Origin: Candidatus Thorarchaeota archaeon | GTDB lineage: Archaea; Asgardarchaeota; Thorarchaeia; Thorarchaeales; Thorarchaeaceae | Direction of reading: 5' to 3' | DNA: 46,424 nucleotides | Assembly: GCA_016933575.1 (NCBI GenBank) | Contig: JAFGAR010000160.1 | Coordinates: 1-46,424, forward strand | In this document: one piece after another, positions 1 through 46,424 of the stretch | Layout: each line of letters starts with the position of its first letter | Numbering within the stretch: position 1 is the first letter of the stretch | Notes under the pieces: model-generated | What the model saw: the letters and a program-made list of their open reading frames with translations, nothing else | The model's database searches: none | What the model was told of the DNA's origin: nothing | Program-made: the position numbers and the translations under genes

Positions 1-125
1 CTCTCATTTTTAGCTGATTCCAGGATCCAGAAACCATATTGGGAGCGGATGTCTCCTCCATATCCCGGCTCGTATCCGGGGGTTCCTGCAGTAAGGCTGT
101 CCCCAAAGCCCAATATTCTCATCAT
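1..125 (-). CDS. SGNH/GDSL hydrolase, N-terminal part (runs off window start)
   Basis: Not in the ORF track. Manual translation from ATG at 125 gives MMRILGFGDSLTAGTPGYEPGYGGDIRSQYGFWILESAKNE, with the GDSL block I motif GDSLT. Confidence 0.85.
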   Translation of the reverse strand, partial: MMRILGFGDSLTAGTPGYEPGYGGDIRSQYGFWILESAKNE

Positions 126-181
126 CTTGTTTCAACTTTTCCAAAAAGAGGATGAGAGAGGAGTATATTTTCCTCTCAATT

Positions 182-1384
182 CTAGAAGAATGAAGGTTGT
201 GTTTCACTGACTCCGCTTGGACCCTTCATGTCCTTTACTTCTTCCGGTGATAGGATCTCGATGAGTTCATACTTCGTAGAACCAAGACCGAGTTGTTCAC
301 AATACTTTGGCGTTAGATACGGGTCTTTCCAAGGTCCATGAAGTCGTTGGAATGGATGAAGGTCTGCTGAAGGATCCAAATTCACATTCCTGAAGATAGA
401 AGGTATCATACTTTCAATGAGCCCTTCCTTTGCAACCAGATCAAGACTTGCTTGCTCGATTGCGACGATATCTTTGCTTCCGAGGATACCAATGTCATGT
501 ACGACATGTGGCATTCCTACACCCCAACAATCGCAATACGCGGTGATATCCAGCAAGAAGTTCAGATAGAAGACTTTCTCCTTATCGAACGTATCTAGAA
601 TAGCTTTTGCGCCATAAGCCATTAGTTCTTGGAATAGCGCATAGTTCTCGGGTTTCAGGTCAAGACATCCGACTTCCTTGTCTGCCTCCATACACTCAAG
701 GCATTGATTGCACATCCCGAAAGCCACGTTCAGCTTGTGCTTCTCTTCATCGTAGTTGATATGCCCATCAGGACATGCTTCAACAAGCCTCTTTGCATGC
801 TCTGGAGTGCATTTGTCAGGGTCCCAGAAGGGGATGCTGGCTTCGACTCCGTGAATTTTCCTCCACCTGCTTGGACCATGATAGCCCCCAAGAGCGATAT
901 TCTTGACCGCACCACCATAGCCGCATGAGTTATGCCCCTTTAGGTGAGTCAGGTCGATCATAGCATCCGCATCTCGAAGGACTCCAGCAAGCTCCAGTGA
1001 ATCCACATTATGGAAATTGAGCTCCACTCTTTCTGTGTAACCGTCTTTCACACCCGCAATAGGTATGAGGGGACATCCACAGGTCTCTGCAGTATAGCCA
1101 CGGTCAACAGCATTATAGACCGCAGTAGGATTGTCAGTGACAAATGGAAACGCTCCAGTATCCTTGATCGCCTTAACGACTCGACGGACAAAGAAGACTG
1201 GGACTGTCTGATAGCCATCCCGGAATCCTAGATGCATCTTGACAGCTACTTTGTCCTTCTTATCGATGGATGAGAAATCTAGATGTTCGATAATCTTGTC
1301 CAGCTTAGCGGCGATTGATGCGAAGGCTCCCATGTTGCCCTGCTTGGCCGAACCAAAATATACCTTTGAAGAATCAGGTGTCAT
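182..1384 (-). CDS. DUF362 family Fe-S protein
   Basis: VAVKMHLG, THLKGH...GGAVKNIALG and CDC motifs; internal degenerate ferredoxin-like segment (C...ACP, CNQCLEC). Confidence 0.85.
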   Translation of the reverse strand: MTPDSSKVYFGSAKQGNMGAFASIAAKLDKIIEHLDFSSIDKKDKVAVKMHLGFRDGYQTVPVFFVRRVVKAIKDTGAFPFVTDNPTAVYNAVDRGYTAETCGCPLIPIAGVKDGYTERVELNFHNVDSLELAGVLRDADAMIDLTHLKGHNSCGYGGAVKNIALGGYHGPSRWRKIHGVEASIPFWDPDKCTPEHAKRLVEACPDGHINYDEEKHKLNVAFGMCNQCLECMEADKEVGCLDLKPENYALFQELMAYGAKAILDTFDKEKVFYLNFLLDITAYCDCWGVGMPHVVHDIGILGSKDIVAIEQASLDLVAKEGLIESMIPSIFRNVNLDPSADLHPFQRLHGPWKDPYLTPKYCEQLGLGSTKYELIEILSPEEVKDMKGPSGVSETQPSFF

Positions 1385-1493
1385 AGCCTAGATGGTAGGA
1401 TGAAGAGCTTAAAATCTTACGGAATTCGGAGCTTGAGTCCCAAAGCGATTGGTTATTAGCAGGTATAGATGTGGAATCAAGAAGAGGGAGAGA

Positions 1494-2708
1494 ATGGACG
1501 AGAATAACGAGGTCTCCGACCTTGCTGAAGAAGAATCTGCAGAGGATCAAACACTGACCTTCGGAGCTGCAAGTTTTCTCAATGATATGAGCTCAGACAT
1601 GATTGCGCCGATTTGGCCAACATTTCTCAATTCATATCTTGGATTGAGCTACCTCATTGTTGGATTCATTGATGGACTAGCATTGACTATCACTTCTCTT
1701 TCAAAGTTGGGGGCAGGATACCTCTCAGATAGAACAGGAAAGAGGAAGTCCTTCATCGAGGCTGGCTATTTCCTCTCCATGATATCTCGAATTGGATTCG
1801 CATTTTCAAGGGGTTTTCTAGGAATCGCCATTGCAAAATCAATGGATCGCCTGGGCAAGATTCGAGGTCCTCCTAGAGATGCTATGGTTGCTGGAGAGGT
1901 CAAGCAAAAGCAACGAGGGAAGGCATTTGGGATTCTTCGTGCAATGGATAGTGCAGGAGCTTTAGCTGGGGCTATTATCGCCTTTCTCCTCTTCTCATAT
2001 CTAGGATACATTGGGATAATTCTCCTAGCCACCTTTCCAGCGGCCTGCTCAGTGATAATCATCTCCGTCTTAATCAAGGAAAAACGAGGAAAGGATGTGT
2101 TCAAAGGAGTAAGCTTCAGGAATCTAAATAGGGACCTGAAGCTGTTCTTCTTGGCTTCAACTCTATTCGCACTGGCGACCTTCAGCTATTCATTTCTCAT
2201 CCTTTTCGCACAAGACTACTACACGGTCTACATACTACCTCTGTTGTACATTATATTCACATTATCTGATGCTGTTAGTGCATATCCCTTCGGAGTGGCT
2301 TCGGACAGATTCGGTAGAAAACCCATTCTCATTCTCGGGTTCCTATTCCTCGCATTGACCTCTGCATGGGCTCATTTCGCTAATGATTGGTTGACAATCA
2401 TACCTCTGTTTGCTTTGTTCGGTCTCTCTGCAGGAGCGCTGACTCCTGTTCAAACGACCTTAGTCGCAGACCTGGTTGAACCCGAACGTAGAGCTAGTAT
2501 CATTGGGGCATTTCAGATGGTGATTGGAGTTGCCGCACTCCCTGCTGGACTCGTTATCGGATATCTCTGGGAAACCTTTGGATCACTCATCGCGTTCGAT
2601 TTCTCTCTTATCATGGCGTTCATAGCTATTCTGATAATGATGTTGATTCGTGTGAAAGAACCCTCTGATGGGCAAATCACATCATCTGGAGACCCGCAGC
2701 TTTCCTAA
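1494..2708 (+). CDS. MFS transporter
   Basis: About 12 hydrophobic segments; motif A twice (GYLSDRTGKRK, GVASDRFGRK). ATG 1494 after a purine-rich RBS is preferred over TTG 1449. Confidence 0.92.
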   Translation: MDENNEVSDLAEEESAEDQTLTFGAASFLNDMSSDMIAPIWPTFLNSYLGLSYLIVGFIDGLALTITSLSKLGAGYLSDRTGKRKSFIEAGYFLSMISRIGFAFSRGFLGIAIAKSMDRLGKIRGPPRDAMVAGEVKQKQRGKAFGILRAMDSAGALAGAIIAFLLFSYLGYIGIILLATFPAACSVIIISVLIKEKRGKDVFKGVSFRNLNRDLKLFFLASTLFALATFSYSFLILFAQDYYTVYILPLLYIIFTLSDAVSAYPFGVASDRFGRKPILILGFLFLALTSAWAHFANDWLTIIPLFALFGLSAGALTPVQTTLVADLVEPERRASIIGAFQMVIGVAALPAGLVIGYLWETFGSLIAFDFSLIMAFIAILIMMLIRVKEPSDGQITSSGDPQLS

Positions 2709-3237
2709 TGAGATTTCCAAGCCCAAAGCTTGAAAGTAAGTACCACCAGAAGAAGGTCATCCCAAAGCCTGCACCTTCCACGTTGTAGCCCATATATCCC
2801 TCGAGGAACGGGAGCGCATCTTGTGGATTGAAGGGGAGAATCGCGACCACAGTATTCCCATAGACTGCATAGAGGACTGCAAAAATGAACATGAACGGGA
2901 CATAGTAGATGAGCATCGGTTTGCATCGAGAGCTCATCATCCTTCCTTGAATCTGCATGATCTGTGATTGGCTGTCAACAACCTCTTGAAGTAGTCTTGG
3001 ATCTTGAGTCTTACGCGCTTCTTGGAATTTAGCCTGCCAAGCCTTTACTTTCTCCATGTCTTCTTTCATCTCATCGAAATTTGTGAAGACTCTTGTTGCA
3101 ACGATGGAGATCACTGCTAATGATATACTGACGATAACGATGAATATCGCTGAATTGGGCATGATCGAAACGGGAGTCAATAATCCCGCAAAGTAGTTGA
3201 CAATGTCAGCAATGATATCTTGCATAACGCGTTTCAC
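2677..3237 (-). CDS. DUF106 / EMC3-TMCO1-Get1 (Oxa1 superfamily) membrane insertase-like protein
   Basis: TM1, cytosolic coiled coil, KPMLIYYVP before TM2, LPF loop and a C-terminal WYLLSSF...IRK, matching the archaeal DUF106 layout. Confidence 0.85.
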   Translation of the reverse strand: MKRVMQDIIADIVNYFAGLLTPVSIMPNSAIFIVIVSISLAVISIVATRVFTNFDEMKEDMEKVKAWQAKFQEARKTQDPRLLQEVVDSQSQIMQIQGRMMSSRCKPMLIYYVPFMFIFAVLYAVYGNTVVAILPFNPQDALPFLEGYMGYNVEGAGFGMTFFWWYLLSSFGLGNLIRKAAGLQMM

Positions 3238-3642
3238 TCACTCCGGGAGGATATTGAACTCATTTTAAGGCTTATCAATCTATCATAGTGCCTGCAATAC
3301 TCCGGCAAGAAGACGTTCCTCAGAGTACATGCATGTGTCTTCATATGGTACACGTATCATTCTCCCATTCCGCGCTTTTCGTGAGGTGTTAGTAAACGCT
3401 TTTGGCGCGAAATCTGACATGAATTCAAGCTGGAAGCTAGCTATAAAGATATAAGATTTCATTTGTACGGTTTGGTGTTGTTTTTAGTGAACAAAACGCT
3501 AGTAAAACTCTTGGAGATAAAGCTCATAGTTCGATTGGAAGCTTCCGATTTGAACAACACGTGTACGCTATTTCAGGGTATGTGTTTATATAGAAGTATA
3601 CGTGTACTGTTTGTGTCTTAGCCGCCGGGAGGGCTTGACACA

Positions 3643-3918
3643 ATGATGATGTTCACAAGAATGCTTCGTAGACAAGGATTTTACAGGGTCAAGAATCAAG
3701 ATGATCCAGTGTATATGAAACACAATGTTGGACTAGGGGGTCTCTATGTCCGTATTGATGACAAGAAAGCCTACCTCACTGTCCGTGACCTAGGTCTTGA
3801 GGAGGAATTCACTCGAGTAAAACAACTCGAGAATTTCATCAACGATCTCGAAGAGCAGGCTTACAGGCAGAAATGCTTCATCGTTCATAAGATGAGGGGC
3901 GGTTCTGCAGGTTCCTAA
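3643..3918 (+). CDS. Small hypothetical protein (91 aa)
   Basis: GGGAGG upstream, TTTATA box near 3585, protein-like alpha/beta composition. Confidence 0.75.
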   Translation: MMMFTRMLRRQGFYRVKNQDDPVYMKHNVGLGGLYVRIDDKKAYLTVRDLGLEEEFTRVKQLENFINDLEEQAYRQKCFIVHKMRGGSAGS

Positions 3919-3988
3919 GCCGCCATAGTGGTGGATATAACTGGAAACGCCTCACTAGTCTATGGCAGTACTAGTGTACTGAACATAA

Positions 3989-5383
3989 GTGCAGGGAATA
4001 GTGAGGCGTTCAGTGTCTTTAAGCGAATTATTAGATGCAGTGCATTTAGGGGACTTCCCTAGCAGTACACGTTTACTTGTTGACCTACAAGCTGATGAAT
4101 CCTTAGTACACATTGGATTTGAACTTCGGAAGGTTTCGGAAGAGGACACTAAGAGTTCATTGATGATTCGTGATCACATTCTTCATTTCCTTGGTGGATT
4201 CCCTGTCTATGCCGCACTGGACATTTGCAGCCTTGACCTCTTAGAGACCTTCTCCTATACTACTTCTCGTCAGCATGCATGCGAAGAGTTCCTTGAAATG
4301 GTCCAATTGCTATTTGCTGAAAAAGACACAAGGTTCCTTGACCGCTTTCTTGAGATAGAGGACCTTGCTGGGAATCAATTCATGATCTTCGTGACTGACC
4401 TGCTTGATCGTCGTATCGACGAGATGTCTACTGTGAAAATACCCTTCTCTGTATTGAGGGTCGATGGTCAAACTCGAGAACGTTATCTCATCTCTCATTT
4501 ATGGTCAACTAGCTATGGTAGGAAGATACTCGCAGGTGTAGGGATCAAACAAGATGTCCAAGTAGTGGGAAAAGGTGTTTGGGATGAGATCTCTCGAGTA
4601 GTGAATGATCTGGACTATGATGTGTCAAGGATGTTGAAAGAAGTCGATTTGGCAGAGTGGGCCAGCCTTACTTCTGGCTCGGGAAGAGCGTTAGAGCATA
4701 GGTCTCGTGAACTAGAAGGCCTTGATGTTTTGAGGACTGTAATGAACGCGATGAACTCATCCGATCGGGGAATGCGCCTATCTGGGCTGCATCAATTCCA
4801 GCAACTCGGTTCTGTAGTCTATCTTGATAGAGTGACAAACATCGCAAGAACTGGTACGCTTGAAGAAAGATGCATAGCTATTGATATTCTAGGTGAGATG
4901 GGCTCCGACAAACACGAAGATCTACTTACATCATTTCTCAATTCTGAGGACTCAACTATTCGATTAAGATCCGCAAATGCGATTTCATTAATTGCCTCTC
5001 GAGACTTCATGCGAGAATCCAAGATTTCTGCATCTACGACTGATAGCGTGGAGGTTCTTAATACGGCGACATTCAATCCATCTGGCTTCAAACCTAAGAA
5101 TCGTTTTGAGAGATTGGATGCCGCAAAGCTCTTCGTCAATATCGATTCAGAATTGGCCGAGCAGAGGTTTCTTGATCTTTATTCTCAATTGGATTCAACT
5201 TCCAAACTCGAATTGGTGCACTATGCATTTTCACTGCGTAGGCGACGAGCTGAGATTCTCATTAGATGTGCATTGAAGGACTCAGATCCGATTGTGTCTG
5301 AAGCCGCCCTCTATGTGGGTCGACAAATTTGGCCAAATAATGAATGGGATCATATGCCTGAGCATGAAGATTCAGAAGAATGA
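3989..5383 (+). CDS. HEAT-repeat-containing protein
   Basis: C-terminal HEAT-like repeats (ERCIAIDILGEMG, LNSEDSTIRLRSANAI, LKDSDPIVSEAA). Start codon uncertain. Confidence 0.75.
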   Translation: MQGIVRRSVSLSELLDAVHLGDFPSSTRLLVDLQADESLVHIGFELRKVSEEDTKSSLMIRDHILHFLGGFPVYAALDICSLDLLETFSYTTSRQHACEEFLEMVQLLFAEKDTRFLDRFLEIEDLAGNQFMIFVTDLLDRRIDEMSTVKIPFSVLRVDGQTRERYLISHLWSTSYGRKILAGVGIKQDVQVVGKGVWDEISRVVNDLDYDVSRMLKEVDLAEWASLTSGSGRALEHRSRELEGLDVLRTVMNAMNSSDRGMRLSGLHQFQQLGSVVYLDRVTNIARTGTLEERCIAIDILGEMGSDKHEDLLTSFLNSEDSTIRLRSANAISLIASRDFMRESKISASTTDSVEVLNTATFNPSGFKPKNRFERLDAAKLFVNIDSELAEQRFLDLYSQLDSTSKLELVHYAFSLRRRRAEILIRCALKDSDPIVSEAALYVGRQIWPNNEWDHMPEHEDSEE

Positions 5384-5430
5384 AGGAGGGCGAGTCTGCC
5401 GGGTGATTCCAGGTCGGGGGGAGTATCGTT

Positions 5431-5459
5431 CTTGCGGGGGTCCCTATCCCGCAAGTTTG
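5431..5459 (+). terminator. GC-rich hairpin, possible terminator
   Basis: CTTGCGGG (5431-5438) / CCCGCAAG (5448-5455) is a perfect 8-bp stem followed by TTT, 48 nt after the HEAT gene stop. Confidence 0.45.
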
Positions 5460-5675
5460 TCTATCAACACGAACAGACACGCCTCGTATGATCCACGGTT
5501 GCTTTTCTGCTGGTTGGATAAAGACTGCGAGAGGTGTGCTGCGAAGAAGACGTTGCTGAGTCTTTGATTTCTATGTCGGTCAAGATGAACGTTGGTCCCC
5601 TTGTCAATGCTTGATGTTCATCGAAGTTCAAGGTTTCAACGTCGTCTTCATCGCATTTTGTCTTTACACCAATGA

Positions 5676-5748
5676 TGCGATATTCGCAATTCGCTTCTTT
5701 CTGATTGCGTATCTCGCACTCAACTATTCAAATTATGCGAATAATACA
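5676..5748. promoter_or_regulatory. Three palindromic operator-like sites TGCGA-N3-TCGCA at 30-bp period
   Basis: TGCGATATTCGCA (5676), TGCGTATCTCGCA (5706), degenerate TGCGAATAATACA (5736). Confidence 0.45.
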
Positions 5749-6118
5749 ATATAAATCCTTCGTTTCGTCGTTGCGGCATAATCTAGAATACTTGTTATCA
5801 AGAATCGTCAAACACCTCTGATAAAACCTCTACCGAACAAACTGCCCAGGTATTTCGCACATTAGAGAAGCTTGGTTAGCTGAATGCTTTATTCGATGAT
5901 GAATGGTGCGCCTATCGAGCAGTGGGCACACGAGCAGCCATTGCAAATAGCATATCATCTTGGTCGACCCTTGCAGAAGATAGCACTACACACATATCTG
6001 ATATGAAATATTACACTCAGATTGAACGCATACTTTCAAGATCCATCAATGGGGAAGTTACCAAGTTTGCTCCAGTGTTTGAAGGATCAACATCCAACCC
6101 CTTCTCCTTAGCTAGATA

Positions 6119-7321
6119 TCAGATTCTTATCTTCGATCTGAGATAACCTGGCGCAGATGCTAGAATAGCGCCTCTAACAGATCTCATCCCTACCAACATC
6201 TCAGCTATCACTCTCTGTGACTTTTCCGATGCAAGGAAATTCTTGCCCATGCTTGAGGAGCCTCCTGAAGTGAATCGCTTCTGAAGCCATAAGCCCCATT
6301 TTAGATCGGATCCGAATTCCTTCTTCCACATCGATTCATATCTGGCCAGGAACTGAGAAGTCGCATTCTTTGCACGAATGGCCATCGCCCCGACTTCTGC
6401 TGCGTATCTACCTCCAACCATGGCATAATGGATGCCCTCTCCCGAAATAGGAGAGCAATGTCCTGCCGCATCTCCGGCAAGGAGCATCCCATCTGCGTGG
6501 GATGGTGTGACAATCCCTGCGAGAGGCATCAAAGCTGCATCTGTCTTGTAGATAGTCGCTCCAGCGACATCACTTTTGGTCGGTTCGATATTCTGTATCA
6601 GATTATCGAGATAGCTAGTTAGTTTCCTACTCTCAGCCCTCGCATTAGTCACAATTCCGCCCGTTCCGATAACGACTTCTCTCGTTCTGGGGAACACCCA
6701 TGCATATCCTCCCGGTGAATACTCTCGCCCATAATAGAAATCATTGATACCTTGGAAGTCTGGAGCATTTGCATTCCTTCTAAGATGGAATTGTAGACCG
6801 TAGCCCATTGCTTCGTTAGAGATTCTAGGACGGACAAGCTTCATCCTTGAACTCACTGAGTTCGCTCCACTTGCATCTATTACAATCCCTGAGAGCACTG
6901 ACAATCGCTCTCCTTCTCTTTCGTACTCGACTCTGATTCCATCATGAGCTGGAGTAAGAGAAACAACCTTTGATCTCATTCTTACTGAATCACTTGCATT
7001 CGATACTAGATTCAGCATTGCTTGCCCAAGATTCTCTCTTGTTGTATTAATTCCGACTGATTCTTCAAATTCTACCTTCACCATTTTCATACCGGGGAAC
7101 TTCATCCTTATCGCATGGATCTCATGCGCTCCTTGAATTCCACTAACATTGAAATCTTGAAGTGTTCTAGTTGGAACAAACCCTCCACAGGTCTTATCCT
7201 TGCAGGGTACATCCTCTTGTGCAAGTAAGACATAGTCCACATCAGATTCAGCTAGATACCTCGCCGCAGTCAGCCCTGCGGGACCTGCCCCAATAATGAG
7301 GATATCAGTGTCATAGGACAT
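6119..7321 (-). CDS. Geranylgeranyl reductase family FAD-dependent oxidoreductase
   Basis: IIGAGPAG, CGG, DASG, PGGYAWVFP and LAGDAAG...PISGEGIHYA motifs. Confidence 0.92.
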   Translation of the reverse strand: MSYDTDILIIGAGPAGLTAARYLAESDVDYVLLAQEDVPCKDKTCGGFVPTRTLQDFNVSGIQGAHEIHAIRMKFPGMKMVKVEFEESVGINTTRENLGQAMLNLVSNASDSVRMRSKVVSLTPAHDGIRVEYEREGERLSVLSGIVIDASGANSVSSRMKLVRPRISNEAMGYGLQFHLRRNANAPDFQGINDFYYGREYSPGGYAWVFPRTREVVIGTGGIVTNARAESRKLTSYLDNLIQNIEPTKSDVAGATIYKTDAALMPLAGIVTPSHADGMLLAGDAAGHCSPISGEGIHYAMVGGRYAAEVGAMAIRAKNATSQFLARYESMWKKEFGSDLKWGLWLQKRFTSGGSSSMGKNFLASEKSQRVIAEMLVGMRSVRGAILASAPGYLRSKIRI

Positions 7322-7369
7322 GGGTGTGCAACTCTACTCATCCCTAAAATATGGTACTATTTTGATGCT

Positions 7370-8164
7370 TCAATCCCTTTTCTTGGCAGCATTCCGAGCT
7401 ATGAGACAAGCCACAGATCCTCCACCAAGTCCGTTTCCAATATTTACAACCGCGAGTCCTGGGGCACAGGATTGTAGCATCGAGGCAAGCGCAGTTTCTC
7501 CTGCGCCTCCATATCCATATCCCACAGGTACTGGCACTCCTATAACTGGGATATCAACTAGTGAGGCAAGAACCGTAGGAAGCGCCCCTTCCATTCCTGC
7601 GAAGACTACAACCGCATCCACTTTTTCCTCAATGATTCTCATCACAGGTTCGATTATTCTATGAATGCCTGCAACTCCAATATCGTATAATGTGAGAGAT
7701 TCGACCCCCATAATCCTCGCTATTGCTACTGCTTCCTCTGCATAGACAACATCTGAAGTGCCAGCAGTTATGATAGCAATCTTTCCTTGCTTTTGCGGTT
7801 CACTCCATTTTTTGTCATGAACTAGAACCGTAAGATGATCATCATCCCCACTCACATCGAAGTGATATTCGTTCATTTCCTGTTGAAGAGTTTCTAATTT
7901 GGCTTGTTGAACTCTTGTTAGTAGGGCAAATTCCTTTCTTGAGACTATCTTCTGAACGATTTGAATCAGGTTCTTGATACTCTTTGTTTCTGCAAGAACC
8001 ACTTCGGGAATCCCATTCCTTTCTTCCCTGTTTAGATCGATCATGCCAATCTGTCCAACCGCTGTCAATGAGAGCGTACGCAATGCTTCTTCTGCCTCCT
8101 CAACTGATAGATCTCCTGACTTCATTGCCTCTAAGATGTCGCGAGTGGATTTCATGGCAATCAC
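7370..8164 (-). CDS. larB: Nickel pincer cofactor biosynthesis protein LarB (PurE-like)
   Basis: R..R.GIPEVV..E.K, TAGTSD, DIGVAGIHR, AGMEGALP, VPVPVGYG, LQSCAPGLAVVNIGNG. Confidence 0.92.
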   Translation of the reverse strand: MIAMKSTRDILEAMKSGDLSVEEAEEALRTLSLTAVGQIGMIDLNREERNGIPEVVLAETKSIKNLIQIVQKIVSRKEFALLTRVQQAKLETLQQEMNEYHFDVSGDDDHLTVLVHDKKWSEPQKQGKIAIITAGTSDVVYAEEAVAIARIMGVESLTLYDIGVAGIHRIIEPVMRIIEEKVDAVVVFAGMEGALPTVLASLVDIPVIGVPVPVGYGYGGAGETALASMLQSCAPGLAVVNIGNGLGGGSVACLIARNAAKKRD

Positions 8165-9614
8165 GTAGTCCTAGGCGTACGCTAGACGCTTATCAAGATG
8201 GCTTTATGGTTTCTTGTGATTTGCGGCAAATCTCAAGATCCCGGAGCGAGTAAAATGTATACATGTACTGCTATAGTCGAGTAAATGAAGTATGAGTCCA
8301 AGTACATGTTCTCCAAATCTTTTGATAACTATACGTTTACCCACTACATTCAGATAGTAGAATAGCAACAAGGAAAAGGGCGTTATATGGAGTATCTGCT
8401 CCCAGTACACGTATGTTTTACGAGTACAGAAGTTAGTACACGCTATAGTGTATGAATACACGTTTATCCATTATCGATCGCTAGATCTTAGTTTAGAATG
8501 ATGGATCATTACGTTGATTCTATCAGGAACTACATGCCATCACTGGTATTTCATTCTCTGTAATACCCTGAAGCTACAGGTCTGCAACACCTTCTTGGAG
8601 TCCTATGGTGCGCTTGTCTTAGAATATGTCATAATTCTCAAGTCTGTTGGTTCTGTGATTGATTCTCTTCGATTTCTAGCCTGTATGCTTTCTAGCAGAA
8701 ATTTGCATAAACTATTACACTCTTTTGCACAAATAAATGTAAAATTATAAAAATTCCTTCCCTCAATTTTATGTTAGGCTATATAATTAGATGCACGCTT
8801 GAGTTAATAGTAAATGTACTATATGGTACATATTTGTACCATGCAGACATTTATTTACAATTAATTTACTTGTTATAATAATATATATACTAATAAGCAG
8901 GTATTCAATATAACCTCGGTGCTGGAAGAAAGAATCTCTTTCGATGGTTTTTTCTTCTCACCCAACACATCGCCATATACTCAGTTACTGTATCATATAC
9001 TCTGCTCGATTATTTTGTATGAAAATAACCCTGATTATCCTCGAAAAAGAGTACCAATACACAGTAATTGAGTATGGATTTCAATGCACTCGGGGTGAAT
9101 GGGAGATATCTGTATTTGAAAACCGAATACGCCTAATCCGGAGAGCTAAGGATATGAGCTACTCTATCGCTTGAAGTCTTTCAGATCCTACGATATTATA
9201 CTGCAAAGAACATTTATGAAACTCATTGCTTGATATATTAGATTTCCTTTGATTATGTGATATTATTACCTATTAGTAGGAATATAAAACAAATAATTAC
9301 AAATACATTTGATATTGGAGTGGAAATCCGGATTAACTATGATGAATTCTACCGAAGGATTTCATCGAAAAGTTGTGTTAATCAAGTGGTGGGGATAAGG
9401 GCTCACTATCCGATTTATTGATTGAAATTGAGGGATAAAACAGAGTAGTATGTTGGAGAATATGAAGTCACAAGTTCATTTTTATACCATCTATGATTTG
9501 TCTAGATGTGTCTCAGATACGCTAAGTTTAACTAAGACCATGCTCACAATGAAAAGCATGCATGTGTAAGCTGGTTCAAGTTATTCACATAGCGATCATA
9601 GGTAGGAAAACCCC
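8165..9614. promoter_or_regulatory. Long AT-rich divergent intergenic region with repeated GTAC-containing motifs
   Basis: No convincing ORF in 1.45 kb; AGTACAYGT-type motifs at 8259-8466; AT-rich tract ~8700-8910; inverted repeat ATGGTACA-TATT-TGTACCAT at 8823-8842. Confidence 0.55.
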
Positions 9615-9977
9615 ATGGTATCTATATTCATAATCGATGATGAACCGATTCTTCACAGGCTGTACAAGGATGTGTTCGCGATCAAAGGTCACGAGGTGGT
9701 CGCAGATGCATATGACGGTGAAGAGGCTGTTCAGAAGTATCATGAAATGGATCCCAAACCTGATGTACTAATTCTTGACCATCGCATGCCTAACAAAGAC
9801 GGCTTAGAGGCCATGAAGGAGATACTCAACATAGAGCCTGCCGCCAAGATAGTCTTCATCAGTGCTGATGCCAATGTTCGAGAAGAAGCAATGAAGAATG
9901 GTGCTATCAGTTTTGGACTCAAGCCTGTCACCATTCGGCATATGTTGGACTTGGTTGAAACAGCTGTAACAAATTGA
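9615..9977 (+). CDS. Stand-alone CheY-like response regulator receiver
   Basis: IIDDE, LILDHRMPNKDG (phospho-Asp), ISA, KP: all canonical residues present. Confidence 0.95.
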   Translation: MVSIFIIDDEPILHRLYKDVFAIKGHEVVADAYDGEEAVQKYHEMDPKPDVLILDHRMPNKDGLEAMKEILNIEPAAKIVFISADANVREEAMKNGAISFGLKPVTIRHMLDLVETAVTN

Positions 9978-10023
9978 TTCATTTAGAAAAACGACAATTA
10001 GAATCATAGACCCAACTGAATAG

Positions 10024-10392
10024 GTGAAACCTTTGAGAGTGGTGATTGCTGGTGATGTCCCCCTTCTAAAATCACTAGTAAGAATGGCAATTGAGGAAGC
10101 TGGGTATACGGTTATCGGTGAACCTGACAATGTGGAAGAACTATTAGCCATCTGTAGCTCCCATAAGGTCGGAATAGTGCTCCTTGACCTTTCTATCTCT
10201 GATTCTGAACGGATGAGAGTCATTGAGAAGATCCTGGATATCGACATGTACACTTCAATCATCGCAATATCAGAATTTGTCGAAGATGATAACGATCAAG
10301 TCCTATTTGCTGGAGCTAGAGGATTCCTACAGAAACCTTTCTCCATGTTCGACCTTATTGATATGATGAAGAAGGTTGAGCCAATTCTTTGA
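10024..10392 (+). CDS. Stand-alone receiver domain, atypical
   Basis: Receiver pattern VVIAGD, LLD, IS, GARGFLQKPF. The first acidic-pocket Asp is Gly and the P..DG loop is missing. Confidence 0.85.
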   Translation: MKPLRVVIAGDVPLLKSLVRMAIEEAGYTVIGEPDNVEELLAICSSHKVGIVLLDLSISDSERMRVIEKILDIDMYTSIIAISEFVEDDNDQVLFAGARGFLQKPFSMFDLIDMMKKVEPIL

Positions 10393-11145
10393 TCACTCAG
10401 GCAATCGTGCATCAGGATAGACTACTATTCCGTCGTTCTGTATTCGGAACATCACTGGTTTCATGACATGATTCGCTCCTCGTAACTTCACGACTCGGAG
10501 CGTGCGAATGTAATCCCCAGTGGAATAGATCATATCGAGTTTGATGACTCCATCTGAGATGAAGTATGGCATCTCATCATTCTGTGCTCCGGATAGCGTT
10601 CGAAGTTCGTGTGTCAGCAATATCGTTGAATCTTGAGATATTAGCTCTCTCATAAAACCGTAGACCATTTGTCGCACTTCGAATCGATTTCCTGCGAATT
10701 CTAGCAATGGACCTAGGCCATCGATAACAATATGCGATGCATTTGTTTCATTGGCTTTTTGCTTGACTAAGTCTGCCAATCTAGGCACTGTGAAGGGTTT
10801 CTCCCGAAAAAGAGGATGCTCAAATGCAATTAGGTAGTCATATCCTGATTCTCTTGGAACCAGACGCAATGTGCCACTTAGTATGCTCAGTTTCTTCTCC
10901 TTTATTGCAGTTTCAGGGTCCCATCCAAATGCCTGCATATCCTCCATGATGATATCTGAGGATTCATCAAGTGAAAGCAGTACTGCGGTTCCACCTCTAC
11001 GGATTGCATCAAAGATGAAATGCCAACAAATGATGCTCTTGCCTGTTCCAGGACCTCCTGCTATGAGCATCGAACGACCCTTGACATACCCCCCATTCAA
11101 TACCTTGTCTAGTCCCTCAATCCCACTACTGATTCTTTCCTTCAC
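10393..11145 (-). CDS. Single-domain KaiC-like (RAD55/RecA superfamily) ATPase
   Basis: SSGIEGLDKVLNGG, Walker A GGPGTGKS, Walker B IVIDG, DGVIKL, R.LRVVKLRG. Confidence 0.93.
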   Translation of the reverse strand: MKERISSGIEGLDKVLNGGYVKGRSMLIAGGPGTGKSIICWHFIFDAIRRGGTAVLLSLDESSDIIMEDMQAFGWDPETAIKEKKLSILSGTLRLVPRESGYDYLIAFEHPLFREKPFTVPRLADLVKQKANETNASHIVIDGLGPLLEFAGNRFEVRQMVYGFMRELISQDSTILLTHELRTLSGAQNDEMPYFISDGVIKLDMIYSTGDYIRTLRVVKLRGANHVMKPVMFRIQNDGIVVYPDARLPE

Positions 11146-11307
11146 CTTTCTGTCTCCTCAAGGAACACGTAGTCTATCATAGTTTAAGATATATTATTTG
11201 TTAGCGTAGCCTATTTAGGCGAACAAAACTACTAGAACCCTTTTGATTGCATCTCTTGGGTCATGTGGTTGCTTACTACATATCAGGCGAGAGAGTGAAG
11301 AGGAATA

Positions 11308-12894
11308 TTGACTGATAGTCCTGTGATTCCAGAATTTGCAATGTATGAGGACCGTATAACGAAGTCCGAGAGGAAAGAGATCGCTAACCGTCTATCTGTA
11401 GGATTTCGAACAGGAAAGGATCGTTTCCTTCACTTCTCAGATATCCTTTTGGAGTACATTGGAAGTGGAGAATGGACTAACCTAAGTGATGGCTTTCTCG
11501 CAATGTGTGCAAAAGCTGCATACCTACGAGGTATGTATGGATACAATCAGCTTCTTGCGAAAGGAAGTGAGAATATTCTCTGCAAAGGATATGCTGCAGC
11601 ATCATACTGCAGGCAGAGCTTGGATCCTCGGTGGTTGAACAATCTTAGGAACTATGTCAATCAGGTGTGGCAGTCCAAAGATTACATCGCTTTTGCTGAA
11701 TTGTCAGGACAACTCGCATCAATATTGATTGACTTGGGTTATACTGAAAGAGCCAAGACCGTTGCATCGGAGAGCATTGAAAAAGTCACCCAAGCTACTT
11801 CAAAGAACATAGCGATACGAAATAAGGTACAAGCAGCTCTTTTACGGCTTCGGATTCTGATGGCCAATGTGGATATCCAAGCAGGAGCGCGTGATGAAGC
11901 TTTGGTCAGACTGGATTCGGCAGAAGATACAGCTCGACTCCTGAATCACGACCTCGCTTTGACTGATGTCAGATATTATCGTGCTAAGATTCTTGAAGAA
12001 TCCCAAGAATACGATCGAGCAATGGATCTCCTGAATGCAGCTCTAAGGAAGTATGAACGAATGGGGTATCTTCAGGGTGTAGCTGATTCCAAGAACCTGC
12101 AAGGTGTCGTCCTCATGGAACGCGGATTCCATCAAGAGGCACGTGATCACTTTGAGGATATCCTCATTATTCAACAGCGATTGAACGATCAAGTTGGTCT
12201 AGCAAGAACCTTGATCAATGTGGGTGAGATCGATAGAGGGCTAGGTCAATTCGATCAGATGGAAACATACAACCAGAGAGCCTTGGAAATCAGTCAAGAA
12301 GCTGAATATATGCGTGGTATAGCAATATCAAAAATCAATCTTGGAGATATCGCTTTCCAAAGGGGTGACTTTGACAAAGCAATGCGGTACTATCAAGAGA
12401 GCATGGAAGTCGTCGAATGCTCCGGTATGAAGGACCTCCGCAATCTCATTGGCTTCCTCCTAGCTGACCTGCTGTTCGTACAAGAAAAAGCAGACAAAGC
12501 AATAGAAGCGTATGAAAGGGCGAGAATCAACGCTGAAGATGCCAGCTATCCTACCGAGGTCTTCAATGCAGAAGTCAGTGTAATCATAACTCAATTCGAA
12601 ACCGGTCGAGCAGTAGATTCCAGCCTAGCGAAGAAGATTGGGGATATTCTCGGGAATACAGATGCGTGGAAAGCCGCATCTGATTCCAGTATGATGAGAA
12701 ACCTGAGAGCTACGATATTTCAAGATAGATCTATTGAGGGTGGGATGTGCATCTTCTATGATCGCGAGAAGAATTTTGAATGCAGGGTGGACAGACAATA
12801 CTCTAGGATGGGATGTACTGGTAACCTATTCTGGAAAGGGATGATGTGTCCTTACTTCATCGAGTTTCTCGAGAAGCTTGGTGGTAATTCATAG
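11308..12894 (+). CDS. Tetratricopeptide repeat protein with C-terminal four-Cys domain
   Basis: About 40-aa helical repeats (VADSKNLQGVVL, LARTLINVGEID, IAISKINLGDIAFQRGDFDKAMRYYQES); C-terminal Cys cluster. Confidence 0.9.
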   Translation: MTDSPVIPEFAMYEDRITKSERKEIANRLSVGFRTGKDRFLHFSDILLEYIGSGEWTNLSDGFLAMCAKAAYLRGMYGYNQLLAKGSENILCKGYAAASYCRQSLDPRWLNNLRNYVNQVWQSKDYIAFAELSGQLASILIDLGYTERAKTVASESIEKVTQATSKNIAIRNKVQAALLRLRILMANVDIQAGARDEALVRLDSAEDTARLLNHDLALTDVRYYRAKILEESQEYDRAMDLLNAALRKYERMGYLQGVADSKNLQGVVLMERGFHQEARDHFEDILIIQQRLNDQVGLARTLINVGEIDRGLGQFDQMETYNQRALEISQEAEYMRGIAISKINLGDIAFQRGDFDKAMRYYQESMEVVECSGMKDLRNLIGFLLADLLFVQEKADKAIEAYERARINAEDASYPTEVFNAEVSVIITQFETGRAVDSSLAKKIGDILGNTDAWKAASDSSMMRNLRATIFQDRSIEGGMCIFYDREKNFECRVDRQYSRMGCTGNLFWKGMMCPYFIEFLEKLGGNS

Positions 12895-12962
12895 CTACAA
12901 AGCGACACCACTTATGTATATAAGGTGATTATATCAAATGCTCTTCACTAGGGGATCGTTGC

Positions 12963-14348
12963 ATGAGTACTACCGGTGGAATCCCTCCAAGCATAGAGGA
13001 AGTGCTGTCAGCCCAGAATAGTTTCATCTTGGTAGTACTGGGATCACCTGGTACAGGCAAGTCATTATTTGTACAAGAGATACTACGGAAATTCGATAAT
13101 TCTGTGATGATCATCACGAGTGCAGAGAATTATACGACAATAAACCAATATCTGTCTAAGGAAATCGATGGTTGGGAAAATCGGCATGTCACAAAGTCAT
13201 TTTCAAAGAAGATGGCGGGAGAGATGGCAGAGGAAGCGGTATTCGATCAACATATACAACAGATGCTTCAATTGGATAGTACCCCACCCACTGGCGATAT
13301 TGTGATTATTGACTCTTGGACTGATTTCATCGAACCGCTGGATACTACTCAAAGATATTTGACACAGCAAACATTGATCCATTCAGCTCGGAATGAGAGG
13401 AAGAAGCTAGTTCTCGTCACAGAAGGTAACTGGCAAGACCAGAAATCACTCTCGTTATTTCATTCAGCTGATGGAGTGATAAAACTCGAAAAGATTCGAG
13501 ATAATCAACGGATGTATAGACAGGTAGTTATCGAGAAGATGCGATCTCATCCCATAAACCAGGATTCCTTCTTGTTCACTCTTCATCATGGCAGATTTAC
13601 ATACATACCTTGGTATCAACATGAATATCCCGCCATAACCGTAGAAAGAGACCCAATCCCAGATGCTTCTCCTGAGTTTATGTCTACAGGGAATGCTAGT
13701 CTGGACCATTTGCTGTCTGGAGGATTTAAGAAAGGACATCTCACTTTGGTTGAAGTGGATGACCTCTCAGTACCCTATCTAGAAACGATATACATTCCCT
13801 TTCTTTCGAACCACCTGCAACAAGGACGACCTGCCATAATTCTGCTCCCTGAAGGCTGGTCACCTGAATCATTCTCAAAGAGTCTTACTCAGTTTGTTGA
13901 CAAGTCCCTTATTGAGGAACAGCTGGTGTATTTCGGTCGCCAAGCCTTAGGGACTCACTCCAACACCCGTGGAATCGATTTGGATCCTTGGAAGACTCTT
14001 CAAGAGATTCGATATGAATCAGGTGTCTTAGAACGGAAGTTCGATCATGAAGTAACAGAATTATTTGCTCTGGACACCTTGGAGAATATGTATGGTGCAA
14101 CTAACGTGAGAAGTCTAATGGCGGAGATCTCAGCTTCATTGTCCTCAACTCAACGCACAACAATATCCATTTTGAGTAGAGACCAGGAGATCAGGAGCGA
14201 GTCTATCTCACATCATGTTCATCTTAGAGTTCAGGAAATCAGTGGTGTGCTAAGTGTCTGTGGTGTCAATCCTAGAACGAACTATCTAGCAGTTCGCCAG
14301 ATACTGTCCAGCGGATTTCTTGATTACGATTTGCTACCGATTGTATAG
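12963..14348 (+). CDS. Two-domain KaiC/GvpD-like P-loop ATPase (second domain degenerate)
   Basis: N-domain has GSPGTGKS, IIDSW, ADGVIKL, IEKMRS. C-domain begins STGNASLDHLLSGGF but has no Walker A. Confidence 0.88.
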   Translation: MSTTGGIPPSIEEVLSAQNSFILVVLGSPGTGKSLFVQEILRKFDNSVMIITSAENYTTINQYLSKEIDGWENRHVTKSFSKKMAGEMAEEAVFDQHIQQMLQLDSTPPTGDIVIIDSWTDFIEPLDTTQRYLTQQTLIHSARNERKKLVLVTEGNWQDQKSLSLFHSADGVIKLEKIRDNQRMYRQVVIEKMRSHPINQDSFLFTLHHGRFTYIPWYQHEYPAITVERDPIPDASPEFMSTGNASLDHLLSGGFKKGHLTLVEVDDLSVPYLETIYIPFLSNHLQQGRPAIILLPEGWSPESFSKSLTQFVDKSLIEEQLVYFGRQALGTHSNTRGIDLDPWKTLQEIRYESGVLERKFDHEVTELFALDTLENMYGATNVRSLMAEISASLSSTQRTTISILSRDQEIRSESISHHVHLRVQEISGVLSVCGVNPRTNYLAVRQILSSGFLDYDLLPIV

Positions 14349-14358
14349 GTGATGCATT

Positions 14359-14736
14359 ATGACGAAGAACAAGATCCTGGTAGTGGATGATGAAGAAATA
14401 ACAACTGAATTGGCGAAGAAATTCTTGGAGCGCCATGGATTCGATGTCATTTGCGCCTATGATGGCGAAACCGCTTTGGAGCTAGCTGTATCACAAAGAC
14501 CTGATTTGATCCTTTTGGATGTGATGCTTCCAAAAATTGATGGTTTTGAAGTGTGCAGAAGAATCAAGAGAATGCAGGAATTCAAGTCGACACCAATTCT
14601 TCTCTTCACTGCGAAGGGGCTAAGCAAGGATATCAAAGAAGGCAAAGAGGCAGGAGCTGACGAATATATTATCAAACCATTTTCCGGAAAGGCACTGGTT
14701 GCTACCATAAAGAAGCATCTAAGATATGAGGAATGA
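14359..14736 (+). CDS. Stand-alone response regulator receiver
   Basis: VVDDE, LLDVMLPKIDG, FTA, GADEYIIKPF: canonical. Confidence 0.95.
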   Translation: MTKNKILVVDDEEITTELAKKFLERHGFDVICAYDGETALELAVSQRPDLILLDVMLPKIDGFEVCRRIKRMQEFKSTPILLFTAKGLSKDIKEGKEAGADEYIIKPFSGKALVATIKKHLRYEE

Positions 14737-15431
14737 GAGGAATCGATCTGATGACAGGAACCCCTGTGGAGAATCATTTGGCCTCTACAATAGTCTACAA
14801 TCTATTGAATCGGCCTCCCAGAGGGTATGTCTATCTCGTTATGGCATCTCAAGAAAGCCACTATGACCTCTTCATGACGACAATCATACGTAGTGCCCTT
14901 GACAACAAAATGAAGACACTCAATGTTGTAACTGAGGCTCGGAATCGCCAATTGATGGAGGATATGACAAAGATACAATCAGAGGACTTCCAGATACTTG
15001 AAGTCAGCTATGGACAGAAGATTCTAGGCAATCATACGTGTTCACCGCATCTTCATGAGATTAACATCATGATGCGAAGCCTAAGGAATGTCATTAACCC
15101 CAAGGTTGTTACGTTCGAAGCTTTGACTCCTTTACTGATTGATTTCTCTGCTCGAGATGTGGTTCAGTTCTTCAAGGAAAGTGTTGAAGAGAGCATCAAG
15201 AACGGATCAATTGAGTTCTACCTTATTCATGCGGACACAGCTGACTCGGTCACTATGAACCAGCTGTTCTCACTTGCTCAAGGCATTATCACACTAACGA
15301 CATCACGTGGCAAGAACTACCTTACAGTAAAGAAAGCAACAGGTATCGAGATGCCCTTCAATCCGATTGAGTATGTACCGAGTATGCAGGGTTCTGATCG
15401 AACGAGATGGGGTATCGAACTCGAATGGTAG
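14733..15431 (+). CDS. Inactivated KaiC/RecA-fold protein
   Basis: Strand/helix pattern matches KaiC-like domains (VVTFEALTPLL, AQGIITL, LTVKKATG) but there is no P-loop GKT/S. ATGA overlap with the upstream receiver. Confidence 0.7.
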   Translation: MRGIDLMTGTPVENHLASTIVYNLLNRPPRGYVYLVMASQESHYDLFMTTIIRSALDNKMKTLNVVTEARNRQLMEDMTKIQSEDFQILEVSYGQKILGNHTCSPHLHEINIMMRSLRNVINPKVVTFEALTPLLIDFSARDVVQFFKESVEESIKNGSIEFYLIHADTADSVTMNQLFSLAQGIITLTTSRGKNYLTVKKATGIEMPFNPIEYVPSMQGSDRTRWGIELEW

Positions 15432-15432
15432 C

Positions 15433-16125
15433 TTACTCGAAGTCGATTTGGATTCCTTCATCATCTAAATCGTCTTTCTTCATGGAATGAGAGAGGCGCT
15501 CTTCGAATATGTTCAGCACGTCTTCAAGTGGCTTCTCTGACGTATCTCTATCATCCACCGCAACTGGATTGATATGTTGTCTGACAAGCCTACAGCTCTC
15601 ATCATCCCAAGAGCACTCCTCCATGATCTCTTGTATTTTCCTGATATAGTAGCCTCTTTGATTGATCAGCTGCAAACTTCTATCTTCTAACGCACTTATT
15701 TGTCGATTAATCTTCTCAATTTCCTGGAGGAGGACACGTACTGCTCTCACATCATAGCTCTCTTTAGGTATGGATATTCGTGCGCGGATGGTTGTGATCC
15801 GTGTTTTATGTGGACGTAAATGAACAGCAAATGAGTTTGGCAGTATGGTGGTGGAAAGCCCAAACCCCGAACGCAATTTGTAGTATGTTCTCTCAGGGCC
15901 AAGACTTGTTTCACCTGCCTCGGTTTCCACGATCCTCGCATTCTCGAGGACCTCAAGATGCTTGATGATGACACGTGACGTGAAGCCAAGAGCTTTGCTA
16001 AGCTCATAAGGATAGTAAGGTCTCTGTGCTAGCAATCGAAGGATTCTCCTACGAGTGATATGACCTAGCGCTTTGAAAACAGTGTCTAGGTAATCTGTAT
16101 CCTTTCCCGAGCTGCTCAATTCCAT
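15433..16125 (-). CDS. ArsR-like winged HTH regulator resembling archaeal heat-shock repressor Phr (COG1777)
   Basis: LGHITRRRILRLLAQRPYYPYELSKALG...KHLEVLE...GPERTYYKL...ILPNSF plus C-terminal coiled coil, matching the Phr architecture as recalled. Confidence 0.85.
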   Translation of the reverse strand: MELSSSGKDTDYLDTVFKALGHITRRRILRLLAQRPYYPYELSKALGFTSRVIIKHLEVLENARIVETEAGETSLGPERTYYKLRSGFGLSTTILPNSFAVHLRPHKTRITTIRARISIPKESYDVRAVRVLLQEIEKINRQISALEDRSLQLINQRGYYIRKIQEIMEECSWDDESCRLVRQHINPVAVDDRDTSEKPLEDVLNIFEERLSHSMKKDDLDDEGIQIDFE

Positions 16126-16161
16126 TCACCGTCCGTAGATAATGTCCTAATTCTGGTATCA

Positions 16162-16317
16162 CTATAGATACTCAATCGAGTTCCATATATTGGATAAGAA
16201 CACTAACCATTCTCTGTAGAGACCGTTGTCGAACCAGAGCCCTTGTTCAAGGCTGTTCGTTTCGCTCCCTTGATACTCTGGCTCAGTATCTATGTATACT
16301 CTTTGAATCATGTTCAT
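16162..16317 (-). CDS. Putative 51-aa small protein upstream of the Phr-like gene
   Basis: Manual translation MNMIQRVYIDTEPEYQGSETNSLEQGLWFDNGLYREWLVFLSNIWNSIEYL; lies between the promoter/operator and the regulator gene. Confidence 0.45.
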   Translation of the reverse strand: MNMIQRVYIDTEPEYQGSETNSLEQGLWFDNGLYREWLVFLSNIWNSIEYL

Positions 16318-16345
16318 CCCTTTTTCAGTTCCACTTATCGGAATA

Positions 16346-16391
16346 CTAGTGACTAAGTGGTCACTAGAACTAGTGAATATTTGGTATATAA
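16346..16391 (-). promoter_or_regulatory. Promoter (TTATATA) with overlapping double-palindrome operator
   Basis: CTAGTGAC-N6-GTCACTAG (16346-16367), TCACTAG-AA-CTAGTGA (16361-16376), minus-strand TTATATA at 16385-16391. Confidence 0.65.
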
Positions 16392-16423
16392 GCTTTGAGA
16401 AATATGTGTGTGATGACAGTCAC

Positions 16424-16756
16424 CTACTCATATATGCCGGATTCACATTCAGGTGATGATTCACTCTTTTTCCGATCAGGGAAGTCTATCAATCCCTTTG
16501 CTGCTGACCTATGTCGGTATTTCTCAAGAAGAGTATCTCCTTTCTCATAAATTGGTCCATGACCAGTAAGGTATCCCTCAGACACCCCTTCCTTATTGGA
16601 TATCACAGGTCTGGAACCTATCATCAGAAGATGGCGTAGGAATTGAAGATCTGTGACCTTTTGCCCCATCCTTCGTTGATATCGCATCTTCTCTTCTTCC
16701 CAAGTAAGAATATCGTGCTCGGTCAAGCCCTTGAATAGCTTGTTCTTAAGATGCAT
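16424..16756 (-). CDS. Hypothetical protein (possible ribbon-helix-helix-like N-terminus)
   Basis: AGGAG RBS upstream; beta-helix-helix pattern ending TDLQFLRHLL (weak). Confidence 0.6.
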   Translation of the reverse strand: MHLKNKLFKGLTEHDILTWEEEKMRYQRRMGQKVTDLQFLRHLLMIGSRPVISNKEGVSEGYLTGHGPIYEKGDTLLEKYRHRSAAKGLIDFPDRKKSESSPECESGIYE

Positions 16757-16844
16757 TGCAATTTCTCCTGGTCAACATCCTAAGAAAGTTAACCTCATCT
16801 AGACTATAATTCGATGTATCACAGGAGTAATACTGATATTTTCG

Positions 16845-17963
16845 CTAAGGTGAATTGTTTACCTTGTTCTTTGTCGTTGCAGCAGCAGTGTCCTTTTCTT
16901 CCTTTCCTTCTACAGGTTTGAAAGAAGCTGCTGGGCTATGATAGAGAGACGAAGACTTCCTCTTCTGGAATTGCGTAACTGCTCTCCATGTTGCGGACTT
17001 ATCAGCTATCACTCCTAGCTTCTTGATTTTGAACATGATCACAGCTGACACGTCGATCAATATGATGTTCACTGCCAAGAGAGCTAATGATCCTAGCCCA
17101 ATTTGTAGACCTGCCAATGATCCATTGATAAGTCCAAGAGTAATCATCATTCCTACATTGACTGCTGGAGGCATCAATGCTGCAGAGATTGCAACACCTA
17201 CCAGTGAAGACATGTCCCCCTTTGTCACTGATACAGCGACAGCCGCTCCCGAAAAGATGGCGACGCCTACATCCAATGGTGAGAATGCTCCTCTTCGAGT
17301 TATCTCTGTCAGGAATACAGGTGCCCATGCTGAAGTATTCCATTGTCCCTCTATAACGGTCATCAATGGAGCTTCAATGTAGAGGATAGGAGTGAGTACA
17401 CCCATGATGATACCTATTCCAAAGCTCAGTCCAAGAGCTACGAGCTCTGTCGTTGTACCTTTTACGAACAGCTGCCTATCACCAACAACATATCCTAGAG
17501 CCACAGCTAGCATGGGTCCCATGAGTGGTGAGAGAAGCATAGATGCTACGATGATAGTAATGTTATTCTGAAGTAATCCGAAACCCGCCATTACTGCAGC
17601 GAAGATGATGAATGCGATGAAATCAAAGCTTAGAGAAGCCTGTTTCTTTACATTGTCATAGATTTCCTCTACAGCTAATGTCGCTTCTCGTTGGATTCTC
17701 TTCTCTTGTGTGTCCTCACTTACTTCCCTTGGTAGGGATGCCTTGAGATCCCAAATATCTATGAAACCAAATTCCACGCCTACACCTCGACTCTTCAAGC
17801 CTTCCAATGTATCGTTGATAGTGTCATCAGCTATCCTGAATTGCAGTAGATGTGCGTTATCGGTGGTGAATCTTACGACGTTCTTGATATTCAGAACATC
17901 AACAAGAAAATCAAACACCGCTTCGGTCTTCTCATAGGGAACGGTAACCTGAACTTGTTTCAC
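16845..17963 (-). CDS. TIGR00341 / DUF389 family membrane protein
   Basis: IIVASMLLSPLMGP and LVGVAISAALMPPA signatures; soluble N-terminal domain. Confidence 0.9.
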   Translation of the reverse strand: MKQVQVTVPYEKTEAVFDFLVDVLNIKNVVRFTTDNAHLLQFRIADDTINDTLEGLKSRGVGVEFGFIDIWDLKASLPREVSEDTQEKRIQREATLAVEEIYDNVKKQASLSFDFIAFIIFAAVMAGFGLLQNNITIIVASMLLSPLMGPMLAVALGYVVGDRQLFVKGTTTELVALGLSFGIGIIMGVLTPILYIEAPLMTVIEGQWNTSAWAPVFLTEITRRGAFSPLDVGVAIFSGAAVAVSVTKGDMSSLVGVAISAALMPPAVNVGMMITLGLINGSLAGLQIGLGSLALLAVNIILIDVSAVIMFKIKKLGVIADKSATWRAVTQFQKRKSSSLYHSPAASFKPVEGKEEKDTAAATTKNKVNNSP

Positions 17964-18136
17964 TGACTTACAGCCCCACAGAATTACAGGAACACCCCAA
18001 ACAGGGCTATTAAACTTATTCTAGAGCACATAATATCCGAATTGTAATACAGGTATTATCAGGATATGATTCTATATGTCACTAGCATCACATTTTTTGG
18101 GGATTCAGATACAGTTTGAGCTGACTGTGATCAACA

Positions 18137-18799
18137 ATGGGCATAATTGAGATCTTGGCAATATGGTTCGGACTCTCTCTAACAGGAGCTTTGGCTCCCG
18201 GTCCTCTCTCTGCTGCAGTCGTCATGCAGTCAAGCAAGCACGGTCGACTATATGGAATATTACCGATGGTCGGACATGCGATAGTTGAATTGGGGATAGT
18301 AGCTGCGATCATAGTCAGTGTTCAGATATTTTCATTTGATCAACTTGCTACTAGCCTAATGATTGGTTTTGGGGGGATTGTAATCGTATTCTTTGGTGGC
18401 TTGGCTTTGAAGGATTATCGTTTCAAGACATCATCTGAGGAGAAGGAGAATAGCGCGGAATCAAAATCACTATCTAGCGCAGCTGAAGCAACGACTCAAG
18501 GAGCTCTCGTGAGTATCCTCTCTCCGTACTTTCTATTATGGTGGGCTGCAATTGGTCTCAGTAATGTGACACTCTTAATAGGCGAGCTTCAAGTAGGAGT
18601 CGGCACTGTCTTTCTTGCTGGGGTGTTGATCTATCTCGTTCACATATCAACTGACTTCCTGTTTGGAGCTTTTCTTACTGTTGGGACTGATGCAGCTAAG
18701 AAACGTACTACTTATGGTGGAGTCAATTGGATAAATGTTGGAATTGGAATATTCCAGATCATACTTGGCATCTATTTCGTCTTCGTTGCACTCACATAG
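18137..18799 (+). CDS. LysE family translocator
   Basis: GALAPGP, GHAIVE and SPYFLLWW motifs; about 6 TM. Confidence 0.88.
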   Translation: MGIIEILAIWFGLSLTGALAPGPLSAAVVMQSSKHGRLYGILPMVGHAIVELGIVAAIIVSVQIFSFDQLATSLMIGFGGIVIVFFGGLALKDYRFKTSSEEKENSAESKSLSSAAEATTQGALVSILSPYFLLWWAAIGLSNVTLLIGELQVGVGTVFLAGVLIYLVHISTDFLFGAFLTVGTDAAKKRTTYGGVNWINVGIGIFQIILGIYFVFVALT

Positions 18800-18850
18800 G
18801 TCTTCAAAAGGAATATCTGGCTCTCCGTTTTGACGTATCAGGTGACTAGT

Positions 18851-19459
18851 ATGGTGAAAGTGGTCCTATCAGGGTTTGAACCATTCGATGGATACTCAAT
18901 TAATCCTTCAGAAGAGCTAGTGAGAATGCTTGATGGTAAGAAAATCACCACGCATGAGATCCGTGGCATAGTGCTACCCCTCGATTATGGAAAAGCTGAC
19001 AAACTACTGAAGGATTTCGTAGCCAAAGAGAGACCAAGGTATGTGATCTGCTGCGGACAGGCTAACCGTCCCATCATAACCTTGGAGTACGTTGGGTTGA
19101 ACATTCTGAATACCGAGAGAGAGGACAACTACGGATACAAACCCACATCCCACATTATAGATCCATCTGCTCCTGCAGCGTACTTCTCCACAATTGATCT
19201 ACATAGTATTGTAAGAAAGCTGAAGGATAATGGCATTCCTTCTGGGGTCAGCTATCATGCTGGAACCTATGGGTGCAATTGGATACTCTTCACTATGCTT
19301 CATTGGTTGTCAATGAGCAATATTCAAGCAAAGGTGGCATTCGTTCATGTACCACCCCTGCCTGACCAGTCTATAGAGAAGAACGATGCCTCGCTAGCCA
19401 CTATGCCTCTAGGTGTCCAGGTAGATGCGTTGCGGATAATCATCGAGTCGCTTCACTGA
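18851..19459 (+). CDS. pcp: Pyroglutamyl-peptidase I (C15)
   Basis: GFEPF..NPS, catalytic Glu (TLEYVG), AGTYGCN (Cys), FVHVP (His). ATG 18851 preferred. Confidence 0.93.
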   Translation: MVKVVLSGFEPFDGYSINPSEELVRMLDGKKITTHEIRGIVLPLDYGKADKLLKDFVAKERPRYVICCGQANRPIITLEYVGLNILNTEREDNYGYKPTSHIIDPSAPAAYFSTIDLHSIVRKLKDNGIPSGVSYHAGTYGCNWILFTMLHWLSMSNIQAKVAFVHVPPLPDQSIEKNDASLATMPLGVQVDALRIIIESLH

Positions 19460-20205
19460 ATGTCCTGCTTCTGCCATATTTGTGGGAATGCCTTCAGAAC
19501 AGCGACTGCTATGATTAGACTGATGATGATCGCTATAGTTCTCTCAAAGAGCATCAAGGGGAATGCCACGAAACCGAAAAATGCAGGTGGCAGATGCAGG
19601 ATATAGACTGCACCCAATGTCATCATGGAGAACTCAGTAATCGTTCCAATAAGTAGGAAGGGGATCAGTTTGAGAATCCCTCGCTTACTGATGTCACCAA
19701 TTTCCAATTGTGTATCTGTCAGCTGAAGACCCAAGGCGACAAATAGTGCGAGTACGTAGTAGAGGACAAACCACCAAGCTAGATGGTTCTCAATCTCATA
19801 CAGGATGATTATCATGTAGATATATCCAGCTGTCAACCCAGATGCAGGAATCCATTTTCCGCGGATTTGCGGTGTTGCACAAAGGCCTGTAAGTAGTCCT
19901 GAGATACCCGGTCCAAGAATCATTATTGGTATGACCTGGAAGAGACCACCTGAACCACCGATAAGGAAGACAATCACACCACCGACCAAGCCGAATAGAC
20001 TACCTCGCCAAGGTCCTAGCAGAACACCGAACAGTGGTGCTATGACTAGTGTTAGACTTATCGATGCTGTGGCACCGATGAAGACGCTAATTGGAATCAA
20101 AGAGCCCAAGCCATAGAGAGCTGCCAATATAGCTCCTATAGCAAACATAGTTGTGTCCGAACGACCCTCAACATAGGTGAGGTCAAGGCTATCGCTATCA
20201 CTCAT
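19453..20205 (-). CDS. ECF transporter S-component-like membrane protein
   Basis: AIGAILAALY, APLFGVLLGPWRG signature; multiple TM helices. Substrate unknown. Confidence 0.7.
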   Translation of the reverse strand: MSDSDSLDLTYVEGRSDTTMFAIGAILAALYGLGSLIPISVFIGATASISLTLVIAPLFGVLLGPWRGSLFGLVGGVIVFLIGGSGGLFQVIPIMILGPGISGLLTGLCATPQIRGKWIPASGLTAGYIYMIIILYEIENHLAWWFVLYYVLALFVALGLQLTDTQLEIGDISKRGILKLIPFLLIGTITEFSMMTLGAVYILHLPPAFFGFVAFPLMLFERTIAIIISLIIAVAVLKAFPQIWQKQDIQ

Positions 20206-20319
20206 GATCTTTACCTCTATGCTATGGGGTCATCCCACAGCCAAATTCATTCCCTTATGATAGTTGTGATTGCATTACAAAATCCGTACACTTCTAACAC
20301 CAAACAGAGTTCAGTGCTT

Positions 20320-21579
20320 TCAAGGTTCATCCGACAGATGTAGTGCGATATTGGCAATTGTCCCTTGTTTCCAATCATCAGGAACTCGGTTCTCGAACCA
20401 GAGATAACCTCCAAAATCCTCCAGGAGTCTCATGACGATGCTAAGCCCTAATCCAATGCCATCGGTACTCTCTGTTAGGAATCTACCAGACATTTTTGGT
20501 TTAAGCTCTTCAGGCATACCCATTCCTTTGTCAATGATTCCGACCCGTATGATGTTCGAGTCAGATTTCCATTCGTCTATCTCAATTACGATTTCATCAT
20601 CTCTATCATTCATAGATTTTATGGCGTTTGTTATCAAGTTTTGAAACACATCATGAAGAAGTTCATTGGCAAGGACATGGTGCTGTTTCTCTGATCGCGA
20701 TTTAACTTGAATATCCAGCTTCTTCTCTGGGAATGCCGTTCTGATAGTTGAGATGCTCTCTGCTATTGTGCTTTCTAGATTACATGGTTCTAGATCTTTG
20801 TCTCCTTTTGCAGTCAACACTCGTCTTACTCGATTTAGGAGGTTACTCGCAAAGCTTGCTTGATTCATAGCATCCTGCAGGATGGGGTATAACTTTGAAT
20901 GGTCATCCCATTTCATTTCCATCAGTTCTAATGCTATTGATAAATTTCCAATTGAACCCCGAATATCATGAAACAGTAAATCAAGAAGGAGGTCCGATCT
21001 CCTTCTTGCGCGATTACTATCTTCAAGTAGCATCGCATGCTGAATCGATAGACGCAGTGGAATGACAAACTCTCTTACAGCTTCTAGATATCTCTCTATT
21101 CTATCTGGTATTATTACGTTACTCACTTCAATGACCATTCGTGGAGTTCCTTCTAGGGTATAGAATAGAATTGACTTAGCATCTAGCTCATCGAGATGGT
21201 GTTTAATTTCATTACTAATGGATCTGTCAGGATTATGTATGTTGTAGTAGATTTCACCTTGCTCGACCACATAATTATAGAAATCATTGTTGACAAGATA
21301 CCTTGGAACCCATTTGCTTTGATTCACGAAGTATCGCAATGAGAAGAGTTCCCAAATACCGCTATGAAATTCTATAGCTAGTGAAGGTATTCCTCCCGTG
21401 AGTGTTGCTATTTCTTGCAGGATGGCTGCTAGGACGGTATTTGGATCAGAGCTTCTGAGAAGCTCGCCAAGGATGTATCGAAGCTGCGTGTAGTAGATTG
21501 AATTTCGCTCTAATTCACGCTGCTTTTCCTCTAGCTGTGGATCGTTTTTTGAGCTATCTTCTTTATGTCCTCCGCTCAC
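20320..21579 (-). CDS. Soluble sensor histidine kinase (coiled coil + GAF-like + HisKA + HATPase_c)
   Basis: H-box LFHDIRG, N-box FQNLITNAIK, G1 DKGMG, G2 GIGLGLSIV; no TM segment. GTG 21579 overlaps the upstream TGA (ORF track start 21594). Confidence 0.92.
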   Translation of the reverse strand: MSGGHKEDSSKNDPQLEEKQRELERNSIYYTQLRYILGELLRSSDPNTVLAAILQEIATLTGGIPSLAIEFHSGIWELFSLRYFVNQSKWVPRYLVNNDFYNYVVEQGEIYYNIHNPDRSISNEIKHHLDELDAKSILFYTLEGTPRMVIEVSNVIIPDRIERYLEAVREFVIPLRLSIQHAMLLEDSNRARRRSDLLLDLLFHDIRGSIGNLSIALELMEMKWDDHSKLYPILQDAMNQASFASNLLNRVRRVLTAKGDKDLEPCNLESTIAESISTIRTAFPEKKLDIQVKSRSEKQHHVLANELLHDVFQNLITNAIKSMNDRDDEIVIEIDEWKSDSNIIRVGIIDKGMGMPEELKPKMSGRFLTESTDGIGLGLSIVMRLLEDFGGYLWFENRVPDDWKQGTIANIALHLSDEP

Positions 21580-22594
21580 TGATAGACTCCCCATTTATCT
21601 CTGGATTCGGATATTTTCTGAAGTACATTATCTGGAACTGCGCTTGGGATATCTCCATGGTGGTCACATATGATATACCCCCCGCCAGATGCTGCCTCAT
21701 CAATGCATCTTTTGACCTCTGATTCAGCTCTTTCTTCGCTCCAATGAGTCATTGAGATATTGTCCAGATTTCCAATTAGAATCAGTTTCTTTCCATATTT
21801 CTGCTTTATTTCCCTGAGATTATCTGAATTGGATACAACAATTCCGGGAACTCCAACCTGCTCGATCAATGTAGGTATTAGTGTGGGAGTTTCACTACCC
21901 GCCATTGCAAATACAGCAGCTCCGTTTACAGATTTGTAATATTTCTTATCAGCTGCAAGGGACAGATGTTTGTACTCTGTCAACTTCATAATATGAGTTG
22001 ATGAAACAGGGTTGAAGAATGCTAACGCATGGAGTCCATCCTCGAAAAAGCTATTGGATAGATCAAGAGTATAATCGACTAAGTATTCTACGATTTGCTT
22101 TGCAATATCGGGTGTGTCTACGATGCACTCCATCCATGTTTCAAATCCAAATAACATCACTGGTAATGATAGAGGTGCGATTACTGCTGTAATAATGGGA
22201 ATCTCGGAACCTTTCTTCTCTACCATCATTCGATGTGCTTGGTGGACTATATCAAAGGTATGATGGTCGCTATCAGGTAGCTCAGCAGCAAGAAGTGCTT
22301 CTCCAGAGTCAAAGACAGGTCGTCCTGATTCAGGAGGACCGAACTGCTTGTGTAGTGTTTCTCCCCCAAATGCTTCGTACTCCTTAGCGGCATAGAAGAA
22401 TGGGTAAAGACAATCATGCTGAAATCTCTCCTGCAGGAGAATCTGGCCTTTTACTACATTCTCTGCATTTCCATAGTACTCATGCGAACTCATTCAAGTA
22501 TCTTTGCACCATGCTGAGTCATCAAGAGGAAGAGTGGAACCTTATCTGGCTCTTCAAAACTGACCGCTTTTACAAACCGTTCCAGAGCTTTCAC
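21576..22594 (-). pseudogene. UroD/MtaA-family protein, split by a 1-nt frameshift near 22494
   Basis: GTG 22594 gives MKALERFVKAVSFEEPDKVPLFLLMTQHGAKILE* (typical ER...PD.VP start of this family). The remainder (LIGNLD, GGGYII) continues from ATG 22493 in another frame. May be an assembly error rather than a true pseudogene. Confidence 0.8.
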
Positions 22595-23241
22595 TAGTGC
22601 TCCACTCCTACAAGATGCATACATTCTCTCGCAACGACGAGTGCAGTAGGTGCTGATGCATCAGCTCCTGTATGTTCGAACAGCTCGGGATCTATTGTGA
22701 AAGGAGCTCCTCCTACGAGAAGCTTGGGTTTCTTAGTCCATTTTGATGCGTCTATGGATTCCTTCAGCTTTTTTAGCTGCAGAACTGAGTTCATCATTAG
22801 CGCGGATACAGCTATAATATCCGCATTGTATTCTTGAGCATTTGATATGAATTTCTCAATGCTTACATTGACCCCAAGATCATACACCGCGAAGAATGGC
22901 ATGAGAAACTTCTTCACTAAATTCTTTCCAAGTGAATGATAGTCATCACTCATTGTCCCAAGAATGATCGTACCCAATTTAGCTGAACCCTCACCATTCT
23001 CATATTCAAAGCGATTGACAACTTCCTCGATAATCCTTGAGGCTACATAGATTATTGTTAGAGGGATTTTTTGAACCATCCACCTTCTATCAAGCTCATT
23101 GAGCATCTTCTCGATTACGATGACCATGTCTCGTTTTTGAAGATTGGCTTCGTCGAACCATCTAATGGTCGATTCTCTAAGGCCAGAGAGAACGAAATCT
23201 ATGACTTTGTCTATTTCTCTATCTGAAACGGGGGAACTCAT
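22594..23241 (-). CDS. Cobalamin (corrinoid)-binding protein
   Basis: Helical cap domain plus DYHSLGKNLV (DxHxxG), SALM and VGGAPF. Confidence 0.93.
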   Translation of the reverse strand: MSSPVSDREIDKVIDFVLSGLRESTIRWFDEANLQKRDMVIVIEKMLNELDRRWMVQKIPLTIIYVASRIIEEVVNRFEYENGEGSAKLGTIILGTMSDDYHSLGKNLVKKFLMPFFAVYDLGVNVSIEKFISNAQEYNADIIAVSALMMNSVLQLKKLKESIDASKWTKKPKLLVGGAPFTIDPELFEHTGADASAPTALVVARECMHLVGVEH

Positions 23242-23383
23242 TGTCCTGAGATTATACCTTTGGCTCTATATCATTCTTTGTGTTTTGAACAATCCAGATG
23301 TCTTCATTCCAGAATGATGCCCGAAATGACTTGGTTTCCTGATAAAGCACCTACTGGAATGTCATTCAAGTCATCTGCAGCGA

Positions 23384-26300
23384 TTATGTTCGATTTCTTG
23401 TCTTCATGATAGTAATGATGATGACTATGACAATGACACCAACACCTCCAACAAGGAGTAGGACTACCAAGATATCATCAGCTGGCGGAGGAGTTTCAGT
23501 ACCTGAAGTATTCGTACCTGTGGTTGTTGTAGAGGTTGATGTATCCGTTGTAGTGGTCGTGGTAGTAGTTGTCGATGTTGTCGATACCGCGGTAATGTTA
23601 ACGAATACAGTGTCATACGCATAGTTCCCAGATTGGTCAAAGATGGTGAGGGTGAAGTTGTATATTCCTACTGAAAGTCCTGTCACATTGTAGCTGAAAT
23701 CACTCCCATCCCAAGAGCTTTCGACAATTGCAGTCCCATCTCTAGTCAGTACAAGAGAGTCAGGAGCTAAATCTGAACAAGTCCAATTGAGGATTACAAA
23801 TTCATTCTCATCAATCTCTTGATTGATATTGCCTGTAATTTCAGGAATAGTCATGTCCCGACCAGTGACCCAAGTTGTGTTGGAAACGGAGTTACCATAT
23901 GCATCAGTAACAATCAGCGTTACATTGTACAATGCGACTTCTGGGTCGAAAACATAGAATAGTTCATTTGAATCCCACACTCCGTTGCTCTCATCTGAGC
24001 CATTCACAAAGATATGATATGTACCATCGTAGTCCCACGGGTCGATATCTGTTACTTGCCATGTGACATTCGCTGTATCACCTAGTTCAGTTTGGAAATT
24101 GCCGTTGCCAACTAGCGTTGGTGCGGTCGTGTCTTCGACAGTGACCCAGACATCGTCTATTGCATAGTTACCTGTTTCATCATAGAAGATCAGAGTAATA
24201 TTCCAAATTCCGATGTCAAGTCCCGCTAGTGTGTATTGTATGTCACCTGAGAATGTTGTGCTGAAGACTTTCAATGAGTTATTCTCATAGATTGAGTAGT
24301 TCTTGGGACTGAGCTCTGTCCAACTCCACGTGACCATATCTGTTTCTCCAGCCTCATAGCTGAAATCGGCTGGTCCAACAAGATTAGGTCCTGTTGAGTC
24401 CTCATAGGTCACAATGCACTCATCCGTCATTGTGTTGCTATAGTCATCCCATGCCACAACCGTAATATTGTGTTCTCCTGGCGTATCGAAATGCAACATG
24501 TAGGAAATATACTCTCCATTAGAATATGGCAGAGACACATCTAGAACGTCATCAAGCCAGATCTCATATTCGTCGTTGTAATGTTCGTTGAGTGTAAAGT
24601 TCACCCATGCATCATCACCAGCTTCAGCGATGAAGTCGTCTGGAAAATCAGGTGAAGTCGGAGCTGTTGTATCTTCTATTGTAACAATGCATGTTGCCTT
24701 CGCTGAATTACCTGCCTTGTCTATCAGAACTATAGTATAGTTATGCTCTCCTACTGGAGGAAAGACATTATCCCAATTCAATGTGAGTGGTGATGCCCAT
24801 GCATTGTTCCAATATGGACCAGCACCATCCATATACGCCCTCTTCAATGCAGGCGTGTCATCGGTTGCCGTGATATTGAACCAGACTCTTTCACCATACT
24901 CGATTGTATAGTCGCTTGTAGCAGAGGTGAATATTGGATCCTGAGTATCTAGTACTGTGACCCAGACTACATCACTCTGAGATCCATATGCACAGGCATC
25001 AAAGACCATAATTTGATATTCGTAGGTTGCAGGGGCCAAACTATCTAATGAGATTGAAATACTGGAATTGCACCAATCGAATTGGCCTTGCGATGTACTA
25101 TTAATCCAAAGTAAGTATGATCCTGGAAATTGATCGTCCGGTTTCCAAGTGAGCCACTTGTCTGTATCAACGTCATTGATGATGATATCTGAAGGGCTGT
25201 CTAGTGTCGGATCTGTTGAATCAGTGAGTAATGATGCGATTGAATCAGTAGATGATGCTGCTCCTGCAATACTATATGGATTACTGGAGAAATCGCTGAA
25301 TTGGTTTGATGTCCAGACATTCTTGGGAGTTGCTGTCCTATCATCCCAGGCAATAAAGTAGTCACACCAGCCTAGATTGTTGTCGGAGATTGTATTATTT
25401 CCTGAATTACTATCAGCTTGAATAGCATAATAGCATTCGAATAGATCATTGTACTCGATAATATTGTTACTGCTTCCATACAACCACAGTGCTACACCAT
25501 TTGCATTTGTAGTGTGATGGATGCTATTTCCAAAGACATGAGCACCTATTACTGTGTGCATCCAGAGATTGTAGTTATACCCACATGAGATGTTATTGTT
25601 CGATATAACGATTCCAGGTGTGCTATAGGGTCGAACACATGTAGAAGCTTGCCAGACAACATTGCTGTCCATGACGATGTTACTACCTGTGGAAAAAGTA
25701 ACACCAGTCCCCTTAACTACAGAGCGAATTTCGTTATTGGTGATCGTTAGATTGTCAGTTTGCTCACAGACAATCCCCCACGAGTTTGAAAGAGAACCGT
25801 CATAGTTTATCCGGTTTATCATGTTCCCAGAAATTGTTACATTTGGGGTTTGGAATAATTCAATTCCTCGGAAACCCGTAATATCAATAATCGTGTTGTT
25901 GATCAAATCTACATGTGGGGTTCCCAGTACTTGAATCCCTTCAGAAGAGCAATCATGAACATCAGTTTGTGTGATGTTGAGATCTTCGCAATTGTCCACA
26001 TAGATTCCTGTTCCAGTTCCAAAGATTTCACAGTTGTAGATTGTACCATTATCCGCATCGTTGAAACGTATTCCATATGAACTACTCGCAGCAGTGAGAT
26101 TAACAATGCAGTTTTGAATGATGAAATGCTTTGTTGTTCCAGTTATATAGATGCCATTGCCTCCTGAGGAGGTTGTCACCGCTACACCATCCAAAATATA
26201 CGGGTCTCCGGGAGTACCTGTACCAGTAAATCCAGCTCCTGTGAAGGCACTATCTCCTGACACAGTAATTGCAGAAGTCACGATTTCCTTCTCATAGGAG

Positions 26301-26410
26301 GGCGTGCTATAATTTACAGATGCTATATCTGATGTACCAGATTGCGTGCTTAGTCCAATGAATAATATCAAAGCTAATACTCCAAGAAAGAGATACCTAC
26401 TATCTTGCAT
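23384..26410 (-). CDS. Membrane-anchored surface protein: beta-helix (NosD/pectate-lyase-like) + tandem Ig-like repeats + Thr-rich linker
   Basis: Signal-like N-terminus, GTGTPGDPYI, Asn-rich beta-helix rungs, six D-T-x-x-P-initiated ~85-aa repeats, poly-Thr, C-terminal TM + KTRNRT. ATG 26410 preferred over 26449. Confidence 0.88.
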   Translation of the reverse strand: MQDSRYLFLGVLALILFIGLSTQSGTSDIASVNYSTPSYEKEIVTSAITVSGDSAFTGAGFTGTGTPGDPYILDGVAVTTSSGGNGIYITGTTKHFIIQNCIVNLTAASSSYGIRFNDADNGTIYNCEIFGTGTGIYVDNCEDLNITQTDVHDCSSEGIQVLGTPHVDLINNTIIDITGFRGIELFQTPNVTISGNMINRINYDGSLSNSWGIVCEQTDNLTITNNEIRSVVKGTGVTFSTGSNIVMDSNVVWQASTCVRPYSTPGIVISNNNISCGYNYNLWMHTVIGAHVFGNSIHHTTNANGVALWLYGSSNNIIEYNDLFECYYAIQADSNSGNNTISDNNLGWCDYFIAWDDRTATPKNVWTSNQFSDFSSNPYSIAGAASSTDSIASLLTDSTDPTLDSPSDIIINDVDTDKWLTWKPDDQFPGSYLLWINSTSQGQFDWCNSSISISLDSLAPATYEYQIMVFDACAYGSQSDVVWVTVLDTQDPIFTSATSDYTIEYGERVWFNITATDDTPALKRAYMDGAGPYWNNAWASPLTLNWDNVFPPVGEHNYTIVLIDKAGNSAKATCIVTIEDTTAPTSPDFPDDFIAEAGDDAWVNFTLNEHYNDEYEIWLDDVLDVSLPYSNGEYISYMLHFDTPGEHNITVVAWDDYSNTMTDECIVTYEDSTGPNLVGPADFSYEAGETDMVTWSWTELSPKNYSIYENNSLKVFSTTFSGDIQYTLAGLDIGIWNITLIFYDETGNYAIDDVWVTVEDTTAPTLVGNGNFQTELGDTANVTWQVTDIDPWDYDGTYHIFVNGSDESNGVWDSNELFYVFDPEVALYNVTLIVTDAYGNSVSNTTWVTGRDMTIPEITGNINQEIDENEFVILNWTCSDLAPDSLVLTRDGTAIVESSWDGSDFSYNVTGLSVGIYNFTLTIFDQSGNYAYDTVFVNITAVSTTSTTTTTTTTTDTSTSTTTTGTNTSGTETPPPADDILVVLLLVGGVGVIVIVIIITIMKTRNRT

Positions 26411-26524
26411 ATGACTCTCTCCCAATTCAACCCGCCATCGGTAAATCATCTAATATTATTTGCGTCTAGCAATCTATGATGAATCTACTTGACTTTCTGC
26501 AGAAATATGAGGATTCTCATCTTC

Positions 26525-26860
26525 TCAATCAATATAGTATTTGGTGGAATTTGAGTAAATCACCATCATTTCCTTTGCTGCGATTTCAAGATGTTCTGTA
26601 GCACGTTCAATCTTAGTTTCCTGAATAAGCGACTCTATTCCGGGCGAAAAGATTCTCCTCATCTGACAATAGGTCGCATGATCATTCAATGCAAATGCAT
26701 ACTCCTTTGATTCAGGACCGAATCTTTCATGTATAGTATCTTTATGTTGGATGATGAAACTGAAACCTTCTACATCTCCTCTTTCAAATGAAATCTGATG
26801 AGCTTGTTTTACCACGCTACTGGTTTTGCTAGGGACGGCTATATTACTGAACTCTTTCAT
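26525..26860 (-). CDS. Hypothetical protein, possible TPR-like remnant
   Basis: Fills an otherwise empty gap; FGPESKEYAFALND resembles a TPR turn. ATG 26860 preferred. Confidence 0.4.
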   Translation of the reverse strand: MKEFSNIAVPSKTSSVVKQAHQISFERGDVEGFSFIIQHKDTIHERFGPESKEYAFALNDHATYCQMRRIFSPGIESLIQETKIERATEHLEIAAKEMMVIYSNSTKYYID

Positions 26861-26989
26861 GGAACTCCCTAAAACTTCGGCTAACCGAGCTTCTAAAAAA
26901 TGTGCTGAATGAGAAATTGGTATTGGCAAAGCATAACTGTTAAAGGTAAGAGGTGTCCCACGCGGCTCAGGTCCGTGGAGGCATTATCC

Positions 26990-28303
26990 ATGAGTGAATC
27001 CGAAACCTTTGACATTGTTATTATCGGAGCCGGAATCATCGGTGTAGCAACGGCTTATTATCTCCAGAAGAATAACCCTGACAAGAAGATACTTCTGCTG
27101 GATCGGAATCTCGCTGCTGGGCAAGCGAACACAGCCATGAGTGCGGCTGCGGTAAGGAACATGTTCGCTTCATCGACCAACCAGCTTTTGACTGATAGTT
27201 CTGTGAAATTCATCGATCATGTGCAGAATGATATCGGCTACGAGCTCCTCTTCGAGAAATGTGGATACCTCTGGCTCCTCAGTGATTCGCAATTCCATGA
27301 TCCAAGTGTACAGATGTGGATGGAACGAATGAAAGCTTCTGGAATTCACTATAAAGTCTACAATAAGGAGGAGCTGAAGGAAATGATGCCCGGACTCAAT
27401 GTGGACTTCTCGAACAGTGAAGAAGCAGAGCTCATGAATCTGAAAGAGGTCAGCTATGGTCTCTATGGTGGCGACTGTGGCGTTTTGGATCCGACACGCT
27501 ATGTCGAGTACTACCTTGACGAATTCAAGAAGATGAGTTCAGTCAAGCCACGATATGGTGTGAATGTCGAGAAGCTAATCCTTGAAGCTGACCCGAAATT
27601 GGAACTCCCAGGTGAACCCTTCGTGTGGCAGGAAAAGAAGGTAGTTGGAGTGAGGACCAATAAGGGAGATGTCAGAGCAGAATGTGTGGTCCTTGCAACT
27701 GGAGCATGGGCTAATGAGCTCCTCGATCCCATTGGAATGGATAGCAAGACGAAATGCAAGAAGCGACAGCTCTTTGTCGTGCATGGTGACAATCAAGGCC
27801 TCAAGCAACTTCTCAGGACCAAAGGCTTCAACGAGATGGAGATGTGCCCGTTCACGATTCTGCCAAGTGCAGGCGTCTATTTCAGACCTCAGATGCAGGA
27901 AGAAGGATTCTGGATTGGATGTGGTGATAAGCTGGGTAGAGCCTACAAGTATATCCAAACGGATGAGGACTACGTACCTGAAAGCTCCTACTATGAGAAC
28001 AGTATGTTCCCAGTACTATCCGCTTACTACCCTGACTTCTCTTCCACCCGTCCAGTCAACAGCTGGGCTGGAGGATATTGCTATTCACCTGATGCTATTC
28101 CATTCGTCTACTATGAGAATGGAGTTCTTGTAGCTAATGGTGCGAGTGGATCAGGCATTATGAAAGCAGATGCGATGGCAAGGATTGCAGATGCTTTGTA
28201 TAGAGGTCTCCCGGAGGCTGAGCTTTTTGGTGGCAAATCGATTCCATCAGAGGCACTCAGCATTAAAAAGCGTAAAGTGGAAATTGAAAGTGTCGTGATT
28301 TAG
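26990..28303 (+). CDS. FAD-dependent oxidoreductase, DAO / sarcosine oxidase beta / proline dehydrogenase family
   Basis: IIGAGIIG, VVLATGAW, WAG.Y..SPD..P, GASGSGIMK. ATG 26990 follows GGAGG. Confidence 0.92.
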   Translation: MSESETFDIVIIGAGIIGVATAYYLQKNNPDKKILLLDRNLAAGQANTAMSAAAVRNMFASSTNQLLTDSSVKFIDHVQNDIGYELLFEKCGYLWLLSDSQFHDPSVQMWMERMKASGIHYKVYNKEELKEMMPGLNVDFSNSEEAELMNLKEVSYGLYGGDCGVLDPTRYVEYYLDEFKKMSSVKPRYGVNVEKLILEADPKLELPGEPFVWQEKKVVGVRTNKGDVRAECVVLATGAWANELLDPIGMDSKTKCKKRQLFVVHGDNQGLKQLLRTKGFNEMEMCPFTILPSAGVYFRPQMQEEGFWIGCGDKLGRAYKYIQTDEDYVPESSYYENSMFPVLSAYYPDFSSTRPVNSWAGGYCYSPDAIPFVYYENGVLVANGASGSGIMKADAMARIADALYRGLPEAELFGGKSIPSEALSIKKRKVEIESVVI

Positions 28304-28427
28304 AATTCGAGGTTATGAAGAAAAGACATTTCTTCGGATTTGCGTTACGTGCATAGTCAATGTAATATTCTGAACCTTATACCTCAGAGTATTTGAATTG
28401 CCTATAATGCATGAGAGGTGAAAAGGC

Positions 28428-29381
28428 ATGAGCAGTGAGTCCAAAGAATACACATTCACAATTATGGCACTTGAAAGCGGCATCAAATATCCCGACCTGG
28501 ACAGCGTTCCGGACGAACCCCTTCTTATCGAGATGGTCGGCATACAACCTGAATTCTTTGGTCCACTCTCAACAAAGTTCGAGGTGGATCTTGAGGATTT
28601 ACAAGATCTTCTAGACATGGATGAGAGACCTCGTATCCAGATCGAGGATAAATTTACCATGATCGTCTTGAGAGTGCCCGTGGATCTGAACGATCCCACA
28701 CGGGAGTATTCAACTGCGCCCATTGGTATCTTCACGAATGGACGTGACATCATCATCATGCAGCATCAACCTGTACCGCTCAAGAAGAAAAGACTCCGAC
28801 ATCTGATACGAAGAAGTACAACTGCGAGTGAGATCATCTACAACCAATGGGAGATCGTCATCCATAGCTTTGAGACCGTTCTGGATATTATTGAGGCAAC
28901 GATAAAGAATACCGAGCAGACCATTCAGAAGGATCTTTATCCATCACGTATGGACCAATTCTTTCAACTATCACGTGATGCGATATTCGTCGATGCCGCT
29001 TTGAAAGGCAATATACGAGTTCTTCGTGGAATGAAACGATTCCAAAGATTTGGGAAGATGATCCTTGATGAGGACCGTCTTGAGGAGTTGGAGGTCGACC
29101 TTCAGCAGCAGATCGAGCTCAGTAAGATCTATCGGGAGCTAATTGAGAATGCAATGGAGATCTATGATAGCATCGTTGGACACAACCTCAACACAGTCAT
29201 GAAAACCCTGACCGCAGTATCTCTACTAGTCAGTGTACCTACCCTGATAGCCTCCATCTATGGAATGAATGTGGGTTTGCCGCTAGAGCAAGAACCAGTA
29301 GCGTTCCTGATTGTGCTTCTAGCTAGCTTCATTCTCACGATTCCATTCTACGTGTTTCTGAGGATGCGAAGCCTCATATGA
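28428..29381 (+). CDS. corA: CorA family Mg2+/Co2+ transporter
   Basis: ERPRIQ, LNTVMKTLT, PTLIASIYGMNV (GMN signature), two C-terminal TM. Confidence 0.95.
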   Translation: MSSESKEYTFTIMALESGIKYPDLDSVPDEPLLIEMVGIQPEFFGPLSTKFEVDLEDLQDLLDMDERPRIQIEDKFTMIVLRVPVDLNDPTREYSTAPIGIFTNGRDIIIMQHQPVPLKKKRLRHLIRRSTTASEIIYNQWEIVIHSFETVLDIIEATIKNTEQTIQKDLYPSRMDQFFQLSRDAIFVDAALKGNIRVLRGMKRFQRFGKMILDEDRLEELEVDLQQQIELSKIYRELIENAMEIYDSIVGHNLNTVMKTLTAVSLLVSVPTLIASIYGMNVGLPLEQEPVAFLIVLLASFILTIPFYVFLRMRSLI

Positions 29382-29457
29382 TTCTGTACACATTGTAAGA
29401 TATTTCATATGTGTTCAAGTCATTGGGCTACTATCGCTGAGTCATTCTGAGGGAGAA

Positions 29458-29922
29458 ATGATGATTTCAAAGAACCTAGCAGAGTATCATGTGTGGTCGT
29501 GCAAGAAATATCGAGAGTTGATAGCCTCAATCCCAGAAGAGGACTACACGAAGGTAATCAATAATCGGACTATCGAGGGGATTACTTCTCATATTGTAGC
29601 TGCATTGTTCACCTGCTTCTATACAATCGAGGGGTCTGATGATAAATTCTGGGAGTGGCTTGAAGAAGCCACTATGAAGCAGATACTCGAACGATGGCAG
29701 GAGCTCGATATACGCTTGTTGAAGCTTGCTCTTGCGCTACCCACAGATTCAGTCAATGTACCCCATGTTAGTGAAACTCCCTTCTCGCTTGCTTCTGAGG
29801 ATTTCGTTATGCAATACATACTTCACACCATACATCATAGAGGTCAACTCTCATTGCTACTGAGAGACCTTGGCTATGATGTACCTGGCACGGATTATCT
29901 TCACTTCTTTGCAGAGAAATGA
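29458..29922 (+). CDS. DinB/YfiT family four-helix metalloprotein
   Basis: TI....SHI and HTIHHRGQL...LR.LG..VP..D motifs. Confidence 0.9.
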   Translation: MMISKNLAEYHVWSCKKYRELIASIPEEDYTKVINNRTIEGITSHIVAALFTCFYTIEGSDDKFWEWLEEATMKQILERWQELDIRLLKLALALPTDSVNVPHVSETPFSLASEDFVMQYILHTIHHRGQLSLLLRDLGYDVPGTDYLHFFAEK

Positions 29923-29929
29923 CTTCCCC

Positions 29930-30106
29930 CTAGATTCCATCTCTAGCTTTCTTTGCGGCTAGTCTAACCTCTTCGTTACTATACGATAGTCCAAGATCTA
30001 TTATTTCGAGAGACCAATCATCGCTTAATCCACTAATGGCATCCAAGATAGAAATACGGTCTTCATCAATGCCAGTCTGATGATTTTTTTGATAAGGAAG
30101 TTGCAA
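29930..30106 (-). pseudogene. HEAT-repeat gene remnant paralogous to the C-terminus of 30134..30970
   Basis: Manual translation ...QTGIDEDRISILDAISGLSDDWSLEIIDLGLSYSNEEVRLAAKKARDGI* aligns by eye with ETGYRDDRVRVIKALRKIDLDWAVRLVE. Confidence 0.6.
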
Positions 30107-30133
30107 TGCGAAATGAACCTAGTTTAGTGCAGT

Positions 30134-30970
30134 CTATTCTGTAACAGATTCCCATAAATCATCATCATCTCTCACTCTTTCGACCAATCTTACAGCCCAA
30201 TCCAGATCGATTTTTCGTAATGCTTTGATTACTCGCACTCTATCATCCCTATAGCCTGTTTCAGCTACCGTTTCTAGTATGTCCTTTCCTTCATATCTTT
30301 CGAATTTCAGCAGTGAAATTGATGATGCGATGCGAACAGAAATTTCATCATCATCAAGACCAAATAGAAGGCACTTAACAGCATTTTCATCGTTTCCTTG
30401 TTCTAGAAGATGCGCAGCAAGCTCTCTATTGCGGAAATTGACATCATTGTGAAGAATTCTGCAAAGACCAACGAAGTCCTTGTTCTCAGCCATCTCTTGG
30501 ATCTCCCGTTTGCTGATAGGACTTCTTTTGCCTCTTCGTCTTCGTTTCTTCTCGGCGTGAACATATTCTTTCATAAAAGATCTTGCAGAAAAATAGAGAA
30601 TATAGCCTGTGAGGTTGATGATTCCATGGATTGAGAACCAGTACCATTCATCAATTAGGATTAGTTCATTCGTAAATATCATTGGAAATATCACTGTAGG
30701 ATATATCAGAATCGGATATGAGAGAATGAATACATCACCAAGATCATCTATGACTAAATTAGATGATTTCATCATTTCTCTGAAATCATATCCTAGGAAG
30801 AGGAACATCAAAGTTCCTATCATAAAAGATGATGTACATGTTGTCCAAAGAATGATGCTTTCAGCAAAGCAGACAATCATATAGACAAAAGAAGCAAAGG
30901 TTATGGAAAGGATAATGACTAGACCACTGAGCATTGCTAATTCACTGATTTTCCGCATCATTGATGCCAT
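30134..30970 (-). CDS. Membrane protein with C-terminal HEAT repeats
   Basis: About 4 N-terminal TM helices, basic linker KKRRRRGKR, HEAT motifs (RELAAHLL, LDDDEISVRIAS). Confidence 0.8.
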   Translation of the reverse strand: MASMMRKISELAMLSGLVIILSITFASFVYMIVCFAESIILWTTCTSSFMIGTLMFLFLGYDFREMMKSSNLVIDDLGDVFILSYPILIYPTVIFPMIFTNELILIDEWYWFSIHGIINLTGYILYFSARSFMKEYVHAEKKRRRRGKRSPISKREIQEMAENKDFVGLCRILHNDVNFRNRELAAHLLEQGNDENAVKCLLFGLDDDEISVRIASSISLLKFERYEGKDILETVAETGYRDDRVRVIKALRKIDLDWAVRLVERVRDDDDLWESVTE

Positions 30971-31155
30971 CTAATTGTCGTTCATCCTGAAAGGCAATAA
31001 GTCTTATCGCCAAATCATTATGGAAACATGTTTGAGATCAATTCATTCACTAACATCACTCTCCTGTTGATATTTGTAACGAATATGCTATATCTCTCAT
31101 TTTTTCGTGTATGAATCCGATTAGCTTATCTGAAATATCAACTATCACACTCATT

Positions 31156-32121
31156 ATGAAAGTAGGAATTCTCACCAGCGGTGGTGATAGCCCCGGCATG
31201 AATGCGTGTATCAGAGCACTGGTTCGTGTCGGCATCTCAAAAGGACTAGAGATCATCGGGATAATGGGAGGATTACAGGGTCTCTTGGATGGAAAATTCC
31301 ACGAGATGCAACCGCGGTCCGTAGCTAACATCATCCATCGTGGAGGAACAATCCTCACAACGGGTAGATCAAAGGAGTTCAAGACCCTAGAGGGGCAAAT
31401 GAAAGCAGCTCAAATTCTGGAGAAGGCGGGAATCGGAGCCCTCGTTGCCATTGGAGGGAATGGCACGATGCAGGGCATGCACAAGCTTCAGCAGGTATGG
31501 AGCGGCCAAATTATCGGTCTTCCAGGCACCATCGACAATGATGTGTTTGGAACAGATTACAGCATTGGTTTTGACACAGCTGTCAACAATGCTATCGATG
31601 CAGTAGACAAGATCCGCGACACCGCCCAGGCTTTCGACAGATTCTTTCTCATCGAGGTCATGGGTCGAGATTCTGGATCTATAGCACTCGATGTAGGAAT
31701 CTCATGTGGTGCAGAAGCCATCGTCATTCCTGAGACCAAGACAAATCTAAAGAAAATAGCTGATGACATTGTGGCCGGAAGGGCAAGAGGGAAGAATTTC
31801 GCTTTTATCATCGTAGCTGAAGGAGATGAGGAAGGTGATGCGATGGAGATAAGCCGTAAGATGTCTTCGATGGTCGGAGAGGATTGCAGAGTATCTGTAC
31901 TGGGATACATCCAACGAGGCGGGAATCCTACCAGACAAGATCGAATCCTAGCCACAAAGCTCGGTGCTTATAGTATTGATTGCATCGTGAATGGCAAGAC
32001 CGGGATCCTCGTGGGTGAGATCGGGGGCAAGCTTTCAGAAACTCCCTTTGAGGAGAGCTATACAAAAAAGAAAGCAATCGATACATTTCTACTTTCACTA
32101 GTGGATGCATTGTCAATTTGA
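31156..32121 (+). CDS. pfkA: ATP-dependent 6-phosphofructokinase (bacterial PfkA type)
   Basis: TSGGDSPGMNA, GGTIL, GGNGT, PGTIDND, EVMGR, LGYIQRGG. Gly at both specificity positions indicates ATP rather than PPi. Confidence 0.95.
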   Translation: MKVGILTSGGDSPGMNACIRALVRVGISKGLEIIGIMGGLQGLLDGKFHEMQPRSVANIIHRGGTILTTGRSKEFKTLEGQMKAAQILEKAGIGALVAIGGNGTMQGMHKLQQVWSGQIIGLPGTIDNDVFGTDYSIGFDTAVNNAIDAVDKIRDTAQAFDRFFLIEVMGRDSGSIALDVGISCGAEAIVIPETKTNLKKIADDIVAGRARGKNFAFIIVAEGDEEGDAMEISRKMSSMVGEDCRVSVLGYIQRGGNPTRQDRILATKLGAYSIDCIVNGKTGILVGEIGGKLSETPFEESYTKKKAIDTFLLSLVDALSI

Positions 32122-32145
32122 CACATACTACAAGGATATTCAGAG

Positions 32146-32979
32146 TTGGTGAGAATGATGGATAGATTACAGGGTGAGAACCGAATCGACTCGTTCGTGA
32201 GAATAGCTGATGAGATAGTGAAAAGCCTTTCACACTTTAGTTCTGTCGAGGGAGTCCTTTACATTGGAGGACTTGCACGTGGCTTTGTAGACAGGCATTC
32301 AGACCTTGACATGGTCGTTCTGTTCAATAATGACGATCCCTACGCGAAGGACTTCCTTAGCTCACTCGCAGCTCAACATGAGGATAGATCCGGCTTGGAG
32401 ATAGACATAGAGGTGTACTTTCTCGATGAGTACATCAGTAGAGAGTGGAACGAATACACAAGATGGGACCTTTCTCATGCAATCTATGCTTTTGACAGAC
32501 AGGGTGAGGTAAAGAAGCAATTCGAAAGAAAACTGGCCTTGAATGATGATGAATGGAGAAGACGACTTGCTCATCCTCTGGTCTATCTTTCATGGTATTG
32601 TTGCCCTACTGATGACTACGTGCCCTCGATGATAGATCTATGGCGGGATCGTGGACACTTGGTGTCTGCCCAATACTCAGTCAACTACGGAATCGATTTG
32701 ATACTCGAAGTGATCTATGCTATGAATAGGTCTTATCTACCTGCTCCTAAATGGCGACTATTCTACACTCGCGAACTGAACTGGCTGCCTACAGATTTTG
32801 AGAATGCGCTTATGGATGCGATGTTAGTGAAGGGAATCGATGAGGCTGATTCGAAACGACGCGCGGATCAAGTCTGCAGACTCACTCAAGAGATAAGTGG
32901 GCAGGTGGAGCGAGAGTTTGGTCTCAACAGGGATGCGATACGAAAGATATACATCGCTGATGTCTATGGCATCAGGTGA
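32146..32979 (+). CDS. Pol-beta-type nucleotidyltransferase with C-terminal helical (DUF4037-like) domain
   Basis: GGLARG..DRHSDLD motif, third acidic strand DIEV, C-terminal N..YLP..KW. Confidence 0.8.
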   Translation: MVRMMDRLQGENRIDSFVRIADEIVKSLSHFSSVEGVLYIGGLARGFVDRHSDLDMVVLFNNDDPYAKDFLSSLAAQHEDRSGLEIDIEVYFLDEYISREWNEYTRWDLSHAIYAFDRQGEVKKQFERKLALNDDEWRRRLAHPLVYLSWYCCPTDDYVPSMIDLWRDRGHLVSAQYSVNYGIDLILEVIYAMNRSYLPAPKWRLFYTRELNWLPTDFENALMDAMLVKGIDEADSKRRADQVCRLTQEISGQVEREFGLNRDAIRKIYIADVYGIR

Positions 32980-32988
32980 TATCTCGAA

Positions 32989-33402
32989 TCAAACCACAAA
33001 GTATGTGCTGATGTAGAAGAATGTACCTCCTAGTATCGGGATGAGCCAAATCACGAAGGCGATTCGCATGAAGTTCTTCGATCCACACATCAATGGTTGC
33101 TTCTCTTTCATTGCCTTGAAGAACTTGAAATTGAACAGTGCTCCAATAAGGATAGCAATCAGTCCAACAATCGAATGTACCAGGATGGTCGGGGGATGTG
33201 TAGAGAAGTTGAGTATTAGACTTGGACCCATGATTAGGAGTGTAGTGCCGACAGAGATAATCGTCATGACAAGCATGAGATATCCGTGGGTTTTGAAGGG
33301 CTTTCGCTTGATGAATCCGAGTATCAAGAGGAATAGGACAAGATACTGAGCGATGAGATTGATATCTATGATGAGTTCCGCTGAGCTACCGAATAACACC
33401 AT
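32989..33402 (-). CDS. Small 4-TM membrane protein (DUF420-like)
   Basis: Four hydrophobic helices with His in KTHGYLM and VHSIVG. Confidence 0.7.
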   Translation of the reverse strand: MVLFGSSAELIIDINLIAQYLVLFLLILGFIKRKPFKTHGYLMLVMTIISVGTTLLIMGPSLILNFSTHPPTILVHSIVGLIAILIGALFNFKFFKAMKEKQPLMCGSKNFMRIAFVIWLIPILGGTFFYISTYFVV

Positions 33403-33544
33403 TAGGTTTCACCAATATGTCTGGATACCTACTATCTAATAGATTCATCGATAATCTGGTACAGCTTCACCCCAAGAGCGCCATATGATGCCATTCTATT
33501 CGTCAACAGAAGATTATTAGATAGGATTTTTCCTTGTTTTTGTT

Positions 33545-33778
33545 ATGCCTGATGATTGGGAACATTTTGAAATCATTCGCGTCATAGAGGATGATTCGAA
33601 GAAGAAACTCTGCGCAATAAGGATCTTCAAGAACGCTGATAGTACTCCCCGTCCAATCATAGAGCTTCCTGAGATGGAACAGGTGTATTTTCCTTACGAG
33701 ATAATCAAATGCTTTGACAACGTGAAGGACGCTCACGATTTTGCAGAGAAGCAAGGCATCACTAACATAGAATATTAG
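33545..33778 (+). CDS. Small hypothetical protein (77 aa)
   Basis: Protein-like composition; fills an intergenic gap. Confidence 0.65.
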   Translation: MPDDWEHFEIIRVIEDDSKKKLCAIRIFKNADSTPRPIIELPEMEQVYFPYEIIKCFDNVKDAHDFAEKQGITNIEY

Positions 33779-33982
33779 TTAGAAAGGTTACCTTCCTAAC
33801 ATGGTAGAAAAGACAATAACCGGCAGCTCGTTTTACTAAAATCCTAGAGTTTAAATGCGTTCATGTTGGAGCTTCTGTCAGCAACTCGTGTGCGATGGTG
33901 TATCGAATGATGCGCTCATAATCGCTCTGTTCGGTCACCTTGATTGCAGGTACACTTCGCATGGATTGGGGGTTTCATAAGC

Positions 33983-36900
33983 TTGAGAAAAGGAGAGAGA
34001 GTATTTTCTCTGTTAGTCATAGTTCTTGTGCTCTTTGGACCATTCGTCGCAGTTTCAACGATACCTTCGTATCCGACTGCAGCTGATGGCCAGACAACAT
34101 ACTCGCCACCTGATTGGCATAGTCAAACCAAAGGTGAGACGAATCCAGAAACGGACACTGAGAAATCAGAGGCGTCCGTTACTAATCCACCTACTAAAAG
34201 TACTGAAAGCAAGGATGGGGAAATAAACCCACTTCTGGATCTCTTCTCTGGATATGAGAGTGCTGTCACAAAAGTTGCGCATCCCAAGACTGAATTCTAT
34301 CAATCCTCTGGGGAGGGCTTACATCTTGAATATTCTGTTGAAGGAAACCGGCTCATCATTACAGGTACCATCGGCTCCTATAACCAAGTAACATATACCA
34401 TTGGTAGTAGGAACTATCAGACCGTCGTAATTGGGAACACTGAATTGACCCATACATACGGAGAGCCAATCCTTCCCTATGTGAAGCAGATCATTACTTT
34501 GCCTCTGGAGGCAAATGTAGTTTCGTATGGAGTTCGTAATGAGGTCAGATATCCAATCTCGGATCTAGCGTTGATGCCAGGACCTAAACCTCTGAGCGTT
34601 CATCAACTTGACCCCTCGATTGGACTTCCTTTCTGTGATCCCGTACACTATGCATCCAATCAATTCATGCCCTCGAATGTTCTTGATTTCGACATTGTAG
34701 GAATTGATGGTGATCTCTGCTTATCATTGACACTCCATCCACTTCAGTATAATCCAGCACAGATGCTCGGCAACTTACTACTTCACTTTGAGGTTGAGAT
34801 CAAATTCGACGACTCTGTCCAGCTAAATGACTTTCTAATGCCAACTTCACCCGAGCCTCTTGCTTTCGGTGATGGCGAGGGATACCTGATAGTTGCTGAT
34901 GAATCTTATATCCCATATATCACGAATTTTGTGGATTGGAAGACATACATAGGTTTCAATATGCATGTGACTTCCATCCAAGATATCATGACTACCTCGC
35001 CTGGAAGAGATGCTGCTGAACAGCTTCGAAATTATCTAATTGAGTCTTATAATAATGATGATATCCAATACGTTCTTCTTGTTGGAGATGGGGACATAGT
35101 TCCCGCCCGAGAAGTCATGGACCCAGCTCATGCAGGTCAAGGATTGGACAATGGAACTGAACCCAGTGATCTCTATTTCGAATGTCTTGATGGTGATTGG
35201 GACGCTAATGGGAATGGTCTTTATGGGGAATATGGTGATGATGTTGATTTCTTCCCGGAATTGATGGTTGGAAGAATTCCAGTACAAGCCCCAGAAGAGG
35301 CACAAGATGTCCTTGACGCAATCGTAATCCTCGAGAGCAGTCCAGAACCCGGGGACTGGATGAATGATGTCCTTCTTCTTGGACCTAATTGCTTTGCGTA
35401 TGGTGATGGTTGTGCGATGACTGAAGCTGAACTGAACCAACCATACCTAATCGGTTCATTCTTCGATGTTGATCGTCTTTATCCAACGGATGGTACCTTA
35501 TCTGATGCCAACGTCATAGCTCGGATAAACCAAGGAGTTGGCATAATCGACTTCTTCGATCACGGTGCATATAATGTCTGGGTCAGTGCTCTCACTGTAC
35601 CAGAGACACTATCACTAGCAAATGGATATCGTACACCATTCGCTTTTGCCATGGCCTGTGAAACAGCTGCGTTCGACTATGAGGCTGGAGAGCCAACGAT
35701 CGCTGAAGCATTCTTTAGGAACCCCAATGGAGGTGCATGTGCCTATATAGGCGCTACTCGCATCGCTTGGGCAGGTCATCATGCTTTTGATGGACTGCAC
35801 AACAGATTTTGGGGTTACTTCTTCGATTCGGCTTTGAACCACTATTGCGCTTCTCCAAAGATGGCATTGCGTGATGCAACCATCGAAATGGCAACGACAT
35901 ACGATATGAATGATGACATTTCCAGAGAAACAGTGATTCATGCTATCTACTTCGGAGACCCATCAATGCAGCTATATTGGAAGAATGAAGTTGAGATCTA
36001 CGCGCCTCCTTGCGAGACAAATGAATACATAGAGATCGGAGTCAATTCTACCACATTCAATGGATTACCGCTATTCAGCAATGTAGGAGTTGTTGTTTCA
36101 GATCCTTTGGGAACCATCCTAGTCGATGATCTTTTCATGTGCGATTGGGGTTGGTTTGATGTACCATTCGTAACCAGTGAGAATCCTGGCTCCTACGAGG
36201 TTACCGCTACCTATACTGAGCCTTTCGAGTATACGACAGAAAGATTCTTCGAAGTAGGTCTCGCTGACATCCAGGTTTCATTGGATTCTCAACCCATCTT
36301 TGATACAATTCTTGATTTCTCCGGCTACAGCAGTGTAGATGGTATTGGTACTGCATACCTTCTTGATGCCGAAGGAGGAGTTCTGTCTTCAACGACGTTC
36401 GATGTTATTGATGGTGTCTATGCAGATGGAATTCACATCAATGGATTCGGACATCTCTCTTTGTATGTACGAATTGTATCTCCGTCCGGAACTGGAGCCA
36501 ACACTCTCCATTTTGATGTTATGAGAGGATCAGTTCTAATCATTCCTGATGAGTCAGGAGATTGGGGGCCCTGGTACCCAGGAGGCTGGGTTGATGACAA
36601 TGCAGGAGATTCAACCAACTATGGAGATATATATCAAGCATTGAAGGACGAGTTCAATGTTGACATCTATCGACCCAGATATGAGATGACACCTGATTTG
36701 GCTCTCCTCCACATGTACGATGCAGTGATTGTGTCTGTTGGTGATCACATGAGTACGCCCTTGATAGCTTCAGATAGCTATCTACTCGATGTGTTGATGA
36801 CATATCACAATGAAGGTGGAAACCTCTTCTTCGAAGGATGTTCCATCCTCACACCTCTTGAATCACAATTTGGCGGGATATTCTCATCCTTCTTCCATGT

Positions 36901-39900
36901 CGAGTTGGACCAGCGTATCACCAACACAGGCGCACTATATCTCGAGAATACACCTCATGCAATTACGTCAGGTATTCCTTCAACGATTTGGCTTGAAGAT
37001 GGACTCGGATCACCATTTGCAGAAGTTCTGATACCGACCTCAGGTGCTATCCATGTAAGCGGATACTCAGGGTCTTATGAAGGTGGCACCGCGATTGCGG
37101 CTCTGAACCCATCCGTTTCAGAGGGAGGAGTCGTCTTCTTTGGATTCTCAGTCGATGCCATTAGTGACGAAGCAACTCGCGACAGAATCATTCAGAATGC
37201 AGTGAATTTTCTGCTCTATCCGAGTCTCGATTGCCAGCTTTCTGACTATGCGCTACGAACAGGAGAGAGTGAGGTCATCGATATCGTCGTTTCTGATAGC
37301 AGAACAGGGACACCTGTCGAAGGAGCCCTTGTTATCGCTGAAGGTTGTGGAGTATCCACATGGAATATCACCGATGCTAGCGGATACGCATCATTCCAAG
37401 TTAGTCCCTCATTCCAAGGATATATCTTTGTGAACATAACCAAGGAGGACTATCTAGGCTATGAAACGTATATCATCTGCTATGATGTCCCAGTTATCGG
37501 TCTGGATATTCAGCCTGAATATATTGAGAGAGGATCTGCAAGCGTAGTGTCTGTCTACTGCTACGACTATTATGAAGGGTATCCCTTGGAGAACTGCTAC
37601 TTGGTTCTTGATGGATGTGGTGTATTTGATGAAGGTTTGAGTGATGAGTTCGGATATGCTGAATTCACTTTGCATCCAGAAACCAGTGGGTTGATCTCCG
37701 TCAGTGCGACACTGAATGGATACATCGAAGCCGTGGATTTCGTGGGCGTTCGTATTCATGCAGCAGTCATAAGAGGGTACTTCACTGAAGCTCCAGATCT
37801 TGCTTGCTGGGATCTAATCAACTCGAATTGGGCTGACTACGGTGAGATGCCAATCCTAATAGATTACACTTCACTGAGTATTCCGCTGATCACACTGAGT
37901 GACTTGGAAGCACTAAATCCAGATGTTCTTATCATGGCTTACACGTATCAGCCTCTGGATCAGTTTGAGATCGAAGCCATCATAGAATTCACACGACAGG
38001 GTCATGGCCTTGTTGTCACAAGCTCTTGCGTCACATATCACCCCGAACTACTTGGCTCCTTCCTGGGATTGAGCCCAACTATAGATTGGACATACAACTC
38101 TGCGATAGGCATTGGCTTCGAATCCTTGGATCAATATGATCCCGATCACCCGATCTTCGTAGGCATTCCAGACCCATACTCTGTAGGTTATCACCTCTCA
38201 TATCTCCCAGAATCCACACATTGGGATAGCTCCGCCTTGGCAGGTGGAACCTACGTGGCACTTGATTCAGGTCCAGAGGATGTTGCTGCTATCATAACCT
38301 ATCGGGGTATGGTGTTCTGCTCGAATATACCTGAATATCAATCCAATCGCCAAGATGTGCAACTTATGTATAATATGATTGGGTGGTCCAACTATGAGAT
38401 TCCTGAGCATGACCTAAGTGTGAGTATGAACGTTCCACGAGTCGTGGATCCTGGAACCGAAGTAACGGTAGAAGTTTTGGTAAGAAATCAAGGATTGAAT
38501 ACCGAATATGATGTCGCATGTACGCTGTACCTCGATGGATTTGAGGTAGCTTCTGAGGTCATTCCTGTCTTAGACAATGGATCATACTATTCACTCTCTT
38601 ATCTATGGACTCCGCTTTCCGAGGGTCTTTACACCTTTGAGGCGATTGTAGATCCTGTAATGGGCGAGGAAGTCCTCACGAACAACTATGTGGAGAGAGT
38701 TGTAAATGTCTTCGAGGTACCATTGGATGGCCCCGTAGCTATTTTCCAAGTCTGGAATCCATGGGGGCATCCATCGAATCAAGAGATTCTTGATACTTGG
38801 ATGGTTGAATACGATATCTACGACGATCTATCTATGGGCATGATCGACCTAAGCGGGTATGCCAAGGTGATCATTTCATCAGACCAACCAGATTGGTTCA
38901 TGGATGGAGTTTATGCGAACATGGGTTGGTTTGAGGACTATGCGGCAAGTGGAGGCATTCTCGAAGTTCACGCTGCAACGAATTACTACTGGGTGGATGG
39001 ATTGCTTCCAGGTGGTGCATATTATGTTCCATATGTTGACGATCTCATCTCAATCACAGACCCATCTCATCCGATCCTGACAAATCCCAATATAATCACT
39101 GACGAGGAGCTTGATTATTGGAGCGCTTCAGTTCATGGATATGTTGACTCACTTCCAGGTGGATCACAGATCATTCTGGAAACTGATAGTGGATATCCTG
39201 TTCTTATAGAGCAGGCATTTGGGATGGGAAGCATTGTGATCTCCACACAAACCCTTGAGTGGGGCTTCGCACGTGACAAGAGTAGGATTCTAGAGAATGT
39301 GCTTCTCTATACAGCTGTAACACCTGAGCACGATATCGCAGTCCGCCTAGATGTGGTAGATAGAGTTGGTCCAAATGAATGGACGTTGATTACAGGTACT
39401 CTCATCAATCGGGGATTGAATCCAGAATCAGACATACCCTTCTCGCTGTATGTAGATGGCATTGAAGTGAATGCGACCATGGTCATACTCCTTAATCCTA
39501 GTGAGTCCATCTCTTTGAGCTACTGGTTTATGTCAGATGTCGAATATACTGCTGAGATCGTTGCATTCGCTGAGCCAGTTCCTGAAGAGGAGAATATTGC
39601 CAACAACTATGCATCAGCATTTCTCCTTGTTCAAGAATTCCATGACTACTATATGACAGAGTATAGTCCTGAGTGGCTTGATGCCAAGACCAATGGATTC
39701 AATCTATACCTCTATGGGGATGATATCAGTGTGGGACTTGGACTGCCTTTCTCATTTCCGTTCTACGATGATATCTTCGATGTGGTGTATATCAGTAGTA
39801 ATGGATGGCTATCCTTCGCGAATACGGATCCATGGCAATGCTTTACTCCTGACTGGCCTACGGATGATCCTGCATATCGATACTCATTAGCTCCGTTCTT

Positions 39901-42900
39901 CGCAGACCTCCAAGCTGAGGAAAATGTCTATGCATGGATTACCGAGGATTGGGTTGTGATTCAGTATGACAACTATCGACACCTCTCAGGAGATCTCATG
40001 GGTACTTTCCAAGTAGTTCTCCACAGGTCGGGCATCATCCAGTTCAATTACCTGGAGATCTATCAACCTGTTGAGTGGGATATCCCGACGGTTGGGCTGA
40101 ACTACGGAGATGGCGTCTATGGACCAGTTTTCGGTGGTAGTGGTCTCACAGGAGTGACTAACTTTGGTCTCCTGTTCACATATGAGCTACCAGAGCATGA
40201 GATCATGGTACAGTTGAATGTTCCAGAATATGTCAATCCTGGTGAGGTCGTCGTGGTCGAGATTCTAGTTACCAACTATGGTCTGTCAGATGAGTCTGAT
40301 GTGACAGTCAATTTCTACATCGATGAAGAAGTGGTACTCACAGAGATGATTCCCTACATTGAGTCCTACTCGACCTGTGGCATCTATTTCACATGGGAAC
40401 CTCCGAGTGAATCAGTCTATCTTCTAGAGGTCTTTGTAGATCCTGTGGATGGAGAAACGAACATCGAGAATAACTATGATTCAGTTCTTGTTCAAGTGAC
40501 GGAGCTATTCGTTATCTTGGATCCGAGTGATATGGACATCATTGAGGGAGCGCATGTTCTTGTAACATACCTCCTGGCTAACCCGGACAACCTTCTTGGC
40601 ATTGACATCTTTGTGAATGGTGAGTTTATTTCGTATGTTCCTGACCAGGGTTTGAACCAAATCCTTGTTCCGGTATTCGGGAATGGATACAACGAAATCC
40701 AGCTCATAGCGTGGTGGGATGACAATATCACGGCTTGGGACTCTGTAATCGTGGAGTCTGTCAATATTGAACCCATTGCGATTCTCGAGCCTGGTGACTA
40801 CATCAACTATCTAATCTCCTATGAATGGGGTGGTTATATAGAATACAATTTCACCTTTGGAGAGTATGTATCTGAGTATGAGGTTGAGGTTCAGTACATA
40901 TACCGTTTCTATGACAATGAAGGCACTGACTATACAGAAGTCTACTACATGTATGTGAATGTACTCAACGGATATATCAGCTGGTCGGATGTTGGCTGGG
41001 ACTATCAGAACTTCTTCCCATTCACAGGACTGATCACCTCTGATGTGATCTCTCACGCATCGAGTGGAGATATGACCACATTCTACTATTGGAATGATTT
41101 GTATTTCATAGACCATTTGAGCGAGTGGAGAGGGCTGATGGTATGGACGGGATACGGAGTCTTAGGTGATTTCGAGTGCAGTGTCTTGGAATCGAATGGC
41201 CTACTCGTTGAGATGTACTTCGGTATGCCGACCCCCTATGCCTATGGTGAGGTTGTCGACACCAATCTGATTCCAGGCTTCAATCCTAATGTGCTTGAAA
41301 TCATCGAACCGACATCAGGTCAGTTGATAGAAGGAGGGTTAGTACTCGTTGACTACGAGGTCACGAATCCAGAAACTCTGTTGCTGATTGATGTTTGGGT
41401 GAATGACGCCTTCATCTATACCACAACATACACAGAAACGACATCACTCTATGTGCCTGTATTTGCTAATGGGTCGAATACCATTGCTCTTATCGCACTA
41501 TGGCAAGATGGCACTGCAGCAGTTGTGAATAGGACATTCATCTCTGAGGGAGTCGTGCCCCTCGCGGCACTGCAGCCAGGTGACTATCTCAATTTCAGAA
41601 TAGAGAGCTATGAATACATCAGTGACTTCAACTTCACCTTCGGGGAGATGATTACTGAGTTCGAAATCTATGCTACTTGTGACTTTCAATTCATTTCACC
41701 AGGAGGAGAGATCACGACAGCAGCATTCGAGTTGATCGTCAATACTCTCAATGGGTACATCTCCTACTCTGACTTTGGCTGGGAAACCTATCACTTCATG
41801 TTCTTCACAGGGATCTCCTCACCGAACATGATTCAATCATACGGTGAGATAGGCGATTCAGCCCCATTCTTCAGGTGGGAGCAGATTCTGACCATTGATG
41901 GACCCATAGCATGGGATGGCGAAGCAGCATGGATGCTATCCTCGGAGAGCGATGACATCTTTGCTCTAGCCTTGCAATCAAACGGGTTGCTGTACATGTT
42001 CGATTCGATGGATCCAACAACCTACGGATTCGGATTTATGACAGACACGAATCTGATTCCTCCATTTGATAATGTGCCTCCTGCTTGGGTCACGTTGCCA
42101 GAAGATCAGTATCTTGGACCTGGAGCATCTTTGTATTATGACCTAGATGCTATCGATCCAGCAGGTATTGATTCATGGTGGATTGATGATACGACCAATT
42201 TCGCAATCGATGCAGATGGTGTTGTCACGAATCTTTCGCCATTGGAAGATGGCATCTATCCGATCACTGTGTGGGTCAGTGACACCTTGGGAAACGTCCT
42301 CACAGGTAACTTCAATGTGATCGTAGAAACGACGATCGGTCCGATATTCATCGATGGCGATGATGACTTCATCGAGTATGGATTCCCAGGGTCTGGAACT
42401 CAGGAGGATCCATACATCATTGCTGGATATGTGATTGAATGCACTGATGTCTATATACCCTGTATTGAGATTCGCAATACACAAGCATTCTTCGTCGTTG
42501 AGGGGTGCATTCTGACAGCATTGTATGGTGTACCTGTGGTCTTGCTCACAAATGTCGAACATGGAATTCTTCAGAATAACATCATCACAGGTGGTGCTTT
42601 TGGTATTCTGATGGAGTTCTGTGTGTCTACCATGGTCATGGATAACACCATCTATGGCACAGATTTCGGTATCCTACTCTATGCAGCAGAATTCTGTCAG
42701 GTGATCGGCAATGATTGCTTTGAGAACATGGATGGGATCTTACTCTCTGAAAGCGCATTCTGTGAGATAATCGACAATCAGTGTGTGATGAACGAGAATT
42801 CAGGCATCGCATTGAACGGTACTACATACGAGTGCAATATCAGTGACAACTATTGCGAGGGCAATTTCGCTGGTATCTATGGCTCGTTCGCTAGTAACAT

Positions 42901-44665
42901 GACCCTTGTGAACAACACGTGTATAGAGAACGTAATGGGAATCCAATTGTATGCATCCTATGGCGCGTTCCTATTGATCAATAACATCCTCTACAATGAG
43001 TACTATGGACTGGTGCTAATGGAGTGCGCTGACAACATCATCATGGACAACATCATAGTTGGACATCAAGAGACAGGAATGTATATTCTCTGGTCAACAG
43101 TGATCTCTATCGAGTATAACACTCTCTTTGAGAATGGATATGGGATCATTCTGGATGCATCATCCTTGATCGACTTTAGCTGGAATACTATAGAAAATTC
43201 CGTCAACTATGGAATGATGATGTATCAAGCTGAGTACAATACTATCGAGTACAATAGCTTCTGCAACAATGGTCTAGGACTTCTATTGATGGAGTTCTCT
43301 GACAACAACTATGTCCAATGGAATGTCTTTGAGAATACCTTGGATAATGTTGTGGATGAATGCAGTGGGAATATCTTCGACTACAACTACTACTCGGATT
43401 ACACAGGTCCTGATGACAACAACGATGGAATCGGTGATATTCCATACGACATCTTAGGAGCAGCTGGAAATCAAGATCCTCACCCACTAATCTACTACCC
43501 CTGGTACCTTGAATGGGCCGAGACTCCTGGTGATATAATCATCGGATTTGGAGAGGCATTGTACTACAGTCTTCCCGTGATTGGGTATGGAGAGTTGTTC
43601 TTCTTCCTCAATGACCAGTCCAACTTCTTCATCGATGGCAATGGAACCTTACAAAATGCAACGAACTTGGAAATCGGTGAATACTATCTGTTTATCGCTG
43701 TCCAAAATCAATGGGGGTACTCCATCTCAGCCGAGATCTTTATCATTGTGTTGGATAACCTTCCTCCTGAATGGATCGAAACACCAGAAGACCAGACCAT
43801 CGAGTATGGAGATGCATTCTCCTATGATGTGAATGCCACGGATATTTCTGGTATCCAGAGCTATTGGGTGGGTGATGGTAACTTCAGCATCGATGCAAAT
43901 GGTGTCCTTACGAATGCTACCTTCCTGCCAGTCGGAAGCTACCACTTGGAAATCAGAGCATATGATGCGTACGACAACTATTGCAGTGCATTCATTGTGA
44001 TCAGTGTTGTTGATACGACTCCCCCAATCTGGATCATTGAACCAGTAGATCAGATTACAGAAGCGGGAGAGGATTTCAGCTATCATATTGAGGCTTGGGA
44101 CCTAAGTGGTGAAATCATCTATGCGATTTTACCTGTAGGTTTCTTTGATGTGGCTTCTGATGGGATGATAACGAACCTGCACACTCTCGAAGTAGGGGAG
44201 TATGAGATAGTCATAGAAGCTTCTGACATCTATGACAATACTTTGATTGCGGTAATCCTTCTGACTGTCATTGATACGACTTCTCCTGAGTGGCTGGAAT
44301 CTCCACAAGACAGGACTGTACTCCAAGGACAGACATTTGAGCTTGCAGTAGCTGTCACAGATGCATCATCTATTGCATGGTGGATAGTGAATGATACTGC
44401 GAACTTCGTGATCGATCCAATGGGTGATGTTACTCATGGAGTCGCACTCATCTTCAACAACACGGCTCTTGAGCCAGGAACCTACGGCTTAGAGATCACC
44501 GTCTGTGATGAATTTGGCAACAGTCAGAGCGCTGTGATCAGCATCACTGTGATCAAGGCGACAATGATCATTTCTCCTGCTGGAGGTGTCATCATAATCA
44601 TATCTGAAGCCGCATGTTTGATCATCATACTGATCATAATCGCGATCCGTGGAAGAAGAAGGTAG
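33983..44665 (+). CDS. Giant membrane-anchored gingipain-like cysteine peptidase (C25) / multidomain adhesin
   Basis: 10.7-kb ORF with signal peptide, C25 propeptide-like region, YVLLVGD, SDLYF..LDG, VGRIP, catalytic DHG (His 35561) and AC (Cys 35657), GDP; then repeats, TM and RGRRR. TTG 33983 preferred over 33944. Confidence 0.92.
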   Translation: MRKGERVFSLLVIVLVLFGPFVAVSTIPSYPTAADGQTTYSPPDWHSQTKGETNPETDTEKSEASVTNPPTKSTESKDGEINPLLDLFSGYESAVTKVAHPKTEFYQSSGEGLHLEYSVEGNRLIITGTIGSYNQVTYTIGSRNYQTVVIGNTELTHTYGEPILPYVKQIITLPLEANVVSYGVRNEVRYPISDLALMPGPKPLSVHQLDPSIGLPFCDPVHYASNQFMPSNVLDFDIVGIDGDLCLSLTLHPLQYNPAQMLGNLLLHFEVEIKFDDSVQLNDFLMPTSPEPLAFGDGEGYLIVADESYIPYITNFVDWKTYIGFNMHVTSIQDIMTTSPGRDAAEQLRNYLIESYNNDDIQYVLLVGDGDIVPAREVMDPAHAGQGLDNGTEPSDLYFECLDGDWDANGNGLYGEYGDDVDFFPELMVGRIPVQAPEEAQDVLDAIVILESSPEPGDWMNDVLLLGPNCFAYGDGCAMTEAELNQPYLIGSFFDVDRLYPTDGTLSDANVIARINQGVGIIDFFDHGAYNVWVSALTVPETLSLANGYRTPFAFAMACETAAFDYEAGEPTIAEAFFRNPNGGACAYIGATRIAWAGHHAFDGLHNRFWGYFFDSALNHYCASPKMALRDATIEMATTYDMNDDISRETVIHAIYFGDPSMQLYWKNEVEIYAPPCETNEYIEIGVNSTTFNGLPLFSNVGVVVSDPLGTILVDDLFMCDWGWFDVPFVTSENPGSYEVTATYTEPFEYTTERFFEVGLADIQVSLDSQPIFDTILDFSGYSSVDGIGTAYLLDAEGGVLSSTTFDVIDGVYADGIHINGFGHLSLYVRIVSPSGTGANTLHFDVMRGSVLIIPDESGDWGPWYPGGWVDDNAGDSTNYGDIYQALKDEFNVDIYRPRYEMTPDLALLHMYDAVIVSVGDHMSTPLIASDSYLLDVLMTYHNEGGNLFFEGCSILTPLESQFGGIFSSFFHVELDQRITNTGALYLENTPHAITSGIPSTIWLEDGLGSPFAEVLIPTSGAIHVSGYSGSYEGGTAIAALNPSVSEGGVVFFGFSVDAISDEATRDRIIQNAVNFLLYPSLDCQLSDYALRTGESEVIDIVVSDSRTGTPVEGALVIAEGCGVSTWNITDASGYASFQVSPSFQGYIFVNITKEDYLGYETYIICYDVPVIGLDIQPEYIERGSASVVSVYCYDYYEGYPLENCYLVLDGCGVFDEGLSDEFGYAEFTLHPETSGLISVSATLNGYIEAVDFVGVRIHAAVIRGYFTEAPDLACWDLINSNWADYGEMPILIDYTSLSIPLITLSDLEALNPDVLIMAYTYQPLDQFEIEAIIEFTRQGHGLVVTSSCVTYHPELLGSFLGLSPTIDWTYNSAIGIGFESLDQYDPDHPIFVGIPDPYSVGYHLSYLPESTHWDSSALAGGTYVALDSGPEDVAAIITYRGMVFCSNIPEYQSNRQDVQLMYNMIGWSNYEIPEHDLSVSMNVPRVVDPGTEVTVEVLVRNQGLNTEYDVACTLYLDGFEVASEVIPVLDNGSYYSLSYLWTPLSEGLYTFEAIVDPVMGEEVLTNNYVERVVNVFEVPLDGPVAIFQVWNPWGHPSNQEILDTWMVEYDIYDDLSMGMIDLSGYAKVIISSDQPDWFMDGVYANMGWFEDYAASGGILEVHAATNYYWVDGLLPGGAYYVPYVDDLISITDPSHPILTNPNIITDEELDYWSASVHGYVDSLPGGSQIILETDSGYPVLIEQAFGMGSIVISTQTLEWGFARDKSRILENVLLYTAVTPEHDIAVRLDVVDRVGPNEWTLITGTLINRGLNPESDIPFSLYVDGIEVNATMVILLNPSESISLSYWFMSDVEYTAEIVAFAEPVPEEENIANNYASAFLLVQEFHDYYMTEYSPEWLDAKTNGFNLYLYGDDISVGLGLPFSFPFYDDIFDVVYISSNGWLSFANTDPWQCFTPDWPTDDPAYRYSLAPFFADLQAEENVYAWITEDWVVIQYDNYRHLSGDLMGTFQVVLHRSGIIQFNYLEIYQPVEWDIPTVGLNYGDGVYGPVFGGSGLTGVTNFGLLFTYELPEHEIMVQLNVPEYVNPGEVVVVEILVTNYGLSDESDVTVNFYIDEEVVLTEMIPYIESYSTCGIYFTWEPPSESVYLLEVFVDPVDGETNIENNYDSVLVQVTELFVILDPSDMDIIEGAHVLVTYLLANPDNLLGIDIFVNGEFISYVPDQGLNQILVPVFGNGYNEIQLIAWWDDNITAWDSVIVESVNIEPIAILEPGDYINYLISYEWGGYIEYNFTFGEYVSEYEVEVQYIYRFYDNEGTDYTEVYYMYVNVLNGYISWSDVGWDYQNFFPFTGLITSDVISHASSGDMTTFYYWNDLYFIDHLSEWRGLMVWTGYGVLGDFECSVLESNGLLVEMYFGMPTPYAYGEVVDTNLIPGFNPNVLEIIEPTSGQLIEGGLVLVDYEVTNPETLLLIDVWVNDAFIYTTTYTETTSLYVPVFANGSNTIALIALWQDGTAAVVNRTFISEGVVPLAALQPGDYLNFRIESYEYISDFNFTFGEMITEFEIYATCDFQFISPGGEITTAAFELIVNTLNGYISYSDFGWETYHFMFFTGISSPNMIQSYGEIGDSAPFFRWEQILTIDGPIAWDGEAAWMLSSESDDIFALALQSNGLLYMFDSMDPTTYGFGFMTDTNLIPPFDNVPPAWVTLPEDQYLGPGASLYYDLDAIDPAGIDSWWIDDTTNFAIDADGVVTNLSPLEDGIYPITVWVSDTLGNVLTGNFNVIVETTIGPIFIDGDDDFIEYGFPGSGTQEDPYIIAGYVIECTDVYIPCIEIRNTQAFFVVEGCILTALYGVPVVLLTNVEHGILQNNIITGGAFGILMEFCVSTMVMDNTIYGTDFGILLYAAEFCQVIGNDCFENMDGILLSESAFCEIIDNQCVMNENSGIALNGTTYECNISDNYCEGNFAGIYGSFASNMTLVNNTCIENVMGIQLYASYGAFLLINNILYNEYYGLVLMECADNIIMDNIIVGHQETGMYILWSTVISIEYNTLFENGYGIILDASSLIDFSWNTIENSVNYGMMMYQAEYNTIEYNSFCNNGLGLLLMEFSDNNYVQWNVFENTLDNVVDECSGNIFDYNYYSDYTGPDDNNDGIGDIPYDILGAAGNQDPHPLIYYPWYLEWAETPGDIIIGFGEALYYSLPVIGYGELFFFLNDQSNFFIDGNGTLQNATNLEIGEYYLFIAVQNQWGYSISAEIFIIVLDNLPPEWIETPEDQTIEYGDAFSYDVNATDISGIQSYWVGDGNFSIDANGVLTNATFLPVGSYHLEIRAYDAYDNYCSAFIVISVVDTTPPIWIIEPVDQITEAGEDFSYHIEAWDLSGEIIYAILPVGFFDVASDGMITNLHTLEVGEYEIVIEASDIYDNTLIAVILLTVIDTTSPEWLESPQDRTVLQGQTFELAVAVTDASSIAWWIVNDTANFVIDPMGDVTHGVALIFNNTALEPGTYGLEITVCDEFGNSQSAVISITVIKATMIISPAGGVIIIISEAACLIIILIIIAIRGRRR

Positions 44666-44680
44666 ATAGAATCAGCATAC

Positions 44681-44722
44681 ATGCCTCTGGAGAACACAGC
44701 CAGAGGCATCGTTCCTTTTTTT
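44681..44722 (+). terminator. Hairpin + T-tract terminator of the giant gene
   Basis: ATGCCTCTGG (44681-44690) / CCAGAGGCAT (44700-44709) is a perfect 10-bp stem; T7 at 44716-44722. Confidence 0.75.
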
Positions 44723-44779
44723 GTATCGAATATACTCCTTTTCTAGGTCTTTATTTATCCTCTTATCTGACTTAGTTCT

Positions 44780-45286
44780 ATGAGGAAGAATCATCCAGTC
44801 CAGACGAGATTAGCTGATTTTAATGAATCTCCTCTTGAAAAGCCTGCTAGTGAGGGTCCTTGTCCTTCCTCCACCCCAGTGAAGCGGCATCCTGCCAAGC
44901 TATGGCGGAAGACAATCCGTACTGGTGAGGTCTGGGGTGTTTTTGACGTAGATGATACTGTCCTCTTTGTTCAGATAATCGATGGCAGGATACATGCTCA
45001 TGGTAGGGAGGCAATCTGTAAGTACTGTGGAAGTCCTCTTGACATTCGCGGCACCCAAGTCTTCTGCAGTGGTACATGTGGTTCATTCCAAGGCAATTTC
45101 TCGTATGATGTCAACCATTACCTTCACTGGAACGGTGCGAAATCCTTGACAGTACGAAAGGAGATTGCTAGTGAGGAAGGTCTTAAGCTTGAAGAGAGAG
45201 ACCTCGAATCCATTAACTACGCACCTCAATGGTCCTCGCTTTACGATTATGAGGAATTTGATGATGAAGAAAATGAAATGGAGTAG
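44780..45286 (+). CDS. Hypothetical protein with zinc ribbon
   Basis: CKYC...CSGTC motif; acidic C-terminal tail. Confidence 0.75.
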   Translation: MRKNHPVQTRLADFNESPLEKPASEGPCPSSTPVKRHPAKLWRKTIRTGEVWGVFDVDDTVLFVQIIDGRIHAHGREAICKYCGSPLDIRGTQVFCSGTCGSFQGNFSYDVNHYLHWNGAKSLTVRKEIASEEGLKLEERDLESINYAPQWSSLYDYEEFDDEENEME

Positions 45287-45302
45287 GCTCTCATAAGAGC
45301 GC

Positions 45303-45665
45303 CTACTGTCCAAAATGTGACTTCACGTCTGGCATAAGCAGGAAGAATATAACAAGTACACTGAGAATGACTCCTGGCCAGTTCTCTCCAATGGCATAGA
45401 GAACAGCTGCAGCTATATTGAAAATAAAAGCAATCGTCCAAGCTTGCGGGTCGAGCTTGATAAACCGGAAGTAGACCCAGATTCCGATGATTGCCATCAC
45501 TAGGCCAATTCCATTCTCCCAGTTACCCCAGAGATACAATCCATAGCCTGCTATTATCAATCCCGCAATGACCTCTGCGAGGATGAAATAGCTTGTTATC
45601 TTTACTTTCGGGGGAAGTTCTTTTGTTTGCGTTTCTGTTTCGCCCATGGTAACCACTTGGTCCAT
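45303..45665 (-). CDS. Small hypothetical membrane protein
   Basis: About 4 hydrophobic helices; C-terminal PDVKSHF. Confidence 0.75.
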   Translation of the reverse strand: MDQVVTMGETETQTKELPPKVKITSYFILAEVIAGLIIAGYGLYLWGNWENGIGLVMAIIGIWVYFRFIKLDPQAWTIAFIFNIAAAVLYAIGENWPGVILSVLVIFFLLMPDVKSHFGQ

Positions 45666-45703
45666 GGTATCAGATAGGCACCTAATTATTCTTTCTCCGA
45701 ATC

Positions 45704-46424
45704 CTAAGGTATTGGTTTACTCAGAAGAATGAATCTCCTATCATTATATTCATCTGGGATAAGCATAAGCGTCGAGGACCATTCCTTTGCGACAGAACCA
45801 AGGAAGAACGTCACGCGTCTTGATTCTTCTCTCTCAGCATCTTCTATTAGTCGCGACATTGTGTCAACGAAAGTGCTTCGCTCTCGTGTGAACACCGAAT
45901 AGGTCGACATGGATTCTCCATTTCTCTGGTAGAGTCTTTTGAAGTAGAGCGTCAGAGGCTCGCCTGTGTCATCTACTATTAGGAAGAAATCGCCCTTCTT
46001 TTGAATCCTGTTTAGCCCATCAAGATCCTTATTCTCAAACTCCCATGAGATCGGAAAGGTGGATGTTTCTATGAGATCCGGATATCTCATTATCAACTCA
46101 GATACTCTTCTCGCGTCAACCCTCAATGGAACGAATGCGGGGCTCGATTTTGGCCGCGGAGGGTATGGTGCTTCCAATCTGAAATATCCTACCTCATCTC
46201 TTATCGCGAAACCAAGTTTCCGAGCTAGGCCAATGGATGACTCATTTCTAGAGCTGGTGGCATACCTTACTTCTTCGATTTCCATCTCCTTAGCCATATC
46301 CAGCGTTTTTTGGACTACTATTGAACCGAATCCGTGATGATGATGTTTTGAGTGGGTTCTGAGTGCCTTTACCCATGCATAGTTCGCTTCAGGTTCGGTA
46401 TGAAGAGCCGCAAATGATACTAGC
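45704..46424 (-). CDS. GNAT family acetyltransferase (5' end outside window)
   Basis: Frame stays open upstream of 46297 to the window edge: AWVKALRTHSKHHHHGFGS (motif A), followed by N..SIGLARKLGF (motif B). Confidence 0.85.
   Translation of the reverse strand, partial: LVSFAALHTEPEANYAWVKALRTHSKHHHHGFGSIVVQKTLDMAKEMEIEEVRYATSSRNESSIGLARKLGFAIRDEVGYFRLEAPYPPRPKSSPAFVPLRVDARRVSELIMRYPDLIETSTFPISWEFENKDLDGLNRIQKKGDFFLIVDDTGEPLTLYFKRLYQRNGESMSTYSVFTRERSTFVDTMSRLIEDAEREESRRVTFFLGSVAKEWSSTLMLIPDEYNDRRFILLSKPIP

Follow-up and report, generated by a model that had tools for sequence, protein, structure and literature searches.

The cyanobacterial clock employs receiver-like domains, which occur at the N-terminus of KaiA, in CikA and in RpaA, and in haloarchaea the KaiC-like protein GvpD reduces the amount of the activator GvpE. 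Closer to the locus described here are the signalling neighbourhoods of archaeal KaiC-like ATPases and their inactivated relatives (iKaiC), surveyed by Makarova, Galperin and Koonin (2017, mBio 8:e01959-17; cited here through PMC5847659). Single archaeal polypeptides join the same domains, namely iKaiC-REC of Methanosarcinaceae, REC-DUF835 and REC-MEDS, both with an iKaiC partner, and TPR-REC in the form TPR-TPR-TPR-REC (PMC5847659, Table 2). In the KaiC-like protein ArlH, autophosphorylation alters oligomeric state and partner binding, according to work cited in PMC10983859.

The locus lies at positions 9615–15431 of the window, the whole stretch of 46,424 nucleotides that was analyzed, which originates from a Thorarchaeota metagenome-assembled genome (MAG) of 85.5 per cent completeness; the habitat of the organism is sediment. 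In gene order it encodes a receiver (R1), an atypical receiver (R2), a KaiC-like ATPase (KaiC1), a TPR protein, a two-domain KaiC/GvpD-like protein (dKaiC), a third receiver (R3), and a KaiC-fold protein without a P-loop (PLless). The new result of this analysis is that the locus is two-layered, with a receiver–TPR core and an accessory KaiC layer. No paper describing this gene set or an optional KaiC layer was found in the literature searched.

Results

Gene content and distribution

All seven signalling ORFs are present at 9615–15431, and searches of Pfam and NCBIfam, together with residue checks on 15 orthologues and, for PLless, structure prediction, confirmed every domain call of a first-pass annotation that had described seven contiguous signalling genes. 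All genomes compared are MAGs. Gene order and orientation are conserved in 14 of 14 family loci and, over the stretch that each contig covers, in 30 GenBank Thorarchaeota loci as well. Thorarchaeaceae, a single family of Asgard archaea, is the only group in which the locus occurs, and within this family the description of a conserved, kinase-less signalling locus holds, the order being kept and the cluster containing no HATPase_c domain. Of the synteny that was to be sought across Thor-, Loki-, Heimdall- and Bathyarchaeota, the part within Thorarchaeaceae is borne out, but the Loki, Heimdall and Bathy lineages do not share the locus. The syntenic block also reaches past the signalling genes, to GGR upstream, to orf110, DUF389 and LysE downstream, and to pcp; because synteny is confined to one family and extends to unrelated genes, order alone could simply be inherited. 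The window's own bin contains two copies of the locus, which probably stem from two organisms.

A core and an all-or-none KaiC layer

The core genes, those for R1, R2 and the TPR protein, are present in all 32 loci inspected, and nearly every member of the family retains the core. The three KaiC-fold genes (KaiC1, dKaiC and PLless) occur together in 15 of these, here called full loci, and none of the three is intact in the remaining 17, the reduced loci. KaiC remnants persist in two of the 17 reduced loci and in one further decayed locus, and in the decaying loci (G027, G155 and L084) several KaiC genes have been damaged jointly while R2 and the TPR gene are intact. No intact copy of KaiC1 is found in the 17 reduced loci, and G027 holds only fragments of it. 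On a tree of the TPR protein there are eight changes between the full and reduced states, at least six of which are forced by well-supported branches, and the TPR protein accompanies intact PLless in 34 of 35 genomes, the exception being cut by a contig end.

A trio that is wholly present or lost, with at least six independent switches, is the pattern that mutually dependent subunits would predict. It suggests that the three KaiC-fold genes work as one unit, in keeping with the proposal that these proteins act together (all three in 15 loci, none intact in 17). The proposal that they form the hub of the system fares differently: in about half of the family the trio is missing while R1, R2 and the TPR protein remain intact, which shows that the KaiC-fold proteins are accessory to a receiver–TPR pathway. 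It follows too that the TPR protein, kept intact in KaiC-less loci, cannot be a KaiC scaffold alone, scaffold or phosphatase being the roles first suggested for it.

Receivers and the TPR protein

R1 (9615–9977, plus strand; Response_reg 6.5e-22) is a canonical stand-alone receiver of the core, present in reduced loci as well and 64–97 per cent identical across genera; none of its residues DD, D54, S83 and K103 varies among 15 orthologues. R2 (10024–10392, plus strand; Response_reg 2.5e-15), also of the core, is a degenerate, fast-evolving receiver (38–93 per cent identity). It retains the phospho-acceptor Asp, the S/T and the Lys in the 15 orthologues examined, but G-[D/E] stands in for its Mg2+-binding acidic pair, which is gone altogether in two orthologues that read AGI and GGS; this agrees with its description as atypical. 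R3 (14359–14736, plus strand; Response_reg 7.4e-30) is a canonical receiver of the OmpR/PhoB type that carries no output domain and also matches the PhoB receiver model (7.8e-35); like R1 it has the full set of five key residues (DD, D, S/T, K) unchanged in 15 orthologues. Every one of the 15 full loci has an intact R3, and in 10 of the 17 reduced loci it has been lost or broken. The other seven retain it without any KaiC gene, so that R3 is not strictly dependent on the KaiC genes; a phylogenetically independent-pairs test, with too few pairs, gave three to four concordant and no discordant ones (p 0.125).

Upstream of R1 is a conserved non-coding element (8965–9161, plus strand), counted here with the core, which nhmmer DNA matches place in 24–26 of the 32 loci, full and reduced alike, oriented as R1. 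In genus g5 an inversion carried the element, R1, R2 and the TPR gene together as a single block. The element matched no Rfam family, and no consensus fold obtained for it was convincing. An ORF of 76 codons at 8944–9174 was rejected as a gene, its tblastn matches being riddled with stop codons.

The TPR solenoid protein (11308–12894, plus strand; TPR_12 3.9e-22) has an all-helical AF2 model (pLDDT 91.3) whose structural matches are generic TPR proteins only; 71 of 86 family genomes encode it, against none of the 224 other Asgard genomes searched. Its C-terminus carries a C-x10-C-x10-C-x10-CP motif (12748–12849, plus strand) in which an alignment of orthologues from full and reduced loci has C481, C492, C503 and C514 invariant in 32 of 32; a search with this four-cysteine tail gave no matching module.

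The KaiC-fold proteins

KaiC1 (10393–11145, minus strand; PF06745 6.8e-46) is a single-domain member of the KaiC superfamily by profile (156.9 bits, cut-off 26.6) and can be aligned from end to end with both CI and CII of KaiC in the PDB (3.8e-40). Its Walker A (GGPGTGKS) and Walker B motifs are invariant among orthologues, consistent with the intact opposite-strand ATPase first described. The Glu-Glu that follows strand 2 in KaiC is Asp-Glu in the window's KaiC1 and Asp-Gln in most orthologues; KaiC1 is a predicted ATPase, the D-Q at the catalytic pair of most orthologues making its activity uncertain.

The earlier call of a GvpD-like double-domain ATPase with a dead second domain fits dKaiC (12963–14348, plus strand; KaiC 2e-12 over residues 22–207). 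Its N domain, in which Walker A and B can be read in the alignment of orthologues, scores 27.3 bits (3.9e-6) against GvpD_P-loop, just over the cut-off of 24, and 47.4 bits against the KaiC model on the same residues; its C domain has no GxxxxGK[ST] P-loop and is KaiC-like (hhalign against KaiC1, E 1.5e-6). dKaiC is found in 31 of 76 family genomes, where it co-occurs with PLless. Other Asgard families commonly encode relatives at ~28 per cent identity, in gene contexts unrelated to this one, and these have a higher GvpD_P-loop score of 43 bits.

PLless (14733–15431, plus strand) has no Pfam hit. Its AF2 model (pLDDT 84.9) is matched by Foldseek to KaiC, PH0284 and FlaH at TM 0.64–0.72 (E about 1e-11), and a conserved ASQ[DE]SHYD stretch stands in the P-loop position, so that the P-loop-less KaiC-fold protein read from the sequence is recovered by structure prediction. 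On the modelled fold and the profile alignments, PLless and the C domain of dKaiC are iKaiC, with a predicted KaiC/RecA fold and a lost P-loop. The PLless family is tiny: a search of 1.84 billion representative proteins returned only 21 hits (E ≤ 0.001), all gene contexts are of Asgard type, and 37 of 86 family genomes carry it, remnants included. The ATGA overlap with R3 (14733–14736), taken at first as coupling the two genes, exists in the sequence but is retained in the closest clade only, PLless beginning 5–70 bp past R3 elsewhere; since residues 1–17 are unconserved and modelled with low confidence as well, the true start may be the ATG at 14751.

A grouping with RadB or FlaH, which the first-pass annotation had named as contrary evidence, was also checked. 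The ATPases group with KaiC and not with RadB or ArlH, scoring 66 bits against the ArlH model NF052589 (cut-off 215) and 17.7 bits against the RadB model TIGR02237 (cut-off 172.4).

Neighboring genes and absent partners

An ArsR/Phr-like wHTH regulator (15433–16125, minus strand; HTH_5 1.5e-9, NF053602 Phr-type regulator 2.1e-18) begins 1 bp beyond the cluster, convergent with PLless. The statement that there is no DNA-binding output domain is accordingly correct inside 9615–15431, but a conserved wHTH gene abuts the cluster. Fourteen of the 15 full loci have it as a neighbor, as do 14 of the 17 reduced ones; full locus G055 and genus g12 lack it. This regulator may be the output of the locus; orf110, DUF389 and LysE are equally syntenic, and adjacency alone is thus weak evidence.

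The absence of a histidine kinase likewise holds within 9615–15431, but a HATPase_c kinase is encoded 4.9 kb downstream (20320–21594) among methyltransferase genes; among five relatives, a kinase close to the block is seen solely in G146, which belongs to the closest genus. With no HATPase_c in the cluster, the classical two-component arrangement of a cognate kinase encoded with its receivers is not seen. Each genome contains 11–30 HATPase_c matches. KaiA and archaellin were not found in the 85.5 per cent complete genome, and the only KaiB match there (23.5 bits, cut-off 27) is on another contig beside a different KaiC. No gvp genes occur among the window ORFs scanned; a genome search for gvpA was uninformative, as no control genome matched. 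PADLOC returned generic TPR, P-loop and wHTH matches only.

Outside the family, two further Asgard contigs carry distant iKaiC genes of the PLless family next to both an active KaiC and a regulator of the HTH type; in L103 they come after HK-REC-HTH-KaiC on one strand.

Discussion

The explanation we favor, and consider somewhat better than evenly probable, is a signalling locus specific to Thorarchaeaceae in which a receiver–TPR core is modulated by an accessory KaiC trio with R3. Phosphoryl groups would be supplied by histidine kinases encoded elsewhere in the genome, R1 and R2 would work through contact with the TPR protein, and the cysteine tail of the latter may contribute metal or redox input. 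KaiC1, dKaiC and PLless could make up a single ATP-dependent complex that combines active with dead RecA-fold units, much as KaiC has its CI and CII rings. This complex would couple to R3 and tune the core pathway, for instance in threshold, duration or memory. The adjoining wHTH regulator would be the most likely output. Hetero-oligomers, gating by phosphorylation, a phosphatase role for the TPR protein and timer behavior, all raised for this locus at the outset, are to be read as hypotheses.

It might instead be supposed that dKaiC, with KaiC1 and PLless, is an ATP-dependent remover or antagonist of the adjacent Phr/ArsR-like regulator in the manner of GvpD, with the receivers setting the timing. 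The GvpD_P-loop score of dKaiC and the higher one of its relatives in other Asgard families are consistent with this, as is a wHTH gene that abuts the cluster in 28 of 32 loci, and the distant PLless-family genes likewise adjoin HTH regulators. We nevertheless regard it as unlikely, given that the KaiC model outscores GvpD on the same residues of dKaiC, that no gvp genes were found among the window ORFs scanned, and that the regulator stays in reduced loci which have no KaiC genes, is missing where the trio is complete (G055) and from genus g12, and is no more tightly linked than the other downstream genes.

More doubtful is the view that the locus is not a functional module at all, in which case its receivers, TPR protein and KaiC proteins would serve unrelated pathways and be neighbors only through an inherited gene order. 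Every comparison was made within one family, and synteny does run on to GGR, orf110, DUF389, LysE and pcp. Inherited order, however, sits poorly with the repeated joint loss or decay of exactly three non-contiguous KaiC-fold genes, during which the TPR gene, lying between KaiC1 and dKaiC, was left intact. The iKaiC–KaiC–HTH–REC association recurs, moreover, in other Asgard lineages, and the fusion elsewhere of REC with dead KaiC and of REC with TPR in single polypeptides argues for joint action.

A KaiABC-like circadian or hourglass clock seems very improbable. KaiC-family proteins are present, one of them two-domain, and R3 is similar to the receiver part of RpaB and other OmpR-type regulators (1.1e-29); yet KaiA was not found in the genome, the sole KaiB-like ORF is below its cut-off and beside a different KaiC on another contig, dKaiC has a dead second domain where KaiC binds ATP with both of its domains, and the organism dwells in sediment. 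A housekeeping role for the RecA-fold proteins, be it repair of the RadB type or archaellum control of the ArlH type, or one in anti-virus defense, for which the RecA folds and the FlaH match of PLless might speak, is slightly less credible again, with ArlH and RadB scores far under their cut-offs, no archaellin found in the genome, only generic PADLOC matches, and a system dispensable in about half of the family.

Comparison with known systems

In Bacillus, Rap proteins act on the stand-alone receivers Spo0F or ComA; the present locus likewise pairs a TPR solenoid gene with genes for single-domain receivers, and Rap structures are among the fold matches of the TPR protein (ranks 38–45, TM 0.38–0.46). 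TPR proteins in general match at least as well, LGN as well as a TPR subunit of the APC/C ranking above Rap, and the cysteine tail is without counterpart in Rap. Haloarchaeal GvpD shares with dKaiC a two-part architecture, a similar size and an N-terminal KaiC-like P-loop domain, but dKaiC lacks a gvp context among the window ORFs scanned, and its GvpD_P-loop match is exceeded by that to KaiC.

With cyanobacterial KaiC the locus has in common the full-length alignment of KaiC1 to CI and CII and the tandem KaiC-fold domains of dKaiC. It differs in that no KaiA or credible KaiB was found in the genome, in the substitution of the catalytic Glu-Glu by D-E/Q, and in that one whole domain and one whole protein are without a P-loop. 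The archaeal REC-iKaiC and TPR-REC regulators use the same domain partners, a receiver with a dead KaiC fold and a receiver with TPRs; here, by contrast, these are separate genes, R3 can persist without PLless, and PLless matches neither DUF835 nor MEDS in Pfam.

The nearest likeness is to the archaeal KaiC/iKaiC neighborhoods, which (as cited through PMC5847659) similarly combine active KaiC-like ATPases with inactivated KaiC, receiver, TPR and HTH proteins, include no output enzyme, and are presumed to signal through protein contacts. By comparison, the gene set of this locus is specific to Thorarchaeaceae, its four-cysteine TPR protein is restricted to the family, and its KaiC genes constitute an optional, all-or-none layer on a receiver–TPR core.

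Gene content and domain states

All seven open reading frames that the first-pass annotation had placed at 9615–15431 are present exactly as listed. Three encode stand-alone receivers on the plus strand, R1 (9615–9977), R2 (10024–10392) and R3 (14359–14736), which match Response_reg in Pfam/NCBIfam at 6.5e-22, 2.5e-15 and 7.4e-30, respectively. In orthologue alignments R1 and R3 carry fully canonical receiver residues, and R2 is atypical, as had been claimed: the Mg-binding acidic pair is lost, while the acceptor Asp, the Ser/Thr and the Lys are kept. KaiC1 (10393–11145, minus strand) is a single-domain KaiC-like ATPase (PF06745, 6.8e-46) whose aligned orthologues agree with its description as intact, with Walker A and B both preserved; the Glu-Glu of KaiC is Asp-Glu in the window copy and Asp-Gln in most orthologues. 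The two-domain KaiC/GvpD-like protein dKaiC (12963–14348, plus strand; KaiC 2e-12 over residues 22–207, GvpD_P-loop 27.3 bits against a cut-off of 24) shows Walker A/B in the alignment for the N domain only, which bears out the proposed dead second domain; the C domain is still KaiC-like by hhalign against KaiC1 (E 1.5e-6).

The last gene, PLless (14733–15431, plus strand), was said to encode a KaiC fold without a P-loop. The protein has no match in Pfam, and its profile has none among PDB sequences. A model built from a 15-orthologue alignment (pLDDT 84.9, pTM 0.84) matches KaiC, the Pyrococcus KaiC-like proteins PH0284 and PH0186, and FlaH (TM 0.64–0.72, E ~1e-11), in support of the fold; the P-loop position is taken by a conserved ASQ[DE]SHYD stretch. 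The ATGA overlap between R3 and PLless is there in the sequence. It is retained in the nearest clade only, and residues 1–17 of PLless are unconserved, so the true start may be, judging from these sequence features, the ATG at 14751. A complex prediction for R3 with PLless scored 0.00, which counts neither for nor against binding.

The TPR protein (11308–12894, plus strand; TPR_12 3.9e-22) was modelled at pLDDT 91.3 as a generic solenoid whose best matches are LGN and an APC/C TPR subunit, with Rap proteins appearing only at ranks 38–45 among its fold matches. A role as scaffold is plausible.

Flanking genes and the upstream element

No DNA-binding output had been seen in the cluster. This holds inside 9615–15431, but one base past the PLless stop lies an ArsR/Phr-like wHTH gene on the opposite strand (15433–16125; HTH_5 1.5e-9, NF053602 2.1e-18), so the absence is confined to that interval. 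One alternative account of the locus, a GvpD-like action on this neighbouring regulator, is possible.

A HATPase_c kinase of 424 aa is encoded at 20320–21594, directly downstream of genes for a B12-binding corrinoid protein and an MtaA/URO-D-like protein, an arrangement pointing to a methyl- or cobalamin-linked sensor operon (20320–23241), in most relatives unrelated to the receiver cluster. The kinase was rejected as a cognate kinase in general on account of these neighbours and of its presence near the locus in only one of five relatives checked, that of the closest genus. Given this restriction, and 11–30 HATPase_c matches per genome, R1–R3 are orphans, as is common for receivers in archaea (PMC5847659).

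About 450 bp upstream of R1 is a conserved element (core 8965–9161, ~165–260 nt), found in 24–26 of 32 Thorarchaeaceae loci, with the inverted boxes CATACTCAG ... TGAGTATG and CTGTATTCGA-N5-TGAATACAG. A 76-aa ORF here (8944–9174) was discarded as a gene, its matches at other loci being full of stop codons. Rfam gave no match in the whole window, RNAalifold returned −2.5 kcal/mol for the element without a convincing structure, and motif scans for the boxes elsewhere in the window found nothing specific. The element probably acts as an operator array or as an unstructured RNA.

Distribution and gene order

The TPR protein occurs in 71 of the 86 family genomes and in all 16 genera; in a phylum-wide sample it is found in 65/76 family genomes versus 0/224 genomes of 29 other families. 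PLless, remnants counted, is present in 37 of the 86 genomes and 12 of the 16 genera, and its profile draws only 21 matches from 1.84 billion representative proteins. Orthologues of dKaiC (42–79% identity; 31 of 76 family genomes) co-occur with PLless, with one exception that is cut by a contig end, and two-domain relatives about 28% identical to dKaiC occur commonly across other Asgard families, where the gene contexts are unrelated and lack receivers.

In a check of synteny, order and orientation of the seven genes agreed in 14 of 14 family loci fetched around dKaiC (one truncated at a contig end, one with a frameshifted KaiC1), and the same arrangement recurs in 30 GenBank loci as far as the contigs extend. 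The syntenic block also takes in the downstream genes for the wHTH protein, a 110-aa ORF, DUF389 and LysE, and in many cases extends upstream to a geranylgeranyl-reductase-like gene; because synteny reaches this far, function is not provable from gene order alone.

All genomes compared are MAGs. Among sequencing runs, the stretch turns up only in the metagenome that is its probable source, and no RNA run is listed for it. In the window's own bin (85.5% complete, 6.9% contaminated), the whole neighbourhood recurs in syntenic order on contig C166 (76000–91519), where it spans the GGR-like gene through LysE with 45–79% protein identity and a frameshifted KaiC1. The TPR tree groups the window copy with genus g14 and its C166 counterpart with genus g1, so two Thorarchaeota are probably mixed in this bin, rather than one cell carrying paralogous copies. 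Another contig of the bin, C5, carries at 12696–14372 a canonical-looking two-domain KaiC (242 + 107 bits, the second match containing one TAG). In front of it lies a 118-aa ORF that matches KaiB below the threshold (23.5 bits, cut-off 27). The window itself also contains a 3573-aa ORF (33944–44665), annotated at first pass as a giant surface protein.

All-or-none presence of the KaiC layer

In genomes lacking dKaiC and PLless the locus is still there in reduced form. Among the 32 loci with enough flank for a count, all three KaiC-fold genes are present in 15 and none is intact in 17; not one locus has only one or two intact. R1, R2 and the TPR protein are kept in all 32, full-length wherever the contig permits, and four cysteines in the tail of the TPR protein are invariant in both full and reduced classes. 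Searched against the ESM Atlas, this tail gave no usable match and no recognisable relative. The receiver–TPR core is the persistent part of the locus, and the KaiC-fold trio acts like a single unit that can be dispensed with.

Loci in decay retain traces of the missing genes. Pieces of KaiC1, dKaiC and PLless remain in one reduced locus (G027), another (G155) has a PLless fragment alone, and a further decayed locus outside the 32 (L084) has KaiC1 truncated, dKaiC absent and PLless broken while the TPR, R3 and wHTH genes are intact and R2 is undamaged in the portion on the contig. In one otherwise full locus (L033, genome G146) the KaiC1 orthologue at 9694–10446 has an in-frame stop, explained either by an error in assembly or by decay at an early stage. 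KaiC1 and dKaiC are separated by the TPR gene, so the KaiC-fold genes are non-contiguous and their joint loss is not one simple deletion. On the maximum-likelihood TPR tree the full and reduced states need eight changes, at least six of them forced by well-supported branches. As the deepest branches are full loci and remnants are present, the simplest reading is repeated loss from a full ancestor, although on this unrooted tree the direction is an inference.

R3 is intact in 15/15 full loci and lost or broken in 10/17 reduced ones, as would be expected if it depended in part on the KaiC layer; in an independent-pairs test of this association the contrasts were too few for significance. A split REC–iKaiC (inactivated KaiC) regulator, with R3 and PLless bound to stay together, is weakened by the seven reduced loci that have R3 without PLless.

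Interpretation and related systems

The locus matches the type of signalling module that has been put forward for archaeal KaiC-like ATPases, and it is two-layered. The joint presence and loss of the trio support mutual dependence among its members, the simplest form of which would be a single assembly that combines active and dead RecA-fold units. Inherited synteny and nothing more could be offered for the conserved order, but it is unlikely, as the concerted losses speak against it. A KaiABC clock and a RadB or ArlH role were rejected by membership tests, as was anti-phage defence, for which PADLOC gave generic matches only.

If the trio does form one assembly of KaiC1, dKaiC and PLless, R3 would be its receiver, and R1, R2 and the cysteine-tailed TPR protein would make up the pathway that it modulates. 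It is a long shot that these active, half-dead and dead proteins constitute a hetero-oligomeric, ATP-driven switch or hourglass without KaiA/KaiB, with R3 as its readout and a connection to a receiver–TPR pathway that senses redox state or metal; were it true, an Asgard archaeon would possess a self-contained KaiC timing device that has been dropped by lineages on six or more occasions.

KaiC-like ATPases are the proposed main signalling hubs of archaea, but to our knowledge the set of partners has been defined for hardly any of them. Close relatives here share the same receiver–TPR core with or without the full KaiC trio, a natural experiment in which the three KaiC-fold genes of decaying loci fall together, and the locus yields a concrete, testable partner list for KaiC-like signalling. 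It also illustrates the use of dead RecA-fold subunits in signalling in the Asgard archaea, the archaeal group closest to eukaryotes.

Distant PLless-family proteins on two other Asgard contigs likewise have no P-loop. On one (L103, in GCA_054387915.1) HK, REC, AsnC-type HTH, KaiC, two small ORFs and an iKaiC gene follow on one strand; on the other (L054) a TackOD1-HTH gene, an iKaiC gene and a convergent KaiC gene adjoin, and both surroundings contain many Arf/Ras-like small GTPase genes. Elsewhere in archaea, fusion proteins join receivers with dead KaiC domains and with TPR repeats (PMC5847659, Table 2).

Follow-up and report, generated by a model that had tools for sequence, protein, structure and literature searches.

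Three adjacent genes of a Thorarchaeota archaeon, encoding a small corrinoid protein, a URO-D/MtaA-like TIM-barrel protein and a soluble histidine kinase, probably form a sensor module that reports the state of a cobamide cofactor to a two-component pathway. We assign this reading a probability of about 60%. The trio lies on contig JAFGAR010000160.1, and the whole analyzed stretch of 46,424 nucleotides is referred to as the window. The initial annotation had already proposed that the corrinoid/URO-D pair acts as a sensor and not as a catabolic methyltransferase. This proposal is supported by the loss of a His-x-Cys motif from the URO-D-like protein and by the gene neighborhoods of related cassettes, since homologous pairs mostly adjoin signaling proteins, with no MT1 or activator among the 25 commonest flanking families listed.

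The three genes are represented by co-directional sets of open reading frames, all on the minus strand. The gene for the corrinoid (B12-binding) protein of 215 aa (22594-23241; Pfam PF02310, E 4e-19) is followed by the URO-D/MtaA-like gene, which falls into two pieces (22490-22594 and 21576-22493), and by the gene for a histidine kinase of 424 aa (20320-21594; PF02518 HATPase_c, E 7e-18). The stop/start overlaps described initially could be read directly from the DNA: at 22596-22592, the corrinoid gene's TAG shares bases with the GTG start of the URO-D gene, and at 21579-21576, the TGA of the URO-D gene does so with the GTG of the kinase gene. An alternative kinase start, an ATG at 21594, likewise overlaps the URO-D gene. 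The window had also been described as lacking an MT1 or activator, and a search of the genome agrees with this: no gene for RACo/RamA, MttB or a pterin-binding protein is present on the contig, as matches were either located on other contigs or not found at all. RACo-type activators and another corrinoid protein are encoded on such other contigs.

The corrinoid protein has a helical cap region at its N-terminus, followed by a Rossmann B12-binding domain; a MerR-type DNA-binding domain is absent from its 215 residues. It harbors the motifs DYHSLG (DxHxxG), SxL and GG, and an alignment of 27 corrinoid orthologs (A5) shows the corresponding residues D100, H102, G105, S146, L148, G177 and G178 to be invariant, so that the DxHxxG motif is indeed intact. 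The cap domain PF02607, which bacterial members of the cassette possess, was not detected by Pfam in the window protein. The NCBIfam corrinoid models score far below their cut-offs (pyl_corrinoid 67 versus 215, MtbC 73 versus 350).

The second protein adopts a URO-D-type TIM-barrel fold (PF01208, E 9e-36), and its best solved relative is MtaA (PDB 4AY7, profile E 3e-21). In an alignment to 4AY7, the sequence FAMAG/YALAG is found under LHICG of MtaA, the His-x-Cys zinc motif after strand 6, while bacterial relatives carry THFAS or a similar sequence at this position of the clade alignment. Thus, the replacement of His-x-Cys by FAMAG seen at first sight holds, and His-x-Cys is absent across the whole clade. 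The C-terminal motif of the window protein is GGGYIICDHHGD; the reported DHHGD is present, and neither this region nor the GGGxIxxDxHG segment contains a Cys conserved in the clade. The sequence alignment to 4AY7 ends before this region, and a local search of PDB sequences with the C-terminal third of a bacterial relative (P0022:225-343) gave no alignment to MtaA, leaving the third zinc ligand unplaced. Among the conserved residues of the URO-D-like protein are Cys62, Asp311 and His313 (numbering of P0004), which might form a replacement metal site. The protein misses the NCBIfam cut-offs by a wide margin (MtaA_Meth 66.7 versus 400, MtbA 57 versus 600, mtaA_cmuA 70 versus 235), including that of the HemE equivalog hemE (25.4 bits versus 303). 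In the tree, the Asgard URO-D proteins form a separate, long-branched and fully supported clade.

The URO-D gene had been taken for a single intact gene, which it is not in the window. The GTG-initiated frame ends after 34 codons with a TGA at 22492-22490 (first piece, minus strand, 22490-22594; identified by translation and by tblastn with the ortholog of the thorarchaeal contig L005), and the remaining 305 codons follow in a different frame starting with an ATG at 22493 (minus strand, 21576-22493; profile positions 43-337 of PF01208). In the sequence ATGA, the start of the long frame and the stop of the short one overlap. Residues 2-34 of the L005 ortholog match the first piece by tblastn in another frame than the rest, and URO-D homologs are uninterrupted proteins of 338-342 aa. 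A DNA alignment with six intact orthologs revealed that one base is absent from the window gene (CTTGA-ATGAGT; minus strand, 22493-22497). Programmed frameshifting was ruled out, as CTTGAATGA offers no slippery heptamer. The window copy reflects either an assembly error, a gene whose product is made, by way of the ATGA overlap, in two pieces of 34 aa and 305 aa, or a case of fresh inactivation.

Since its URO-D gene is interrupted, the window copy of the cassette may be non-functional. If the 1-nt deletion is real and inactivates the URO-D-like gene, the cassette of this genome would be a decaying remnant, a serious possibility that we nevertheless place on the unlikely side. The base missing relative to six orthologs, the lack of a slippery heptamer and the patchy distribution of the cassette in Asgard archaea are in agreement with such decay. 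Moreover, random indel errors seem infrequent, because no further long open reading frame in this part of the window is interrupted. However, the other 305 URO-D codons and both neighboring genes are open with all conserved motifs present, and even the 34-codon piece retains each N-terminal invariant residue of the family (R6, E15, D17, V19, P20 and G29; alignment A2). The TGA/ATG overlap could permit re-initiation, and a single-base assembly error may account for the missing base.

The histidine kinase contains an H-box, LLFHDIRGS, with His209 in the DHp helices, and its CA domain carries the N, G1 and G2 boxes (kinase core, DHp and CA: 20320-21069, minus strand). These boxes are invariant in 15 members (H209/D210, N319, N323, D355-G357-G359 and G381-G383), and the full-length model matches sensor kinases, among them HK853 and YF1. 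No transmembrane segment was found. For residues 1-198, Pfam did not report any family at E values up to 10. In the AF2 domain model (pLDDT 83), the N-terminus forms a long helix followed by an alpha/beta domain (residues ~19-175; 21070-21540, minus strand), which structure comparison identifies as a GAF fold: VIA-align yielded a Z score of 14.3 and an rmsd of 2.8 over 158 residues to PDE2A GAF-B, nearly all of the VIA-align matches listed are GAF or GAF-like ligand-binding domains, and the top Foldseek matches are GAF domains as well. This domain is rare in sequence space, being shared by only 15 cluster representatives among 1.84 billion.

Two single-domain receiver genes on the plus strand of the window (9615-9965 and 10033-10389) are candidate phospho-acceptors of the kinase. 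On contig L005, the trio is directly followed by two receiver genes on the same strand, whose products share 86% and 47% identity with the window receivers, and genes for KaiC-like and TPR proteins come next, as they do in the window. This adjacency of trio and receivers was seen in this one relative. The position of the L005 trio corresponds to a gap at 7.3-9.6 kb of the window, in which tblastn detected no trio remnants.

The trio with its overlapping stop and start codons is kept in genomes labeled Lokiarchaeota, Thorarchaeota, Odinarchaeota and Hodarchaeales. It is rare: a URO-D ortholog was found in 9 of 301 sampled Asgard genomes, but in all nine it is preceded by a corrinoid gene and followed by the gene for a GAF-type protein. 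None of 26 genomes of the same genus carries the trio. A recent gain or loss, which this absence might have indicated, was dropped as an explanation, the contig being closer to another genus.

Outside the Asgard archaea, the URO-D clade comprises at least 533 genomic loci from bacteria and methanogens, and the neighborhood was analyzed for 78 loci of the clade. Geomonas and Methanolobus are cultured carriers of the cassette. A corrinoid protein is encoded directly upstream of the URO-D gene in 73 of 74 testable loci, and the stop/start overlaps persist across phyla. The protein directly downstream contains a cassette-specific GAF-like domain in 68 of 73 loci, a kinase core in 47 and the domain DUF1638 in 55, so that the latter is missing from about a quarter of the bacterial cassettes. 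The outputs of these downstream proteins vary (Pfam, n=64: HATPase_c 35, HisKA 27, PAS 13, GGDEF 11, receiver 8). Signaling domains are also commonest in the next genes outward (n=66), with 15 receivers and 13 kinases, while MT1, RamA/RACo and pterin methyltransferases do not occur among the 25 commonest families listed for these 66 genes. The choice between signaling proteins and MT1/activator genes as neighbors of the pair therefore favors signaling. DUF1638 has been genetically tied, together with a RamA-like activator, to the function of B12-dependent methionine synthase (PMC5764234), and this link would suit a domain that handles corrinoid proteins. Our literature search found no published description of this corrinoid/URO-D/DUF1638-GAF cassette.

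Judged from sequence, the Asgard trio is apparently a reduced and divergent version of this widespread bacterial and methanogen cassette. Both share the gene order, the overlaps, the URO-D clade without the zinc motif, the corrinoid family and a GAF-type domain at the output junction. In contrast to the bacterial cassettes, Asgard kinases lack DUF1638, which was found neither in the window kinase nor anywhere in the genome (85.5% complete), and their GAF domain is highly divergent. The HMM of the bacterial GAF-like domain does not match the Asgard kinases directly; the two are linked by profile comparison, in which the Asgard GAF domain aligned to the bacterial linker plus GAF-like domain over 148 columns (hhalign probability 64%, E 6e-5). 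This moderate match suggests that the domains are homologous. The archaeal protein L044 weakly matches both the Asgard and the bacterial HMM, and some bacterial cassettes (L014, L049 and L064) encode GAF-kinases of ~400 aa without DUF1638, a plan similar to that of the Asgard proteins.

Gene neighborhoods of this kind would also result if a small pair of enzymes were co-transcribed with a regulator of their own. The corrinoid and URO-D-like proteins could be a metabolic methyltransferase pair, for example an MT1-type demethylase or an mlp-like methyl-sulfur/selenide enzyme, with the kinase as a mere transcriptional regulator whose GAF domain senses something else. Kinases often adjoin the genes they control, the RACo-type activators and the second corrinoid protein from other contigs could act in trans, and URO-D-family enzymes without a CoM-type zinc site include substrate-side methyltransferases. 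The O-demethylases OdmB/VdmB, for instance, are named as members of the UroD superfamily (PMC10418091). We nevertheless consider this explanation unlikely. For two-step methyl transfer, a further methyltransferase would be required, and the 66 flanking genes include none that is conserved beside the pair. The downstream protein retains one special GAF-like domain while its output is a kinase, GGDEF or other domain, and such a constant domain with varying outputs is what a shared input device would look like. The conservation of the stop/start overlaps across phyla also argues against it, and the Asgard outputs are single-domain receivers and not DNA-binding regulators.

In CarH and AerR, B12-binding domains have been proven to act as sensors, and the trio would resemble CarH/LitR and AerR/PpaA in relying on such a domain for sensing in a regulatory pathway. 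By analogy, the module could report cobamide supply or light, with the holo or apo, or the photolysed or intact, corrinoid protein controlling the kinase and the URO-D-like protein serving only as a loading or capping partner. The intact His-on B12 motif would be compatible with this, as would a weak match of one bacterial cassette corrinoid protein to the CarH model (E 1e-9, far below the cut-off). We regard the supply/light alternative as rather improbable, since simple B12 binding does not call for an MtaA-like partner that is strictly conserved and has invariant residues of its own. Light is an unlikely signal because many hosts of the cassette are MAGs from groundwater and sediments or belong to anaerobic lineages (sulfate reducers, methanogens). 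CarH/LitR, which bind DNA, and AerR/PpaA, which bind a repressor, are single proteins that act on transcription in response to light or B12, whereas the trio has a separate corrinoid protein, an enzyme-like partner and a kinase, and lacks an HTH domain.

In our preferred reading of the trio as a cobamide-state sensor, the small corrinoid protein would hold the cobamide with the His of DxHxxG as lower ligand. The URO-D/MtaA-like partner, devoid of the thiol-activating His-x-Cys zinc motif, would dock on it and set or gate the state of the cobalt, the alternatives being methyl-Co(III) and Co(I)/Co(II), or the holo and apo forms. Through protein contact, the GAF domain of the kinase would read this state and tune the autophosphorylation of His209, and the phosphate would be accepted by the single-domain receivers that belong to the nearby receiver/KaiC/TPR hub. 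We infer the physical coupling of the proteins, control of the kinase and its direction, and the identities of signal and receivers; candidate signals are methylation, redox, B12 supply or light. A complex prediction with the corrinoid, URO-D-like and GAF sequences of L003, each with an alignment, gave a score of 0.20 relative to a mark of 0.32 and has no bearing either way. As a tentative and rather doubtful specification, the URO-D-like protein might methylate or demethylate the corrinoid cobamide depending on a methyl donor or acceptor or on redox, and the GAF kinase might distinguish methyl-Co(III) from Co(I)/Co(II). If so, the trio would be an enzyme-driven cofactor-state sensor feeding the receiver/KaiC/TPR hub in Asgard archaea, including Hodarchaeales-labeled MAGs, and the form without DUF1638 would show that the GAF domain and not DUF1638 is the minimal reader.

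One of the closest known arrangements is that of MtaC/MtaA (and MtbC/MtbA), where a small His-on corrinoid protein with DxHxxG, SxL and GG is likewise encoded beside a URO-D-fold TIM barrel. The trio differs from these proteins of methylotrophic methanogens by FAMAG/YALAG in place of His-x-Cys, by NCBIfam scores far under every MtaA, MtbA, MtaC and MtbC cut-off, by the lack of a nearby MT1 or RamA, and by a partner gene that encodes a signaling protein instead of a catabolic enzyme. Type 1 mlp clusters are another example of MtaA-like UroD-superfamily and corrinoid proteins outside methanogenesis that are widespread in anaerobes. They contain two or three Mlp methyltransferases and a Ram/RACE activase and were interpreted as methyl-sulfur/selenide metabolism by Kountz and Balskus (PMC10418091), whose text mentions no sensor or two-component gene. 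Unlike these clusters, the trio has one URO-D-like gene, a signaling partner and no activase, RACo being encoded on other contigs. In having the stimulus sensed by accessory proteins encoded next to the kinase, it would be comparable to LuxP-LuxQ and TorT-TorS. In these systems, periplasmic binding proteins act on membrane sensor kinases, whereas the trio would combine a soluble GAF kinase with a cytoplasmic protein that carries a cofactor and with an enzyme-like TIM barrel.

If our reading is correct, a B12 protein and a methyltransferase-like partner would serve as the input device for two-component and c-di-GMP signaling in hundreds of anaerobes and in Asgard archaea, an arrangement for which our literature search found no paper. 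It would assign a function to DUF1638 and to a large set of genes whose only annotation is "uroporphyrinogen decarboxylase family protein". For genome annotation, the genes of the cassette should not count as evidence for methylotrophy or heme synthesis. The Asgard form, with three genes, one GAF domain and no DUF1638, is the smallest version and for this reason a good minimal system for biochemistry. In Thorarchaeia, it would provide an input for the otherwise kinase-less receiver/KaiC/TPR hub.

The three genes are co-directional on the minus strand of the window: a corrinoid protein of 215 aa (22594-23241; B12-binding, PF02310, E = 4e-19), a URO-D-like protein whose long frame encodes 305 aa (21576-22493; URO-D, PF01208, E = 9e-36) and a histidine kinase of 424 aa (20320-21594; HATPase_c, PF02518, E = 7e-18). 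Overlapping stop and start codons, reported in the initial annotation, were found at both junctions: the TAG of the corrinoid gene shares bases with a GTG (CACTAGTGAAAG), as does the TGA of the URO-D gene (CAGTGAGC). An alternative kinase start, an ATG 15 nt further upstream, likewise overlaps the URO-D gene. The trio as first described therefore stands with respect to its genes and junctions, but its middle gene is interrupted.

The PF01208 match of the URO-D frame begins only at profile position 43. Translation from the GTG at 22594 yields 34 residues (VKALERFVKAVSFEEPDKVPLFLLMTQHGAKILE) followed by TGA, and the remaining protein is encoded in another frame, whose ATG start overlaps this TGA. 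The homologs are uninterrupted proteins of 338-342 aa, and tblastn put residues 2-34 of the ortholog in one frame of the window and residues 37-340 in another. A DNA alignment with six orthologs revealed that exactly one base is absent (CTTGA-ATGAGT); restoring it gives a protein (...HGAKILEMSSHEYY...) of the length seen in the orthologs. No slippery heptamer is present at the frameshift site. Since the 34-codon piece keeps every family-invariant residue and the other 305 codons are open, the lesion is either an assembly error, very recent, or tolerated via re-initiation at the ATGA overlap.

The DxHxxG motif of the corrinoid protein is intact, as first noted, and reads DYHSLG. This motif, SxL, GG and one Trp of the cap region are invariant in 27 Asgard and bacterial corrinoid proteins of such gene sets, so His-on binding of a cobamide, as in MtaC or the B12 domain of MetH, is very probable. 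The protein scores above no NCBIfam equivalog cut-off.

The closest solved structure to the URO-D clade is MtaA (4AY7; profile E = 3e-21), with true HemE more distant (E = 1e-11 and weaker). Replacement of the MtaA-type His-x-Cys, claimed earlier for the window protein, holds for the clade: L-H-I-C-G of MtaA aligns with Y-A-L-A-G (FAMAG in the window), T-H-F-A-S in close bacterial relatives and L-H-H-T-G in a further outgroup, none of which has the Cys. The C-terminal GGGxIxxDxHG segment contains no conserved Cys, the third MtaA ligand did not align, and the NCBIfam models for MtaA, MtbA, CmuA and HemE all score the protein far below their own cut-offs. The clade has invariant residues of its own, Asp61, Cys62 (at least 90%), Asn181, Asp311 and His313 (numbering of clade member P0004), which may provide a catalytic or metal site of another kind. 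In alignment A2, Asp61-Cys62 sit in an HDC motif and Asp311/His313 in DxHG, and these residues vary little or not at all. Provided that the protein has the TIM-barrel topology, both motifs should lie near the active face of the barrel, and for this reason Asp61-Cys62 together with Asp311/His313 might replace the lost His-x-Cys as a metal or catalytic site. A second URO-D-family gene of the bin (G000:C64:13822-14733, L002; 335 aa) is solitary, located between genes for a PolX-type DNA polymerase and a histone-deacetylase-family protein with no corrinoid gene nearby.

The kinase carries the H-box (LLFHDIRGS), N, G1 and G2 boxes, which are invariant in its family. Its AlphaFold2 model (pLDDT 76) comprises a long helix, an alpha/beta domain, a DHp hairpin and a CA domain without any membrane segment, and as a whole matches YF1, HK853 and similar soluble sensor kinases. 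Modeled alone (pLDDT 83), residues 1-200 are predicted to adopt a GAF fold (Z 14.3 against PDE2A GAF-B, VIA-align), and almost all structural matches listed for the N-terminus are GAF or GAF-like ligand-binding domains. Pfam does not recognize this domain, and when 1.84 billion cluster representatives were searched exhaustively with HMMER, only 15 proteins proved to have it, nearly all of them kinases of 394-429 aa.

We also examined relatives of the URO-D clade beyond the Asgard archaea. A pattern scan limited to a single genome of each species gave at least 533 loci, spread over Chloroflexota, Thermodesulfobacteriota, Bacteroidota, Spirochaetota, Nitrospirota, Pseudomonadota, Methanosarcinaceae and others. 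The best 80 of these were scanned in six frames with HMMs built here, and 78 were analyzed. A corrinoid protein is encoded directly upstream in 73 of the 74 loci with room for it. Directly downstream, a particular GAF-like domain is found in 68 of 73 loci, DUF1638 in 55 and a kinase core in 47. Pfam assigned DUF1638 to 46 of 64 downstream proteins, HATPase_c to 35, HisKA to 27, PAS to 13, GGDEF to 11 and a receiver domain to eight. Usually DUF1638 (residues 1-200) comes first, followed by a linker, the GAF-like domain (about 205-350) and a variable output; in about ten loci the protein begins with the GAF-like domain, and this group includes ~400-aa kinases of the Asgard plan. The window kinase lacks DUF1638, which was not found in the genome (85.5% complete). 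The Asgard GAF domain matches the linker and GAF-like domain of the bacterial DUF1638 kinases in a profile-profile comparison (probability 64%, E = 6e-5, 148 columns), and one archaeal locus (L044) weakly matches the HMMs of both. With moderate confidence, we assign the Asgard domain to the same GAF family, of which it would be a divergent member.

Among the next genes outward (66 scanned), further receivers and kinases are the most frequent, and the others are housekeeping genes without a connection to the trio. The 25 commonest families listed for them include no MT1 family, RamA/RACo or pterin methyltransferase. Frequent association with MT1 or activator genes was the refuting condition set in the initial annotation, so this outcome favors the sensory role proposed there.

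The closest URO-D-like homologs (47-76% identity) come from MAGs labeled Lokiarchaeota, Thorarchaeota and Odinarchaeota; the kinase family includes one Hodarchaeales-labeled protein. On every Asgard contig read, a 213-217 aa B12-binding protein is encoded 5′ of the URO-D gene and a 394-429 aa HATPase_c kinase 3′ of it, with overlapping or abutting codons. Nine of 301 sampled genomes of the phylum contain a URO-D ortholog, each time preceded by the corrinoid gene and followed by one for a GAF-type protein. A quick maximum-likelihood tree unites the 13 Asgard URO-D proteins of this type in a fully supported, long-branched clade, in which the nearest relative of the window protein (74% identity) belongs to a Thorarchaeota MAG. 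Three others (loci L102-L104) group within the bacterial sequences and have bacterial-type downstream proteins, suggesting separate horizontal acquisitions. Loci L102, L103, L104 and L105, all from other Asgard families, carry bacterial-type gene sets with DUF1638 plus the GAF-like domain or the latter only.

The window contig (C150) is collinear with one from another genus of its family (G260:C61; 75% nucleotide identity over 10.7 kb), whereas it matches genomes of the bin's own genus at only 64-68%, in pieces. The bin (6.9% contamination) holds a second, trio-less copy (L114, G000:C166:74000-82000) of the DUF389/LysE/peptidase C15/250-aa block that flanks the trio within window region 9600-20300, and this second copy is closer to the bin's own genus. 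Contig C150 may therefore be mis-binned, so that absence of the trio from 26 same-genus genomes says little. The 250-aa ORF 3′ of the kinase (19453-20205, minus strand) has no family and one weak ECF S-component-like match (E = 0.0024). Because its orthologs accompany the flanking block whether or not the trio is there, it probably does not belong to the gene set. On the other side, a DAO-family FAD oxidoreductase gene (26909-28303, plus strand) has a counterpart as divergent neighbor of another Asgard trio (L003:3784-5100), and two further trio loci (L011, L012) show a same-sized divergent ORF (~438 aa) in this position. In the window, the oxidoreductase gene is separated from the trio by two insertions, a 134-aa ORF and a gene for a beta-helix/NosD-like surface protein of 1021 aa. 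The NCBIfam models that match the oxidoreductase best, though far below cut-off, describe sarcosine and N-methyl-amino-acid oxidases; a tie to methyl-group metabolism is only a guess.

In one Thorarchaeal relative (L005), the trio stands exactly at the head of a hub on the same strand: two receiver genes, a KaiC-like ATPase and a TPR protein. Their window orthologs are located at 9615-9965 (receiver 1, 86% identity), 10033-10389 (receiver 2, 47%), 10402-11142 (KaiC-like ATPase, 65%) and 11308-12879 (TPR protein, 55%), ~5 kb past the 3′ end of the kinase gene. Given this arrangement in L005, the two window receivers are the best candidates for the kinase's downstream partners. The gene 5′ of the L005 trio is an ortholog of window 6128-7321. 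Where L005 holds the trio (L005:3922-8252), the window has a long, mostly non-coding gap (7321-9615) ahead of the first receiver gene, with no detectable trio remnants.

We propose that the corrinoid and URO-D-like proteins would form a stimulus-detecting pair, the state of which would be read by the kinase GAF domain. The sensory interpretation is well supported by neighborhood evidence, since the input is constant (corrinoid, URO-D-like and GAF, with or without DUF1638), the outputs vary and no metabolic partner is among the commonest flanking families listed. Candidates for the sensed property are methylation by some donor, cobalt redox state, cobamide supply and light. We consider methylation or redox state the likeliest, given that the pair always includes an enzyme-like partner whose active-face residues are conserved, and that most hosts are anaerobes of dark habitats. 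Two RACo-type activators on other contigs could reduce the sensor's cobalt in trans. One adjoins the bin's canonical corrinoid protein (229 aa, cap and B12 domain) as a RACo/RamA-type reductive activator (G000:C5:49656-52991, L091), the second is located at G000:C38:13039-13803, and both matches contain TGA codons according to the search output.

No description of the corrinoid/URO-D/signaling gene set was found in the literature searched. The sole published clue to DUF1638 is that a split B12-dependent methionine synthase requires it in addition to a RamA-like activator (PMC5764234), which fits a domain that handles corrinoid proteins. Among published gene-cluster families, the type 1 mlp clusters come nearest; they combine several Mlp methyltransferases with a Ram/RACE activase and are interpreted as serving methyl-sulfur/selenide metabolism, with no signaling gene mentioned (PMC10418091). 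Four points are new: an Asgard clade without DUF1638, the GAF fold of that clade and the very small size of its family, the connection with the receiver hub, and the frameshift of the window copy. Corrinoid-protein parts are here put to an undescribed use, and the Asgard form is the minimal variant of the system.
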